Below are positions 1-64,000 of a stretch of DNA of 64,000 nucleotides, in pieces. The stretch spans positions 32,001 to 96,000 of the forward strand of contig JBFWJS010000001.1 of the NCBI GenBank assembly GCA_050253075.1, in the 5' to 3' direction. Below the pieces are notes generated by a model. It was not told where the DNA came from. It saw only the letters and a program-made list of their open reading frames with translations, and searched no databases. Position 1 is the stretch's first letter, and each line of letters starts with the position of its first letter. Source of the stretch: Deferribacterales bacterium (GTDB taxonomy: Bacteria; Chrysiogenota; Deferribacteres; Deferribacterales; Geovibrionaceae). The position numbers and the translations under genes are program-made.

Positions 1-1
1 G

Positions 2-235
2 AAAGAAGTGACAAGCATGCTGAGCATCTTTGCCGACCATGCATATGCGAAACCGCAGTATGACTTCTCAAACGAAAACGGCCGCAGCCTCTCAGATGTG
101 GGTATCGGCGGATACGTCTATTACAAGACATTCTTCATGAAGGCATACTATGCACATGCTGTGGGCGGTGCAAAGGTCGAAAGCGAACCCGACTATAACA
201 ACAAGCTGCTCATTCAGGCGGGCATGACATTCTAA
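2..235 (+). CDS. C-terminal fragment of an outer-membrane beta-barrel, probably ShlB/FhaC/HecB (TpsB) family; truncated by window start
   Basis: Open frame from window edge; amphipathic strands (SLSDVGIGGYVYY, FFMKAYYAHAVG) and terminal LLIQAGMTF with C-terminal Phe. Confidence 0.6.
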   Translation, partial: KEVTSMLSIFADHAYAKPQYDFSNENGRSLSDVGIGGYVYYKTFFMKAYYAHAVGGAKVESEPDYNNKLLIQAGMTF

Positions 236-301
236 AAAAGTTAAGGCTCCCTTCAGAGCAAGGGACTTAGAAGACTTTTTGAAATTTTGAAGTAAAATAA
301 G

Positions 302-340
302 AAAAACCCCAATTTTAATAATAAGATTGGGGTTTTTATT
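302..340. terminator. Bidirectional intrinsic terminator-like hairpin between convergent genes
   Basis: aaaaaccccaatttta / taagattggggttttt inverted repeat with A- and T-tracts. Confidence 0.6.
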
Positions 341-355
341 TCAGGAAATTTTTTT

Positions 356-438
356 CGTCATCCTGAGGCTTTCGCCGAAGGATCTGAACACGTAGATTCT
401 CTAATAGTATCAGATTCTTCGCTCCGCTCAGAATGACG
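356..438 (+). repeat. Palindromic REP-like element, copy 1
   Basis: cgtcatcctgag...cgaaggatct...agattcttcg...ctcagaatgacg; related copy in opposite orientation at 48651-48711. Confidence 0.75.
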
Positions 439-474
439 CAGCCGTGTTTGTTTTAGAGATTCGGGGAGCCTTTT

Positions 475-1137
475 TTATATTATCTCGAAAAGTTTTTCAC
501 TGTCGAAGTGCCTCATGCAGTGTTCCGCTCCTGCCGAGACCAGTTCGTCCACATCCCTGCCTATACCGATAAAGTCATAGCCTGCATCCTTTGTTGCGTT
601 GAAATCCCAAACTCTGTCGCCGAAGTATATAATGCGCTCAAAGCTCTCCACGCTGTGCCTCTCCTTCGCACGCTCCTCACACCGCAGGAGTATCTTATCC
701 CTGTGCATAGAGTCGTTCGAAGATGCTATGACAAAATCAGCAGATATAAAATTCGCCCTGTTCAGCTTGTGTTCGGCGATCCTGAGGGAGTTCCCCGTGG
801 CTATGCCTATCTTCATATAGGGGTTCTTCTTCACTTCGTCTACGAAGTCGTTGGCACCCGTCAAAGCATGCACATTTGTATCGCCCGCACGGGAGAGGTA
901 CGTTTCCTCCAGCTTTGCTTCGAATTCCAGAAATTCCTCAAACCCTAACTCCCTGCCGAAGCTGTCCATGATGATCTCTGAAAGGATGCCGTAGTCTGTG
1001 GCATTTTTAAACTGCCGCCAGTTCTTATCTATTTTCTTTATGCCGTAGACCATATTTATGGTGTCTTCGAAATAGTCACCGTCATAAGTGCTGAGGTCTA
1101 TCAGCGTTCCGTCTATGTCAAAGATAAGCAGTTTCAT
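475..1137 (-). CDS. HAD-superfamily hydrolase (phosphatase-like)
   Basis: Motif I FDIDGTL, motif II IATGN, motif IV YFGDRVWD. Confidence 0.9.
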   Translation of the reverse strand: MKLLIFDIDGTLIDLSTYDGDYFEDTINMVYGIKKIDKNWRQFKNATDYGILSEIIMDSFGRELGFEEFLEFEAKLEETYLSRAGDTNVHALTGANDFVDEVKKNPYMKIGIATGNSLRIAEHKLNRANFISADFVIASSNDSMHRDKILLRCEERAKERHSVESFERIIYFGDRVWDFNATKDAGYDFIGIGRDVDELVSAGAEHCMRHFDSEKLFEII

Positions 1138-1144
1138 CCGTCAC

Positions 1145-2560
1145 CTATTTCAAAGCCGCTTTTACATGGTCTGCGATGTAGATTATCGTCTTTTCGATCT
1201 CGTCTATCGGGATAGACGCAGGGCACAGCAGTATGTGCGAACTGTCCGCACGGTCAAAGAAATATCCCGGGTGGAATCCGCTGTAGTAAGCATTCTGGAA
1301 TATCTTTCTTATATTCATCTTAGGGAAATTCAGCCAGAAGTGAAAGCCGCAGTTGCGCTCGTCCCACTCTGCAATGCCTTTCAGATATTTATCCATCAGC
1401 TCCAGAGCCCTTTCACGCCTTTGCCTTATAAATGCCCTGATAGCCTCCATCAGCAGGTAATAGTCTCCGCTGCGGAACATCTCGTCCAGAGCTATCTGCA
1501 TGAGGAAGTTCGCCTTCATGCCGTTCTGCATGAGAACATTGCTCAGATGCTCCACCATATATTTATCGGCTATTATCCAAGATGTCTGTAAATCGCACGG
1601 ACAGCTCCTTATGAATGAGCCGATATATATGATATTTCCGTTTTTATCCATAGACTTAAGCGGGTTAGGGAACGGCTTGTTATACCATGCATCCCGCAGA
1701 TGGTCTATCTCCACAACGGGGAGCTGATGCTTGTCCACCAGGTCCATGATCTCTCTCTTCCGCTTGCGTGTCATGACGACACCTGTCGGAGCCTGATCTG
1801 TCGGGTCCACATGCAGCATAGGGTGCTTATACCTTGTGATACATTTTTTCAGCTCATTTACGGATATGCCGTATTCGTCCATTGGCACGGGTATCATGTT
1901 CATCCCTATGGAATGTATGTTTGATATCGCCATGATGAGATTGCTCTTTTCATATAAAAAGTTAGACCCGCTGCTCATGAGTGATTCGTATATCGGGTTT
2001 ATAACGAGGATGCTCGACGGGCATATCAGCACGTTTTCGATGTCGGTCTCTATGCCGTACTGCTTCACATGTTTTACGACGGAACGTCTGAGGCATTCAT
2101 AACCGAATTTGCTGAATTTCTTTTTTGTCTCCGGCGTGCCGACCTTGTCCAGAGCGTTATGCATAGACTTTACGATGTATGGGCGAGAGTTGAAATCCGT
2201 ACTGAGGCCAAAGTCTGCAAGGCCGTCTGCATCATTCCAGAACTTAATATCCGAATGGCTCGGCTTATGCTTTGCTCTTTTCAGATATGTCTGCCAGTTT
2301 GCTACCTTACGGTTCCAGTTTTCGGCCACGACGATGCCAGATTTCGGATAAGAGACCAGATACCCTTCACTGACGAGCTGGTCTATTGCCGTGGTCACCG
2401 TGTTTCTGCTGACGCCCAGTTTCTCCACCATCAGTCTTCGGCTGGGTACTTTCTCCCCGCTTTTGACAGTGCCTGAGGTTATCTGATCTCTGATATGATC
2501 CGCAAGCTGAAGATAGATAGGCTGGTCTGAATCTTTCTCGGCTGCCCAGTTTAATATCAT
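1145..2560 (-). CDS. MocR/GabR-family regulator (GntR wHTH + aminotransferase-like domain) with degenerate PLP site
   Basis: PIYLQLADHIRDQI...VPSRR...LGVSRNTV wHTH; QAPTG and IYIGSF segments of the AAT fold; 471 aa. Confidence 0.9.
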   Translation of the reverse strand: MILNWAAEKDSDQPIYLQLADHIRDQITSGTVKSGEKVPSRRLMVEKLGVSRNTVTTAIDQLVSEGYLVSYPKSGIVVAENWNRKVANWQTYLKRAKHKPSHSDIKFWNDADGLADFGLSTDFNSRPYIVKSMHNALDKVGTPETKKKFSKFGYECLRRSVVKHVKQYGIETDIENVLICPSSILVINPIYESLMSSGSNFLYEKSNLIMAISNIHSIGMNMIPVPMDEYGISVNELKKCITRYKHPMLHVDPTDQAPTGVVMTRKRKREIMDLVDKHQLPVVEIDHLRDAWYNKPFPNPLKSMDKNGNIIYIGSFIRSCPCDLQTSWIIADKYMVEHLSNVLMQNGMKANFLMQIALDEMFRSGDYYLLMEAIRAFIRQRRERALELMDKYLKGIAEWDERNCGFHFWLNFPKMNIRKIFQNAYYSGFHPGYFFDRADSSHILLCPASIPIDEIEKTIIYIADHVKAALK

Positions 2561-2626
2561 GTTAAAATATCTCCGTTTTTCAACATGTGGTTTACATGTA
2601 TCGAAATTTTTATAAATAAAAACGTT

Positions 2627-2712
2627 TGGCCCTGTAAAAAAATCATTATCTGGCCCTATTCATTATCATCAGGCACCTCTAAATTGTCAACAACAGATAG
2701 ATGATTTAACTT
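2627..2712. promoter_or_regulatory. Divergent sigma70-type promoters with candidate MocR operator (TGGCCCT direct repeats)
   Basis: TGGCCCT at 2627-2633 and 2651-2657; minus strand TTGACA(2690-2685)-N17-GATAAT; plus strand TTGTCA(2684-2689)-N17-TAACTT. Confidence 0.55.
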
Positions 2713-2725
2713 AAGAATTAAAAAA

Positions 2726-2946
2726 AGCCGTTTGCATTAACATCATTTTTTTTACAGCCCGGACCCAGTTGATGCAGACGGCTGAACATACTTTGAACCA
2801 AGATTAATTATTTAAGCCGATACCTGCGGCGTCAACTTACAGACCACAACCCCTAGTATGTGTCTTGTTTGCCAGTGCGGGAAGAATCGACGCCGTAGAT
2901 CAGCTTAACAACCGTTTAATAAAATACGCTCTATCGGGCAGGCGTG
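2726..2946 (+). ncRNA. Candidate structured leader RNA / cis-regulatory element, no known family recognised
   Basis: 16-bp helix 2726-2741/2768-2783 with two G-U pairs; long helix 2812-2833/2889-2908 with G-U; small hairpin 2925-2946 before the RBS. Confidence 0.5.
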
Positions 2947-2963
2947 CGACTTGTGAGGACATG

Positions 2964-3635
2964 ATGCATAAAAACCTGACAGAAGCAGCATCAAACTCTG
3001 ATGCCTCATGCATCTTCGAAGCAGAAAGCGACCTTGCGGTCTTTTCTCTCCTGTCGGATTTTTACTGCAATAAACCGTGTAAGAAATATTTTCAGGCTCT
3101 CAATATGACAGAAAGCCCTTACGAAGCCCGCCCTCACATTTCAAAAGCCTTTACAGATATAAGAAATGCTCTGAACGAAGCAGATGAAAAACCGGGGGTC
3201 TATGAGCTGATTCAGGAAGAGTGGGCGGCGCTGTTCTCTGCATCGGACAACACAGCCACAGGCAGCAAGCCCTATATACACGCATACAAAAGAGCAGAAA
3301 GCACCGCAATGATATGCGGGCTCATAAAGATATATAAAGAATGTGCCTATACGGACTTTCTGGATAACAGCCACAGGCACGACTATATCGGCTCCATGCT
3401 GGGCTATCTGGCATGCATAGCGAATAAAGCATCGCACCGGATGAACACAGGTGATGCGCAGGCATACACCTGCTATACAGAGACAAGAGACCAATTCATC
3501 GATGAATACATCAACAGCTGGTTTCATCTGTATTATGAAGACGTTGTAAAGACTGTCAAAACAGCCTTCATCAGCGGAATGCTTACACTTACTTATACGA
3601 TTTTCAAGAGGAACACACCTCCTAGTATGTCCTGA
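2964..3635 (+). CDS. TorD/DmsD-family molybdoenzyme chaperone-like protein (degenerate)
   Basis: EWAALF, KPYIHAY, HDYIGSMLGYLA, FIDEYINSWF follow the TorD/DmsD pattern; GAGGA RBS before ATG 2961/2964. Confidence 0.7.
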   Translation: MHKNLTEAASNSDASCIFEAESDLAVFSLLSDFYCNKPCKKYFQALNMTESPYEARPHISKAFTDIRNALNEADEKPGVYELIQEEWAALFSASDNTATGSKPYIHAYKRAESTAMICGLIKIYKECAYTDFLDNSHRHDYIGSMLGYLACIANKASHRMNTGDAQAYTCYTETRDQFIDEYINSWFHLYYEDVVKTVKTAFISGMLTLTYTIFKRNTPPSMS

Positions 3636-3655
3636 CCAAACATACTTAGGTTTTT
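3621..3655 (+). terminator. Intrinsic terminator overlapping the stop codon of the TorD-like gene
   Basis: cctagtatgt / acatacttagg followed by ttttt. Confidence 0.55.
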
Positions 3656-3953
3656 GCAAACACACCAGTTCATAGTGAACGCAACCTCTGAACATAGCGG
3701 GGAGTATTTGGGTTCTCCCCGCAATCTCCTTTCCACCTATTTAAATCTCATAAAAATCTATAAAACATTGTGTGTAAAGGCATCTGAAAATATGGTAGTT
3801 TTCACACATATTTTATCCAAGATTCCTTGCGCAGGTTTTAATCATAAGATAGTATTAAAAGTATCAAGACCAAACACACAACCCTTCTATATTATTCCAA
3901 ATATTGTATTTATGTGTAAATTAGACTTAGTAGAAATCAAATAGGAGTGAACC

Positions 3954-6900
3954 ATGAGACGGTTACTAATTTGCGTACTAATTGGTATGCTAGCTTTTTC
4001 ATCGGCCGGCTGTAACTTTTTCGGCAACAGCGGCGGATCATCAGTATCAGACAGCGACGGCAGCGGAGACGGTGACGGCGGCGGAGATGGAGACGGAGAT
4101 GGAGGCGTAACAGCCGATTCCGCAGGCTTCTTCGTGGACAGCGGCGTAGCAGGGCTGACATATCGTGCAGAGCCCTCCGGCATCACAGGCACAACAGACG
4201 CAGACGGACGCTATGAATACCTCACTGGCGACACCATATACTTCAGCATCGGCGATATAGAGCTCGGCTCTTCTGCAGGCTCTGAGTATGTCACACCTAT
4301 GTCCCTCTTCCCTGATGACAAGGACATGGCACTGAACCTCGCTCAGTTCCTTCAGAGTATCGACGACAACAATGACCCCACCGACGGCATAACACCCAGT
4401 GCTGCCGCTGTGGAAGCCCTCGCAGGCATAAACTTCACAAACGACACAACCACATTCGAATCGTTCCTCCGGACAAAGCTCCCTGCGGGGCTGACATTTG
4501 TTTCGAGAGAAGTGGCGATGAACCATATGGAGACAACATTCAACACATACGCCATCAACCCGAACGGACAAAACCACTCAGTGAAAAAGATATTCCCCGG
4601 ATATGACTCTGAACACGGTGTTGAGCTCTGGACAACATCCGACGGCAAAAACCTCAACTTTGTAAAAGAGCTGGACAACGGCGAAACACTGGGATCAGAC
4701 CCTGCCAGGATCACACAGGTAGGCTCAAAAATATTCTACACAGCAACAACTCAGGCATACGGCGAAGAGCTGTGGATCACTGACGGAACAGCCGCAGGCA
4801 CAAAGCTCGTAAAAGATATCACACCGGGTTCTGACAGTACCGAATTTGAGCTTACCATCGCACTCGGCGATAAGCTCATCTTCACTGCCTATACAGAAGA
4901 CTACGGTAAGGAAATATGGGTATCAGACGGTACAGAAGCAGGAACTTTCATGCTGAAAGATATCAAAGACGGATCATATACGTCATCACCGGAAGAACTT
5001 ACACTCTTCAACAACAAAGTATATTTCACAGCGACCTCAGACAATGAAGGCAGAGAGGTATGGTATACAGACGGCACAACAGCAGGCACAAACATCCTCG
5101 TCGACTATAACACCAACGGCGACTCAGCCCCTCAGATGCTTACAGTTGCTGCAGGCAGCCTCTGGTACAGAGCCTACAGCACAACATTCACATACGACAT
5201 AGTAAAATCTGACGGTACGACAGGCGGTACGGCAGCTTATGAAACAAATATAGGAACATCCTACGGCATGGCTGAATTCAACGGAAAACTCTATTATTTA
5301 GGAAGCGGATTCCTCAACTATACAGACGGATCATCCACTACTCAGCTTGTAATGGTTTCAGGCGGCAGCGAGCTGACAGCAGGAGACACAAGACTGTATC
5401 TCCTTGCCAACGGCACAGCCTTCAGTTCCCTGCATACGACTGACGGAGTAACACCGGGGAACCTTACAGAGATACTTGATGCAAACACCGACTACGCCCA
5501 GTACCCTTATGATTTGGTAACTGTGGGCGACAGACTCTTTTTCTTAATGCATACAAACGAATACGGCGGTGAGCTGTATACATCTGACGGAACCACATTT
5601 ACATTCCTCAAAGACATTTACCCGGGCACAGATTATTCCTATATCGAGGACATGACAGAGCTGGACGGTAAACTGTACTTTGATGCATATTCCCCTGACG
5701 AAGGCAGACAGCTATGGGTATCCGACGGTACAACAGCGGGTACTGTTGTCTTAAAAGATTTCACCGAAGAAGCAGGTAACGAAGCCGTTTACAGCATAAC
5801 AGCCATCGACGGGAACCTATACTTCAGCGCTCAGGACAGCGACGGAAACAGTGAGATATGGACATCAGACGGCACAGAGGAAGGCACCGTGCTCTATGTC
5901 GAAACAAATACATTACCGGCTTCAGGTATGCAGGAATATGTATTCTCCGTTAAAATCGGAGAAAAATTTACCTTTGGCAGAGGTGAAGAGATATGGGTAA
6001 CTGACGGCACAGCAGCAGGTACTGCAAAAACCGAATACACCAGCTCAACTATGGGCATATACGCAAATATGGGCGACTATGCCGTTATCCTGCTGACTGA
6101 TGAAGGCGGATATAGAATACTTAAAACAGACGGTACTCTCAGCGGTACAAGCATTATCGAAGAATTTTACAGCATTGAAGGCTATTTCATCACAAGAGCC
6201 GGAGATAACTTCCTCTTCTACGGACGTAAAACAAACGGCGAAACAAGCGCAATGTACACAGCCGACGGTACAGCAAACTCTGCTGTGCGTCTGCTCGACT
6301 CCGACAGTAATGAGATCACCAGTTTCGAATCATGTCAGAGTGTGGGCGACAAAGCCGCTATTAAAACTGTCGAAGACACAGGTACAGGCTATGCATACAA
6401 GCTGTACTTCACAGACGGAACCACAGCAGGCACCGTGACAGCCATAGACGTGACAACAACCGACTACAACACAGAGTATCTGTCAAACATGATATCCGTG
6501 GGCGATCTAGTCTACTACATAAACGATATGGACACAGACGGATTCGAGCTCTGGTCCTCAGACGGGACAGTCGGCGGAGAAGTATTCGTTAAAACCATCA
6601 GCGAAGACCTGGACCGCTTTGACATGCAGAGTATGGTAGATGTTGACGGAACGCTCTACTTCGTCTATATGGACTCTGACTGGACACACTATCTCTGGAA
6701 AAGTGACGGCACGGCAGCGACCACCGTACAGGTGAAAGACTTCTATGCAGGCAGAGTTGCTGATCCTGAGGTAGAGATATCACCTCTGGCCGTAGTAGAC
6801 GACAAATTCTACTTTCTGCTCCGTGACGCCATAGACGGAGACGACAACGCCACATATTCAGTATGGGTGGTAGATAACACTACAGAGCTCGTACAGGAAG

Positions 6901-7103
6901 TGGAGTTCGGAGACGCAGACTTCTCCACCTATACTCTGATCATGGGTAACAGAAGAGGCGGAGGCGTCAGCAGAGACACCGAATACATCCTCGCATGGCT
7001 GGTGAACAGAGAAGACAGCAAAGGTCAGCTCGTTAAAGTTCTGGGAAGCTCTATTACAGTGCTTCAGGAATCAGACTATTTCCCTTATAGGATAACTAGA
7101 TAA
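3954..7103 (+). CDS. ELWxxDGT-repeat lipoprotein (probable beta-propeller surface protein)
   Basis: Lipoprotein signal ending SSAGC; Gly/Asp linker; about 15 (E/Q)(L/I)WxxDGT-type repeats; AGGAG RBS. Confidence 0.9.
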   Translation: MRRLLICVLIGMLAFSSAGCNFFGNSGGSSVSDSDGSGDGDGGGDGDGDGGVTADSAGFFVDSGVAGLTYRAEPSGITGTTDADGRYEYLTGDTIYFSIGDIELGSSAGSEYVTPMSLFPDDKDMALNLAQFLQSIDDNNDPTDGITPSAAAVEALAGINFTNDTTTFESFLRTKLPAGLTFVSREVAMNHMETTFNTYAINPNGQNHSVKKIFPGYDSEHGVELWTTSDGKNLNFVKELDNGETLGSDPARITQVGSKIFYTATTQAYGEELWITDGTAAGTKLVKDITPGSDSTEFELTIALGDKLIFTAYTEDYGKEIWVSDGTEAGTFMLKDIKDGSYTSSPEELTLFNNKVYFTATSDNEGREVWYTDGTTAGTNILVDYNTNGDSAPQMLTVAAGSLWYRAYSTTFTYDIVKSDGTTGGTAAYETNIGTSYGMAEFNGKLYYLGSGFLNYTDGSSTTQLVMVSGGSELTAGDTRLYLLANGTAFSSLHTTDGVTPGNLTEILDANTDYAQYPYDLVTVGDRLFFLMHTNEYGGELYTSDGTTFTFLKDIYPGTDYSYIEDMTELDGKLYFDAYSPDEGRQLWVSDGTTAGTVVLKDFTEEAGNEAVYSITAIDGNLYFSAQDSDGNSEIWTSDGTEEGTVLYVETNTLPASGMQEYVFSVKIGEKFTFGRGEEIWVTDGTAAGTAKTEYTSSTMGIYANMGDYAVILLTDEGGYRILKTDGTLSGTSIIEEFYSIEGYFITRAGDNFLFYGRKTNGETSAMYTADGTANSAVRLLDSDSNEITSFESCQSVGDKAAIKTVEDTGTGYAYKLYFTDGTTAGTVTAIDVTTTDYNTEYLSNMISVGDLVYYINDMDTDGFELWSSDGTVGGEVFVKTISEDLDRFDMQSMVDVDGTLYFVYMDSDWTHYLWKSDGTAATTVQVKDFYAGRVADPEVEISPLAVVDDKFYFLLRDAIDGDDNATYSVWVVDNTTELVQEVEFGDADFSTYTLIMGNRRGGGVSRDTEYILAWLVNREDSKGQLVKVLGSSITVLQESDYFPYRITR

Positions 7104-7116
7104 TCTTGATCTAAAC

Positions 7117-7153
7117 AAGGGCATGCGTTTTAAGACGTGTGCCCTTTCCTTTT
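7117..7153 (+). terminator. Intrinsic terminator
   Basis: aagggcatgcgt / acgtgtgccctt followed by tcctttt. Confidence 0.75.
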
Positions 7154-7260
7154 ATGTTCAGCAACTTAACAAAATGTAATCTCGTCGGCATAATTAACCG
7201 TGGATTTTATTTGGCGATTATATTATTTTATATATCGAATTACGAATATAGGAGAATATT

Positions 7261-7554
7261 ATGCTGCAGATAACAGATGCTGCCCGTGACCAGATAAAAA
7301 TAGTCATGGCAGACCACCAAGGCAAATGTCTCCGCATCGTTTCAGAAGGTTTCGGTTGAGGCGGTCCTCAGCTGAGGATGGCTCTGGATGAGCCTAACGA
7401 CCTTATCAAGACTTACACAGTCAACGAGATTGAAATGATGATCGGCGACGACGTCCTTCCATTTACCGAAGGAACCACTCTGGACTTTATCAACGATGCC
7501 AGAGGACAGGGATTTATACTCGGACCAACAGACGGCGGGGACCGCTGCTGCTGA
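7261..7554 (+). CDS. HesB/IscA-like selenoprotein, 97 aa, Sec at residue 33 (in-frame TGA 7357-7359); absent from the ORF track
   Basis: AGGAG RBS; translation MLQITDAARDQIKIVMADHQGKCLRIVSEGFG-U-GGPQLRMALDEPND...GQGFILGPTDGGDRCC; family pattern continues on both sides of the TGA. Confidence 0.9.
7360..7402 (+). promoter_or_regulatory. Candidate bacterial SECIS element
   Basis: Upper stem ggctc(7380-7384)/gagcc(7390-7394), loop tggat with G in second position, 25 nt after the UGA; possible lower stem ggtc(7363-7366)/gacc(7399-7402). Confidence 0.6.
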
Positions 7555-7570
7555 TCTTAAATGAAAACAT

Positions 7571-7598
7571 GCCCCGGTCATTTGGTCGGGGCTTTTTT
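7571..7598 (+). terminator. Intrinsic terminator after the HesB-like gene
   Basis: gccccgg / tcggggc followed by tttttt. Confidence 0.8.
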
Positions 7599-7676
7599 AT
7601 TACGTTTCGATAAATCAACAAATATTAGTTAGCGTTCACACCATGCTCTCTGCTATACTAACAGCAGAGGTTTATT

Positions 7677-8969
7677 ATGGCACATCTAACAGCAAAGCGG
7701 GGCTACAGCGAGCTGGCGGAAAGGCTGAACAGATTTCCACTGGGCGCACCTGCATCAGACACACTTTTCAAGATTTTATCAGTATTAATGACAGAGAAAG
7801 AGGCCGCTCTCATAGCACAGCTTCCTATTAAACCATTCACGGCAAAGCTGGCTGCGGAGATATGGAAGATGACAGAGACGGAAGCGATGAAACAGCTCGA
7901 CGCTCTCTGCGACAAAGTTCTGCTCATCGACATTATCGAAAACGGACAGACCACATATGTCCTCCCCCCTCCGATGGCAGGCTTCTTCGAATTTTCTATG
8001 ATGCGCACAAGGGGCGACATAGACCAGAAGCTGCTTTCAGACCTTTTTTATCAGTATATGAATGTCGAAGAGGACTTTATAAAGAACCTGTTCGTAAACG
8101 GAGAGACACAGCTGGGGCGTACATTTGTAAACGAACAGATGCTGAGCGAGGACAACAACCTCTATGTGTTCGACTACGAGCGTGCGACGGAGGTTATCAA
8201 AACTGCCAGCCACATAGGCGTGAGCATGTGCTACTGCCGTCATAAGATGCAGCATAAAGGTCAGGCGTGCGATGCGCCGATGGATATCTGTATGACATTC
8301 AACACCGTCGGCAGCTCTCTCATCAGGCACGGATACGCCAGACAGATAGACGTGTCCGAATGTATGGATCTGCTCGGTCAGGCATATGAGCATAACCTCG
8401 TGCAGTTCGGCGAAAACTCCAAGAGCGAGGTCAGCTTCATCTGCAACTGCTGCGGATGCTGCTGTGAGGCACTCATTGCCGCCCGTAAATTCGGCATAAT
8501 GAACCCTGTGCACACATCAAACTTCATCCCTGAAATAGATACGGATAAATGTACGGGGTGCGGGAAATGCGCAGAGCTCTGCCCTGTGGAATCTATGATG
8601 ATGGTGTCCGCACACGACCCTCATAAGCCTAAGCGCAAAATGGCGAAACTGGACGAGGAGACATGCCTCGGATGCGCAGTGTGCCTGCGTGGGTGCAAGG
8701 TCGATGCGTTGAAGCTGAAAAGCAGGGAAAAGCGAGTGATAACACCTGAATCAGGCGTGCATAAGGTCGTGATGATGGCTGTGGAAAGGGGCGGACTGGA
8801 GCACCTGATATTCGACAACAGGGCTATGTTTTCCCACAGGGCTATGGCAGCCATTCTGGGCGCTATACTTAAACTGCCCCCGGTGAAAAAGATGATGGCA
8901 TCAGACCAGATGAAGTCCAGATATCTGTATAACCTGATAGAAAAGCAGGAAGCTAAAAAGGCGAAATAA
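7677..8969 (+). CDS. 4Fe-4S dicluster domain-containing protein with additional Cys motifs
   Basis: CTGCGKCAELCP and CLGCAVCLRGC ferredoxin motifs; CYCRH and CNCCGCCC motifs; HTH-like N-terminus. Confidence 0.85.
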   Translation: MAHLTAKRGYSELAERLNRFPLGAPASDTLFKILSVLMTEKEAALIAQLPIKPFTAKLAAEIWKMTETEAMKQLDALCDKVLLIDIIENGQTTYVLPPPMAGFFEFSMMRTRGDIDQKLLSDLFYQYMNVEEDFIKNLFVNGETQLGRTFVNEQMLSEDNNLYVFDYERATEVIKTASHIGVSMCYCRHKMQHKGQACDAPMDICMTFNTVGSSLIRHGYARQIDVSECMDLLGQAYEHNLVQFGENSKSEVSFICNCCGCCCEALIAARKFGIMNPVHTSNFIPEIDTDKCTGCGKCAELCPVESMMMVSAHDPHKPKRKMAKLDEETCLGCAVCLRGCKVDALKLKSREKRVITPESGVHKVVMMAVERGGLEHLIFDNRAMFSHRAMAAILGAILKLPPVKKMMASDQMKSRYLYNLIEKQEAKKAK

Positions 8970-9004
8970 TAAAAATGAAAGGCGGCGGTAACAACTCCGC
9001 CGCC
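8970..9004 (-). terminator. Terminator between the convergent 4Fe-4S gene and cstA
   Basis: ggcggcgg(8981-8988)/ccgccgcc(8997-9004), A-rich on the left (U-tract on minus strand). Confidence 0.7.
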
Positions 9005-9017
9005 GTATATTGAGATT

Positions 9018-10442
9018 TTATGCTGCCATAGCTTCGGCCGATTCCTCACGCTTTCTGAAAGCGACAAAGAATGCGACAAATGAAGCAGCAGCCACGAATA
9101 GTCCTATGTATGTGGATATCCTGAGATCCATACCGAATCCAATCTTAGCATAAGCGAGATATGTGAATGTCACCGCTGTCATGAATGTGGCAGGAATAGT
9201 GCATATCCAGTGGAACTTGTTCCTCTTTATGAGATACGCAGCGGCAGCCCAGAGCACTATCATAGCGAGCGTCTGGTTTGCCCAGCCGAAGTAACGCCAG
9301 ATAATATTAAAATCGGACTTTGATATAAGGTATCCCACTGCAAAAAGGGGTACGGCAACAGCAAGCCTTTTCAGGTTCGGCTTCTGGTCGAAGTTCAGCA
9401 TGTCTGCGATGATGAGCCTCGCACTGCGGAAAGCCGTGTCGCCCGAGCTGATCGGCAGGATGATAACACCTACGACAGCGAGTAAACCGCCGAAATGGCC
9501 GAGCAGTGTTGTGGATATCTCATTAACTACATAAGCAGGGCCGCCCTGTGCAAGGGATGCATTAAGTCCGGCGACGCCGTCATTATAAAAGCTGAGTCCG
9601 AGAGTAGCCCAGACGAGAGCTATCACGCCCTCTCCTATCATGGCTCCGTAAAAGACCTTTCTGCCCATTTTCTCATTAGGCAGACATCTCGCCATCAGAG
9701 GAGACTGTGTGGCGTGGAAGCCGCTTATCGCTCCGCAGGCGATGGTGATAAACATCAGAGGCCAGAGCGGGAGCTCTTTCGGGTTTATGTTTGCCAGTGT
9801 CTTTTCAGGATAGAAGTGATATCCCTTTACCATGAGTGCAACAGTCAGCCCCACAGCCATGAAGATAAGTACTGCGCCGAAGAGTGGATAAACCCTTCCG
9901 ATGATCTTATCGATAGGCAGGATGGTGGCTATGAAATAGTAAGCGAATATTATGGCAACAAGTGTCATAACAGGCAGGCTGGTCATGTTCGCCAGCAGTT
10001 TCGCAGGGCCGAGGACAAACACGACACCGACGAGAAGCAGAAGCACGACTGAGAAAACTCTCATGAACTGTTTGAAAAAATAACCTAAATTAAAACCAAC
10101 GACATCAGGGATGCTTTTACCCTCGTATCTGACAGATAACATGCCGGAGAAATAATCGTGCACGGCACCGCCGAATATAGAACCGACAACGATCCATATA
10201 AGGGCACTGGGGCCGTAAAGCGCACCGAGGATAGGGCCGAATATAGGGCCGAGACCTGCAATGTTCAGAAGCTGTACAAGGAAGATCTTCCATGGCTTCA
10301 TCTCAACAAAGTCTACACCGTCATTGTGTGTGTGGGCAGGCGTAAGCCTTTGTTCATCCGGTTCGAAGATACTGTCGACTATTTTACCATAGACGAAATA
10401 GCCTGCTAAAAGCAGGGCTACGGAAATAAAAAATATGTACAT
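9018..10442 (-). CDS. cstA: Carbon starvation protein A (CstA) family transporter
   Basis: TPAHTHNDGVDF, NIAGLGPIFGP, TIACGAISGFHATQSP, SGDTAFRSAR; GGAGGA RBS before ATG 10442. Confidence 0.9.
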   Translation of the reverse strand: MYIFFISVALLLAGYFVYGKIVDSIFEPDEQRLTPAHTHNDGVDFVEMKPWKIFLVQLLNIAGLGPIFGPILGALYGPSALIWIVVGSIFGGAVHDYFSGMLSVRYEGKSIPDVVGFNLGYFFKQFMRVFSVVLLLLVGVVFVLGPAKLLANMTSLPVMTLVAIIFAYYFIATILPIDKIIGRVYPLFGAVLIFMAVGLTVALMVKGYHFYPEKTLANINPKELPLWPLMFITIACGAISGFHATQSPLMARCLPNEKMGRKVFYGAMIGEGVIALVWATLGLSFYNDGVAGLNASLAQGGPAYVVNEISTTLLGHFGGLLAVVGVIILPISSGDTAFRSARLIIADMLNFDQKPNLKRLAVAVPLFAVGYLISKSDFNIIWRYFGWANQTLAMIVLWAAAAYLIKRNKFHWICTIPATFMTAVTFTYLAYAKIGFGMDLRISTYIGLFVAAASFVAFFVAFRKREESAEAMAA

Positions 10443-10730
10443 ATTACCTTTCCTCCATGGTCGATAATATACCAGAAAAAGAGAAATGTTTAGCATATAT
10501 TTAACATATAGATAAAATATGTTTACTTTGCATTAATTTTGAACACAGGCGCCATTGATAAAAACCTATGCTCAGATGCACCATAAATACATACCGTTAT
10601 AGACAATAACTCATATGGGTAGTTACTTATGATGATTTCTCCACAATATGCACAAAAATAAGAAATATATAAGAAAAAGGTGCTAGGATGATTTATTACA
10701 GATAGTGGTGTTGTAAATAGATCTGTACTG

Positions 10731-10763
10731 AAGGGTCTGTTCCGCAAGGGGCAGACTCTTTTT
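10731..10763 (+). terminator. Plus-strand intrinsic terminator with no annotated plus-strand gene upstream
   Basis: aagggtctgttcc-GCAA-ggggcagactctt-ttt; 13 bp including 3 G-U pairs that form only on the + strand. Confidence 0.65.
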
Positions 10764-13700
10764 ATATACCGTCTTTCTTCAGCTCGAATATCGCCTTTGA
10801 TATCTCATATTCGTCAAATTCGTTCTCTGCCAGATATTCTGCATATTTATCCAGCAGTTTCAGCACAAGCATGCTGTCGCCGTTCTTTTTATAATGGGAA
10901 ACGACACTTCGGAATGTCTCCTGATCTTTCATTATCACTTTCAGCCTGCATGCGACGGTTCTGTCCAGCCCCGAAAGCCCGCTGAGGCGCACCTCATGAA
11001 ACAGCATGTAGGATACCATAGTGAAAAACGAACTCTCCACGGCCGAGGCATACTCCGACACATCCACAGCCCCGCTGTATCCGTCCATAAATGCACCCTT
11101 ATACAGAGCCTCTGCCCTGCGCAGCATCATGAAGGATTCGATATATTTACCGTTTATGTAATTCCTGCGGGTCCTATATACCAGATTAATAAACTCCGCC
11201 GAATCCACTATCACATTTTTCAGAGATATCTGACCGTTCTTAACAGTAATGTACTGCTTTGCTTCCAGCCCCAGTTCAGCTTTTATTATACTGCGTATCC
11301 TGCTGACGGAGGCGTCCAGACAATTACGAGCCTTAGCGTATGAAACATCGCTCCACAGCGTACCCATAACACACTGCACCGGCGCTGTCATGTCCGTACT
11401 GCATACCAGCATTGCAATCAATGAATGGAGCATACCGCCCAGACTTTCCGAGGAGACCTTTTTCTCCCCGCAGGAAAGCTCCAGCCTGTTCATGGTGTTA
11501 ATGTTTATGCAGGGAATCTCTGCATCGGCAGAAAGATTAAGCCCGAAGCGCTCCCTTGCTATCTCTGATGCATATTCCGCCGTAGACTGGTTCTTCACGG
11601 CATATCGCAGTCCCGGCATATATATGTCATCTACCATACCCCAGAAATACTTTATCTGTTCACTGCGAAAATGCTCTATACCCTTTACGGCATATTCTGC
11701 GGCCTCTTTAAACCTGCCTGTGTGATGGCAGATATATGCACGGATAAAGCATGCCTTCCCTTCGAAAGCAGGAGATGTGAAATCCATCCGCATAGCATCT
11801 GCATATTTCTCTGCAAGTGCGTATTCACCCACCAGAGCACATGTCTCTGCTGCAAAGGAATTACTCAATATATAGAAAAACTTATGAGCCCCGCTATTTT
11901 GTCTCTTTTCCAGAGATATTTCCAGAGCCTTCATCGCTTTTTCGGTTTCACCGTTTACGGCATACACAAGGGCCTTAGTATGCATAAGCTGGCTGTCGGG
12001 ATGATCAGGCGCTGAGTTCTCTTTATAAAAACCGTCGATGATCTCCATTGCCTTTTCAGCATTGCCTGCTGAAAGTATATTATCCGCCAGCCAAGTGGTG
12101 ATAAATACTTTCAGTATAGGGCTTGGAGTCTCGTCAATGATCTCACAGCAGACATCATAAAGATACTGCAGTTCACCTTTCAGCCCATAGTGGTTTATTA
12201 TATGCCCCAGACAGAATACATCCGTCATAAGGTTGCTCACGGCACTGCCGTGTATCTCGTAGAGCTCGTTGCTCCCCTCTGAAAGTGTCGCCGAGTCAGA
12301 CATAAACTGTGCCCACATCGCCTTCAGCGTGATGGTGCTGAACTCCGTACTGAAGCTCTTCTGCTTCTTATTCAGTTCCTCCACACGATCCAGATAAGGC
12401 AGAGGGTCGGCATCGCCATAGGTGAAGATAGCCCCCACAGCCAGAGCCGTATTTATGATCAGCTCAAATTCAGGGTGAATGTCTGCATGTTCGTCATACA
12501 GCTCCAAAAGACGCTTATGATATGAGGCAGCCAGCTCGAAATCTCCGCCGATATATGCCAGATATTTCACAAGGCAGGAGACTGCCAGTCCCTCGCACAG
12601 CTTGTCGCCTGTCTTTTCTGCCTGCACAGCCGAGGCGGTCAGATAATCGAATGCCGCTATATTGCCGTCCTGCTCTGCCTGCATCCCCATGAAGAGATAC
12701 GTCACGGGCATTGGTTCCTTTGCACCGACCACAGCCTTTGTAACTGTCTCATATATATATTTAACACTGCTGAGTTCTCTGATATCCGCCAGACCGCTCT
12801 TCATCGCTGATTCTATTCCGCACAGATCGCCCGCATCGGCCAGATATTTCACAGCTTTGGAGTATTCGCCCCTTTGCAGTTCGAAATCCGCCGCCGACTT
12901 CAGAAACCTTGAAATATCACCAGAAGAGAAATTCTTTCTGACATTTGCAGAGAGATATTCAGCAAAGAGGTGGTGATACGTATATCTCCCTTCGCCCGCT
13001 TCATAAACGAAAAAGTTATGGTCGTGCATCTCTTTCAGCCTTTGCAGGGCTGTCTTTCCGTCGGGGAGAGCGAGCACCATATCTGTGTGGAAGTCCTCCA
13101 GCAGTGCCAGCAGACGTACGGTTCCCTTTCTGTCCGAGGCTTTGCTGTCGGCATCCAGCACGTTGAAATATTTCGACATCACATTCTCCATACTGCGTAT
13201 GTGGCTGATGTTAGTAATATTATGCTTTGTCATATAGTCGAATATAAGCCTGACGCCCATCACCCATCCGTCTGTTATCTCCAGTATTTTTTCAATACTG
13301 CCGAAATCGCAGAGCCAAGTAAGGCATGCGTTGCACAGCATCATGAACTCCGCCTTGTCCAGACGAAGATAAGAGCCGTCCACAGCGTAATACCGCTTCG
13401 AAGTTTTCAGAGAAATGTTCCTGCGGGAGCATATAATAGGGGTGATATTGAATGTGAGCCTGCCGAGAAAAGTGCAGAGGCAATGGAGCCCAAGCCCGTC
13501 TGAAGGGAGTATGTGCAGGTCATCGATGATAATGCAGTAGCGACCTTCCAGCTTTGCCAGAGCCTCGGCTATCATACCTGCGTATCTGCCGTATTCGAAG
13601 ATTATCATGGTCTTCTGCTTTATCAGCTCGTCCAGCTCGGGGGATGAATATCCGGGCAGTTTCTCCTTTAGCAGGGTGTGCAGACCTATGCATAGATGGA

Positions 13701-13908
13701 GCGGTTCCCTGTCTTTCTCCGTCAGCTGATATCTGATGTAAACATTTGTCAGCTCAGTGAGAATAAAGGATGCAAAGATGCTCTTCCCCTGCCCGGCCTG
13801 TGCGGATATGGTTATACCGTCAAAGTCCGCAGCTTCGGAAAGGACATTCTCAACCTTGTGTTTTCTCGATATCAGAGTATCGCCTGCAAAGGGCTCATTT
13901 CTATACAT
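10762..13908 (-). CDS. Large MalT-like STAND ATPase transcriptional regulator with TPR-like region and C-terminal wHTH/BTAD-like domain
   Basis: Walker A AQAGQGKS, Walker B IIIDDLH, TDGWVMG, YTYHHLFAEYL; C-terminal LWSD...LDASVSRIR...LYKGAFM. Confidence 0.75.
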   Translation of the reverse strand: MYRNEPFAGDTLISRKHKVENVLSEAADFDGITISAQAGQGKSIFASFILTELTNVYIRYQLTEKDREPLHLCIGLHTLLKEKLPGYSSPELDELIKQKTMIIFEYGRYAGMIAEALAKLEGRYCIIIDDLHILPSDGLGLHCLCTFLGRLTFNITPIICSRRNISLKTSKRYYAVDGSYLRLDKAEFMMLCNACLTWLCDFGSIEKILEITDGWVMGVRLIFDYMTKHNITNISHIRSMENVMSKYFNVLDADSKASDRKGTVRLLALLEDFHTDMVLALPDGKTALQRLKEMHDHNFFVYEAGEGRYTYHHLFAEYLSANVRKNFSSGDISRFLKSAADFELQRGEYSKAVKYLADAGDLCGIESAMKSGLADIRELSSVKYIYETVTKAVVGAKEPMPVTYLFMGMQAEQDGNIAAFDYLTASAVQAEKTGDKLCEGLAVSCLVKYLAYIGGDFELAASYHKRLLELYDEHADIHPEFELIINTALAVGAIFTYGDADPLPYLDRVEELNKKQKSFSTEFSTITLKAMWAQFMSDSATLSEGSNELYEIHGSAVSNLMTDVFCLGHIINHYGLKGELQYLYDVCCEIIDETPSPILKVFITTWLADNILSAGNAEKAMEIIDGFYKENSAPDHPDSQLMHTKALVYAVNGETEKAMKALEISLEKRQNSGAHKFFYILSNSFAAETCALVGEYALAEKYADAMRMDFTSPAFEGKACFIRAYICHHTGRFKEAAEYAVKGIEHFRSEQIKYFWGMVDDIYMPGLRYAVKNQSTAEYASEIARERFGLNLSADAEIPCININTMNRLELSCGEKKVSSESLGGMLHSLIAMLVCSTDMTAPVQCVMGTLWSDVSYAKARNCLDASVSRIRSIIKAELGLEAKQYITVKNGQISLKNVIVDSAEFINLVYRTRRNYINGKYIESFMMLRRAEALYKGAFMDGYSGAVDVSEYASAVESSFFTMVSYMLFHEVRLSGLSGLDRTVACRLKVIMKDQETFRSVVSHYKKNGDSMLVLKLLDKYAEYLAENEFDEYEISKAIFELKKDGI

Positions 13909-13924
13909 ATTAAATTTTATATTA

Positions 13925-13941
13925 TTTCGATAAAATCGAAA
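13925..13941. promoter_or_regulatory. Perfect inverted repeat, candidate operator just upstream of the STAND regulator
   Basis: tttcgat-aaa-atcgaaa. Confidence 0.4.
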
Positions 13942-14047
13942 AGGTAATCTCCACCTTAATTATAGATTTATATATAATTTGTATTACATAAGAAAATATC
14001 AGTGCTATATTTAGATAATCCATAAACAATACGGAAACAGCATACAT

Positions 14048-15742
14048 ATGAAGCCAATTATTAAACCAGTTTATGTCTTTATACTTTTAATATGCATAGC
14101 AATGTCTGCATCTGCCGCCGATATACAGGACTTCAGCAAAGGCTGGGAATACCGTCTGGGCGATGATCCGTCATGGGCTTTGGAAAGCGGAGACCCTGCC
14201 CTGTGGTCTCAGATAGATTTCCCCAGCAACCCTGAAGACCGTGTGGACGAGACAAACGCATGGTTTCGTGCGGAGCTTCCTGAAAACAGATGGAGAGCCC
14301 CCGCATTGTACATATACAGCATAGACCTGATAGCTCAGGTGTATCTGGACGGAAAGATGATATACCAGTTCGGCGATATGAACCCCGAGGGGGCAGGGAC
14401 ATTCAGAGGATGGCCGTGGCATGTAATAAGCCTCCCCGACGACATGGGCGGAAAGTATCTGTACGTAAGAGTATATTCAAATTATCCCGACATCGGTCTC
14501 TGGGGACAGATAGAGATAGGCTCGAAGCACGACCTCATGAAGCACATCTTCCGACTGGGCAACCTGCTGAGGCTCATCATAGGCTCTATCGCCCTTTATA
14601 TGGGGCTTATATTCCTCATATCCTTCACCATGTGGAGAAAGAACATTCCAAACTTTTTCCTCGGCCTGCTGATAAGCACTCAGGGTTTGGATATGATGCT
14701 CTCTTCGCAGATAACACAGATATACTTCTTTTATCCGCTCACATCGCAATACCTTATGGCATTCTGCTATTTCTTCCTGCCTGTGGGTGTCGCCGCATAC
14801 ATAGAGTCCATCATAGGCAGCGGACACTTTAAGCTGGTGCGCAGGGTGTGGCAGATATTCCTTATTTATCTTATAGCTTCAATGCTTCTCCCTTTATCGG
14901 GAGCAATGAATCTTTCGTCTTTTTACATGCCGTTTGACAAACTTTACTACTTCTTTGGTCTGCCAGTGCTCTTGATATACACATTCAATGCCGCCAGAAG
15001 GAACAATATCGAAGCGAGGCTACTCTTTGCGGGTTATTTCATTATGGTGCTGTCATACATGCAGAGCACGCTGACTGCGATAGGCTGGCTCCCGTGGAGC
15101 GAATCATACACCCATCTGGGCATATTCATCTTCCTCGCTATGCTCTGCCTTATAACTCTCAAAAGGTATACACACAGTAAGTTGTTAGAGGATAAGAACA
15201 GAGAACTGGCAGAAACACAGCTCAAGCTGGAGCGGAAGAATTCTGAGCTGGACGTTCTCTCCAGAACAGACGCACTGACAAAGCTGCACAACAGGATGTA
15301 CCTCGACCTGCTGCTAGAGAATGCGATAGAGAAATCGAAAAGTTCCGACTCTTGGTTTTCTGTAGTGATGGTGGACTTCGACAGATTTAAGATAATCAAC
15401 GACACATACGGCCACCAGACAGGTGACATAATATTAAAGACTATATCAGGCGTACTGAAAGCAAGCATAAGAGAGGCAGACCACATAGGACGCTGGGGCG
15501 GGGAAGAGTTCCTCATCATACTGCCCGACACAGACTATCACCACGCACAGATAGTGGCGGAAAAGCTGAGAGACGCAGTTGCCTCATACTGCTTTGAAAA
15601 GATACCTTCGCAGACTGCCAGCTTCGGCGTTGCCACATATGCCAAAGGCGACAAGGCAAACACCCTGCTCGCCCGTGCGGACAAAGCACTCTATATGGCA
15701 AAATCCAACGGCAGGAACAATGTGAAAGCAGTGCCTGCTTAG
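14048..15742 (+). CDS. Membrane diguanylate cyclase (periplasmic beta-sandwich + 7TM + GGDEF)
   Basis: Signal peptide, multiple TM helices, DALTKLHNR, DFDRFKIINDTYGH, RWGGEEF, I-site READ. Confidence 0.9.
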   Translation: MKPIIKPVYVFILLICIAMSASAADIQDFSKGWEYRLGDDPSWALESGDPALWSQIDFPSNPEDRVDETNAWFRAELPENRWRAPALYIYSIDLIAQVYLDGKMIYQFGDMNPEGAGTFRGWPWHVISLPDDMGGKYLYVRVYSNYPDIGLWGQIEIGSKHDLMKHIFRLGNLLRLIIGSIALYMGLIFLISFTMWRKNIPNFFLGLLISTQGLDMMLSSQITQIYFFYPLTSQYLMAFCYFFLPVGVAAYIESIIGSGHFKLVRRVWQIFLIYLIASMLLPLSGAMNLSSFYMPFDKLYYFFGLPVLLIYTFNAARRNNIEARLLFAGYFIMVLSYMQSTLTAIGWLPWSESYTHLGIFIFLAMLCLITLKRYTHSKLLEDKNRELAETQLKLERKNSELDVLSRTDALTKLHNRMYLDLLLENAIEKSKSSDSWFSVVMVDFDRFKIINDTYGHQTGDIILKTISGVLKASIREADHIGRWGGEEFLIILPDTDYHHAQIVAEKLRDAVASYCFEKIPSQTASFGVATYAKGDKANTLLARADKALYMAKSNGRNNVKAVPA

Positions 15743-16701
15743 GCTGCTGCCCTCTTCCTTCGGGAAATGTATATCAATATCGAGCCCACTATGACCAGCC
15801 CGATGCTCGCCAAATGCGGTGCACGCAGACTGCCCACCATGAGATCCTCCGCACGGAAGAATGTCACGAACGAACGTATAACAGCATAGAATATAAAATA
15901 CATACCGCTGATGAAGCCCAGCCCTATCTGCTCGTCTTTCCTCCACAGCCACACAAGGAAAGCTCCGAAGAGGAAATTCAGTATGGATTCGTAAAAGAAT
16001 GTCGGGTGCAGGGGGATGCTGCCGAACTCTCTGTATGCTGGGGGCATGTATTTAGCATTGAAAGAGATACCCCACGGGACATAGTCCCTCAGTATGTATT
16101 CCTTCCCCGCATATGTGACAGCCAGCTCGCCCTTTGCTTTCAGCATGTTATAAAAGTTTGTCAGGCTGACGGGATCGTTATGTACGTTGAATTTATCAAG
16201 AACAGTATGCCAGAACTGTCCGAAATGAGCCTTTTTAAGATCGAATATGATGCTGAACGGAGTAAACACGGGCACACCGTGCACCTCTCCGTTTGCGAAA
16301 TTGCCGAAACGGCCGAGCCCCTGAGAAAGGAGCACGAACGGAAGCGTAAGGTCGCCTATGGCAAATGGGCTGATGCTCTTGTATCTGGTGTATATAAAGA
16401 CAGTGACAAGACCGCCTATCAAACCGCCGTGTATGGCGAGCCCGCCGTGCCATATGGCAAAGATCTCCATAGGATTACTGCTGAAATACCCGCTCCAGTT
16501 CAGTATGACATAATAGGCTCTCGCACCTATCAAACCGCCGAGGAACGTGAAGATGATGATGTTCTCCATCTGCTCCTTCGGTATGCCGAATTTCCTGCTC
16601 CGTCTGGAGACAAAGAATATTGTCATCACCAGCCCTAAGATATACATAAGGCTGTAAACCCTCAGCTCAAAAAAGCCTATCTTAAATAAAACAGGGAACA
16701 T
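15739..16701 (-). CDS. lgt: Prolipoprotein diacylglyceryl transferase
   Basis: IGARAYYV, WHGGLAIHGG, GRFGNFANGE, HPTFFYES. Confidence 0.95.
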   Translation of the reverse strand: MFPVLFKIGFFELRVYSLMYILGLVMTIFFVSRRSRKFGIPKEQMENIIIFTFLGGLIGARAYYVILNWSGYFSSNPMEIFAIWHGGLAIHGGLIGGLVTVFIYTRYKSISPFAIGDLTLPFVLLSQGLGRFGNFANGEVHGVPVFTPFSIIFDLKKAHFGQFWHTVLDKFNVHNDPVSLTNFYNMLKAKGELAVTYAGKEYILRDYVPWGISFNAKYMPPAYREFGSIPLHPTFFYESILNFLFGAFLVWLWRKDEQIGLGFISGMYFIFYAVIRSFVTFFRAEDLMVGSLRAPHLASIGLVIVGSILIYISRRKRAAA

Positions 16702-16906
16702 AATTACTCCTGTGAATGGTTATATACATACTTATACTTTTTGCACTTATTAAACAATAACGAATCTGTTTCTTATAACCTTAAAATATTTATCATATAA
16801 AAGTAGTATCAGTTACTTGGAAACACAAGCCCCAAGAATATGCAAATCTGCATGCACATATCAGCGCATAATTTCACAAAATAAAAACGATAATTTTTAT
16901 CTTGAT

Positions 16907-16936
16907 TTGACACGTTTTTAAATAGTCTGGTAAAAT
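16907..16936 (+). promoter_or_regulatory. Sigma70-type promoter for the hybrid kinase operon
   Basis: TTGACA(16907-16912)-N18-TAAAAT(16931-16936) with TGn extension. Confidence 0.5.
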
Positions 16937-16994
16937 TAAAACAATCGTACAGCACCACTGTAAACAAATTTATATTTCATTCACCGGGTAAAAA

Positions 16995-19217
16995 ATGGCA
17001 CTTAAAAGTATATCTCCCATGTACTTCAAAAGGCTTCATATCAAGTACGCTCTGGCGCTCAGCTTCATTGCGTGCGTGCTGCTGTCGTCCTATTTCATCA
17101 TCCAGAAGACCATTCACGACAACTATTCCGACTCTCGTGTCATAAACATAGCAGGCAGACAGCGTATGCTCAGCCAGAAGATATCAAAGGCATCCCTGAT
17201 GCTGAAACTGCTGGAAGACAAGGCACAGGTGAGCCAGGCTCTGACAGAGCTGAACGAAGCAGTAAACCTGTGGACAAGGTCTCAGGCGGCGCTACAGTAC
17301 GGCGACGACAGCATGGGCATCCCCCCGAGGGAGCTGTCGCCCGAAATACTCGCACTCTTTGACGACATCCGCCCCTACTTTACGAGGATGGTCGGCGCAG
17401 CGGAAAAGGTCTCTGTGACGAGCATCCGCACAGATATAACAGACAAAGAGAAAAAGGCGATACTGAAAGACAATATCTATGTGATACTTTCCAATGAAAA
17501 GAGCTTCCTGCCTATTATGGACAAGATAACCTTTACATTCGACAGAGAGGCAAAGGAAAAGGTATCCAAACTTGAAGATACCGAGCATATTCTGCTCATA
17601 GTCGGATTCCTTGTACTGATACTCGAGTTCATGTTCATCTTCCGCCCTTCCACAAGGGAACTGAACCTCGCCGTGAGAGACATAGTGGAAAAGCAGTCTC
17701 AGCTGAGAGAGGCGAACGAAGCTCTGGCACATGCTCTGGACGAGAGCAAGCGCCTCGAAAAGCTGGCAAACTCCGCAAACGATGCAAAGAGCACTTTCCT
17801 CGCAAACATGAGCCACGAGATACGCACCCCTATGAACTCCATACTCGGATTCGCCGAGATACTCGACGGAAAGATAGACGACCCCGTCCACAGACACTAT
17901 CTGAACAATATGATATCCAGCGGAAAGATGCTGCTGGCACTGATAAACGACATACTCGACCTGTCAAAGATCGAAGCGGGCAAGCTCAGCATAGACCTCC
18001 ACTCCGTAAACCTGCATAAGGTAACGTCAGAGATAGCCGAGGCATTCAGATACATGGCGGAGAATAAGGGGCTCGATTTCTCATTCAACATAGACTACGA
18101 CATCCCGAATGCTCTGGTGCTGGACGAGATACGTGTCCGTCAGGTGCTCTTCAATCTGCTGGGCAATGCAGTGAAATTCACAGACAAAGGGAGCGTATCC
18201 CTGAAGATATCCATACACGGATACAGCGAGCGTGAGAGTAAATACAACATACTCTTCGAAGTGGAAGACACAGGCATAGGCATCCCCGAGAGTGCAAAAG
18301 GGAAGATTTTCGACGCTTTCGAACAGCACTCGAAGCAGGACCACAGGAAATACGGCGGGACGGGGCTCGGGCTCTCCATCACAAAGAAGCTCGTCACCCT
18401 CATGAACGGCGATATATGGGTGGACAGCACTGTCGCACAGGGCTCAAAGTTCAGCTTCAGGCTGGACAACATCCCTGTGGCATCCATGATAGAGGATGAC
18501 GTGCCCACACATATCAAATATGCATTCTCCCCTGCTACGATACTCGTCGCCGACGATGTAGAGACTAACCGCGAGCTGCTGATAGAATATCTCTCCAGAC
18601 AGCCCTTCAAGGTGCTAACGGCGGCAAACGGCGCAGAGGCACTCAGCATCATAGATAAAAATAACCCTGACCTTATACTCACAGACCTGCGCATGCCCGT
18701 GATGGACGGCATGGAGCTCGCCGCAAAGCTCAAGGCATTTGAGAAAACAAAGAACATACCTGTGATCGCTGTGACTGCATCATCCATGAAGATAACTGCA
18801 TCGGAGATATCCAAACTCTTCGACGGATACCTGCAGAAGCCTGTCACGGCGGCAAAGCTCTTCCACGAACTGTCACTGCACCTGAAAGCATCGATGAGTG
18901 ACGCAGACACTGTCGACACAGGCAGCATAGACTTCGACACCATCAACGACAATAAAGAAAATATCAAAGAGATGCTCTCCATATTCACCGACAGCTTCAT
19001 GATGAATCTGAACGAACAGGCGGAGATACTCTCATACGAAGAGACCGAAAGGATAATAAAACATGTGAGATCGGCAGCCGAGCAGTATAATTGTACCGTA
19101 CTGCTGAAATGGTGCCGTGACGCAGGCGAAGCCATCGAAATGTTCGATATGGAAAGGCTGGAAAATAAGCTGAGGCAGTTCGGCGGACTGCTTGATAAGA
19201 TAAGGGAAAAATTATGA
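16995..19217 (+). CDS. Hybrid sensor histidine kinase with NarX/PilJ-type periplasmic sensor and receiver domain
   Basis: P-box-like INIAGRQRMLSQK; H-box FLANMSHEIRTP; NLLGNAVKFT, DTGIG, GGTGLGL; receiver VADD...DLRMP...KP. Confidence 0.9.
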   Translation: MALKSISPMYFKRLHIKYALALSFIACVLLSSYFIIQKTIHDNYSDSRVINIAGRQRMLSQKISKASLMLKLLEDKAQVSQALTELNEAVNLWTRSQAALQYGDDSMGIPPRELSPEILALFDDIRPYFTRMVGAAEKVSVTSIRTDITDKEKKAILKDNIYVILSNEKSFLPIMDKITFTFDREAKEKVSKLEDTEHILLIVGFLVLILEFMFIFRPSTRELNLAVRDIVEKQSQLREANEALAHALDESKRLEKLANSANDAKSTFLANMSHEIRTPMNSILGFAEILDGKIDDPVHRHYLNNMISSGKMLLALINDILDLSKIEAGKLSIDLHSVNLHKVTSEIAEAFRYMAENKGLDFSFNIDYDIPNALVLDEIRVRQVLFNLLGNAVKFTDKGSVSLKISIHGYSERESKYNILFEVEDTGIGIPESAKGKIFDAFEQHSKQDHRKYGGTGLGLSITKKLVTLMNGDIWVDSTVAQGSKFSFRLDNIPVASMIEDDVPTHIKYAFSPATILVADDVETNRELLIEYLSRQPFKVLTAANGAEALSIIDKNNPDLILTDLRMPVMDGMELAAKLKAFEKTKNIPVIAVTASSMKITASEISKLFDGYLQKPVTAAKLFHELSLHLKASMSDADTVDTGSIDFDTINDNKENIKEMLSIFTDSFMMNLNEQAEILSYEETERIIKHVRSAAEQYNCTVLLKWCRDAGEAIEMFDMERLENKLRQFGGLLDKIREKL

Positions 19218-20302
19218 TTGAGCTAAACAGACCCCAACCTAAAAATACACTGATGATTGTGGACGACGAGCCGAAGAATATTCAGCTCCTCGGCACTCTC
19301 CTCACACAGAGCGGATACAACATCATCCCCGCCACAAACGGCGTGAAAGCATTGGAAAAGCTCAATAAGGTTAAGCCGGACATCATCCTGCTGGATGTCA
19401 TGATGCCGGAGTTAGACGGATTTGAAACATGCAAAAGGATAAAGGAAAACCCCGCAACGGCAGATATCCCCGTCATTTTCCTCACCGCAAAGGTGGATAA
19501 GGACGACGTGATAAAAGGTCTCACAGCGGGAGCCGTGGACTATGTGACAAAGCCGTTTAACCACAGAGAGCTCCTCATCAGGGTGAAGAATCAGATAGAC
19601 CTGATAAACGCAAGGCACGAGCTGGAATATCAGATGAACACCACAAACGAACTGCTCCACGTGCTCTGCCACGACCTCACAAACCCCATAGGCAGCATCG
19701 CCTCCCTGCTGGAGGTGGTAAAGACTCAGGACGACTTGAACCAGATAGCCCCCATGATGACAAGCGCCGCAAATGACTGCCTCGAGATAATCACACTGGT
19801 GAAGGCGATGAGCGCAGTCGAAGTGGGCAAGACCATCCTATGCATCACAAAGGTAGACCTGCACGAGATAATCTCGTCCTCGCTCCAGACACTCTCTAAA
19901 CAGATAAAAGAGAAAGATATAGAGATAGACTTCGCAGTGCCCGAAAACACTTTTGTCATGGCGGAGAAGGTCTCGCTGAAGAACTCCATCATAAACAACC
20001 TGCTGACCAACGCAGTTAAATTCACCCACAGGGGCGGAAAGATAAGCATCTCCGCCGAACCTGCGAACGAAAATATTGTCCTGTGCATCAAAGACAGCGG
20101 GATAGGCATCCCGACGGACATCATGGACAGGATATTCCACCCCGGCAAAGCGGGCACACGCAAAGGCACAGAGGGGGAGACAGGCGTCGGCTTCGGTATG
20201 CCCGTCATAAAGAAATTCATGGAAAAATACAACGGAACCATAAGCATACGCTCCGGCATAGACGAAGGGACGGAGATAGACCTCACCTTTAAAAAATTCT
20301 GA
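19214..20302 (+). CDS. Response regulator receiver-histidine kinase hybrid
   Basis: IVDDEP, LLDVMMP, KPF; HDLTNP; NLLTNAVKF; ATGA overlap with upstream kinase. Confidence 0.9.
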   Translation: MIELNRPQPKNTLMIVDDEPKNIQLLGTLLTQSGYNIIPATNGVKALEKLNKVKPDIILLDVMMPELDGFETCKRIKENPATADIPVIFLTAKVDKDDVIKGLTAGAVDYVTKPFNHRELLIRVKNQIDLINARHELEYQMNTTNELLHVLCHDLTNPIGSIASLLEVVKTQDDLNQIAPMMTSAANDCLEIITLVKAMSAVEVGKTILCITKVDLHEIISSSLQTLSKQIKEKDIEIDFAVPENTFVMAEKVSLKNSIINNLLTNAVKFTHRGGKISISAEPANENIVLCIKDSGIGIPTDIMDRIFHPGKAGTRKGTEGETGVGFGMPVIKKFMEKYNGTISIRSGIDEGTEIDLTFKKF

Positions 20303-20303
20303 T

Positions 20304-20339
20304 AAAAAAAGCCCCTGAACATCGCTGAACAGGGGCTTT
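20304..20339. terminator. Bidirectional intrinsic terminator
   Basis: aaaaaaa-gcccctg...caggggc-ttt between convergent genes. Confidence 0.8.
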
Positions 20340-20359
20340 ATATTTTAGTTAAGTTCTGC

Positions 20360-21415
20360 TTACAGGTTTTCGTAAGCGTCCATTATCATCTTTTCAGTCG
20401 CTTCCCAGTCTACGCACTTGTCCGTGACAGACACGCCGTATTTAAGCTGAGAAAGGTCGTCAGGTATGTTCTGATTTCCTGCGTTCAAGTTGCTTTCTAT
20501 CATAACGCCCTTGATGGATTTCTGACCTGCTTTGATCTGCTTCACGACGTTTTCGAGCACTTCGCCCTGACGTTCGTGGTCTTTGTATGAGTTCGCATGG
20601 CTGCAGTCCACCATGATAGCAGGCGGCAGATGGTTGTTTGCCAGCAGTTCAACAGTCTCTTCGATATTCGCTTCGGAATAGTTCGGGCCGTCGTTTCCGC
20701 CACGCAGTACGATGTGTACGTCGGGGTTACCCTTCGTGTGCACTATCGCCGTTATCCCCTCGTAGTTGATACCGAGGAAGCTGTGTTCACGCAGGGAGGC
20801 AGCCATAGCGTCTGTAGCTATCTTCAGCCCGCCGTCCGTACCGTTCTTAAACCCGACAGGGAAAGAAAGTCCGCTCGCCATCTCTCTGTGCGTCTGCGAC
20901 TCTGTGGTTCTCGCACCGATAGCTCCCCAGCTTATCATGTCGGAGAGATACTGCGGTGTGATAGGGTCGAGCATCTCGGATGCGATAGGCAGCCCGATGT
21001 CTGTGATAGAGCAGTAAAGCTGTCTGGCGAGTCCGAGACCTTTGGATATCTGATACGTGCCGTTCAGGTCGGGGTCGTTCACCAGCCCTTTCCAGCCGAC
21101 AGTCGTACGTGGTTTTTCAAAGTATACGCGCATGATGATGAAAATCTTGTCCTTCACCTTGTCTGAGAGCCCTTTCAGCTTCTCTGCGTATTCTATTGCT
21201 GCTTTCGGATCATGTATAGAGCAGGGTCCGACAACGGCGAGGAGCCTTTTGTCTTCACCATGCAGGATAGACCTTATGGCATATCTGGATTCGTTAACGA
21301 AGAGTCCCCCGCCCTCAGGCATAGGGAAAACCTGCTTAAGGTATTGAGGTGCAATGATAGGGGTGACTTCTAAAACGTTAATGTTGTTTGTTTCGACCAT
21401 TCTGTTAGTGATCAT
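20360..21415 (-). CDS. 3-deoxy-7-phosphoheptulonate (DAHP) synthase, class I alpha (AroF/G/H type)
   Basis: GPCSIHD, RVYFEKPRTTVGWKG, IGARTTESQTHRE, DCSHANS. Confidence 0.95.
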   Translation of the reverse strand: MITNRMVETNNINVLEVTPIIAPQYLKQVFPMPEGGGLFVNESRYAIRSILHGEDKRLLAVVGPCSIHDPKAAIEYAEKLKGLSDKVKDKIFIIMRVYFEKPRTTVGWKGLVNDPDLNGTYQISKGLGLARQLYCSITDIGLPIASEMLDPITPQYLSDMISWGAIGARTTESQTHREMASGLSFPVGFKNGTDGGLKIATDAMAASLREHSFLGINYEGITAIVHTKGNPDVHIVLRGGNDGPNYSEANIEETVELLANNHLPPAIMVDCSHANSYKDHERQGEVLENVVKQIKAGQKSIKGVMIESNLNAGNQNIPDDLSQLKYGVSVTDKCVDWEATEKMIMDAYENL

Positions 21416-21554
21416 GTTAAATCTCCCTAAAACGAGTTAGGCTAAAATAACCTACACCGTTTTGAGCATTATGTCAAAACCATTAATATAATATTTATGC
21501 AAAATTATCTACTAAGAAATTAAAAAGTAGTTATATTGACTAACTACTTCTTGA

Positions 21555-21968
21555 TTACTTAGGCTCGCAGTCGCTATCAGTAATGCTTTGACACGCTTCC
21601 ATATCTTCGCCGGCTTTCGGCAGTTTAAGCACGTCATACATCACGTAGTCGTCAAACCCGCAGGATTTCACCCCGTCATAGTCTATCAGCGGTCTGCGGA
21701 TGAGTATCGGATCCTGCATCATAACCTCGATGGCTTCGTCTGCGGTATACATATCAGGCTTTACGTGCCCGCTCTTCACATCGGGAGCCTTGTCGTTGAA
21801 CCAGTCGGCAACGGGTCTGTCTCCGAAGAAGGGGCGGAGGGTTTCCTTTTTCCACGGCGTGTCCAGCAGTGAGCGTATTTCGAGCTCGAAGCCGTTCTCC
21901 ATCAGTGTCTTCTGCTGTTTGGCATTACCCGTACAGCCTGTTTTTTCATAAAATACAGCTTTCTTCAT
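21555..21968 (-). CDS. ArsC/Spx-family protein, nitrogenase-associated subtype
   Basis: FYEKTGCTGNAKQ, LRPFFG...WFN, DPILIRRPLI. Confidence 0.75.
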   Translation of the reverse strand: MKKAVFYEKTGCTGNAKQQKTLMENGFELEIRSLLDTPWKKETLRPFFGDRPVADWFNDKAPDVKSGHVKPDMYTADEAIEVMMQDPILIRRPLIDYDGVKSCGFDDYVMYDVLKLPKAGEDMEACQSITDSDCEPK

Positions 21969-22094
21969 GACTGCTCCTTTTTAGGATAATTTTTATCCAT
22001 TTTAACCCAAAAGAAGAAATAAACAAGACAGATTATTGCTTTTACGCACCTTCCCTGTTACCATGCGCCGAAAAATAAATCTGAGGATATAGAT

Positions 22095-22433
22095 ATGAGC
22101 TCACTCCCGCCATGCCCGAAATGCAACTGCGAATACACATACGAAGACAGAGGACTGTTCGTCTGCCCCGAATGCGCACACGAATGGACACAGACAGAGC
22201 AGCAGGCCGCCGATGAAGCAGGCGTCATAAAAGATGCGAACGGAAACGTACTCGCAGACGGAGACACCATCACCGTCATAAAAGACTTGAAGGTGAAGGG
22301 CACATCTCTCGTGGTGAAAGTAGGTACAAAGGTGAAGAACATCCGCCTTGTGGACGGAGACCACGACATAGACTGCAAGATAGACGGCATCGGCGCAATG
22401 AAGCTGAAGTCCGAATTCGTTAAAAAGTCTTAA
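22095..22433 (+). CDS. yjdM: Zinc-ribbon protein YjdM (PhnA-like)
   Basis: LPPCPKC...[49 protein letters not shown]. Confidence 0.92.
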
Positions 22434-23137
22434 TCGCCGATATTACCGATAACGATAGTAGCCGGATTCTCTATACTGTTTTCGCTGATGAATTCGGCTA
22501 TGTTGCCGAGTGAACACTCAAAGAGGCGTTCCTCGTCCGTATCCATCTTTTCCCCGATGAGAACCTTTACGGATGGCTCCATTCCGTTTTCTATCAGCTT
22601 TTTGGCTATCTTCGATGCGTTCTTCACGCCCATGTATATCACGATGGTCAGGCCGAGCGCTGCCATGGCCTGCCAGTTATAGGTTTCTGTTATCTCGCCG
22701 TTTTTCGGATGCCCTGTGATGAAGACCACGCCCGATGCGGAGCGTCTGTCTGTGAGAGCAGAGCGCATCTTCGCCGAGAGTGTCGCAGCGGATGTCACGC
22801 CGGGGACAATGCTCACCTGTGCGCCCATCTCCTCTGCTGCCTCTATCTCTTCTATCGATCTGGCAAAGACAGTGCTGTCGCCCCCTTTCAGTCTGGCGAC
22901 TATCTTATCCTCACCCAGATATTTTTTTATAAGTACGTTTATCTCGTCCTGACGGATGCAGTGTTTGTATGGTGTTTTGCCCACCTGCACCATCTCTTTA
23001 CCATCGGCAAATTTTAATGTATCAGGATGTAAAAGCCTGTCATACAAAACTATATCTGCACGTTTCAGTTCATTTATACCTTTAAGTGTTATCGACTCGG
23101 GTCCGAGCCCCGCACCGATTATTACCAGTTCTTTCAT
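22430..23137 (-). CDS. cobA: Uroporphyrinogen-III C-methyltransferase
   Basis: [45 protein letters not shown]. Confidence 0.85.
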
Positions 23138-23925
23138 CTCTTCCTCTTTGCAAACTCTGCGAAAATTCTATTAAGTTCAAGCACCTTATCAAAGGACACG
23201 CTGTTAGCCCGTGAGAACTCCTTCTCGTCCACCATCAGATATTCAGAGTCCATAGCTTTGAACACTGCTCTGGTCTCGGGCGGTTCGGGGTTCTTATTCA
23301 TAGGCCCCACCTGATAGATATATATATCAGGGTTCTTCTCCACAGCGGCCTCCATGGAGTACCTCACTATCTTGTTTTTGCTCTCTGCGATGTTCTGCCC
23401 GCCCGCTTTCCTTATGATGTCTGTGACGATGCTGTTCTGCCCCGCCACTGAAAAAGGAAGCTGCATCACCTCGTAAAGCACCGTCGGCGTTGCCTCGGGC
23501 ACCTGTATGTTTTCTATCTTGCTTCTCAGACTGCTGTTCAGCGCCTCTGCCTCGGCACGTTTGCCCATCAGAAACCCCAGCTTTGTTATCTCGTCCAGTA
23601 TTTCATCCAGAGTGATCGGATTATACTCCGCCACAGGTACCCCTACCTGCTTCATCATCTCCTCTGTGAAGAATCTGTTCGAGGGTATTATTATCAGGTC
23701 AGGCGAGAGAGACATTATCAGCTCCATGTTCGGTCTGATATGGCTCCCGACCTTCTCCGCATTGGGGAATTCGTCGACGCTCTTCGTCTTTCCCACTATC
23801 TGCGCATCGCACCCCAGCTTAGACATTATGTCCGCAGCAGCAGGAGCGAGCAATATAACCCTTTCAGCCGCAAAGGCATTAAAGGTAAAAATTAAAATGA
23901 CCGCCGCTAGCACCCACCTTAACAT
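23134..23925 (-). CDS. ABC transporter periplasmic binding protein, BtuF/Fe-siderophore class
   Basis: Signal peptide (AFA), VGSHIRPNMELIMSLSPDLII, DIIRKAGGQN; start overlaps upstream ATPase by 47 nt. Confidence 0.85.
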   Translation of the reverse strand: MLRWVLAAVILIFTFNAFAAERVILLAPAAADIMSKLGCDAQIVGKTKSVDEFPNAEKVGSHIRPNMELIMSLSPDLIIIPSNRFFTEEMMKQVGVPVAEYNPITLDEILDEITKLGFLMGKRAEAEALNSSLRSKIENIQVPEATPTVLYEVMQLPFSVAGQNSIVTDIIRKAGGQNIAESKNKIVRYSMEAAVEKNPDIYIYQVGPMNKNPEPPETRAVFKAMDSEYLMVDEKEFSRANSVSFDKVLELNRIFAEFAKRKR

Positions 23926-24586
23926 CAAACACCTCTGATATGATACGTGCCGTCACATTCTCCCTTTTCAGGTCGTACAGCACCTTACCGTCTTTCATAA
24001 ATATCAGCCTGTCGAAGAACTCCACCGCCAGATTCACATCATGGATGGATGTCACCACAGTCTTTTCATTCGCCGTCATCAGCTCCAGCATGGCCAGGCT
24101 GTGACGTATATCCAGCATAGAGACAGGCTCGTCGAAAAACTGAACCGGCGTCCCCTGATTTATCACTCTGGCGAGCATAGCACGCCTCTTTTCACCGCCG
24201 GACAGCTCGTTGAAAGGTCTGTCCTTCAGGTGATGCATATCCGCCATCTTCAGGCTGGTGCGTGTGGTCTCCTCCACATCCTCACCGCCGTCTACCCTGC
24301 CGAAGCGCACGACCTCGTAAACGGTGAACGGAAATGTCACCTCGGGCATCTGAGGCAGGAGAGCGAACATCCTCGCACGTTCGGGGTATGTCATGCTCTT
24401 CATCGGCTTGTCCATATACTTCACGTCTGCCTTGCCCAGAACGCCTGTCATCAGGTGCATCAGGGTGCTTTTCCCCGATCCGTTCTCGCCCAGCAGTGCG
24501 ACCTTTTCCCCACGCCCTATCTCAAAGGCATCTACGGAGAGGTGAAAATCGCCCCTTTTGAAGTTTATCGCCCCCGTCTTTATCAT
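23879..24586 (-). CDS. ABC importer ATPase, BtuD/FepC class
   Basis: GENGSGKS, LSGGEKRR, DEPVSMLD, SIHDVNLA; ATGA overlap gives start 24586. Confidence 0.88.
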   Translation of the reverse strand: MIKTGAINFKRGDFHLSVDAFEIGRGEKVALLGENGSGKSTLMHLMTGVLGKADVKYMDKPMKSMTYPERARMFALLPQMPEVTFPFTVYEVVRFGRVDGGEDVEETTRTSLKMADMHHLKDRPFNELSGGEKRRAMLARVINQGTPVQFFDEPVSMLDIRHSLAMLELMTANEKTVVTSIHDVNLAVEFFDRLIFMKDGKVLYDLKRENVTARIISEVFDVKVGASGGHFNFYL

Positions 24587-25536
24587 GCCCACACCTGCGC
24601 AGAGCGTTTCTTCAGCATGTATAGGAAGAAGAAGCCGCCGAGTATCGCCGTGATGATCCCCACGGGGAGCTCTGTACCGCCGGGAATGATGCTCCGTGCC
24701 ACAGCGTCGGACACCACCATCAAAAGCCCGCCGAACACAGCGGAAAAGTATATGTTCACCCGCATATCAGATCCAAAGAAGCTCCGTGCTATATGCGGGA
24801 CTATCAATCCTACGAAACCTATCAGCCCGCTGAAGCTGACAGCCACAGCCACCAGCAGCGTAGACAGCACAAAAGCCGCCATCCGCTCTGCCTTAACATT
24901 CACGCCCGATGTCTCTGCGGAGTATTCATCCATAGCCAGCAGATTCAGCCTGTTTGCTCGGATGTGGAAATATGCATAAGCCACCACGAGAACCGCCAGC
25001 CCCGAAGATATCTTCTGCCAGCTGACGATGAAGAAACCGCCCATCAGCCAGAAGACTATCGACGAGAGAGACTCCTCGAAGTAGAACTTTGTAAAACCTA
25101 TAACGGACGATGCCACGATATTCAGCACCACCCCCGCCAGTATCATCGTAACGGGGCTTATCACACGCCCCTTAGACGAAGCCAGCTTATAAACACCCAA
25201 AAGCCCCGCCAAGCCCGTAATAAGAGCAAAAGGCGAAACCAGCACCACGGGAAGCCCGAGGGCAATGGCGAGCACAGCACCCAGGGCAGCGGACGAAGCC
25301 GCACCCGTCGTAAAACTGTCCGCCAGCGGATTTTTCAGCACCAGCTGATAAACCGACCCGCTCACGCCGAGCATACCGCCTATCAAAGCGGCGAATATCA
25401 CCCGAGGCAGACGTATGGTCCAGAATATGCTGCTCTGGGCATCCGTCATGTGAAAGATGTTTATATCCGCAGCCCCTGTTACGGCACCTGCGCCGACGGC
25501 TATGAGGAGCAGTACGGCTGAAACTATCTTCATCAT
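24583..25536 (-). CDS. ABC importer permease, BtuC/FecCD class
   Basis: IRLPRV, KNPLAD, WLMG, GLIGFVGLIVPH, ELPVGIITAILGG; ATGA overlap gives start 25536. Confidence 0.9.
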   Translation of the reverse strand: MMKIVSAVLLLIAVGAGAVTGAADINIFHMTDAQSSIFWTIRLPRVIFAALIGGMLGVSGSVYQLVLKNPLADSFTTGAASSAALGAVLAIALGLPVVLVSPFALITGLAGLLGVYKLASSKGRVISPVTMILAGVVLNIVASSVIGFTKFYFEESLSSIVFWLMGGFFIVSWQKISSGLAVLVVAYAYFHIRANRLNLLAMDEYSAETSGVNVKAERMAAFVLSTLLVAVAVSFSGLIGFVGLIVPHIARSFFGSDMRVNIYFSAVFGGLLMVVSDAVARSIIPGGTELPVGIITAILGGFFFLYMLKKRSAQVWA

Positions 25537-26270
25537 GCCTCTACCCTGCTGACCACCCGATAAGCGTATGCAAAAAGCACTGCGAATATCAGCACCAGTA
25601 TCCCCACGTTTGTCCAGACATTCAGCTTTCCGCCGAGGAGCGAATACCTTATCAGCTTTGTGCTGTATGTCAGAGGGAATGCTTTTGCTATCCACTGTAC
25701 TATCACGGGCATCTTATCCACGGGATAAAACGTGCCCGACAGGAACACCATCGGTGTTATGACAAATGTATTCACGGCGAACTGGTCGCCATGATTCTTT
25801 ACCATCAGGGCTACGATGAGCCCCAGAATGGAGAATATGAAAAGGTGCAGGAACATGCTGAGGAAAAAGAGCGGAGTTATGCTCAGCTTCACCCCGATGA
25901 AGAGGCCGTAAACGGCGACTATCATCACGGGTATAAAGCCTCTGGTGACACCATAGAGCATCTCGCCCACGACAATCTCCCACCTTGCGATAGGTGCGAG
26001 GAGGTATTCGTCGAACACCTTGAAGTAAAAGCGCGAGATGTTTATCTCCGTGGATATGCCGTAGCTCTGGTTCATACTGCTCATGGCTATCAGACCGGGG
26101 ATGAGGAATGAGAGGTATCCCACTCCGTCCACATCGGAAAAGCGTCCGACGCCAAATCCGAAAGCGAGCAGAAACAGAAGCGGCGATATGGACGAAGACA
26201 TAAGTATCTTCCACCGTCTGCTCCACAGCACAAGGAATTCTCTGTAATATATCCCTTTCACACCGTTCAA
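25533..26270 (-). CDS. ABC-2 type exporter permease (NodJ/DrrB-like)
   Basis: YLSFLIPGLIAM, EYLLAPI, PMVFLSGTFYPVDKMP, PLTY. Confidence 0.88.
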   Translation of the reverse strand: MNGVKGIYYREFLVLWSRRWKILMSSSISPLLFLLAFGFGVGRFSDVDGVGYLSFLIPGLIAMSSMNQSYGISTEINISRFYFKVFDEYLLAPIARWEIVVGEMLYGVTRGFIPVMIVAVYGLFIGVKLSITPLFFLSMFLHLFIFSILGLIVALMVKNHGDQFAVNTFVITPMVFLSGTFYPVDKMPVIVQWIAKAFPLTYSTKLIRYSLLGGKLNVWTNVGILVLIFAVLFAYAYRVVSRVEA

Positions 26271-27115
26271 ACGTCTATCCTCCTGCCTGTTATCGACAGA
26301 TACACATCCTCAAGGTTCGTTTCTCTCAGCTTTGCCGTCTCTTCTATCTCGCCCAGTCTTTTCAGTGCTTCCTCTCTGGATGTGAAGAACTCCGTCTCTG
26401 TCACGTCGTTCTTTAAAATATCCAGTGCGAAGGAGCCTATCTCTTTCTTAAGCGACTGAGCCGTCCCCTCAGCGACGATCTTTGCCCTGTCGATGACTAT
26501 AACATTGTCGGAGAGCATCTCCGCCTCTTCGATATAGTGCGTTGTCAGGAAGACCGTGCAGTTCTTATTCACTTTTATATTCCGTATGAAGTCCCATATG
26601 GAGCGCCTGACAGATGCATCGAGCCCCACTGTCGGTTCGTCCAGATACAGAATGCCGGGCTCGTGGAGGAGCGCTCTGGCTATTATCAGCCTGCGCTTCA
26701 TACCACCCGAAAGCTTTCCGGCGGGTTTGTTCCTGTGTCCGCCGAGCCCTGCGAATTCCAATGATTCTTCTATTCTTTTTTCCAGATATGACCTCTCCAT
26801 ACCGAAGAGCTTCCCGTGTACTTTCAGATTCTGATACACGCTGAGGTCTCGGTCGACATTGTTATGCTGAGGCACAACGCCGATCATCCTCTTCAGGTCA
26901 TCCCTTTTGGATGTGAAGAGTTCTCCACGGTAGCGTATCTCGCCCGATGTCGGCTGGAGCAGATCCGTCAGCATGTTCACCGTGGTGGTTTTCCCCGCCC
27001 CGTTAGGGCCGAGGAACGCAAGGATACTCCCCGCATCCACGCCGAAGCTGATGTCGTCCACTGCTGCTGTTCCGCCGAATTTTTTTGTCAGGTTTGATAC
27101 TTCTATCTCTCTCAC
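26267..27115 (-). CDS. ABC-2 exporter ATPase (NodI/DrrA-like)
   Basis: GPNGAGKTT, LSGGMKRRL, LDEPTVGLD, LTTHYIEEAE, NLEDVYLSITGR. Confidence 0.9.
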   Translation of the reverse strand: MREIEVSNLTKKFGGTAAVDDISFGVDAGSILAFLGPNGAGKTTTVNMLTDLLQPTSGEIRYRGELFTSKRDDLKRMIGVVPQHNNVDRDLSVYQNLKVHGKLFGMERSYLEKRIEESLEFAGLGGHRNKPAGKLSGGMKRRLIIARALLHEPGILYLDEPTVGLDASVRRSIWDFIRNIKVNKNCTVFLTTHYIEEAEMLSDNVIVIDRAKIVAEGTAQSLKKEIGSFALDILKNDVTETEFFTSREEALKRLGEIEETAKLRETNLEDVYLSITGRRIDV

Positions 27116-28074
27116 TTTAAGGTTATGCCCGCTTTAGCGGCAGCCTCCTTTATGTGATGTATGAATATCTGCCTAACGGCAGGTTTATCTCCGAGTCCTT
27201 CGAGCACAGGCTTAACGTCATAGCCCGCTTTGCCGAGCACAACTTTCCACGAGTCGTCCTCGTCACCAGCCATGTCGTTGTTTGCGTGGTCGCCCGCTAC
27301 TATCATCAGCGGTTTTATAAGCACCTTTTTGTTTCCGTATACTGCGAGCTTGTCCATCACGACATCGATATCGGGCAGTCCTTCCACAAGCCCGACAGCC
27401 ACAGGCACGTCATACATCCTGTTCATCACTATCTCCAGTTCATAGTATACACCCTGAGCCATGTGTTCGTTACCGTGACCCATATATACGAGAACTCTCC
27501 CCTCTTCCTTCGCAGCTTTAACATCGTCTGCGAGAGCCTTTGCGAGGGTCTCTACGTATTCCGTGTGCTCTATCGTCCCCGTGAGCGGTTTGCCCAGTGC
27601 GAGAGCGTTAAAAGGAGAGAACTTCGCCTTAAATGTGCGTATGGACTGAAGCCCTCGTACATAAGACATAAGGTCGTGGAATTCCTCGCCGTTTGCCACA
27701 TGTGTGGACTGGACGACGATATCTCTATAGCCTTCATTCTGGAGGTCGCCTATGACCCCGAGTATATTCTTAACTGTATAAAGCTCCGCAGGTACATTCG
27801 GATGCTCTTTCTTATATTCAGCGTCCCCTGCTCTTTTGTTCCATATCTTTCTGATTATGTTTGAAGTGAAGGCGAGCCTTACTTCTGTTTCCGGAAAGGC
27901 TTTTTCCGCATCCTCTTTGATGGCAAGGATGGAGTGAAGTGTCTGCTCATAGGTAGTACCGAAAGCAGTGATAACTATTGCTGTTTTGTCGCCCATTTTA
28001 AAATCCTCTGATGCATGGCCCACCCCTGTCAAAAGGAGTACTAATACCAATACGAATGACGAAAATCTCATCAT
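27112..28074 (-). CDS. cbiK: Sirohydrochlorin cobaltochelatase CbiK with N-terminal signal peptide (periplasmic type)
   Basis: AFGTT, AFTSNIIR, MGHG and PLMIVAGDHANNDM His motifs; N-terminus MMRFSSFVLVLVLLLTGVGHA. Confidence 0.9.
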   Translation of the reverse strand: MMRFSSFVLVLVLLLTGVGHASEDFKMGDKTAIVITAFGTTYEQTLHSILAIKEDAEKAFPETEVRLAFTSNIIRKIWNKRAGDAEYKKEHPNVPAELYTVKNILGVIGDLQNEGYRDIVVQSTHVANGEEFHDLMSYVRGLQSIRTFKAKFSPFNALALGKPLTGTIEHTEYVETLAKALADDVKAAKEEGRVLVYMGHGNEHMAQGVYYELEIVMNRMYDVPVAVGLVEGLPDIDVVMDKLAVYGNKKVLIKPLMIVAGDHANNDMAGDEDDSWKVVLGKAGYDVKPVLEGLGDKPAVRQIFIHHIKEAAAKAGITLK

Positions 28075-28149
28075 TTCCTCCTATTAAATTGTTGGGTGAA
28101 CTTATAAAGAGTTGTATAGAACAGGAACCTCTATCCTCGTAAAGTATAT

Positions 28150-28325
28150 CAGCAGATCAGATATCCTGACTTCCGGCTTAGTATAGCAGCTTGCCTACTC
28201 CTGCGCCTTCCCATTTAATTGCGGCAGAATGCCTCAAATAGTGGCTGTTGCAGTTTCGTTCCGGTTACAGTAGCGGGACTGTTTTGGATTTTCACCAAAT
28301 TCCCTGAATTTGCCTACACCCTTCA
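28150..28325 (-). ncRNA. Cobalamin riboswitch
   Basis: Minus strand reads ggtg...agggaa-tttggtgaaaatccaaaacagtcccgctactgtaa...gccact...gggaaggcg...aagtcaggatatctg; lies upstream of cbiK. Confidence 0.95.
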
Positions 28326-28373
28326 TGTATTTCACCTCAAAATGCAACAGCAGTCAACATCAAAAAAGATAAC

Positions 28374-28403
28374 TTGACCCTGAATATTCTTTCCACTTAC
28401 TAT
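28374..28403 (+). promoter_or_regulatory. Promoter for cbiD operon, probably yielding a leaderless mRNA
   Basis: TTGACC(28374-28379)-N18-TACTAT(28398-28403), ATG 7 nt later, no Shine-Dalgarno. Confidence 0.5.
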
Positions 28404-28410
28404 TGTCTAT

Positions 28411-29385
28411 ATGAGAAAGGGATTTACAACGGGCACCGCAGCATCAGCCGCGGCAAAGGCTCACGCAGTATACATCCAGACAGGCACAGCGCCCGAAAGC
28501 GTGGACATAATGCTCCCCTCGGGGGACGAGCTGACCATACCCGTGCACCTCTGCGGTGAAGACGGCGCATGCATCATAAAAGACGCAGGGGACGACCCCG
28601 ACATCACACACGGGGCAGAGATATGGGCCTTCGTAAACCCTGACGGTTCAGGCGTTATAAAAGTTACAGGCGGGAAAGGCATCGGCACAGTGACAAAGGC
28701 AGGGCTGCAGGTCGGCATAGGATCACCCGCCATAAACCCCGTGCCCATGCAGATGATAAAGTCGAGCGTCGCACAGACGGGGCTGACATCATGCACCGTC
28801 ACCATATCCGTGCCAAAGGGCGAAGAGCTCGCAAAGGAAACATTCAACAGCCGTATCGGCATAGTCGGAGGCATCTCCATCATAGGAACCACGGGGATAG
28901 TCGAGCCGATGAGCATAGAGGCTCTCACCGCTACGATAGCATGTGAGATAGACGTACAGGCCGAAAACGGCGCAGAGCATATATACCTTGTCCCCGGCAA
29001 AATAGGCGAAAAGCACCTGCACAGACTCATCCCCGATGCTCACGGCGTCATCATGAGCAACTACGCAGGATTCGCCATAGAACACGCACTTAAAAAGGGG
29101 ATAAAAAGCATCACCCTTGCAGGACATCCCGGGAAACTTGCCAAAATTGCAATGGGCTTCTATAATACCCACTCGAAACACTCTCCGATGGCTCAGGACT
29201 ACATAGCCCGCTTATTAGAGCTGAAGGGAGAGTTCAACACCGTAGAGGAGATATGCGCCATAGCGCAGATGGACGCCGTAGCCGAGGCTATAGGTGCGAA
29301 AATACTCGCAGACCATCCGCTTGAGCACGTATCTGTGATATTATTTGATATGGGCGGTGAGTTAAAGGGGAGAAGAGATGGCTGA
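28411..29385 (+). CDS. cbiD: Cobalt-precorrin-5B C1-methyltransferase
   Basis: RKGFTTGTAASAA, KDAGDDPDITHG, AINPVP, GGISIIGTTGIVEP, GHPGKLAK. Confidence 0.95.
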   Translation: MRKGFTTGTAASAAAKAHAVYIQTGTAPESVDIMLPSGDELTIPVHLCGEDGACIIKDAGDDPDITHGAEIWAFVNPDGSGVIKVTGGKGIGTVTKAGLQVGIGSPAINPVPMQMIKSSVAQTGLTSCTVTISVPKGEELAKETFNSRIGIVGGISIIGTTGIVEPMSIEALTATIACEIDVQAENGAEHIYLVPGKIGEKHLHRLIPDAHGVIMSNYAGFAIEHALKKGIKSITLAGHPGKLAKIAMGFYNTHSKHSPMAQDYIARLLELKGEFNTVEEICAIAQMDAVAEAIGAKILADHPLEHVSVILFDMGGELKGRRDG

Positions 29386-29980
29386 TATTAAGATTGTATC
29401 TATGGGGCCCGGATGTATAAACCACCTCACATGGGAGGCGGTACAGGCGCTTTACTGCGCAGATGTCATGATAGGCGCAAAGAAATATACCGAGATATAC
29501 CCCGAGTATGGAATACTCGTACCCGAACCGCTGATATCGGGAACGATAGAGCTGATTAAGGAAAATATCGATAAAAAGATAGCCGTGCTGGTGACAGGCG
29601 ATGCGGGCTTTTACAGCCTGGGCAAAGCCGTGATAAAAGAGTTCGGCTGTAACGGCGTGACGGTAATCCCGGGCGTCAGCATTGTGCAGTTTGCCTTTGC
29701 ACAGCTGTGCGAACCGTGGGAGGATGCGCAGTTCGTATCGCTCCACGGGCGTGACGAAGAGCTCCCCGAGCTGACGGATAAGTTCATGGTGCTTTGCGAT
29801 AATAAAAACACTGCAAACGTCATAACACATAAGCTGATGCACATGATAAGCACCCATGACATATACGCCATGGAAGACCTGAGCATGAACGGCGAAAAGA
29901 TAACACACATAAAAACAGAAGAAGATATAAACAGCCTGAACGGCAGCTCGCTGGGCGTTGTGATAGGCATACGGAGATAA
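29378..29980 (+). CDS. cbiE: Cobalt-precorrin-7 C5-methyltransferase (stand-alone, no CbiT fusion)
   Basis: MGPG, TGDAGFYSLG, IPGVSIVQFAFA, PWED, VSLHGR. Confidence 0.9.
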   Translation: MADIKIVSMGPGCINHLTWEAVQALYCADVMIGAKKYTEIYPEYGILVPEPLISGTIELIKENIDKKIAVLVTGDAGFYSLGKAVIKEFGCNGVTVIPGVSIVQFAFAQLCEPWEDAQFVSLHGRDEELPELTDKFMVLCDNKNTANVITHKLMHMISTHDIYAMEDLSMNGEKITHIKTEEDINSLNGSSLGVVIGIRR

Positions 29981-29981
29981 G

Positions 29982-30737
29982 ATGAGCGATGTCTATTTCA
30001 TCGGGGCAGGCCCCGGTGACCCTGAGCTGATTACGCTGAAAGCGGTGAACCGCATAAAAGAGTGCAGATGCGTCATCTACGCAGGGAGCCTCGTTTCAAA
30101 AGATATACTGACACACTGCCGTGAGGATGCAGAGATACACGACTCCGCATCTATGGATCTCGGCGGGATAATCGAAACCATAAAAAATACCCACGCAAAA
30201 GGCGAGAAAACAGCCAGACTGCACACGGGCGACCCGAGTCTCTACGGTGCAATAAAGGAACAGATGATAGAGCTGGATAAGCTGGGCATCACATACGAAG
30301 TGATCCCGGGGATAACGGCACTGTTTGCCGCTGCCGCTGCTCTTCAGACAGAGCTGACAGCCCCCGAGCAGTCGCAGACAGTCATCATCAGCCGTATCGA
30401 AGGGCGTACTCCCGTCCCCGACGACGAGCGCATAGAGCTCCTTTCCAAGCACGGCGGGACATTCGCTTTTTATCTGTCTGTAAACAGACTGGGCGACGTC
30501 CTCGACAGATTCAGGGCAAACGGATGGGGAGAGGACACCCCCATGGCGATAGTCTATAGAGCGAGCTGGGAGGATGAAAAGATACTCCGAGGCACATTCG
30601 CAGACATAGAGCAGAAATTCGCCGTAGCAGACATAAACAAACACGCACTGATCATCATAGGCAAGGCACTCTCCGACACTCTGGAGAAATACAGCAAGCT
30701 GTACGACAAGGATTTCTCCCATGACTACCGCAAATGA
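29982..30737 (+). CDS. cbiF: Cobalt-precorrin-4 C11-methyltransferase (CobM)
   Basis: VYFIGAGPGDPELIT, YAGSLV, RLHTGDPSLYGAIKEQ, SKLYDKDFSH. Confidence 0.95.
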   Translation: MSDVYFIGAGPGDPELITLKAVNRIKECRCVIYAGSLVSKDILTHCREDAEIHDSASMDLGGIIETIKNTHAKGEKTARLHTGDPSLYGAIKEQMIELDKLGITYEVIPGITALFAAAAALQTELTAPEQSQTVIISRIEGRTPVPDDERIELLSKHGGTFAFYLSVNRLGDVLDRFRANGWGEDTPMAIVYRASWEDEKILRGTFADIEQKFAVADINKHALIIIGKALSDTLEKYSKLYDKDFSHDYRK

Positions 30738-31494
30738 TACCGCTGTCATAGCCGTCACCGAAAAGGGCTTAGCCCTTGCAAAGTCGGTGAATGCGGAGAT
30801 ACCCTCAGACCTCTATTACCCCGAAAAGCTCGGCGGGAACTATGCATCCGTCGCAGACTGCTTCATCGAACTGTTTAATAACTATAAAAATATCGTTGCA
30901 ATCATGGCACAGGGGATAGTCACCCGCATGATAGCACCCCACATAAAAAGTAAATACACAGACCCCGCCATAGTCACCTGCGACGAGGTGGGCAGGTTCG
31001 CCATAAGCACCCTGTCGGGGCACGAAGGGGGCGCAAATGTCCTCGCACATATGGTGGCTAGCATCACAGGGGCAGACCCTGTCATCACCACCGCCACAGA
31101 GGCAAACCGCACATGCATACTCGGCATCGGATGCCGTAAGGACACTCCGAAGGATGAGATAATCGAAGCAGTGCGTAACGGATGCGCCGATGCAGGGATA
31201 ACCCTCGAAGACATCCGCCTGATGGCATCTGCATGGGTAAAAAAGAATGAACAGGGGATACTGGAAGCATCAAAAGAGCTCGGTCTCTACCTCCGCTTCC
31301 TCCCCGAGAGATACTATAAAAACGAAAACTATAACTTCACCCCGCAGGAAGCGCCCATGAAGCACTTCGGCATACCAGCAGTGGCAGAACCCTCTGCGAT
31401 ACTGGCGGGGGTGAACCCGAGGCTGATACTGCAAAGGCAGACCTACGGGAACGTGACCATAGCAATAGCGAAAGAGGAATTGGCAAATGACTGA
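30721..31494 (+). CDS. cbiG: Cobalt-precorrin-5A hydrolase (short form)
   Basis: MAQGIVTRMIAP, DPAIV, LSGHEGGAN, VITTATE, GIGCRK, VAEPSA. Confidence 0.9.
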   Translation: MTTANDTAVIAVTEKGLALAKSVNAEIPSDLYYPEKLGGNYASVADCFIELFNNYKNIVAIMAQGIVTRMIAPHIKSKYTDPAIVTCDEVGRFAISTLSGHEGGANVLAHMVASITGADPVITTATEANRTCILGIGCRKDTPKDEIIEAVRNGCADAGITLEDIRLMASAWVKKNEQGILEASKELGLYLRFLPERYYKNENYNFTPQEAPMKHFGIPAVAEPSAILAGVNPRLILQRQTYGNVTIAIAKEELAND

Positions 31495-32230
31495 TAAAGG
31501 CAGGCTTTACGTCGTGGGCAACGGCCCGGGCGATATATCGCTCACCAGCCCGAAGGCGAAGGAAGCCATAGAAACAGCAGACATCATATGCGGATACGAG
31601 CCCTATGTGGAGCAGATAAAGGCTCTCATCCCCGACGGAACAGAGATATTCACCAACGGAATGACAGGCGAGATGGAGCGTGTGCAAAAGGCTGTGGACG
31701 AATGCGCAAAAGGGCGCATAGTCGCACTTGTATGCGGAGGCGACGCATCCCTTTATTCGATGGCATCGCTGGCATACGAGCTGACAAACGATGTGGACAC
31801 CGTGGAGATAATCCCCGGGATAACATCCGCACTATCAGCCTCTGCAAAGCTCGGTGCGCCCGTATCGGACGATCTGGTGCTGATATCCATGAGTGACCTG
31901 CTCACCCCGTGGGAGCTTATCAAAAAGCGCATAGATGCCATAAACATAGGCGATTTCGTCTGTGCGGTGTATAACCCACGCAGTAAGAAGCGCACGGCAC
32001 AGCTTCCGTATCTGGTCGAGACTTTCATCCGTGAAAGGGGCGACCTCCCATGCGGATGGGTCAAGAACTGCGACAGGGAAACAGAGGAAACATGCGTCAC
32101 AACCCTCACAAAGCTGAATTTCGAAGATATTGATATGAAAACCGTGCTGATAATCGGCAGCAGGAAAACATTCATAAAAGACGGAAAGCTCGTCAGCCCG
32201 AGGGGCTACACGGATAAATACGGCGTATGA
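31487..32230 (+). CDS. cbiH: Cobalt-precorrin-3 C17-methyltransferase (CobJ)
   Basis: LYVVGNGPG, IPGITS, ISMSDLLTPW, YNPRSKKR, IDMKT, PRGY. Confidence 0.93.
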   Translation: MTDKGRLYVVGNGPGDISLTSPKAKEAIETADIICGYEPYVEQIKALIPDGTEIFTNGMTGEMERVQKAVDECAKGRIVALVCGGDASLYSMASLAYELTNDVDTVEIIPGITSALSASAKLGAPVSDDLVLISMSDLLTPWELIKKRIDAINIGDFVCAVYNPRSKKRTAQLPYLVETFIRERGDLPCGWVKNCDRETEETCVTTLTKLNFEDIDMKTVLIIGSRKTFIKDGKLVSPRGYTDKYGV

Positions 32231-32907
32231 TACTGATACTGGGCGGAACATCCACGACACACAAGATAATAAGCCAGCTAAACACCGAAGACTTCATAAT
32301 ATCCGTCGCCACGGAATACGGCCACGATGAATTCTCCAAAAGGTATCCGAGGAAGATAACTCTGAAAAGGTTCACTCCGTCCGACCTCGCAAAATTCATA
32401 CGCTTCAACGATATAACACAGGTGATAGACACCACCCACCCCCACGCAAAGGAGATCAGCAAGATAGCCGTCGAGGCATGTAACCTCACGGGGATAGAAT
32501 ACGTTAATAAAGTACGTGAGACGGAGGATGTGGAGTATGACCGTCTATACGCCTTCGACACATACGAAGATGCCGTCAGCCATATCAAAAATAAGGATTA
32601 CAAGTCTGTTCTTATAACCACAGGCAGTAACAACATAGATAAATACGCCCCCGTGGCAGATGTATCATACGCAAGGGTGCTCGCATTCGAAAAATCCATA
32701 AAGGCATGCACCGATGCAGGGTTTCATTATTCAAAGATAATAGCCATGCAGGGGCCGTTCAGCGAGCAGTTCAACATGTCGCTCATGCGAGAGCTGAAGA
32801 CAGACTGCCTCGTCACGAAAAACAGCGGAGAGGGCTCGGGCTATGCCGAGAAGATATCCGCCTGCGAGAAGCTGGGGATAGACGTTATCCTTGTGCAGCC
32901 AGAGTGA
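32227..32907 (+). CDS. cbiJ: Cobalt-precorrin-6A reductase (CobK)
   Basis: ILILGGT, SVATEYG, IDTTHPHA, AMQGPFS, VTKNSG. Confidence 0.92.
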   Translation: MILILGGTSTTHKIISQLNTEDFIISVATEYGHDEFSKRYPRKITLKRFTPSDLAKFIRFNDITQVIDTTHPHAKEISKIAVEACNLTGIEYVNKVRETEDVEYDRLYAFDTYEDAVSHIKNKDYKSVLITTGSNNIDKYAPVADVSYARVLAFEKSIKACTDAGFHYSKIIAMQGPFSEQFNMSLMRELKTDCLVTKNSGEGSGYAEKISACEKLGIDVILVQPE

Positions 32908-33502
32908 GCAGACCGTTTATAACAGTCGCCGCACACGGGCTCCCGCCCTTTGTCCCCCTGTTCGTCACATGTGGGATGTCGCTCTCGGAGAGCTCTTCCT
33001 TCGACTCCGCAGCCTTCACAAAGCCAACGGGAAGCCCCGCTATGAATGAAGGATTCGCTTTTCCCTCACGTTTCAGTTCCAGCAGTTTCAGCAGTGCCGT
33101 CGGAGCATTGCCTATGGCGTATACCGCATCGGGATATTTCTCCGCTGCGTAGACCATAGCCACTTCGCTTCGGGTCTGGTTCGTTTCCTTCGCTATGCGC
33201 ATCACTTCAGGGTCGTTTATGAAGCAGAGCACCTCTACGCCCGTCTTTTCCAGATAGCGTTTCGTTATGCCCGCCGTCACCATCGTCACATCCGTTATGA
33301 CAGGTTTCCCCGCCTTTAACGCCTGCACACCCGCATCGACTCCTCCGACAGAACATATTGCTAATTCAGCAAATTCGGGATCACCTGTCGTGTGCACCAG
33401 CTTCTTCACGACGAGCCTTTCCCCTTCGGAAAATTTTGAAAGGTCGCAAAGTGATTCTATAATATCAAAGCTGTCGCTCTCTATTTTCAGTCCTTTATCC
33501 AT
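32885..33502 (-). CDS. cbiC: Precorrin-8X methylmutase (CobH)
   Basis: IESDSFDII, VHTTGD, DVTMV, TRS, AIGNAPTAL, PVGFV, GTKGGS. Confidence 0.95.
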   Translation of the reverse strand: MDKGLKIESDSFDIIESLCDLSKFSEGERLVVKKLVHTTGDPEFAELAICSVGGVDAGVQALKAGKPVITDVTMVTAGITKRYLEKTGVEVLCFINDPEVMRIAKETNQTRSEVAMVYAAEKYPDAVYAIGNAPTALLKLLELKREGKANPSFIAGLPVGFVKAAESKEELSESDIPHVTNRGTKGGSPCAATVINGLLTLAAQG

Positions 33503-33506
33503 CTTT

Positions 33507-34784
33507 TCACCCCAGTATCATATCCAGAATCGACGGCTCGCTCATAAAGTGAAAGTGGGCGTATCCGCCGTATACATTCCCCTTCATGAATCCGTCCGAT
33601 GTCTGTTTCTTATTCGTCAGCTTCTCAAGGGTAAAGTGGAAATCCTCTTTCACGTTTTCCAGCTTTGAATAATGAAATTCATGCCCTATGAAGCCTTCGC
33701 ATTTATCGTTAAACGCCCGAACGTATCCGAGTGCCTGTCTTTTATCCGTCATACGGCATTCCGCATCGAAGATGCCCGCCATCTCATAAAACCCACCGTC
33801 GGCGTGTATCCCCTTCGTCAGGGTCATCATACCGCCGCACTCTGCTATCATGGGCTTTTTAAAGTCTCTCACAGATTCCAGAAACCGTTTACACTGCGAA
33901 AGCTCTTCGCCGTAAAGCTCAGGGTAGCCACCGCCCATATACACCATGTCGGCATCGTCCACAGCCTCGTCAGCAAGGGGCGAGAAGAATTTTATCTCAT
34001 ACCCACGCCTGCGGAGCTCGTGAAAGTTTGCCTCGTAATAGAAGTTAAACGCCTTATCATATGCGACACGGCACACCTTATCCGTCTGATACACGGGCAG
34101 TTCTGCCGTATCGACGGTGATGTCTATGTCCGACAGCCTGTTTATATCTATGTACTCTGCCGTGAGGTCGGCACATCTGTTGAAATACGCTTCGTCCGCC
34201 TCGAATGCCGTCTTTATCCCGAGGTGTCTCGAGCCTATCAGCTCCCCCTGCCTCGGCACACAGCCCAGAATGGGTATGTCCGTATGCATCCTCACCGCTT
34301 CGGTCAGCAGTTTTTCATGGTTGCCCGATGCGACATTATTCAGCACAACTCCCGCAATGGGCACATCAGCCATAGACTGAAAGCCTCTAAGAGTCGCCGC
34401 CACGGAATAAGATGTGGATGCACAGTTCAGCACCATCACCACGGGCAGTCCGCAGACCTTCGCCACATGGTGCGAGCTCCCGTAAAAGCCCTCGGGGCGT
34501 ATCCCGTCAAAAAGCCCCATGACGCCCTCGGCCACACATACATCGGCACCCGCAGCACCTATGGCAAATACCTCACGCACCTTATCCTCAGACAGCATGA
34601 CGGTGTCTAGGTTGTGCGCAGGACGCCCCGCTGCTTTTGAATGGTGGAGTGTGTCTATATAGTCAGGGCCGCTCTTAAACGGCGAGACGAGCTTCCCTCT
34701 GCGGGTCAGCTCTCGGATTATCCCTGTCGTTATCGTTGTTTTGCCTGAGCCGCTCTTATCTGCGGCTATCATGAAGCCTTTCAT
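33507..34784 (-). CDS. cbiA: Cobyrinate a,c-diamide synthase (CobB)
   Basis: SGSGKTT, FKSGPDYID, EGVMGLFDG, SRHLG, GGYPE, AECGG, GHEFHYS; ATGA overlap gives start 34784. Confidence 0.95.
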   Translation of the reverse strand: MKGFMIAADKSGSGKTTITTGIIRELTRRGKLVSPFKSGPDYIDTLHHSKAAGRPAHNLDTVMLSEDKVREVFAIGAAGADVCVAEGVMGLFDGIRPEGFYGSSHHVAKVCGLPVVMVLNCASTSYSVAATLRGFQSMADVPIAGVVLNNVASGNHEKLLTEAVRMHTDIPILGCVPRQGELIGSRHLGIKTAFEADEAYFNRCADLTAEYIDINRLSDIDITVDTAELPVYQTDKVCRVAYDKAFNFYYEANFHELRRRGYEIKFFSPLADEAVDDADMVYMGGGYPELYGEELSQCKRFLESVRDFKKPMIAECGGMMTLTKGIHADGGFYEMAGIFDAECRMTDKRQALGYVRAFNDKCEGFIGHEFHYSKLENVKEDFHFTLEKLTNKKQTSDGFMKGNVYGGYAHFHFMSEPSILDMILG

Positions 34785-35230
34785 TCCAGCCCGCCGTCCG
34801 CTATCCACTGTTCGAGCTTTTCACGTATCTTCTTCGACCTTGCAGGGTCTGCCCCGTCGGTGGATACGGATATCACCACATCATCCCGCACTATCGTCGC
34901 AGGCATGTGAAAGTCGCATGCGTCAGGGTCGTCGGCTATGTTTATCAGTGCCTGACCTTTGAAAAAGTCGTAGACCTCCTGATTCACCTCACGCTCGTTT
35001 GTCGCTATGAAGACATAGTCGAAGCTCTCCTGAGGGAAGTCCGTCGTCCACTTTATCACACCGAGAATTGCGAGGCTCTGAAGCTTATCAGTTACTTCGG
35101 GGGAGAGGACGGTTATCACGGGGTTCGCCTCCAGAAGCGACTGAACCTTTCGCTCTGCCACTGCGCCTCCGCCGACGAATAAAACTTTTTTTCCGTGCAT
35201 GCCCATCAAGAGCGGATATCTCTTTATCAC
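34781..35230 (-). CDS. Precorrin-2 dehydrogenase (SirC / CysG N-terminal-like, short)
   Basis: YPL, VGGGAVAERK, NIADDPDACDF, ISVSTDG. Confidence 0.85.
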   Translation of the reverse strand: MIKRYPLLMGMHGKKVLFVGGGAVAERKVQSLLEANPVITVLSPEVTDKLQSLAILGVIKWTTDFPQESFDYVFIATNEREVNQEVYDFFKGQALINIADDPDACDFHMPATIVRDDVVISVSTDGADPARSKKIREKLEQWIADGGLE

Positions 35231-36660
35231 AGCCCTGCCCCCTTTAATATCTTATCTATATCACAGTTTTCTTTTATCATCTTTGCCAGTGCGTTCAGCT
35301 GGCGCTCTTTTTCATCGATATAATCATCGGCATAGATATTTACGCCGTGCATGGCGAAGAGTTTTTCGGTGATTTTTCCGCTTTCGAATATACCGTGCAG
35401 ATATGTCCCCGTCACACGTCCGTCTGTTATCAGCACATCCTTTTCCGATGCGAGCTGTTCATATCCGCCTTTTATGTCTGTCACACCCATGTGCATCTCA
35501 TACCCGCAGACATTCAGCCCGCTGAGCAGACCGGCACCCTTGTATGACACATGCTCCAGCCTCTTTTCGCTCTTTATCACTGTCTCCATATCGAAAAGTC
35601 CGAGCCCTTCGATGTCGGCGATTTCCCCCTCTATGCCGTCAGGGTCAGCGACCCTTTTACCCAGCATCTGGAAGCCTCCGCATATGCCTGTCACGGGCTT
35701 TCCGCTTTTGAGTATCGCATCTGCGAAGCCTTTATCACGCAGGTATTTCATATCCGCCACGGTGCTCTTACTGCCGGGCAGTATGATGATGTCGCAGTCG
35801 TCCAGCTCGGACGGTCTCTCGACATACAGCAGGTTTATATTTTCATTCGCCTTCAGAGGGGCGAAGTCGGAGAAATTCGATATCTTCGGCAGGCGGATAA
35901 CGCCCACGGTTGGTTTATCAGTATATATTTTATCTGAGGAGATGTCCTGAGAGTCTTCCTCCTCCAGAGTATTGTATTGAAACGGGAGCACGCCGACCAC
36001 GGGCTTTGGCACATATTCGGCGAACATGTCTATCCCCGGCTGGAGCAGCGTGACGTCCCCACGGAATTTATTTATTATAAAGCCTTTTATCAGTTCACGG
36101 GTATCTTCGGGGACGAGGTCGTATGTACCCTTCATCCATGCGAATACTCCGCCCCTGTCTATGTCGCCTATGATGTAAACATCTGATTCGGCATACTTTG
36201 CCATCTGCATGTTTACTATGTCGGTCTTTTGCAGGTTTATCTCTGCCGGGCTCCCCGCACCCTCTATCACTATCAGGTCGTATTCCTCAGCCAGCGAATC
36301 ATACGCCTGTTTCACTATCTCAAAGTTTTCGAGGGAGAGCGTGTAATACTCTCTGGCTGAATATGTGCCGACCACACGCCCCATGCGGACGAGCTGTGAT
36401 GATGAATTACCCTGCGGTTTCAGCAGTATCGGATTCATCCGAACATCAGGGCGAACCCTCGCCGCCTCCGCCTGTAATATCTGCGCACGACCCATCTCGA
36501 GCCCGCTGTCCACCACGCCTGAATTCAGCGCCATATTCTGTGATTTGAAAGGGGCCACCTTTACCCCCATATCAGACAAAAGACGGCAGAAACCCGCTGT
36601 GACTATACTTTTACCCACACCCGAGCCTGTCCCCTGAAACATTATCGATGGAACTTTCAT
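35227..36660 (-). CDS. cbiP: Cobyric acid synthase (CobQ)
   Basis: QGTGSGVGKS, PFKSQNMALNS, MNPILLKP, EGAGSPAEINL, DIDRGG, GICGGFQMLG, GTYLHG. Confidence 0.96.
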   Translation of the reverse strand: MKVPSIMFQGTGSGVGKSIVTAGFCRLLSDMGVKVAPFKSQNMALNSGVVDSGLEMGRAQILQAEAARVRPDVRMNPILLKPQGNSSSQLVRMGRVVGTYSAREYYTLSLENFEIVKQAYDSLAEEYDLIVIEGAGSPAEINLQKTDIVNMQMAKYAESDVYIIGDIDRGGVFAWMKGTYDLVPEDTRELIKGFIINKFRGDVTLLQPGIDMFAEYVPKPVVGVLPFQYNTLEEEDSQDISSDKIYTDKPTVGVIRLPKISNFSDFAPLKANENINLLYVERPSELDDCDIIILPGSKSTVADMKYLRDKGFADAILKSGKPVTGICGGFQMLGKRVADPDGIEGEIADIEGLGLFDMETVIKSEKRLEHVSYKGAGLLSGLNVCGYEMHMGVTDIKGGYEQLASEKDVLITDGRVTGTYLHGIFESGKITEKLFAMHGVNIYADDYIDEKERQLNALAKMIKENCDIDKILKGAGL

Positions 36661-36752
36661 AAGCTGTTACCGCCTTTTATTGAAACACAATGTTATAAAA
36701 AAACTGGACACACCTCAAGATGTTTTCGTATATTGGCTAACCGAGGTTAGTT

Positions 36753-37436
36753 ATGAAGATATACGGAATAGGGCTCGGCCCTGGTGACCCTGAGCTGCTC
36801 ACGGTTAAAGCAGTGAAAACTCTCGAAAGCGCAGACATAGTCGTCGTCCCCCAGTCTGATAAAACAGGCAGGAGCATCGCAGGCGATATAGTGAAGCACT
36901 ATATCCCCGAGGGGAAGATATACTGGTATTATTTCCCCATGACAGGCATAAAGGCTGATCTGGACGAGCGTTACGACGACCTCGCAAACAAGATGGCGTG
37001 TATGCTGGGCGAGGGAAAGAAGGTCTGCTATGTCACCATAGGCGACACCCCCGTGTACAGCACATTCAACTACCTCAGAGACAGACTGATCGACGTGAAC
37101 ATACAGATGGAGATGATCCCAGGGATATCCGCATTCTCCGCAGGGGCGAATCAGGTCGCACTGCCGCTGTGTGAAAAGGGAGAGAACTTCTGTGTTATCG
37201 AGATGCCTCCGAGCAAAGACGAGCTGGCGGGTGTTCTGGAAGACTTCACCACTGTCGTGCTGATGAAGGTGCATAAGAAGCTGAACATACTGACCGAGTT
37301 CGTAGCGGAAAATCACCTGAGTGCCGCATATCTTTTCCACAGGGTAACTATGGAAGACGGCATCACATACGATCTCTTAAACGATGAAATAGACGAAAAG
37401 GCGGGATACCTCTCGACAGCTATTTTAAAAAGGTAA
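36753..37436 (+). CDS. cbiL: Precorrin-2/factor II C20-methyltransferase (CobI)
   Basis: YGIGLGPGDPELLTVKA, FPM, TIGDTPVYSTF, IPGISAF, VLMKV, YLST. Confidence 0.92.
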   Translation: MKIYGIGLGPGDPELLTVKAVKTLESADIVVVPQSDKTGRSIAGDIVKHYIPEGKIYWYYFPMTGIKADLDERYDDLANKMACMLGEGKKVCYVTIGDTPVYSTFNYLRDRLIDVNIQMEMIPGISAFSAGANQVALPLCEKGENFCVIEMPPSKDELAGVLEDFTTVVLMKVHKKLNILTEFVAENHLSAAYLFHRVTMEDGITYDLLNDEIDEKAGYLSTAILKR

Positions 37437-38073
37437 GGCTGTCTTTCAGGTCGGCTTCGTTGAAGACCTCAAGGCTGACCGTGAGGCTTTTATCCTTTGC
37501 AAACTGCATTATCTGCATGAGCATATCATCGGGGAAATATCTGACGGACTGATGATCTTTCCCATCATTCACCCCGTGCAGGTGAAACATCTTTATCCTT
37601 TCACCATACTCTGACAGCAGCTTTGAAATATCCTGTCCGTGCATCAGCATATGCCCCGCATCGAGGCAAATATCATCATCAGACAGAGCAAATGATGCGG
37701 TGTCAGACTCGCCGTTTTCAAGAGTCACGGACATATCCGTCTCAGACCTGAACCACTCCAGACCTCTGAAAAACTCATCCTCGGGCTGTATGTGAAATGT
37801 GTGGGTGTGTGCGCATAGCGGGCGGAGCACATCGGCAAATTTCGCCATGAATTCCCACTCTGACCGCTTCGTAAGGTCTCTGTCATACGGCATATGCACA
37901 TTGAAGCGCATCCCCGTATCCGCCAGTGCCCTCACCTCTTCCCCATCGGGGAAGTCGTATTCGGACAAACTGCACATGTATAAAAGCTCGACCTCGTCCA
38001 CCGTGCCTTTCAGATACCTGACATTCTCAATCCTCGAAGCAGGAATGATGAATGAAGGGCAGGAGACAAACAT
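37420..38073 (-). CDS. cbiR: TIM-barrel (AP endonuclease 2/xylose isomerase-like) protein, probable cobamide remodelling phosphodiesterase
   Basis: SFIIP...ENVRYL...VDEVEL, VHMP, LEN, CLDAGH, FHLHG...DH, SLEVF; coupled to cbiB. Confidence 0.7.
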   Translation of the reverse strand: MFVSCPSFIIPASRIENVRYLKGTVDEVELLYMCSLSEYDFPDGEEVRALADTGMRFNVHMPYDRDLTKRSEWEFMAKFADVLRPLCAHTHTFHIQPEDEFFRGLEWFRSETDMSVTLENGESDTASFALSDDDICLDAGHMLMHGQDISKLLSEYGERIKMFHLHGVNDGKDHQSVRYFPDDMLMQIMQFAKDKSLTVSLEVFNEADLKDSLTFLK

Positions 38074-39032
38074 CACATGACCGCCAGTAGGGTCAGTCCG
38101 CAGAGTATCACCACAGCCACCATAGAGGCCAGATCGTAAAGGCTGACCGCCTTTTTGATGACGTCGGCATCCAGCGGGTTTTCACCGTCGCCAATGAAGG
38201 GCTTCTGCTTTACCTTGCCGAAGTAGCATACGGGGCCGCCGAGACGAACGCCCAGAAAGCCTGCAAATGCGGATATGCTGTGCGCCGAGTTTGGCGACGG
38301 ATGCGCCAGACGGTATTTCTTCACCGTGGCAATGGTTTCAGCATATGCAGTACCCTGCATGATGCCCGAAAAGGCGATTATGAAGACCGATAAGCGTGCG
38401 GGGATGAAATTCAGTACATCGTCAAACTTCGCAGATGCCCTGCCGAAGAGGTCGTATGTGCCATTCATGTATCCTATCATGGAGTCCAGCGTGCTGACCG
38501 CCTTGAAAAACATAGCCCCCACCCCGCCGAAAAAGATGGAATAGAATATCGGCGAGAGGACTCCGTCGGTGAAGTTTTCCGAGACGGATTCCACCGTGGA
38601 GCGGACGATTTTCATTTCGTCCATGTCTTTGGTCTGTCTGCTGACTATCATGGAGAGAGCCTTTCGGGCTGTTTCCAGATCTCCTTTCACCAGAGGCTGA
38701 TACACGGCATCCGCATGGGAGGCCATGGACCTGACGCTGATGGAAAAATATATTATGACGCTGTTCATCATGATGTATGCGACATTCCCGAAGCTGTGCG
38801 CAAACACCAGCAGAGAGTATGTGATGATGGAAACTATGAGAACGATGGTGATCAGCAGATAGCTGCCGCTGAGGATATGGTCGGGTGATTTATAAAATAT
38901 CCGCTCCAGCTTTGATATCAGCCTGCCTATCATGCATATGGGGTGATACTTGCTGTTTGGTTCGCCGAAGAGCTTGTCCAGCATAAAGGCGAATATCACG
39001 GATATCATGTTCAGCTCGATGAACTCTATCAT
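38073..39032 (-). CDS. cbiB: Adenosylcobinamide-phosphate synthase
   Basis: LDKLFGEP, HPICMIG, VESVSENFTDG, TLDSMIGY, DDVLNFIPARL, HPSPN. Confidence 0.95.
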   Translation of the reverse strand: MIEFIELNMISVIFAFMLDKLFGEPNSKYHPICMIGRLISKLERIFYKSPDHILSGSYLLITIVLIVSIITYSLLVFAHSFGNVAYIMMNSVIIYFSISVRSMASHADAVYQPLVKGDLETARKALSMIVSRQTKDMDEMKIVRSTVESVSENFTDGVLSPIFYSIFFGGVGAMFFKAVSTLDSMIGYMNGTYDLFGRASAKFDDVLNFIPARLSVFIIAFSGIMQGTAYAETIATVKKYRLAHPSPNSAHSISAFAGFLGVRLGGPVCYFGKVKQKPFIGDGENPLDADVIKKAVSLYDLASMVAVVILCGLTLLAVM

Positions 39033-39034
39033 AA

Positions 39035-40012
39035 TCAGAACTCCCTCAGAGCCTTCACAAGGGGAGCCATGTCGTCTGCGACGGCTATGCGGATGTATTC
39101 CCCGTCCAGCCTTTTAAAGTTTGAGCAGTCACGCACCAAAACTCTGCGCTGAAGGCAGTGCTCAAACAGAGCTTTCGATGTGCCCTTTTTCAGCTTCAGC
39201 ATCAGGAAGTTTACTTTGCTCTCCTGCGGCTCCAGCCACTCAATGCCTGATATCTCTTTCAGAAAGTCCGCCTTCATCTTCAGCAGTCTTTCAGCTATAG
39301 GCTTTGTATCCACGTCCAGAAGCTGTGCGCCCGCTTCCTGCGCATATGTATTAACGCTCCACGGAGATTTAACCCCGTTAAACACTCTGATATTCTTATC
39401 CAGTGCGACAACGGCTCCGAGCCTCAGCCCGGGCAGTCCGTATATCTTAGAAAATGAACGCAGAATTATCAGATTTGATATGATCTCATGCCCCAGCAGA
39501 GTATTTTTATCTTCGTCCGCCATAAACGGCATATATGATTCGTCTAAGATGAATAATGTATCGGGATTTGATTTAAAAAAACTCGGCAGATGCTCACCCG
39601 GACATGAAAGCCCCGTGGGGTTGTTCGGGTTGCATATGAAGAACAGTCCTTTTTTGCATATATCGGCACGGACTTCTATCTCATTCTGAGCGCAGTAGTA
39701 TTCATAGTCGGAATATGTCGGGTGCTTCACCGTCGCTTTTTTGAACCCTGATGTCCTGCATATTATGTCTATGGCCTCTGTCGTGCCTGATGTGATCGCC
39801 ACGTTTTCAGGATTATGGCCGTATTTCTCGGCAAATTTTTTAACTAGGGTTTCACTGTGCGGTTCGGGCAGACGTAAGAGAACGTCGGAGGAAATATCCA
39901 GTTTAATTGGATATGGCGAAACATTACTGCTGTAGTCATAGATATCTTTGACACTGCACCATAGGTGCTTTGCCGCCTCATAAACGTTTCCGCCGTGTGC
40001 GCCCTGTATCAT
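39035..40012 (-). CDS. cobD: Threonine-phosphate decarboxylase
   Basis: HGGN, DYSSNVSP, CNPNNPTG, DESY, RSFSKIYGLPGLRLG, RDCSNF; ATGA overlap with cobS gives start 40012. Confidence 0.9.
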   Translation of the reverse strand: MIQGAHGGNVYEAAKHLWCSVKDIYDYSSNVSPYPIKLDISSDVLLRLPEPHSETLVKKFAEKYGHNPENVAITSGTTEAIDIICRTSGFKKATVKHPTYSDYEYYCAQNEIEVRADICKKGLFFICNPNNPTGLSCPGEHLPSFFKSNPDTLFILDESYMPFMADEDKNTLLGHEIISNLIILRSFSKIYGLPGLRLGAVVALDKNIRVFNGVKSPWSVNTYAQEAGAQLLDVDTKPIAERLLKMKADFLKEISGIEWLEPQESKVNFLMLKLKKGTSKALFEHCLQRRVLVRDCSNFKRLDGEYIRIAVADDMAPLVKALREF

Positions 40013-40713
40013 TGTAAAAACCCCGCATAAAACGCAAGCATGACAGTCTCTGTCAGCTCGCACTGCGCCCCGAGCAGGTCCCCCGTGACACCGCCGATCT
40101 GCTTTTTATACCACCACTGCAGAAGCAGCACGGACAGCACAAAAACAACCGTCAGCATCATGGCAGGTTTAAACCCCAGAAAGAGTGCAACCACAGCCAC
40201 GGGCACTATCTGATATTTCCAGCCCTCGGAGCCCTCGCCGAAGAACATCTTCCCCGTGCCTTCGCTCCGCACATAGGGCATTGTCTTCATGCTCCACACC
40301 ATGCCTATCCTCGCCATAGCGGGCACGGCCATCAGCACTATCAGACTGTCGAGGTTCTTTATCGATTCATATTTTATCAGCAGGAGGAGTATGGCAGTAA
40401 CCACCGCCATAGCACCCGATCTGCTGTCTTTCATTATCTCCAGCTTCCGCTCCCTGTCCCTGTGGGAAAAGAGCGCGTCCGCAGTGTCCATCAGTCCGTC
40501 CATGTGCAGTGCGCCTGTCAGCGCAACCCACAATGTGAGTATCAGAAGGGGCGTGAGAAAGCTGTCTCCGAGCAGAACATGCACGGTGACAAATACTCCG
40601 CCGAGGATGAAGCCGACATACGCAAAGGCATTCATAGCCCGCACGGCATCGAAATCGTCACTCTGAAACCTTATAACGGTGAGGAAGGACATAGCGTCCC
40701 TTAAAGCTCTCAT
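40009..40713 (-). CDS. cobS: Adenosylcobinamide-GDP ribazoletransferase (cobalamin synthase)
   Basis: TGALHMDGLMDTAD, LEIMKDSRSG, GGVTGDLLGA. Confidence 0.95.
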   Translation of the reverse strand: MRALRDAMSFLTVIRFQSDDFDAVRAMNAFAYVGFILGGVFVTVHVLLGDSFLTPLLILTLWVALTGALHMDGLMDTADALFSHRDRERKLEIMKDSRSGAMAVVTAILLLLIKYESIKNLDSLIVLMAVPAMARIGMVWSMKTMPYVRSEGTGKMFFGEGSEGWKYQIVPVAVVALFLGFKPAMMLTVVFVLSVLLLQWWYKKQIGGVTGDLLGAQCELTETVMLAFYAGFLQ

Positions 40714-41780
40714 TCTTTTTCTGAAACTCCTGCTTCGGCGAAAGTCGCCACATCTCTTATAATAGCCGCCGCACTGTCTACCACAGCCATAGCGACCACT
40801 GCGCCTGTCCCCTCGCCCAGTCTCATGCCGAGGTCGAGCAGCGGGTTAAGCCCGAGGTATTCGAGCATCTTTATCTGTCCGGGCTCTACGGATTTATGCC
40901 CGGCTATCATATATTCCTTTGCATACGGAGATATGCCTGCGGCGATTATCGCACCCGCTGTGGATATCACTCCGTCCACTATGACGGGCAGTCCCTTGGC
41001 GGCACCTGCGAGCATTGCGCCTGCTATGGCGCCTATCTCAAATCCGCCCACTTTGGAGAGCACGTCTATCGCATCATTCTTATCAGGCTGATGCATGGCT
41101 ATCGCTTTTTCTATCACTTCTGTTTTATGTTTCAGAGCGGCATCGTTTATGCCGGAGCCTCTGCCTGTCATCACGCTCACAGGCTCGCCTGTGTATACTG
41201 CGCCGATGGCAGCCGAAGGGGTAGTGTTTGCTATGCCCATATCACCTGTGGTGATGAGTTCCAGCCCTTCTTTATCTATGTATTCACATGCCACTTCATA
41301 TCCTATGACAACCGACATCTCTGCCTGTTCACGTGTCATGGCAGTTTCTTTGGCAAAGTTTTTTGTACTTTCTGCGACCTTACGCACGATGAAGTCCGCC
41401 TTGTCGCTTATCTTCATAGACGGTATATGCGCCAGAGTGCCCACGTCTGTTACGACGACCCTTACGCCCGCTTCCTTACACAGTGCATTTATTGTTGCTA
41501 TCCCGTGGGTGAAGGCTCCCATCATCTGAACGGTGACTTCCTGCGGGAATGCACTGACGCCCTCTTCGGTGATGCCGTGGTCGCCCGCCATTACAAAGAC
41601 GCCCTTCTTTTCATATCTGGGTGCGAGAGTGCCGCTTATGGCACAGAGCTGTTCGGAGAGGTCGTTCAGCCTGCCCATAGCCCTCGGAGGCATGATGAGG
41701 TTTGATGTGCGCTCAACGGCCTTTTCATACATCTCTTTGTCTACCGGCTTGATAGACGAAATAATTCCTTTAATATCCAT
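40710..41780 (-). CDS. cobT: Nicotinate-nucleotide--dimethylbenzimidazole phosphoribosyltransferase
   Basis: AGDHG, GVSAFPQEVT, GDMGIANTT, GGFEI, GHKSVEPG, LGMRLGEGTGA. Confidence 0.96.
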   Translation of the reverse strand: MDIKGIISSIKPVDKEMYEKAVERTSNLIMPPRAMGRLNDLSEQLCAISGTLAPRYEKKGVFVMAGDHGITEEGVSAFPQEVTVQMMGAFTHGIATINALCKEAGVRVVVTDVGTLAHIPSMKISDKADFIVRKVAESTKNFAKETAMTREQAEMSVVIGYEVACEYIDKEGLELITTGDMGIANTTPSAAIGAVYTGEPVSVMTGRGSGINDAALKHKTEVIEKAIAMHQPDKNDAIDVLSKVGGFEIGAIAGAMLAGAAKGLPVIVDGVISTAGAIIAAGISPYAKEYMIAGHKSVEPGQIKMLEYLGLNPLLDLGMRLGEGTGAVVAMAVVDSAAAIIRDVATFAEAGVSEKE

Positions 41781-41793
41781 TAAGATACTCCCT

Positions 41794-42294
41794 CTATTTT
41801 ACGCTGACGGGGATGCCGGATACCATCAGTATGACCTTATCCGAGATCTCAGCCAGCTGTCTGTTTATTTTTGATAATAGTTTTGCGTACAGGCGGGTAT
41901 CTTTATCCCACGGGATGATCCCCAGCCCCACCTCGTTTGTGACGAGTATGACAGGCTTGTCAGCCTTTGAGAGCTCACCTATGAGCTCGGCGAAATATTT
42001 ATCAGGATCTTTTTTATAATAGATCAGGTTGTTCACCCAGAAGGTGATGCAGTCGATTATCACCGCATCGGCATCTGCCCCGTGAAGGGCGTGCGCCAGC
42101 TCCAGCGGTTCTTCGACGGTGGCGTATGTCTCGTCACGCTCGGCCTTATGCGCTGTGATCTTCGCCTCCATCTCTGCATCTGTGGAGACTGCCGTGGCTA
42201 TATATGCCTTTCGGGGACTGCCTTTGGCAAGGGCGAGAGCGTGCAGAGTCTTGCCTGCTCCTGCGCCGCCGGTTATCATCGTGATATCAGACAC
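41794..42294 (-). CDS. cobU: Adenosylcobinamide kinase / phosphate guanylyltransferase
   Basis: ITGGAGAGKT, YIATA...DAEM, IDCITFWVNN, VTNEVGLGI, VSGIP. Confidence 0.92.
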   Translation of the reverse strand: MSDITMITGGAGAGKTLHALALAKGSPRKAYIATAVSTDAEMEAKITAHKAERDETYATVEEPLELAHALHGADADAVIIDCITFWVNNLIYYKKDPDKYFAELIGELSKADKPVILVTNEVGLGIIPWDKDTRLYAKLLSKINRQLAEISDKVILMVSGIPVSVK

Positions 42295-42375
42295 TTTTCC
42301 ATCCTTTCATTTGAGAATAAATAATCATACACCACAATGAAAGACAGTCAACTGTCAGCTTTTAAGCAGAAAGAT

Positions 42376-42732
42376 TTAAGATGCGGCGATGCTCTCTATC
42401 AGTTTGAAAACTTCCGCTGCGGAAATAGGTTTTTTAAGTATAAGGCAGTTGTTGAGAAACTTTGACTGCTCATGAAAGCCCGTAAGGACTATCACAGTCT
42501 GCTTCGGTGCGATGTGCTGTATCTCACGTATCATCTCCACCCCCGACATCACGGGCATGGTGAGGTCTGTTATCACTATATCCGGAGAATGCTCCTTATA
42601 AAGCTGCAGCCCTACAAATCCGTTCTCCGCCTGATAGACCTCGGCAAACTCTTCCTTCAGCTGACGGAAGAGTATCATGCGGGTTATTTCATCATCTTCA
42701 ACATAGAGTATCTTTAGTCCGTTCATTCTCAC
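42376..42732 (-). CDS. Single-domain response regulator
   Basis: ILYVEDD, ITDLTMP, KP. Confidence 0.9.
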   Translation of the reverse strand: MRMNGLKILYVEDDEITRMILFRQLKEEFAEVYQAENGFVGLQLYKEHSPDIVITDLTMPVMSGVEMIREIQHIAPKQTVIVLTGFHEQSKFLNNCLILKKPISAAEVFKLIESIAAS

Positions 42733-42815
42733 ACATCACTATAAAATAATAAAAAAATACAAACACTGACCCCTAAAGTATAACACCTTAAATCAATGAG
42801 GCATCAGAAATAAGC

Positions 42816-43178
42816 CTATGCAGTGTATTCTTTCTTTGTGACCGCCTCGGACTTTACCCTGTCGAGGAGAAGCGCGAGAGCAGGTTTCACATTTTCCCTT
42901 ATATCTCCGCAGACGATGAGGTAAAGCAGATCGTCCCCCGGAACTTTCACTCCGTCCAGCGCCTCGACAACCACTTTATATATCCCTTCCATAGCTTCGA
43001 TATCTTTTATTATTTCTTCTATCTTTGCTCTGTCGGCTTTCACCTCGAGCTTTTCAACCTTTGATTTATCGGCTCTTGCGGTGCCTCTGACCACACCGTT
43101 ATGTATGAGTATCATGCCAACATTTTCAGCGAAATGTTCGTCCTGTTTCAGCTCTGCTATCTTTTTAGAAATATCCAT
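42816..43178 (-). CDS. moaE: Molybdopterin synthase large subunit family protein
   Basis: GMILIHNGVVRG, PGDDLL, GDIRENV, KKE. Confidence 0.8.
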   Translation of the reverse strand: MDISKKIAELKQDEHFAENVGMILIHNGVVRGTARADKSKVEKLEVKADRAKIEEIIKDIEAMEGIYKVVVEALDGVKVPGDDLLYLIVCGDIRENVKPALALLLDRVKSEAVTKKEYTA

Positions 43179-43342
43179 GACGGACCTCCAATTAGTTATA
43201 CCGATACATTAACAGAATCTCGCCGACTTTTACAAAGATTTTAATTAAATTGTTAATCCACTAATGTGACTAATATTTACTTATAAACAGGGGGTGTTAA
43301 AATAATCTTAAATACATATATTGTTAAACTTAAGGAGGCTAT

Positions 43343-43747
43343 ATGCGACATTTCAATCATTTACTAAAGCCCGTGAGCACATTCTTAGTTATCCTGATGC
43401 TGGCAACAGCAGCGCCCTATCAGGCGGCATACGCTAAAATGATATCCACAGGGGTATCAGCAGACACCCAGCGTGTCGAAACCGCCAGAGACTATATGAG
43501 CACATTCATGGCCAGAGACGATGTCAGGAATGAGCTCGTCAACATGGGCATTTCACCTGATGAAGCCACAGAGAGAGTGGCTGCACTCAGCGATGCGGAG
43601 ATAGTGTCCCTGTCTGATACCATTCAGGAATCACCCGCAGGAGCAGGAGCAGTGGGCGTTGTAGTCGGCGCAGCTCTGATAGTATTCCTTGTTCTGCTGG
43701 TAACAGACATACTGGGCTATACAAAGGTATACCCTTTTACTAAGTGA
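43343..43747 (+). CDS. PA2779-family protein (signal peptide, hydrophobic C-terminus)
   Basis: AYA signal; ERVAALSDAEI...PAG; VFLVLLVTDILG. Confidence 0.8.
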   Translation: MRHFNHLLKPVSTFLVILMLATAAPYQAAYAKMISTGVSADTQRVETARDYMSTFMARDDVRNELVNMGISPDEATERVAALSDAEIVSLSDTIQESPAGAGAVGVVVGAALIVFLVLLVTDILGYTKVYPFTK

Positions 43748-44676
43748 AATCTAAAAACATTTTAATAACAGCTGTCATGGCCGCCCTGCTTTTAACGGCA
43801 GGGTGCGCCCGTGTCAGCAAAGAATGGCTCGACCTCGAAAAGAGCACCGAACACGAAAGGATCGCATTCAGCGTTCCATTTTTCGCTCAGGACGAATACC
43901 AGTGCGGACCTGCCGCTATGGCTATGGTGCTGAACGATAAAGGTCTGCTCGTCACACCGGAAGAGCTGAAGCCCGTCATATACACCCCATCCAAAAACGG
44001 CTCGCTACAGTCCGCCATGATATCCGGCGCACGCAGGTATGATATGGTTCCTTATGTATTTTACGGTCCTGAGACGCTCCTTTCGGGGCTGAAGGAAGGG
44101 ATACCGTCCATTGTCCTGCTGAATTTGGGTCTGGGGATACACCCTGTGTGGCACTATGCCGTGGTGCTGGGGATAGATTTCGAGAGCAAAGAGATAATAA
44201 TGCACTCCGGCACAAAGCAGTACGACACAATGAAGCTCGCCACATTTGATAAAACATGGGCAAGGTCGAACTACTGGGGGCTGTTTGTCCTGGAGCCGGG
44301 TGAAATCCCCGCAAAGGCCGACCCTCTGAGGTATGTGCAGACAGTTTCCGCATTTGAAAACACAGGTAAGACAGGCACCGCGCTCCGATCGTATAAAGCA
44401 GCCTATGAAAGATGGCAGGACGATCCGTTTGTCATGCTCGGTCTGGCAAATGCATACTATGCCATGAAAGACCTGCACTCCGCTGAAAATGTGCTGGCAG
44501 ACGCCGCCGCTAAACATCCCGAAAACGGCGAGATACTTAACAACTATGCATACGTCCTGTTCCTGAACGGCAAGCACGATAAAGCCGAAGAATATGCACG
44601 TAAAGCAGTTGCCCTCGGCGGAAAGCACCTGAAAGATTATAAAGACACATTAAATGAGATCATCTCCAATAAGTAG
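43744..44676 (+). CDS. PA2778-family C39-like cysteine peptidase lipoprotein with TPRs
   Basis: Lipobox TAGC; VPFFAQDEYQCGPAA; WHYAVV; HSG; TPR segments (LGLANAYY, LNNYAYVL). Confidence 0.85.
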   Translation: MKSKNILITAVMAALLLTAGCARVSKEWLDLEKSTEHERIAFSVPFFAQDEYQCGPAAMAMVLNDKGLLVTPEELKPVIYTPSKNGSLQSAMISGARRYDMVPYVFYGPETLLSGLKEGIPSIVLLNLGLGIHPVWHYAVVLGIDFESKEIIMHSGTKQYDTMKLATFDKTWARSNYWGLFVLEPGEIPAKADPLRYVQTVSAFENTGKTGTALRSYKAAYERWQDDPFVMLGLANAYYAMKDLHSAENVLADAAAKHPENGEILNNYAYVLFLNGKHDKAEEYARKAVALGGKHLKDYKDTLNEIISNK

Positions 44677-44755
44677 CAGTTGCCCTATTCCGCATATTAT
44701 TGTTTAATAACCGTTAACATGAATCAATTATATTCAAAATGTCAAGGCGACCAGT

Positions 44756-47398
44756 ATGTTAAACAACATTAGCGCAAAGAATAAAACAATGGCCTTTGTT
44801 ACGGTTCTGCTTATGGCATTTTCCGCCATACTCATGTGGACCATATATACCGACCAGAAAGAGAAGCTGCTCGCCATGGAAAGCAGCTACTACGACAATA
44901 TCAAAAACTCATACGAAAAAGTGATCGAAAGACACAAAGAATTCTATACAAACAGAGCAAAAGCAAACATCACGTCAGAAGGCATAATCGAAGCCGTTAA
45001 AAACAAAGACAGAGAATCACTCATGCGCCTTTCACAGGGGCGGTGGAGCACTCTCCGCAGGGAAAACGAATACCTGAAAGTGATGCACTTCCATGCGGCA
45101 GACGGCACATCAATAGTGCGCATGCATAAGCCCGACATGTACGGCGACAGGGTGGCAGACATACGCCCTATGATAGCTAAAGTGCACAGGGATAAAGAGC
45201 CTCTCTACGGATTCGAAGGCGGTTTATTCTACCTAGCCTACCGCACTATTATGCCTATCTACGACGGCAATGAATATGTCGGTGCGCTGGAGTTCGGCTC
45301 CCGTCCGGACGTCATACTCAGCGAGATGAAGTATTATAACAACCTCTCCGGTGCGCTCTTCATCTCGAATCAGAAGCTGACCCTTTACAAAGAGAACAGA
45401 GACTTCAACATAGGCGACTATACTCTGCAGTACTCTAATATGATAGAACCACGCCTCCTGCGAAACCTGAAAGAGGACGGCTATGCATTCCAGAACTTCT
45501 ATCACATTCATTTATACGGCGAGGCGTACAACATATATTCGCTCGATATGAAAAACTACGAAGGCGAAATAGTCGGCAAGACCATACTCGTACACGACAT
45601 GACAGCCATGGAAAAGAATTTTCAGCACGGGATGAAAAGGCTCGGCGGGTTCCTCATCGCTTTGCTTGTCATGCTGCTCCTGGTGATAAACCTCGGCTTT
45701 AAAAAGATAATATCCACACTGGATAAGACAAACAAAGACCTGAATAACAACAGGCAGTTCCTGCATCTGATACTGGACAATACAGCCCACGCCGTCATAG
45801 CCACAAAGCCCGACGGAACGATCACCCTCTTTAACAAACGAGCAGAAGCCATGCTCGGCTATGCCGAAGAAGAGATGGTGGGGAAAACAACTCCGCTGAA
45901 ATTTCATAAATCCGAAGAGCTTATATCCAGAGCTAAAGCCATGAGCATAGAGCTCGGACGTGAGGTCACGCCTGATTTCGACATTATAAAAACAAGTGCC
46001 GAGGAAGAGACCGACGACGAGTGGACATATGTATCCAGAGACGGATACGAATTCCCCGTCAGCCTCAGCATATCCCCTATGGAGGATGAGAACGGCGAGA
46101 TCACAGGCTATGTGGGCATATCCGAAGACATCTGTCTGAAAAAGATAATGGAATCAAAACTGATAAAGCAGAAGGACGAGCTCGAAGCTATATTCCACAC
46201 ATCCAGAGACGGCATAGCCATAATGGATCTGGAAACAAACTTCGTGTTCTTTAACAGCTCCTACGAGCGCCTCACGGGATACACTGCATCAGAGCTGAAA
46301 AAGCTGAGCTGCCTCGACCTGACCCACCCTGACGATGTGGAAACATCAAAAGAGGCCGTGGCAGAGATATACGAGACAGGCTTCCTCGAAAACTTTGAAA
46401 AAAGATGCCTGCGCAAAGACGGCAGAATACTCAATGTAAGCATGACATTCGTACTGATGCCTGATAAGAAGCACTTCCTCACCACCACAAACGACATAAC
46501 CGCAGCCAAAAAGGCTGAAAAACAGCTTAACGAATACATGGAGCTTCTGGATAAACACACAATAGCCTCCACAGTGGACATAAACGGCGACTTCACCTAT
46601 GTTTCTCAGGGATTAAGCGATGTTTCAGGATATTCCAAAACTGAACTTCTGGGGAAAAATCACCGTATGCTCCGCCACCCTGACATCACCGAAGAATTCA
46701 TACAGCACGTGCTGGACACCATCCACGCAGGGCGTGTCTGGATAGGCGAGCTGAAAAACATCACAAAAGAAGGTAAGACATACTGGACAGACGCATACCT
46801 CTCGGCGATACTCAGCGAAGAGGGTGAAATAGTCGGCTATACCTCTATATCCCACGACATCACCGACAAAAAACGCATTGAGCAGATATCCGTGACAGAC
46901 GGACTGACAGGCATCTTCAACCGCAGGCACTTCAACGATATGTTCCCTAAATACGTCAATTCGGCAAAACGTCAGAACAGCCTGATGAACTTCATCATAT
47001 TCGACATAGACCACTTTAAGCAGTACAACGACCACTACGGGCACCAGATGGGTGATGAAGCACTGATAAAAGTTGCAAAAGCTCTGCAGGCATCCGTACA
47101 GCGTGCAGACGACATCTGCTTCCGACTTGGCGGAGAGGAATTCGGCGTACTTTATAAAACAAAGACAGTTCAGGACGCCATAGACATAGCAGAGCGCATC
47201 CGCAAAGACATCGAAAACACGGCTATCCCCCACGCACACAGCGCAACGGCCGACGTTGTCACCGTATCCGTAGGTCTGATATGCAGTGTTGCCGAAGATA
47301 TCGAATGCACCGACAAGCTATACGCCGAAGCAGACAAACTGCTCTATGCCGCCAAAGACAGAGGCAGAAACCGCGTAGAATTCAGCACTCCATATTAA
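44756..47398 (+). CDS. Cache-PAS-PAS-PAS-GGDEF diguanylate cyclase
   Basis: Two TM helices around a Cache-like domain (VRMHKP...GD), three PAS/PAC, DGLTGIFNRR, RLGGEEF, I-site RADD. Confidence 0.9.
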   Translation: MLNNISAKNKTMAFVTVLLMAFSAILMWTIYTDQKEKLLAMESSYYDNIKNSYEKVIERHKEFYTNRAKANITSEGIIEAVKNKDRESLMRLSQGRWSTLRRENEYLKVMHFHAADGTSIVRMHKPDMYGDRVADIRPMIAKVHRDKEPLYGFEGGLFYLAYRTIMPIYDGNEYVGALEFGSRPDVILSEMKYYNNLSGALFISNQKLTLYKENRDFNIGDYTLQYSNMIEPRLLRNLKEDGYAFQNFYHIHLYGEAYNIYSLDMKNYEGEIVGKTILVHDMTAMEKNFQHGMKRLGGFLIALLVMLLLVINLGFKKIISTLDKTNKDLNNNRQFLHLILDNTAHAVIATKPDGTITLFNKRAEAMLGYAEEEMVGKTTPLKFHKSEELISRAKAMSIELGREVTPDFDIIKTSAEEETDDEWTYVSRDGYEFPVSLSISPMEDENGEITGYVGISEDICLKKIMESKLIKQKDELEAIFHTSRDGIAIMDLETNFVFFNSSYERLTGYTASELKKLSCLDLTHPDDVETSKEAVAEIYETGFLENFEKRCLRKDGRILNVSMTFVLMPDKKHFLTTTNDITAAKKAEKQLNEYMELLDKHTIASTVDINGDFTYVSQGLSDVSGYSKTELLGKNHRMLRHPDITEEFIQHVLDTIHAGRVWIGELKNITKEGKTYWTDAYLSAILSEEGEIVGYTSISHDITDKKRIEQISVTDGLTGIFNRRHFNDMFPKYVNSAKRQNSLMNFIIFDIDHFKQYNDHYGHQMGDEALIKVAKALQASVQRADDICFRLGGEEFGVLYKTKTVQDAIDIAERIRKDIENTAIPHAHSATADVVTVSVGLICSVAEDIECTDKLYAEADKLLYAAKDRGRNRVEFSTPY

Positions 47399-47435
47399 TT
47401 TTATCCCTATGCTCTAAGCACTTACAACTCTTCTA

Positions 47436-47463
47436 TTGAATTAGTACTAACTAGTACTATATT
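47436..47463 (+). promoter_or_regulatory. Promoter with embedded palindromic operator, probably for the MarR regulator
   Basis: TTGAAT-N16-TATATT with two TAGTACTA palindromes (47442-47449, 47452-47459) in the spacer. Confidence 0.6.
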
Positions 47464-47481
47464 TAACATCGGAGGCTGACA

Positions 47482-47940
47482 ATGAGAAAAGAACGAATTT
47501 CATACGGCGAACAGGCAGACATGTCTATGAGAACATGGATAGAGATATCCAGAGCTTTCATCGCCATCAGACATAAAGAGACGGAATACTTTGAGTCTAA
47601 AGGGCTCACGATGCACCAGTTCGCCGTGATGGAGGCTCTGTACCATGTTGGGCCGCTGTCCATAGGCGAGCTGACAAAGCTGATACTCTCCACACCGGGG
47701 AGCATGACCGTGATAATCAAAAATCTGAAAAAGAAAGGATACATAGAGCCTAATCAGCAGGAAGCAGACAAGAGGAAGATCATTCTGAAGCTGACAGAAA
47801 CAGGTCAGAAGCTGATCGCCGACGTATTTCCCAAACATGCGGAAAATATGGCGGGCTACTTCAGCCGTCTGAACGCAGACGAGCAGAAGACACTGCAGGA
47901 GCTCATGCGGAAACTTTCCAAAGCAAACAGGAGCATATAA
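47482..47940 (+). CDS. MarR-family regulator (MhqR-like)
   Basis: GLTMHQFAVMEALYHVGPL, NLKKKGYI, DKR, LTETG. Confidence 0.9.
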   Translation: MRKERISYGEQADMSMRTWIEISRAFIAIRHKETEYFESKGLTMHQFAVMEALYHVGPLSIGELTKLILSTPGSMTVIIKNLKKKGYIEPNQQEADKRKIILKLTETGQKLIADVFPKHAENMAGYFSRLNADEQKTLQELMRKLSKANRSI

Positions 47941-48641
47941 TGAAAACAAATATACACAGATCAGAAGAAAGAGGCAAAGGCGACCACGGCTGGCTTAAGT
48001 CCAGCTTCAGCTACAGCTTCGCCGATTATTACAACCCCGAACGGATGGGCTTTGGCGCACTCCGTGTCGTCAACGACGACGACATCGCAAAGGGGAGCGG
48101 ATTCCCCATGCACCCCCATGCAAATATGGAGATAGTGACAGTCGTCCTCGAGGGCGAACTGGAGCATAAAGACAGTATGGGCAACGGCTCTGTGATCTCC
48201 GCAGGCGAGGTTCAGCGGATGAGCGCAGGAAGAGGCATCAGGCACTCAGAGTGGAATCCATCGGAGACAAACTCCGTAAAGCTCTTCCAGATATGGATAC
48301 ACACCAGAGACAAAGACATCACCCCCGAATACGACCAGACAGCCGTAGACTATCAGGGGCGTAAGGGCGAGCTGATAACCCTCGTCTCAGGCGATGCAGA
48401 CGAAGAAGGGATGACATTTCATCAGGACGCATGGATGAAAAGGGGCATAATCTCCGAAAAAACTGAATATAAACTGCACGACAAAGCAAACGGACTGTTC
48501 ATCATGATAGTAAAAGGGAGCGCAGAGGCTGCGGGCGAACTGCTGAACGAAAGGGACAGCATAGAGATAACCGGGGCAGACAGCGTGACCATATCGCCAA
48601 AGGGCGAGGCAGATATTCTGCTGATAGAAGTGCCTTTATAA
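47940..48641 (+). CDS. Pirin-family protein (YhhW-like)
   Basis: FSFA-like YSFADYY, GFGALRVVNDD, HPHANMEI, HKDSMGN, MSAGRGIRHSE. Confidence 0.93.
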   Translation: MKTNIHRSEERGKGDHGWLKSSFSYSFADYYNPERMGFGALRVVNDDDIAKGSGFPMHPHANMEIVTVVLEGELEHKDSMGNGSVISAGEVQRMSAGRGIRHSEWNPSETNSVKLFQIWIHTRDKDITPEYDQTAVDYQGRKGELITLVSGDADEEGMTFHQDAWMKRGIISEKTEYKLHDKANGLFIMIVKGSAEAAGELLNERDSIEITGADSVTISPKGEADILLIEVPL

Positions 48642-48650
48642 AACAGATAA

Positions 48651-48711
48651 GTCATTCTGAGTGAGCGAAGAATCTGATATTTACAGCTCCTTCGATATCG
48701 CTCAGGATGGC
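48651..48711 (-). repeat. Palindromic REP-like element, copy 2 (inverted relative to 356-438)
   Basis: Reverse complement shares atcctgag, cgaagga, tatcagattcttcgctc and ctcagaatgac with copy 1. Confidence 0.75.
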
Positions 48712-48847
48712 TTTTATTTATCCTTTTTATCCATTCTAAATGTCATTTTTTCAAAACTTGTAAACCCAACTGTATTATGCTAGAAACTTATTTAGTTTAT
48801 TGTTAAACACAATAATCTGTATTAAAAATTTCATTCAGGAGAGATCC

Positions 48848-50149
48848 ATGAGCAAATCGGCTTTTGATCTTAACGGAACTCCTCCTCTGAAAGAGGCCGT
48901 TCCATTAGGTCTTCAGCATGTTCTTGCTATGTTCGTGGGGAATATCACCCCGATCATCATCATAGCAGGCGTCCTGAAGATCCCTATGGAGGAAAAAACT
49001 TTCCTCATCCAGTGCGCAATGTTCGCATCAGGCATCTCGACCCTCGTACAGGCATATCCGATCGGCCCGATAGGGGCTAGGCTCCCCATCGTACAGGGTA
49101 CCAGCTTCGGATTCGTACCTACATCCATAGCAATAGGCAAGGCTCACGGTCTTTCCGGCATACTCGGAGCAGCGCTCATCGGCGGTATCGTAGAGATATT
49201 CCTCGGCGCATTCCTCAGACCTCTGAGAAAGCTCTTCCCCCCTGTTGTGACAGGTACAGTACTGCTGTCTATAGGACTTTCCCTCCTTCCTGTGGGTATA
49301 AACTACCTCGCAGGCGGGGTAAAAGCTCCCGACTTCGGCTCTGCGAGCAACCTTGCTCTCGGATTCATCGTACTGATAACGATACTGTTCTGCAAACAGT
49401 TCACCAAAGGAATGACAAGCGTATCCTCCATCCTGATAGGTATAGTGGTGGGATATGTCGCGGCATTCTTCATGGGTAAGCTGAACTTCGCAGGTGTGGC
49501 AAGCGCATCATACTTCAGCTTTCCTTCGCCTTTCCACTACGGCTTTGCGTTCCACTGGGATGCGATAATAGCCATGTGCCTTATGTATGTGGTGACAACA
49601 GTCGAAACAGTGGGCGACATCAGCGGTGTCACAATGGGCGGTATGAACCGTGAAGCAACAGACAAAGAGCTCGCAGGCGGTGTCATAGCCGACGGTGTGG
49701 GCAGTATGTTTGCGGCATGTTTCAACGCACTGCCGAACACATCATTCAGCCAGAACGTGGGCATAGTAGCCCTCACAAAGGTGACAAGCAGATATGTAGT
49801 AGCTGTCGGAGCGGTCATCCTCGTTGTCAGCGGTCTCGTGCCTAAATTCGGCGCGATATTCGCCATGATACCAAACAGCGTGCTCGGCGGAGCGATGGTC
49901 ATCGTATTCTCCATGATAGCCGTCAGCGGTATGACACTCATCACAAAAGAGAAAATGTGCAGCAAAAACAGCATCATCGTTGCCGTTGCACTCGGTCTCG
50001 GCTTCGGTCTCGGCTCTGTGCCCGAGGCTCTTAAAATATTCCCCGAAGGGGTAAAGATGATATTCGGCGGTTCGGGTATCGTTGTCACAGGTATCATAGC
50101 ACTCGTTATGAACCTCATAATTCCTGCGGAAAAAACAGAAGACAAGTAA
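48848..50149 (+). CDS. NCS2/NAT nucleobase (xanthine/uric acid-type) permease
   Basis: LGLQHVLAMF, FPPVVTG, ETVGD, ADG, NAT signature SFSQNVGIVALTKV, VLGGA; AGGAG RBS before ATG 48848. Confidence 0.93.
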   Translation: MSKSAFDLNGTPPLKEAVPLGLQHVLAMFVGNITPIIIIAGVLKIPMEEKTFLIQCAMFASGISTLVQAYPIGPIGARLPIVQGTSFGFVPTSIAIGKAHGLSGILGAALIGGIVEIFLGAFLRPLRKLFPPVVTGTVLLSIGLSLLPVGINYLAGGVKAPDFGSASNLALGFIVLITILFCKQFTKGMTSVSSILIGIVVGYVAAFFMGKLNFAGVASASYFSFPSPFHYGFAFHWDAIIAMCLMYVVTTVETVGDISGVTMGGMNREATDKELAGGVIADGVGSMFAACFNALPNTSFSQNVGIVALTKVTSRYVVAVGAVILVVSGLVPKFGAIFAMIPNSVLGGAMVIVFSMIAVSGMTLITKEKMCSKNSIIVAVALGLGFGLGSVPEALKIFPEGVKMIFGGSGIVVTGIIALVMNLIIPAEKTEDK

Positions 50150-50157
50150 ATAACATA

Positions 50158-50190
50158 AAGCCCCTGTCCGTGTGGCGGGGGCTTCTCTTA
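50158..50190 (+). terminator. Intrinsic terminator
   Basis: aagcccctgtc / ggcgggggctt followed by ctctta. Confidence 0.65.
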
Positions 50191-50219
50191 TTGCCTCAAT
50201 CCTCCTTTCGATATATTAT
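50191..50219 (+). promoter_or_regulatory. Sigma70-type promoter for the molybdenum hydroxylase operon
   Basis: TTGCCT-N17-TATTAT. Confidence 0.5.
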
Positions 50220-50251
50220 AAAATTTCCCACAAAATTTACGGATATTAATT

Positions 50252-51040
50252 ATGATGATGAACATTGAAAAATATGTCCGTGTCTCCTCCCTGAAAGAGG
50301 CGCACGGCATACTGAAAAGCGAGAAAGGCGCATGTGTCCTCGGCGGATGCGGCTACCTCCGTATGGGTCGGAAGAAGATCACCACGGCGATAGACCTCAC
50401 AGACCTCGGGCTCTCTTATATCAGAGAGACATCAAACGCCATAGACATCGGCGCTATGACGCCTCTGCGTGACATAGAGACCAGTACCCTGCTGGAAGAA
50501 ACATTCGGCTCTGCCCTGCGTGTATGCACAGAAGGCATTGTCGGCATACAGCTCAGGAATGTCGTCACCATAGGCGGTACGGTAGCGGGGAGATATCCGT
50601 TCTCTGACGTTATCCCCGTGCTGATGGCTCTGGGTGCGAGGGTGCACATATCCGAAAGCGAGACAATGGACATCGAAAAATATATGGAAGCAAAATCCGT
50701 AGAAGGAATAATCACAAAGATATCTATACCGAAAGACGGACAGGTGGCGCACTTCACCTCTGTCAGAAATTCTGAGACAGACTATGCCGTGCTCAACTGC
50801 GCAGTATCACTGAAACAGGGGGAATACTCGATATTTGTCGGGGCCCGCCCGCAGAGATCAGTGCGTGCAGTCGAAGCGGAAAAGATAATAAACAGCGGAC
50901 GCAGCCTCGAGCAGGCAGGCGCAGCAGCAGCGGAAGAGCTGACCTTCGGAGATAATACCCGAGGCTCGGCGGCATACCGCAAGGCACTGTGCAAAACACT
51001 GGTCAAGCGTGCCATAGAGGGGGTTATCCATGCAATTTAA
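50252..51040 (+). CDS. Xanthine dehydrogenase-family FAD-binding subunit
   Basis: VLGG, IGAMTPL, QLRNVVTIGG, SD, RGSAAYR. Confidence 0.9.
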   Translation: MMMNIEKYVRVSSLKEAHGILKSEKGACVLGGCGYLRMGRKKITTAIDLTDLGLSYIRETSNAIDIGAMTPLRDIETSTLLEETFGSALRVCTEGIVGIQLRNVVTIGGTVAGRYPFSDVIPVLMALGARVHISESETMDIEKYMEAKSVEGIITKISIPKDGQVAHFTSVRNSETDYAVLNCAVSLKQGEYSIFVGARPQRSVRAVEAEKIINSGRSLEQAGAAAAEELTFGDNTRGSAAYRKALCKTLVKRAIEGVIHAI

Positions 51041-51482
51041 CGTAAGGATAAACGGACGTGAACAAACCCTCATATGCGAAGCGGGCGAACAGCTCAGCAC
51101 CGTGCTCCGCAGATACGGATACATCGGGCTGAAAGAAGGCTGCGACACAGGCTCTTGCGGTCTGTGCACCGTATGGCTGGACGAACGCCCCGTTCTCTCC
51201 TGCTGTATACCTGCTGCCCGTGCAGACGGACGTGACATCACCACCATCGAAGGCGTACAGGCGGAAGCAGAGGAATTCGCAAAATATATGGTGGCAGAGG
51301 GCGCAGAGCAGTGCGGATACTGCTCACCCGGATACACCATGACGGTGCTCGCACTTAAACGTGAGCTCACCGACCCCACAGACGAAGAGATCCGCCATTA
51401 CCTCTCGGGCAATCTGTGCAGATGCTCGGGATACGAAGGGCAGGTGCGTGCCGTGAGAAACTATCTGGAGGCCTCGAAATGA
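51030..51482 (+). CDS. Xanthine dehydrogenase-family 2x[2Fe-2S] subunit
   Basis: GCDTGSCGLCTV, QCGYCSPG, GNLCRCSGY. Confidence 0.93.
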   Translation: MQFNVRINGREQTLICEAGEQLSTVLRRYGYIGLKEGCDTGSCGLCTVWLDERPVLSCCIPAARADGRDITTIEGVQAEAEEFAKYMVAEGAEQCGYCSPGYTMTVLALKRELTDPTDEEIRHYLSGNLCRCSGYEGQVRAVRNYLEASK

Positions 51483-53767
51483 AATACATAGGCAAACAGA
51501 TACCGAAGATTGACGGCATAGAGCTGGTAAAGGGAACCCCCGCATACACCAGCGACCTCGACACGAACAACAATGCACTGACAATAAAGATACTCCGTTC
51601 GCCACATCCGTCGGCACGGATAAAGGATATAGACACCGCACAGGCAGAAGCCCTCTCCGGCGTGGAATGCGTGCTGACGTATAAGAATGTCACAGACGTT
51701 AAATTCACCCTCGCAGGGCAGTCATACCCCGAACCCTCACCATACGACAGGAGTCTGCTTTCAGACACCCTAAGGTACGTGGGCGACGAGGTGGCGATTG
51801 TCGCCGCAGTGGATGAAAAGACCGCTTTGAAAGCTCTGGAGCTGATAAAGGTGGAGTATGAAGTGCTCGAGCCGGTGCTCGACCTAGATACCGCCGTGGA
51901 TAACAAAAACCGTGTGCACGACTGCAATGTCTACGTCAACTTTGACATAGGCAACGACCCGAAGCGGAACATAGCCTCCACCACATACACCGAGCAGGGT
52001 GATGTGGAAGCCGAGCTGAAAAAGTGCGACATAGTGATAGAAAAAACATACCGCACACAGGCACAGGCGCATGCAATGATGGAGACATACAGGGCAACAG
52101 CCTCCATAGACGTGAACGGCAGGCTGAACGTCATGAGCTCCACACAGATCCCTTTCCATGTGCGCAGACACCTTTCAAGGATACTAGACATACCTAAGAG
52201 TATGATAAAGATAATAAAACCCCGCCTCGGCGGAGGATTCGGCGGAAAGCAGACCGCCAGCGTGGAAATGTTCCCCGCTGTGGTCACATGGCTGACGAAA
52301 AAGCCGTCGAAGATAGTCTATTCCCGCCATGAGACATTCGCCACCACCACCAGCAGGCACGCAATGCGCCTAGATGTACGCCTCGGTTCGGACAAGGATG
52401 GAAACATTCAGGTGGTGGACATCCACTCACTCTCCGACACGGGCGCATACGGCGAACACGCCCCGACAGTTTTCTACGTAGTAGGTAAGAAGACTCTGCC
52501 TTTGTATAAGTCATCGAAGGCATGCAGATACTACGGTCACGCCGTCTATACCAACAAGATGCCCGCAGGGGCTCTCCGTGGCTACGGCGCAACACAGGGG
52601 ACATTCGCACTGGAATCTGCCATGAACGAGCTGGCGGACAAACTGGGCATGGATCCCGCAGAACTCAGGCTGAAGAACCTGCTGAAAGAAGGGGACTTCC
52701 ACCCTGAGCTGGACGGCTCCGCACCAGATGCACCCGCACAGCTTAAAAGCTCTGCACTGCATAAATGCATCGAAACAGGCAAAAAGATGATCGGATGGGA
52801 AGATAAGTACCCGTCCGTAAAGATAAGCGACACAAAGGTGAGAGGCTACGGCATGGCTGTGACCATGCAGGGCTCAGGCATCGCAAAGATAGACACGGCA
52901 ACAGTGATAATAAAGCTGAACGACGACGGATACTTCACACTCATCCACTCCGCATCGGACATGGGGCAGGGCTCCGACACGGTGCTGACACAGATAGCAG
53001 CCGAAGGTCTCCTCGTGGATATGAAGAAGATAGTCACCGTATCCGACAACCTAGACATAGCACCATACGACCCGGGCGCATACGCATCGAGCGGTACATA
53101 TGTCACGGGTAATGCAGTGGTGAAAGCATGCGAAGACATGAACCATCAGATAATAGACGCAGCGGCCAGACTGTTAGACTGCGAGTCAGACACCCTCGCC
53201 TATGACGGCACAAAGATATTCAACGACGAAAAATCCATAACGCTGGACGAGCTCGCCATAAAGCTCAGCTCATTTGCAGGGAAAGACCAGCTGATAGCCA
53301 GAGGTACTTTCGGCGGGGAGACCTCCCCTCCTCCTTTCATAGCTGGATTCGCCGAGGTGGAGGTAGACCTCGAGACAGGCAAGAGCGTCGTGACAGACTT
53401 TGTCGCCGTGGCGGACTGCGGCACAGTGATAAATGAAAACCTCGCCCGCATACAGCTGGAGGGCGGTATAGCCATGGGGATAGGACTCGGGCTGTACGAA
53501 GATGTAGTCTACTCCCAGACGGGGCGTATGGTATCCGACAGCTTCATGACGTATAAGATACCGTGCAGAAAGGACATCAGGCAGATACGCACCGCATTCG
53601 AAGAGAGCAATGAACCCACAGGCCCCTACGGTGCAAAATCCATCGGCGAGGTGGTAAACAACACCCCCGCACCTGCCATAGCACACGCAATATACAACGC
53701 CACAGGCGTATGGCATCACGACCTGCCTATCACCCCCGAAAAGGTTCTGCTGGGGATGCTGAAGTGA
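51479..53767 (+). CDS. Xanthine dehydrogenase-family molybdopterin-binding subunit
   Basis: RSPHPSARI, HAMME, STQIP, LGGGFGGKQ, LRGYGATQ, DMGQG, YASSGT, GAKSIGE; GGAGG RBS and ATGA overlap give start 51479. Confidence 0.93.
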   Translation: MKYIGKQIPKIDGIELVKGTPAYTSDLDTNNNALTIKILRSPHPSARIKDIDTAQAEALSGVECVLTYKNVTDVKFTLAGQSYPEPSPYDRSLLSDTLRYVGDEVAIVAAVDEKTALKALELIKVEYEVLEPVLDLDTAVDNKNRVHDCNVYVNFDIGNDPKRNIASTTYTEQGDVEAELKKCDIVIEKTYRTQAQAHAMMETYRATASIDVNGRLNVMSSTQIPFHVRRHLSRILDIPKSMIKIIKPRLGGGFGGKQTASVEMFPAVVTWLTKKPSKIVYSRHETFATTTSRHAMRLDVRLGSDKDGNIQVVDIHSLSDTGAYGEHAPTVFYVVGKKTLPLYKSSKACRYYGHAVYTNKMPAGALRGYGATQGTFALESAMNELADKLGMDPAELRLKNLLKEGDFHPELDGSAPDAPAQLKSSALHKCIETGKKMIGWEDKYPSVKISDTKVRGYGMAVTMQGSGIAKIDTATVIIKLNDDGYFTLIHSASDMGQGSDTVLTQIAAEGLLVDMKKIVTVSDNLDIAPYDPGAYASSGTYVTGNAVVKACEDMNHQIIDAAARLLDCESDTLAYDGTKIFNDEKSITLDELAIKLSSFAGKDQLIARGTFGGETSPPPFIAGFAEVEVDLETGKSVVTDFVAVADCGTVINENLARIQLEGGIAMGIGLGLYEDVVYSQTGRMVSDSFMTYKIPCRKDIRQIRTAFEESNEPTGPYGAKSIGEVVNNTPAPAIAHAIYNATGVWHHDLPITPEKVLLGMLK

Positions 53768-54411
53768 TATTCGACATATTAAAAGGCGATGTGGTCGCCA
53801 TTGTCGGCGCAGGGGGAAAGACCAGCCTGATGAAGTATCTGGCGGAACGGATAACCACAGCAGGGATGAAACCTCTGATAAGCACCACCACACGACTAGG
53901 GAAGCATCAGATAAACGACGAATACGACTATCTGGTACAGATAAAAGATAACAAAGCACTCGCCCCCGACATGGGCGAGCTGAAAGATAAAATGACATCC
54001 TATGACATAACCCTCCTCGAAGCCGACGGAGCGGCGTGTAAACAGCTGAAAGGATGGCGTGAGGACGAGCCTGTCATACCCGACTTTGCCACTGTGACCA
54101 TCGGCGTGGTGGACATCAGCATGGTCGGACAGACCGCCACAGAGGAAAACATACACAGGCACGAGCTCTTCACCGCACTCACAGGGGTACAGATGGGTGA
54201 AAGAGTCACCGTGCAGGCGATAGCGAGGCTCGTAAATCACAAGAACGGCATATTCAGACACTCGGCACACACCGCAAACCATCTCTTCTGCGCAAAGGCT
54301 GAAACACCCGAACAGATGGCAAACGCAACAAGGCTGAAACCTATGTTAAGGGAAGGGATGAGGCTGTATTCGGGCAGTGCCCGGAAAGGCTCGGTGCTGG
54401 AGCTGAGATGA
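53764..54411 (+). CDS. yqeC: Selenium cofactor biosynthesis protein YqeC
   Basis: AIVGAGGKTSL, STTTR, LLEADGA...LKG...EPVIP; GTGA overlap. Confidence 0.88.
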   Translation: MIFDILKGDVVAIVGAGGKTSLMKYLAERITTAGMKPLISTTTRLGKHQINDEYDYLVQIKDNKALAPDMGELKDKMTSYDITLLEADGAACKQLKGWREDEPVIPDFATVTIGVVDISMVGQTATEENIHRHELFTALTGVQMGERVTVQAIARLVNHKNGIFRHSAHTANHLFCAKAETPEQMANATRLKPMLREGMRLYSGSARKGSVLELR

Positions 54412-54977
54412 ACATCGCAGCCGTTATAATGGCGGCAGGGTCATCCCGCAGGATGGGGCAGAACAAGCTGCTTATGGACATCAAAGGGGAAACACTGCTG
54501 AACAGATTCCTTACTAATTTCCCCAAAGATATATTTTATAAAACAGTACTCGTATATGCAGACGACGAGGTCGGCCATACAGCCGAGTCCCACGGCATAT
54601 CCGTCATAAAAAATACTCCGGGCAGTGTGAAGAACACCACCATAAAGCTGGGCACAGAGGCGTGCAAAGACGCCGACGGCATAGCATTCTTCACCGCTGA
54701 CCAGCCATTCACAAAGATAGGCACTGTGCTGAACATGGTACTGGCGTATAAAGGGGTTAATATCGTCGTCCCAACATGTGAGGGGCGCAGGCGAAACCCT
54801 GTCATATTCCCCCCTGAAACATACGAAGACCTCATGACGCTGAAAGGCGACAGGGGCGGGCGTGACGTCATGGACAGATACCCGCAGCTATGCACGGAGG
54901 TGGTCTTCACCGATGCCGTACAGTTCACAGACATAGACACTCAGGAGGATGCGGAATATGCAAAAAACCTCCTGTGA
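54408..54977 (+). CDS. mocA: Molybdenum cofactor cytidylyltransferase (MocA/YgfJ family)
   Basis: MAAGSSRRMGQNKLL, DQP, NPVIF, LKGDRGGR, DIDT. Confidence 0.85.
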   Translation: MNIAAVIMAAGSSRRMGQNKLLMDIKGETLLNRFLTNFPKDIFYKTVLVYADDEVGHTAESHGISVIKNTPGSVKNTTIKLGTEACKDADGIAFFTADQPFTKIGTVLNMVLAYKGVNIVVPTCEGRRRNPVIFPPETYEDLMTLKGDRGGRDVMDRYPQLCTEVVFTDAVQFTDIDTQEDAEYAKNLL

Positions 54978-55764
54978 TAACCTCATAATAATCCGAGGGG
55001 GCGGAGACCTTGCCACAGGTATTGCCGTGCGTCTCTTCAACAGCGGATTTCAGGTAATGATACTCGAAACGGAAAAGCCCAGCTTCATCCGCAGGACAGT
55101 ATCCCTCGGCATGGCAGTTTACAAAGGCGAAGCGACAGTGGAGAATGTGCGTGCGGTGCATTACGACAGCTTCACCATGACAGACGACCACATCCCGGTA
55201 CTGACAGACTCGAATATGACCGTTCTCGGGCATATATCTCCGCTGGCACTGGTGGACGCAGTGATAGCAAAAAAGAATATCGGACTGACCATAGATAAGG
55301 CGGACATTGTGATAGCCCTCGGACCGGGATTCACAGCGGGAGAGAACTGCCACGCAGTGATAGAGACCATGCGCGGGCACAGCCTCGGACGTGTGATATA
55401 CGAAGGCAAAGCATCGGCAGACACGGGCACGCCCGGCATAATCAACGGCATAGGCAAGGAACGTGTGATACACGCTCTATGTACAGGAAAACTGAGCATC
55501 ATAAAAGACATATCAAGCACAGTACGCAAAGATGAAACAATCGCAATGATAGACGATACCCCCGTAAAGGCGACCATAGACGGCATCATCCGCGGGATGA
55601 TAACAGACGGATACGCAGTGCATCAGGGGATGAAGATAGCAGACATAGACCCGAGGGAATCCGAAGTGAAAAACTGCTATACTGTATCAGACAAGGCACG
55701 GGCTCTGGGCGGAAGCGTTCTGGAAGCTGTGCTGAACCTAAGGAAAAAGAATGATAGAAGCTGA
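54958..55764 (+). CDS. yqeB: Selenium-dependent molybdenum cofactor biosynthesis protein YqeB
   Basis: IRGGGDLATG, IRRTVS, AKKNIG, LGPGF, ETMRGHSLG, KIADIDPR, SDKARALGG. Confidence 0.92.
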   Translation: MQKTSCDNLIIIRGGGDLATGIAVRLFNSGFQVMILETEKPSFIRRTVSLGMAVYKGEATVENVRAVHYDSFTMTDDHIPVLTDSNMTVLGHISPLALVDAVIAKKNIGLTIDKADIVIALGPGFTAGENCHAVIETMRGHSLGRVIYEGKASADTGTPGIINGIGKERVIHALCTGKLSIIKDISSTVRKDETIAMIDDTPVKATIDGIIRGMITDGYAVHQGMKIADIDPRESEVKNCYTVSDKARALGGSVLEAVLNLRKKNDRS

Positions 55765-56539
55765 AGTTTTCGCAAAGATATCAGAAGCACTTAAAAATAA
55801 TAAACCTGCCGCACTGGTGACAGTGCTCAGCCATGCGGGCTCTTCCCCCGGGAAGCAGGGCTCCGTGATGGCGGTGCTCTCAAACGGAGAGACATACGGC
55901 ACCGTGGGCGGAGGCAGCCTCGAGCACACCGCCACAAAGGAAGCTCTTGAAGCAATAAAGGCAGGCACGGATAAAGAGCTGTCTTTCGACCTGACAGACG
56001 ACGGCATGATGTGCGGAGGAAAGGTACGCCTGTACATAAAGACTTTCGCACCGTCTGAGAGGCTCATCATCTGCGGAGGCGGGCACATAGGGCAAAAGCT
56101 CTATCAGCTGGGCATCATGCAGGGATTCGCCGTCACCGTCATAGACGACAGGGCGGAATTCGCCAACGGTATAAACTTCCCCGATGCTTCTGAGGTGATA
56201 TGCAAAGACGTGGGCAAAGCCTTATCAGAAATGAATATAGACGATACATGCTATATAGCCATAGCGACCCGCTCCCACGAGACAGACTTCGACGCCCTCG
56301 GCTCAGCCGTCGGCACGAAAGCAGCATACATAGGTATGATAGGCAGCAGGAAAAAGGTGAATACCGTTATGGACAAGCTGTCCGCCGAAGGGATAGACAA
56401 AGCGGTACTGGATAAGATATACGCTCCGATGGGGCTGGACATCGCCACTGTGAAAACAGAGGAGATAGCACTCAGCATCATCAGCGAGATAATGCTTGTG
56501 AAAAACGGCGGAAATCTCCGCCATATGAAAGACAGATAG
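55751..56539 (+). CDS. xdhC: XdhC/CoxI-family Moco insertion chaperone
   Basis: GSSPGKQG, GTVGGGSLE, MMCGG, GGGHIG, DDRAEFA, YIGMIGSRKK, PMGLDI, EEIALSI (xdhC as accessory factor, not the E. coli FeS subunit). Confidence 0.88.
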   Translation: MIEAEVFAKISEALKNNKPAALVTVLSHAGSSPGKQGSVMAVLSNGETYGTVGGGSLEHTATKEALEAIKAGTDKELSFDLTDDGMMCGGKVRLYIKTFAPSERLIICGGGHIGQKLYQLGIMQGFAVTVIDDRAEFANGINFPDASEVICKDVGKALSEMNIDDTCYIAIATRSHETDFDALGSAVGTKAAYIGMIGSRKKVNTVMDKLSAEGIDKAVLDKIYAPMGLDIATVKTEEIALSIISEIMLVKNGGNLRHMKDR

Positions 56540-56540
56540 A

Positions 56541-57722
56541 TCAATGCGACGGCAGAAGCCTGTTCGCTATCCTTCCCCATAAAAGAAGCACTATTACGGA
56601 TGTGGTCAGTGTTATCGCACCGTAAAAGAGCACGGGCTCTTTCCAGTGAAGCGTCACCACAGCCATGCTTATCGCACCGGATATAAACTGGTAAAACACC
56701 ATGAAAGATGATGCAGAGCCCACGTCAGTCTTCACCAGACCGATGATGAGCGATCCGCTGAGCGGTCTGCTTATCCCCATGCAGAAAGAAAAGAGCGACA
56801 TAAAAGCCAGAAAGAAAAGATAATGCTCCCTCGCAAGGAGCAGAACACCCGCACCTGCGAAGATAGTACCCACTATCGAAAGGGTTATCAGCCTCTTTTC
56901 GCTGAATCTCTTAACCAGTCGGGACGAGAAGAACGCACCTATCATAGAGCTGAGAGCGTTCAGACCGAATAACAGGCTGAATGTCCTCTCAGACAGCCCG
57001 AAGATGGATATATAATATATCGGGGAAAATGCTATAAAGCCGTAAAACGGCAGCGGCAGAAGCCCCATGCTGATATTCGTAAACATGAATTCACGGTTTT
57101 TGATATGCACCATGTATCTGCCGATGAGCTTTGACAGCGGAGTCGTTATCTTCTCCCCTATGGTTTCCTTAAACGAAAAGCTGATGAGCAGAGTGAAGCA
57201 GACTATCGTACCCTGTGCGCCGAAGATGAACCGCCAGCTGAAGAACTCGAGGAGCATAGCACCGATTATCGGCGCAACCATAGGCGCAACAGATACAATT
57301 GTCATCACATACGCCATCGCCTGATGTCTTTCACGCCCTTCGAATTTATCCCTGATGATAGCCATAACGATGGCAGAAGGCGCAGCAGCACCCATCCCCT
57401 GTAAAATACGGAAGATGATGAGCTGATTTACGTCCTGAGCGAATGCACAAAGGAACGAGGCAGTGACAAATATCGCCAGACCGCCAGACAACACAGGCTT
57501 TCGCCCGTATTTATCCGAGAGTGACCCGGCCACGAGTATGAACACGCTGAATGATGCGAACCAGAGCACAAGCGTCAGGTTTACCAAGTCTTTACCGACA
57601 CCCCAGCCGTCTGCTATCTGTGGTATTGCAGCTAGGTACATATCAGTAGAAAGCGGCGGTGTGGAAGCCAGTAAGGCGAGAAACGTTATATAGATTGCTT
57701 TATTCTTTTCCAGATTAATCAT
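56541..57722 (-). CDS. Bcr/CflA-family MFS efflux transporter
   Basis: STDMYL, GSLSDKYGRKP, FRILQG, APMVAPIIG, WRFIF. Confidence 0.9.
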   Translation of the reverse strand: MINLEKNKAIYITFLALLASTPPLSTDMYLAAIPQIADGWGVGKDLVNLTLVLWFASFSVFILVAGSLSDKYGRKPVLSGGLAIFVTASFLCAFAQDVNQLIIFRILQGMGAAAPSAIVMAIIRDKFEGRERHQAMAYVMTIVSVAPMVAPIIGAMLLEFFSWRFIFGAQGTIVCFTLLISFSFKETIGEKITTPLSKLIGRYMVHIKNREFMFTNISMGLLPLPFYGFIAFSPIYYISIFGLSERTFSLLFGLNALSSMIGAFFSSRLVKRFSEKRLITLSIVGTIFAGAGVLLLAREHYLFFLAFMSLFSFCMGISRPLSGSLIIGLVKTDVGSASSFMVFYQFISGAISMAVVTLHWKEPVLFYGAITLTTSVIVLLLWGRIANRLLPSH

Positions 57723-57794
57723 ATAAGCCTTATACAACACATACAGAGAATACGACAATAGTTGTTTTGTAAAGTTATATTAAATTTTAAACTG

Positions 57795-60578
57795 CTAAGA
57801 CTTTACCACGGGGAAACTGATCTCAAAGACAGCACCGTGACCTTCATTATTTCCTGCGGATATCTGTCCGCCCATATGCTTTTCTATAACCAGCTTAGCC
57901 ATATAGAGCCCGATGCCCGTCCCCTTCCCCTCTTCCTTAGTGGTGAAGTACGGGTCGAAGATGTTCTCAATGATATCATCGCTGATGCCTGTTCCGTTGT
58001 CGCTGCAGACCAGTTTTATATTATTTGTATCTGCGTAAATATCGACCTTCAGCTCTCCACAGGGCACAAGCCCCTTCGCTATGGTTTCGTCCATAGAGTC
58101 TACGGCGTTGTAGATGATGTTCAGCATTGCCTGTTTGAATTCACCGGGGTATCCCATCACCTTTGTATAGCTGTGGGTGCATACATCAGTCTTTCCGGGG
58201 GTCATCGTTGCACTCTTATGGGGGCATGCACATCTTATCTCTGATTTGATATTATGCATGGTCAGCTGGGATTCTATCAGGGCGAATATACGGCTGACCT
58301 CTTTCACCACTTCGAATTCCACCGGTTTGGAATCAGGCTTACAGAAGTCTTTGAAGTCGTCTATCGTTGTCGAGAGGTGCTGTATCAGATTTTCCGTAAC
58401 AGAGTGAAATTCCTCCATGTCGTCCTTTGTCAGCTTTTCATGGTGGTATCTATCCGTGATGTATTCGATAAAAAGCCCGAGCCCGTTGAGAGGCTGTCTC
58501 CACTGGTGGGCGATGGCGTTCATCATCTGTCCCATGTCGGCGAGCTTCTTCTGCTCGAACATAGCCTTTTCCTGCTTTTCCCTGAGTGCTATCTCTTCCT
58601 TCACTCTTCTTTGCAGGTCTGCGTTCAGCTCGTTCAGCTCATACTGCATATGCACCCTTTCGGTCATATCCTGCAGCACTCCTATCATGTTTCCGTCGGG
58701 CATAACCTTCACGTGGGCACGCATGTGGAATATCTGCCCCGATTTTGAAATATGCGGATGCATCACCTTAAAAGATTCCTTCTGCTGATTTATATGCAGG
58801 TTGCTAGCGTGCTCGTCCTGCAGATAGTCCGGCCAGAGGTCATATATCTTCATCTTCATCAGCTCTTCGGCCGTGTATTCGAACTTTTCACAGGTGGCCT
58901 CATTAACTTCCTGAATCTCTCCCTTGTCATTCGTCACGATGATAGGATCGGGTGAGTTGCTGATGTATGAGCGGTATTTATGCTCGCTGGCTGCGAGTGC
59001 ATCGGCAGAGTGCACGAGCTCTGTGATGTCCCTGTGCAGGGCGACTATGTATCTATTGTGCAGTCTGAAAAAATAGTTTTCAAACCACACGTCGTGATCC
59101 TTATCCTGGTACCTCATACGTGCCTGATACTCAGGCTCTCCCGTGTTGAATACTTTTGTGAAGACTTCGAGCTGGCCGTTCTCCCTCATTGCGGGGAAAA
59201 GCTCGGCGAGCTTCGCACCGACCATCTGCTCACGGGTATAGAGTGTCGGTTCCAGAGCGGCCTTGTTTATAAACTTAACGATGAAATCCCCCTGAAAGTC
59301 AGGCTTCAGAATGGTTATTCCGTCGTTGGTATTTTCTGCCATTGTTGTGTATAGCGTCTCGAGCTGATGCTCTTTCTGAAATCGGATGGCAACGGCATAC
59401 AGCTTTGCCAGCTCACCTATGGATAAAACATCCGCATCCGTGTAGTCCTCGGGTGAATTAGCAGCGGATATCTGCCCCACCAATATGCCGTCTATCTCGA
59501 CAGGGTAAGATATGAAGTTCTTTATGCGCACGTGCCACTCGGGCAGTCCTCCGGATATCTCACAGTTTGCCACGTCGTTTGTATAGAAAGGTCTGCCTGT
59601 GTTTAGCGTATGTCCCCACAGCCCTCTGTACTTGCCGTCTTCATCGGGTGAAAACATAAGCGGGCCGTCGTGCCCGTGGGCATCTGTCCTGCCCAGCGAG
59701 AAGGCGTGTATCATCAGATTATGGCTGTCCTCGTCCAGACTGCCTGCATAGCCGTCTGTGGAGCCTGTCAGCCTCTTCACTGAGTCCACCACCATCTTTG
59801 ATATCTCGGATATCTCGGTGTCTGTTTTAAGAAGCTGCGTGGTGAATTCCGCCACAGCCTTGAGGTTCTGTTCTTTTCTGTATCTCTCCGTGATGTCTGT
59901 CAGCACGGTAAAGTTATAATTCTTCCCTTCGTATATAAGCGTGCTCGGCCATGCATCCACATAGCGTATTTCGCCGTTTTTCAGCCTGTGTCTGAAGATG
60001 AACGTCTTCGGCTCGCCCGAGTTACGCACCTCGTCCAGATACATGTTTATCCTCTCTCTGCTGTCGACGTTTATATCGGTGATATTCATGCCGACCATCT
60101 CTTCGTAGGTGTATCCGTAGAATCTGCATGCAGAGGTGTTCACGTCCATGATGTCCAGCGTGTTAGAGTCGTAAACCAGAAGGGGGACTGTCGTGCTGTT
60201 GAATATCTGATCATAGTTAGGGAGGCTTTCGTCTGCGGGCTCGGCAAAGTTGACAGCATACATGAATCTGCCGTCGTCGTCATATTCGGCAAAGGTGTCC
60301 AGAGTGACCTTCAGGTATTCGCCGGAGGCCTTTTTCATATCAGCAAGGATGTTTTTCAGCCTGCCGACGTATTTGCATTTTATTCTGAAATGTTCGAATT
60401 CTTCGACACTTTTCTCAGGGATCATGTCGGAATAAAGCGTTCCCGTCAGGACATCTTCGGTATAGCCCAGAAGCGTCAGCAGGCTTTCATTCACCTGCAC
60501 GATCGTCCAGTTATCGTCTAAGACGAAAACCGGCTGAGAAGTGTTCCTGAAAGAATAACTTAGACCTTTATTATTCAT
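57795..60578 (-). CDS. Cytoplasmic multi-PAS/GAF sensor histidine kinase
   Basis: Several PAS domains, GAF (GLPEWHVRIKNF), H-box AIAHQWRQPL, DNGTG, GTGIGL. Confidence 0.9.
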   Translation of the reverse strand: MNNKGLSYSFRNTSQPVFVLDDNWTIVQVNESLLTLLGYTEDVLTGTLYSDMIPEKSVEEFEHFRIKCKYVGRLKNILADMKKASGEYLKVTLDTFAEYDDDGRFMYAVNFAEPADESLPNYDQIFNSTTVPLLVYDSNTLDIMDVNTSACRFYGYTYEEMVGMNITDINVDSRERINMYLDEVRNSGEPKTFIFRHRLKNGEIRYVDAWPSTLIYEGKNYNFTVLTDITERYRKEQNLKAVAEFTTQLLKTDTEISEISKMVVDSVKRLTGSTDGYAGSLDEDSHNLMIHAFSLGRTDAHGHDGPLMFSPDEDGKYRGLWGHTLNTGRPFYTNDVANCEISGGLPEWHVRIKNFISYPVEIDGILVGQISAANSPEDYTDADVLSIGELAKLYAVAIRFQKEHQLETLYTTMAENTNDGITILKPDFQGDFIVKFINKAALEPTLYTREQMVGAKLAELFPAMRENGQLEVFTKVFNTGEPEYQARMRYQDKDHDVWFENYFFRLHNRYIVALHRDITELVHSADALAASEHKYRSYISNSPDPIIVTNDKGEIQEVNEATCEKFEYTAEELMKMKIYDLWPDYLQDEHASNLHINQQKESFKVMHPHISKSGQIFHMRAHVKVMPDGNMIGVLQDMTERVHMQYELNELNADLQRRVKEEIALREKQEKAMFEQKKLADMGQMMNAIAHQWRQPLNGLGLFIEYITDRYHHEKLTKDDMEEFHSVTENLIQHLSTTIDDFKDFCKPDSKPVEFEVVKEVSRIFALIESQLTMHNIKSEIRCACPHKSATMTPGKTDVCTHSYTKVMGYPGEFKQAMLNIIYNAVDSMDETIAKGLVPCGELKVDIYADTNNIKLVCSDNGTGISDDIIENIFDPYFTTKEEGKGTGIGLYMAKLVIEKHMGGQISAGNNEGHGAVFEISFPVVKS

Positions 60579-60604
60579 ATCTTCTACTCACAATGACAAT
60601 TTAA

Positions 60605-61720
60605 TCAAATCGGAAGCGAAAGAATGAATTCTGTCCCCTTCCCTGTCTCAGAGACAAAACTTACCTTCCCTTTCAGATAGTTTTCTCCTAACAGTTTCAT
60701 ACTGTATGTTCCCAGACCGGAGCCTGAGGGCTTGGTTGTAAATGTTCTTTTGAATATCTGAGTTTTCACATCGTCTGGCATCACGGCGGGGTTATGCACA
60801 TGGAAGCTGACTGTCTCGAAGTGGTTCTCTGCCCATATAGTAACTTCGTCGTTCTTCGCAGATGCCTCTATGGCATTCTTAACCATGTTTATCATCACTC
60901 TGTTTAAGAGAGAGATGTCCGTGCGGATCTCCACATCGGCGGTGCCTTCCTTTATATTCAGCTTTACACAGCGTTTGTCTGCTATGCACTTATACAGCTT
61001 CAGCACATCCTGAAGCACGCTGTAGGTCTTCACCATCACAGGCATGACCATCAGCTCTCGCTTCTCCGCCAAAAGCAGCGTGCGGTATTCGTTTATCTCT
61101 TTCACCATGTCGGAGCTGGACTGATGCAGCAGCCCGATCATCTCAGGAGGGAGCTCTGTTATGCTGCCGTCCTTATACAGGTCGATAACGGAGTATATCC
61201 CGCTGGCGAGGTTCATTATGTCGTGGAAGAATATCTTTTCCAGAGCGGACTTACGCTTCTTTTCACTGATATCCTTAGCCGTGAAGAAGGTGAACCTGTG
61301 CCCTGCGAATTCAAAAGGATTAGCTATGACAAACAGTTCGTATGCTTCTCCGCCTTTTACAGAAAGAAGGCATTCCTCCCTCGCCTCGACACCCATCGTC
61401 TGGGCTTCAAGGATGGCATTCACCGCACCGCATTTAATGCAGAATTCTGTCGTGCCGCATCCGAGCACTTCGCCCGAATGGATGCAGCCGAGAGCCTCTC
61501 CCGGGCGTTTGCCCAGAACAGCGTAAACGTCATCTATCCCTAAAAAGTCAAGGAAAGCCTTATTGGTAAATATGACCTGCCTGTTCTGATCGAGAACAAA
61601 CATGATCTCCGTAGTTTTGTCTATGAGTTCTTTGATAAGGGGCACTTTGTTCAGCTCAGAAAAAAGCTGTAAAATAATGTCCTGAGAACTGCGTTCTGCA
61701 GAAGCGTATTTGGATTCCAT
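60605..61720 (-). CDS. PAS-domain histidine kinase with Cys-rich insert
   Basis: CIHSGEVLGCGTTEFCIKC; FFHDIMN; NMVKNAIEA; GSGLGTYS. Confidence 0.85.
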   Translation of the reverse strand: MESKYASAERSSQDIILQLFSELNKVPLIKELIDKTTEIMFVLDQNRQVIFTNKAFLDFLGIDDVYAVLGKRPGEALGCIHSGEVLGCGTTEFCIKCGAVNAILEAQTMGVEAREECLLSVKGGEAYELFVIANPFEFAGHRFTFFTAKDISEKKRKSALEKIFFHDIMNLASGIYSVIDLYKDGSITELPPEMIGLLHQSSSDMVKEINEYRTLLLAEKRELMVMPVMVKTYSVLQDVLKLYKCIADKRCVKLNIKEGTADVEIRTDISLLNRVMINMVKNAIEASAKNDEVTIWAENHFETVSFHVHNPAVMPDDVKTQIFKRTFTTKPSGSGLGTYSMKLLGENYLKGKVSFVSETGKGTEFILSLPI

Positions 61721-62403
61721 CTCACCACCGTCAGTGTTTTATATATAGTAGCAACATTAGGCATGAAACACAATTTAATGTCTGGCTCGCTGAGCATTGT
61801 CATTTTTGTTACGTTTGTATTTTAACATCAAAAAGTACAAGAAAAACATTCTAACATTCTATTTTCATAAAAAATACTGTAAACTTATATTACATATAAG
61901 GATATTAGATAGACAACCATCAAAACGCTTGTTAACTTTTTCGTTTCCATCTCATTGTTAAATAACGTGCATCCATTTTGTTATTTGTTGCAAATATTAC
62001 ACAATAAATACTGTATGAAAAATGTTACATTTTTTATATGCTTAATACCAGCGACTTACAGGCTAATTTTCAATTGGTGCTTTTTATACATCTCTGATTT
62101 TAAAACACAAACAGTATTATATTTTATTTTTATATTTTTCCTATATGTTACTGATCGTTTTTTTATGAAATTTTTTTTAAACATTTATCAGGAAGACTTA
62201 ACCCACAGGAAGGCGTACTGACGGGGGATTTTCGTCACGGTTATAAACAGCCGTTTACCGCTATGCCGTATAAACGTGTTAACTTACATTTACATTTTTG
62301 ACTTTAATATCAAGCTATGCTACTAAAATTATGCATCATATTAATCATTATTATAAATTTCTGATTTTCTATAAATGAACAAATATTTTAGACGGAGTTA
62401 TTG

Positions 62404-63216
62404 ATGCTAGCTATTGCTTGTATAAAACAGGTTCCGGATACCACACAGGTACAGATCGACCCCGTTACCAACACTCTGGTAAGGGACGGTATCCCTTTCA
62501 TTATCAATCCGTACGACACCCACGCCCTTGAGGAAGCTCTCAGGCTGAAGGATAAGTACGGTGCGACCGTCGTCGTTCTCACCATGGGACCTCCGAATGC
62601 CGAGGCAGCCCTTCGCAAGGCCCTCGCACTCGGCGTGGACAGAGCCATCCTTTTGTCAGACAGAGTATTCGGCGGTGCGGACACACTCGCCACCAGCAAT
62701 GTCCTGACTGCTGCCATAGAAAAACTGGCGAAAGAGGACGAAGTAGGCTTTGTGCTCTGCGGAAAGCAGACTATCGACGGAGACACAGCACAGGTGGGCC
62801 CCGGAATAGCCACCAGAATGAGCCTCGAACAGCTCACACTTGTCGACCGTATAGAGGATGTGGACTTCACAGCGAAAAAGACCACAGTGCGCAGAAAGCT
62901 CGAAGGACGCTATGAGCGTGTGGAAAGCAAACTGCCCGCAATGGTCACTGTCGTAAGAGAGATAAACAGACCAAGATACCCCTCTGTCCCCATGAGGCTC
63001 GCCTCTAAGGACGCTAAGGTAGAGGTTTGGGACAACACCGTCCTTAATCTGGATGTTAATACCATCGGACTGAAAGGCTCACCCACATGGGTTAGCAAGA
63101 TATTCTCCCCCGAGCGTGACAAGGGCGAGATAATCGGCGACGGTATAGGCAAACCGCAGGAAACGGCACAGCTTCTCATCGATAAGCTGCTCGAAAAAGA
63201 CCTGCTGAACATATAG
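62404..63216 (+). CDS. etfB: Electron transfer flavoprotein beta subunit (EtfB/FixA)
   Basis: CIKQVPD, INPYD, MGPP, GADTLAT, GKQTIDGDTAQVG, GLKGSPT. Confidence 0.95.
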   Translation: MLAIACIKQVPDTTQVQIDPVTNTLVRDGIPFIINPYDTHALEEALRLKDKYGATVVVLTMGPPNAEAALRKALALGVDRAILLSDRVFGGADTLATSNVLTAAIEKLAKEDEVGFVLCGKQTIDGDTAQVGPGIATRMSLEQLTLVDRIEDVDFTAKKTTVRRKLEGRYERVESKLPAMVTVVREINRPRYPSVPMRLASKDAKVEVWDNTVLNLDVNTIGLKGSPTWVSKIFSPERDKGEIIGDGIGKPQETAQLLIDKLLEKDLLNI

Positions 63217-63226
63217 GGGTATAAAA

Positions 63227-64000
63227 ATGGCAGAAAAGAAAGTTAAAAAGCCAAGAGGCGTTGCTAGGCTGAAGGCAGATACCTGTATCTCCTGCGGTGC
63301 AAGGTGCGAGAGTGCCTGCCCTGTCGACGCTGTCAAAATGGACGAGAACGAAGTTCCCGTTATAACCGAAGAAAAATGTATCGGCTGTCTCAAATGCGTT
63401 AAGGTTTGCCCTGCTGATGCTATATATATGTATCTCACAGACGAGGAGAAAGCTATCCTCGCCGAGCTCGAAAAGGCAGGAGCCGCAAACGAGGAGCCCG
63501 AAGAACTCTCTGAAGAGGACAAAGCGCTCGCCGAAATGCTTAAGCAGTACAGAGGCGTGTGGGTCTTCATAGAGCAGACAGAGGGCGAGGTCGCAGAGGT
63601 TTCATGGGAGCTTCTGGGCGAAGGACGCAAACTGGCTAACAAGCTCCAGACAGAGCTCTGCGCTGTCGTCATAGGCGAGAATGTCAGAAACCTGTGCCAC
63701 GACTCATTCACATTCGGCGCAGACAAGGCGTACCTCATAGACGAGCCGGTTTTCAAATACTACCGCACACAGGCATACCACGAAGCAATGTGCGGACTTA
63801 TCACAAAATATAAGCCTGAGATAATCCTCATGGGCGCAACAGGTATGGGAAGAGACCTCGCAGGAGCCGTCGCTACGGAAGTGGCAACAGGGCTCACAGC
63901 GGACTGTACAGGGCTTGACGTTGACGACAAGCGTAACCTGATGCAGACACGCCCTGCCTTCGGCGGAAACATCATGGCGACCATCATGTGCGACAAAAAG
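63227..64000 (+). CDS. etfA: Electron transfer flavoprotein alpha subunit with N-terminal 2x[4Fe-4S] ferredoxin domain; truncated by window end, absent from the ORF track
   Basis: ATG 63227: MAEKK...CISCGARCESACP...CIGCLKCVKVCP...GVWVFIEQ...GRDLAG...TGLTADCT...TRPAFGGN. Confidence 0.92.
   Translation, partial: MAEKKVKKPRGVARLKADTCISCGARCESACPVDAVKMDENEVPVITEEKCIGCLKCVKVCPADAIYMYLTDEEKAILAELEKAGAANEEPEELSEEDKALAEMLKQYRGVWVFIEQTEGEVAEVSWELLGEGRKLANKLQTELCAVVIGENVRNLCHDSFTFGADKAYLIDEPVFKYYRTQAYHEAMCGLITKYKPEIILMGATGMGRDLAGAVATEVATGLTADCTGLDVDDKRNLMQTRPAFGGNIMATIMCDKK

Follow-up and report, generated by a model that had tools for sequence, protein, structure and literature searches.

A putative cobalt-capture cassette in a Deferribacterales bacterium, with a conserved internal start in the gene for its predicted exported chelatase, CbiK

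Desulfovibrio vulgaris already offers an example of an exported CbiK whose gene shares a B12 riboswitch with those of a Btu-like importer, and the Desulfovibrio cbiK-cbiL-btuCDF genes, which are controlled by a B12 element, have been annotated as B12 transport (PMC545781, accessible text). That text also notes a gap, namely deltaproteobacteria that have cbiK and no known cobalt transporter. In Porphyromonas gingivalis, an exported chelatase of the CbiK fold, IhtB/FetB, is likewise encoded beside an ABC importer (ihtABCDE); it is an outer-membrane lipoprotein, has a TonB receptor in its system and has been tied to haem, iron or Mn-protoporphyrin (PMC12094164, PMC13065792, accessible portions). 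The catalytic histidines of Salmonella CbiK, H145 and H207, lie in the C-terminal lobe (PMC7689651, accessible portion). Here we analyze a related locus in a window of 64,000 nucleotides, the whole stretch of DNA studied, from a Deferribacterales bacterium. Work on D. vulgaris and P. gingivalis is not known to have settled what exported CbiK does, and this locus makes the question testable.

The cassette genes all lie on the minus strand downstream of a cobalamin riboswitch, in the order cbiK, ABC-2 ATPase, ABC-2 permease, BtuC/D/F-like importer and cobA, with an overlap at 6/6 gene junctions from cbiK to cobA. Positions in the window are as follows.

28139..28338, minus strand: cobalamin riboswitch aptamer (Rfam RF00174, 71 bits, cut-off 31.5, E 1.7e-15)
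27112..28074, minus strand: cbiK, full-length form with predicted Sec signal peptide (PF06180; PDB 2xvx/1qgo/9b86 matches)
28012..28074, minus strand: predicted signal peptide, codons 1-21, cleavage presumed after Ala21 (sequence, hydropathy)
27994..28009, minus strand: likely second start, an in-frame ATG (27996, codon 27) with an internal Shine-Dalgarno at 28009-28004 (-5.8 kcal/mol)
27112..27996, minus strand: predicted 294-aa cytoplasmic form of CbiK
27475..27477, minus strand: His200, first catalytic His, MGHG motif (Salmonella CbiK alignment)
27286..27288, minus strand: His263, second catalytic His, AGDH motif (Salmonella CbiK alignment)
26267..27115, minus strand: ABC-2 ATPase, DrrA/NodI-like, below family cut-offs (profile search)
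25533..26270, minus strand: ABC-2 permease of a distinct conserved subfamily, with a six-helix fold of exporter type (PF01061, structure model)
24583..25536, minus strand: BtuC-like importer permease (PF01032; top NCBIfam match BtuC, below cut-off)
23879..24592, minus strand: BtuD-like importer ATPase (profile search)
23134..23928, minus strand: BtuF-like periplasmic binding protein, invariant His63 (PF01497)
22430..23137, minus strand: cobA, uroporphyrinogen III methyltransferase, sole copy found (NF004790 and TIGR01469, above cut-off)
28411..32907, plus strand: divergent cbiD-E-F-G-H-J operon, context (profile search)
32885..42294: remaining cob cluster (cbiC, cbiA, short sirC, cbiP, cbiL, cbiR, cbiB, cobD, cobS, cobT, cobU)
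34781-35230: short sirC, within the cob cluster
36753-37436, plus strand: cbiL, within the cob cluster

An earlier note on this DNA had listed the riboswitch, a signal-peptide cbiK, the ABC-2 pair, the Btu-like importer and cobA as one overlap-coupled operon, and all of these parts were recovered. Its start for the importer permease, 25695, is most likely to be replaced by 25536/25533, and it overlooked both cbiL and the internal cbiK ATG with its Shine-Dalgarno at 27996. Profile searches of the cob cluster agreed with it that CbiX, CobN and CbiMNQO are absent there. The riboswitch is one of two B12 riboswitches in the genome. No terminator was found downstream of it, a promoter scan gave nothing exceeding shuffles (6 vs 7.7), and a predicted hairpin masking the first cbiK Shine-Dalgarno was not significant (z -1.6).

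By its domain (PF06180, 238.7 bits vs a curated cut-off of 26.2, E 9e-71) and its catalytic histidines, the host CbiK is a member of the class II cobaltochelatase family, with cobalt insertion as its predicted activity; it scores below the cut-off of the NCBIfam equivalog NF047852 (189 vs 400 bits). Alignment to Salmonella CbiK placed His200 and His263, which are invariant in 44/44 aligned orthologues. The N-terminus is basic and then hydrophobic (best 9-residue mean hydropathy 3.8), and the signal peptide was called from hydropathy and inspection; the signal and both catalytic motifs claimed for cbiK were found again. The best PDB match is D. vulgaris CbiK(P) (2xvx/2xvy/2xvz, E 8e-43). At the positions of the haem-binding His pair of that protein, conservation was not observed (His in 4/44 and 0/44 orthologues), and the host has the first His only.

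Profile searches of the host genome, which is 99.89% complete, returned one CbiK match, CbiX solely as a sub-cut-off match inside cbiK, and neither CobN nor a CysG dimerisation domain. CbiK is the sole class I/II cobaltochelatase found in this genome; the earlier note had left room for a second chelatase gene elsewhere, and none of these classes emerged. The CysG N-terminal model recovered the short SirC alone, which retains the loop Asp and ends 130 residues past the GxG motif, vs 278-298 in gammaproteobacterial CysG-N proteins. Desulfuromonadales SirC proteins, which extend about 205 residues beyond GxG and retain a helical tail, might act as chelatases. The host genome also encodes HemH, adjoining hemE, and no sirohaem reductase was found in it.

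The new element at this locus is an in-frame ATG with its own Shine-Dalgarno, positioned directly past the CbiK signal peptide. The 1qgo alignment begins at query residue 30, corresponding to chain residue 2, and the predicted short form begins approximately where the cytoplasmic Salmonella CbiK does. Starting at Met27, it would be five residues shorter than the predicted mature exported protein, which starts at Ser22. This internal Shine-Dalgarno and start were present in 19/19 close (main-clade) orthologues from four families, with strengths of -5.8 to -10.8 and encoded via differing codons and frames, as well as in 13/17 Desulfuromonadales-type cbiK genes at -6 or stronger. They occurred in 0/16 gammaproteobacteria and in 3/30 exported CbiKs of Desulfovibrionaceae. 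The background rate of an internal Shine-Dalgarno of -5 or stronger was 12/287 among signal-peptide-like genes of the host genome, and in the BtuF control an ATG with one of -3 or stronger was seen in 0/61 rows. In 18/19 main-clade genes the internal Shine-Dalgarno was stronger than in synonymous recodings (p 0.04-0.23 each); in the host genome alone it is modest and no stronger than synonymous recoding (p 0.54), and the region has no stable fold (z +0.2). The internal start with its own Shine-Dalgarno is conserved beyond chance, and we consider it probable, with good confidence, that translation from it gives CbiK in two forms. No paper on an internal cbiK start was found; subscription papers and supplements may hold a mention.

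Two starts in one gene would explain a cytoplasmic pathway in a genome whose sole chelatase bears an export signal. The phylogenetic pattern suggests that this arrangement was likely retained in lineages with no other chelatase and lost in those that have one. All 16 gammaproteobacteria without the internal start have another cytoplasmic candidate (15 a CysG-N-type protein and one CbiX; three also a second CbiK), and most Desulfovibrionaceae genomes encode two CbiKs. One genome, G092, has CbiX together with an internal GTG start. For Ferrimonas, the idea of a genome without a cytoplasmic chelatase was rejected, as a CysG-N-type protein of 280-300 residues was found; the long CobA tail of Ferrimonas and Vibrio, also considered as a chelatase, resembles a degenerate HemD instead (score 0.86, a lead only; no PDB match). 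Neither a clear internal start nor another chelatase was found for five divergent CbiKs of the order that bear a signal peptide (G033-35, G061-62; genomes 64-96% complete) or at four Desulfuromonadales-type loci. These cases, and the single chelatase gene of the host, would suit a strict version of the earlier note in which all cobalt insertion is periplasmic and B12 synthesis cannot do without the shuttle. We regard that version as improbable, in view of the 19/19 conservation, the alternative candidates in 16/16 gammaproteobacteria, and one locus (L326) in which separate exported and cytoplasmic cbiK genes flank an ABC-2 pair. The premise of a cell without a cytoplasmic chelatase was not supported: the conserved internal start likely supplies one, and lineages without the start carry another candidate. 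Since cbiK likely yields two forms, periplasmic chelation would not be obligatory.

The signal itself can be lost, as CbiKs without it are nested within signal-bearing clades (G003/G004, G038/G039) in a quick tree with long branches. This could be extended to a reading in which only cytoplasmic CbiK matters, with a vestigial signal peptide and with transporters that belong to the B12 regulon but have no tie to CbiK. Such a reading is very unlikely: the first start (best at 28071) has the stronger Shine-Dalgarno (-10.2 kcal/mol), the gammaproteobacteria lost the internal start and not the signal, and no permease match was found where the signal was lost.

The association of the ABC-2 pair with signal-peptide CbiK, which the earlier note had flagged from a single operon, extends well beyond it. 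Among 39 CbiD-positive genomes of the order, the permease was present in 24/24 with a signal-peptide CbiK vs 0/15 others, kin that are not independent (11/15 non-cassette producers belong to one genus). Five non-cassette producers were checked (G003, G004, G045, G049, G054), and 5/5 carried cbiM within the cob cluster, with no match to the permease. The cassette also occurs in Desulfuromonadales and marine gammaproteobacteria, and the combination of ABC-2 pair, signal-peptide CbiK and this importer is conserved across three phyla. Outside genomes chosen by their permease had CbiK in 49/50 and CbiD in 44/50 cases, and 11/16 gammaproteobacterial cassette genomes have CbiD yet no CbiM match. Across 80 metagenome loci, cbiM/Q adjoined 0/29 exported vs 17/41 cytoplasmic CbiKs, and btuC 17/29 vs 5/41. 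The cassette thus appears to alternate with cbiM in cob clusters. A CbiM/NikM-family gene is found in most cassette genomes too, with the G063 copy about 8 kb from cbiD; in the host it belongs to an ECF operon outside the cluster, which follows a nikR-like gene and has no B12 riboswitch.

Exported CbiK with an importer and without the cassette ABC-2 is common: this ABC-2 type was found in 9/121 Desulfovibrionaceae genomes and 1/80 metagenome loci. As most exported CbiKs are without it, the shuttle may serve as an accessory route but would not be essential. The permease also occurs without CbiK (G013, G044) and unlinked to cob genes (G101 and 12/22 distant loci), and in one genus (7 genomes) the ABC-2 and importer unit lies apart from cbiK-cobA.

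The ABC-2 pair consists of a PF01061 permease with an exporter fold (modelled, pLDDT 93, only short loops) and a coupled ATPase. It falls below every NCBIfam cut-off, including those of NodI, NodJ, DrrA and DrrB, and the permease has no PDB sequence match. With 955 homologues listed, the permease appears to form its own conserved subfamily tied to cbiK. We found no paper on such a pair with cbiK, and subscription papers and supplements may hold a mention. The fold search matched TarG, KpsM, ABCG/H and NosY. CcmAB and NosFY spend ATP on freeing a cofactor from its periplasmic partner, and by analogy the pair might export nothing and instead make CbiK release its metallated tetrapyrrole to the binding protein. 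The NosY match, the translational coupling of the pair between cbiK and btuC and its retention with the importer where the cassette splits are consistent with such a role. We nevertheless think it rather improbable, because the NosY matches (E about 1e-3, TM 0.5-0.6) are weaker than those to the true exporters KpsM and TarG (TM about 0.7), the permease has short loops only, and the source of the tetrapyrrole would be left unexplained.

The importer comprises a FecCD permease, an ATPase and a BtuF-type binding protein, all short of the NCBIfam cut-offs (BtuC 206/461, BtuD 92/281, BtuF 46/234 bits). Profile alignment of the binding protein was end-to-end to BtuF alone; the fold search could not tell binding proteins for B12, haem and siderophores apart. 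No TonB receptor is present in the cassette; the host genome has two, each with its own importer and neither at a B12 riboswitch. In one genus a TonB receptor lies close to the cluster; it was rejected as a cassette part, as it sits in its own exbB-exbD-tonB unit (top score haem-type, under cut-off). The BtuF-type profile and fold invite an explanation with two CbiK forms and no loop. In it, the importer would take up corrinoids for salvage (cobinamide, foreign cobamides), the ABC-2 pair would clear excess tetrapyrrole intermediates or product, and exported CbiK would bind cobalt or tetrapyrrole as an accessory protein. The cluster encodes cbiR (above cut-off), which points to cobamide salvage, a process needing an importer; the B12-transport annotation in Desulfovibrio (PMC545781, accessible text) and the split cassette in the seven genomes of one genus would also fit. 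This explanation seems unlikely: no BtuB-type receptor was found in the cassette or under either host riboswitch, the BtuC/D/F cut-offs were missed, producers with a cytoplasmic CbiK or CbiX should have a detoxifying exporter as well (0/15 do), and the catalytic histidines are invariant even where CbiK looks export-only.

Starting from the gene content and order, the riboswitch, the catalytic histidines and the conservation of both the cassette and the internal start, we favor a cobalt-capture reading. The full-length product of cbiK would be exported, and the internal start would give a cytoplasmic form. The ABC-2 pair would export sirohydrochlorin to the periplasm, where exported CbiK would insert periplasmic cobalt into it, and the cobalt-tetrapyrrole would return to the cell interior through the BtuCDF-like importer; whenever cobalt arrives by another path, the cytoplasmic form would carry out chelation in the usual way. 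This periplasmic loop would be an add-on standing in for CbiMNQO. Given the predicted cytoplasmic copy, the cassette probably provides an additional route for cobalt capture outside the cytoplasm rather than the sole site of cobalt insertion. Our confidence differs between the parts: we lean slightly towards a role of the cassette in cobalt acquisition, whereas the whole explanation, a conserved six-gene cassette behind a B12 riboswitch with a two-form CbiK and transporters for cobalt capture, is put forward tentatively. Sirohydrochlorin as exporter substrate with the full shuttle is more tentative still. Use of the cell's own B12 precursor as cobaltophore, with an ABC-2 pump, exported CbiK, a His-ligating binding protein, an importer returning Co-sirohydrochlorin straight to CbiL and a two-start chelatase gene, is a doubtful proposal. 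From the periplasmic shuttle of the earlier note, the single chelatase gene, the conserved ABC-2 link and the alternation with cbiM are retained, and the lack of a cytoplasmic chelatase is not.

The tightly linked exporter-type pump is a candidate for the missing way by which substrate reaches a periplasmic chelatase. If true, the loop would be a new kind of cobalt uptake and would fill the transporter gap in those deltaproteobacteria and in the 11 marine gammaproteobacteria with CbiD and no CbiM match.

Compared with known systems, the cassette shares with that of D. vulgaris CbiK(P) an exported CbiK (the host signal by hydropathy), a Btu-like importer and a B12 riboswitch. Desulfovibrionaceae mostly have a second CbiK gene and rarely the internal start (3/30) or the ABC-2 (9/121), whereas the host has one CbiK match, the internal start and the ABC-2. 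Unlike ihtABCDE, the cassette lacks a receptor, combines an ABC-2 pair and cobA with a CbiK that has a Sec-type signal, and goes with a de novo cobalt pathway. An in-frame internal start that drops a targeting signal, as proposed for cbiK, is described for the long and short forms of Salmonella SseL, with OmpX and PagC as candidates (PMC13515050, accessible portion); for cbiK the two-form pair is suggested by conservation and by complementarity with paralogues. CbiMNQO, the cobalt ECF importer, occupies the same place in the cob clusters of cassette-less relatives, but imports the ion directly and has no sequence relation to the cassette. Finally, the cassette ABC-2 pair has its Pfam and fold class in common with NodIJ, DrrAB, YadGH, KpsMT, TarGH and NosFY, and differs from them in lying under the NCBIfam cut-offs, as a distinct subfamily linked to cbiK.

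The riboswitch-led operon that the earlier note had described, joining both transporters to cobA, was recovered on the minus strand as a cobalamin riboswitch and seven overlapping genes. As also claimed, CbiK carries both catalytic His and a predicted signal peptide, judged by hydropathy from a basic N-terminus followed by a strongly hydrophobic stretch. The observation of the operon is real, as is the cassette of signal-peptide cbiK, ABC-2 ATPase/permease pair and BtuCDF-like importer.

22430-28338, minus strand: cobalamin riboswitch, then cbiK, ABC-2 ATPase, ABC-2 permease, BtuC-like, BtuD-like, BtuF-like, cobA
36753-37436: cbiL, part of the surrounding cob cluster
37420-38076, minus strand: CbiR, cobamide-remodelling phosphodiesterase (score above cut-off)

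The cluster around the operon encodes the anaerobic pathway, with no cbiT in 28411-42294 and no CbiT match above cut-off in the whole genome. A second cbiE-like gene, 35% identical, stands alone on C2 (80729-81340), and cbiR was also found in clusters of several relatives.

A CbiK match was present in 35/63 genomes of the order; 29 strong matches were read (24 with signal peptide, 5 without), and the 6 weak ones are CbiX. The ABC-2 permease occurs in 26/63 genomes, namely all 24 with signal-peptide CbiK plus G013 and G044. These last two have the pair without cob genes (L055:9620-11205 and L056:5864-10199), and in G044 a two-gene insertion, by inspection resembling a restriction-modification pair, interrupts the ATPase. 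Among 39 CbiD-positive genomes, the permease was found in 24/24 with signal-peptide CbiK versus 0/15 others, a contrast that amounts to a handful of independent events because 11 of the 15 belong to one genus. In 17/24 genomes no more than about 4 kb separates the pair from cbiK; in the remaining 7 it sits elsewhere, still fused to the importer genes.

The permease's closest named relatives are Deferribacterales records. Outside the order, among the best 80 of 366 permease loci, the gene order cbiK-ATPase-permease-btuC-btuD-btuF was seen in Desulfuromonadales, Vibrio, Photobacterium, Ferrimonas, Agarivorans, Shewanella and a few Desulfovibrionaceae; cbiK was present in 43 and btuC in 54 of the 58 loci at ≥47% identity, and in 3 and 12 of the 22 more distant loci, respectively. 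Non-Deferribacterales permease genomes had CbiK in 49/50 and CbiD in 44/50 (50 of 64 searched), and cobalamin riboswitches stood at 4/7 and 7/8 loci scanned in two sets. One locus has two back-to-back cobalamin riboswitches driving cbiK and transporter genes in opposite directions (L115:8587-9050). Ferrimonas/Vibrio CbiG has a C-terminal thioredoxin-like 2Fe-2S domain (weak Pfam match; L194:23-1552, L200:5134-6789, L202:11446-13149), and cbiJ had no match in these three clusters. The co-occurrence that the earlier note had proposed to check stood in one direction, while its converse was weak: 9 of 121 Desulfovibrionaceae genomes had the permease and 115 had CbiK, and it was nearby in 1/80 metagenome loci picked by CbiK, many on short contigs. 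Where the ABC-2 pair occurs, CbiK is almost always found too, but an exported CbiK does not predict the pair. In one metagenome operon (L326:315-9500), importer genes and an exported cbiK run together with an ABC-2 pair, cbiD-cbiE and a second cbiK, this one cytoplasmic.

A search for a second chelatase, as had been proposed, returned one CbiK and no separate CbiX, CobN or CysG dimerisation domain in the 99.89% complete genome. Its single SirC (149 aa) retains the loop Asp and ends 130 residues past the GxG motif, and so lacks most of the CysG-type helical domain, which contributes half of the chelatase site in CysG (PMC7018833, available text). For haem the genome has a separate hemE-hemH pair, and a sirohaem reductase was looked for without a match. 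Another contig carries a CbiM/NikM-family ECF operon, preceded by a nikR-like gene (named by inspection); since same-genus genome G019, without cbiK and cbiD, also has it, the operon would fit nickel uptake, and cobalt may enter through it. The genome's second cobalamin riboswitch precedes a 706-aa anaerobic ribonucleotide-reductase-like gene, not a receptor (C2:98138-100505, minus strand), a pattern described in PMC545781 (available text).

Within cbiK, an in-frame ATG occupies codon 27 (27996), five codons beyond the inferred cleavage site. A purine run with a Shine-Dalgarno (SD) energy of -5.8 kcal/mol against the 16S end precedes this ATG by seven bases, and the product of the start would begin approximately where Salmonella CbiK begins. 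Such a start with SD (-5.8 to -10.8) is present in 19/19 main-clade orthologues from four families, with the SD spelled via different codons. Among 17 Desulfuromonadales-type loci (one truncated locus left out), 13 have an internal start scoring -6 or better, three of these being GTG; of the other four, three score weakly and one offers an ATG that lacks an SD. As controls, 12/287 heuristically called signal-peptide genes of the genome reach -5, and 0/61 BtuF rows have an ATG at -3 or stronger, though their linkers are shorter; exported CbiKs from the 30 best-scoring Desulfovibrionaceae loci gave 1/30 by ATG and 3/30 by any start, and of 29 exported CbiKs in the metagenome set one has an ATG close by (SD -4.1). 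Synonymous recoding gave p 0.04-0.23 for 18/19 main-clade genes and 0.54 for the gene studied here; 15 hand-picked motif classes combined gave p 0.007, an optimistic value, since only the best-scoring start of each gene entered. Two other signal-peptide genes of the genome have internal ATGs: an MsrA-like gene (motif by inspection; C4, plus strand from ~272061; codon 20, SD -8.6 kcal/mol), a second candidate two-start gene, and one on C8 (minus strand, ~8.4 kb from the right contig end; codon 22, SD -9.5 kcal/mol).

At the -5 level the internal start was absent from 16/16 gammaproteobacteria (best -4.3), all of which have another cytoplasmic chelatase candidate (15 a CysG-N-type protein, 1 CbiX). 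The capacity of CysG for cobalt insertion is taken from available text of PMC7018833 and a title cited there; the CysG-N-type proteins may share it. Three of the 16 also have a second, divergent signal-less CbiK-like gene between cbiG and cbiH in the cob cluster (L196:7872-8699, L197:12549-13259, L198:10945-11793), with catalytic motifs altered around both His. Exceptions are G092, which has both CbiX and an internal GTG, and the divergent CbiKs of G033-35 and G061-62, where the linker has no start and the only candidates fall within the hydrophobic run or the first strand; searches of these genomes (64-96% complete) gave no other chelatase. We consider it probable, from these sequence patterns, that both an exported and a cytoplasmic protein are made from cbiK. 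A cytoplasmic form would remove the paradox behind the obligatory shuttle of the earlier note, in which all cobalt is inserted in the periplasm and which is a rival to this reading.

Regarding alternation with cbiM, this gene lies inside the cob cluster in five checked cassette-less producers of the order (G003, G004 and G049 from the locus map, G045 and G054 from coordinates), and the signal-less CbiK of G003/G004 falls within the well-supported cassette clade in a quick tree. In metagenome loci, cbiM/Q adjoins 0/29 exported versus 17/41 cytoplasmic CbiKs and btuC 17/29 versus 5/41 (10 unclear, 4 reassigned by hand); 11/16 gammaproteobacterial cassette genomes have CbiD but no CbiM match. However, a CbiM-family gene is present somewhere in most cassette genomes (~8 kb from cbiD in G063), and in G101 an unlinked ABC-2 pair coexists with a cytoplasmic cbiK-cbiMNQO unit.

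The binding protein has a BtuF/haem/siderophore-type fold, and its family profile aligns through to the end only with BtuF. Its invariant His63, also His in V. cholerae BtuF, is the position mutated in E. coli BtuF W66 structures and could ligate the cobalt of a ring without lower ligand. In its model the permease has six helices, short loops and an exporter fold that most resembles those of KpsM, TarG and ABCG/H and, more weakly, NosY; its scores fall under all named family cut-offs; the pair might alternatively act as an ATP-driven release factor. Another explanation has the importer salvaging corrinoids and the ABC-2 pair serving as a detoxification pump: cbiR argues for some cobamide salvage, but no TonB receptor belongs to the cassette in the loci examined, a point against simple scavenging of external B12.

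Exported CbiK more likely than not serves in cobalt capture, given its invariant catalytic His and its links, under B12 repression, to an exporter, an importer and either cobA or cbiL; one rival reading is that its signal peptide is a relic. For cobalt capture, the simplest closed loop, which we put forward tentatively, would use the cell's own sirohydrochlorin as cobaltophore: the ABC-2 pair would export this putative substrate to the periplasm, exported CbiK would load it with cobalt, and the BtuCDF-like importer would take the loaded ring back in.

Among the papers listed by our literature search, none dealt with an ABC-2 link with cbiK or with a two-start cbiK; further related work is in PMC7689651, PMC7242693 and PMC8123684 (available text) and in PMC10320005. 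Other genes are known to have internal starts whose products lack a targeting signal (PMC13515050, available text), and an exported CbiK beside an importer is already known in both D. vulgaris and P. gingivalis (available text of PMC545781, PMC13065792, PMC12094164 and PMC4063343).
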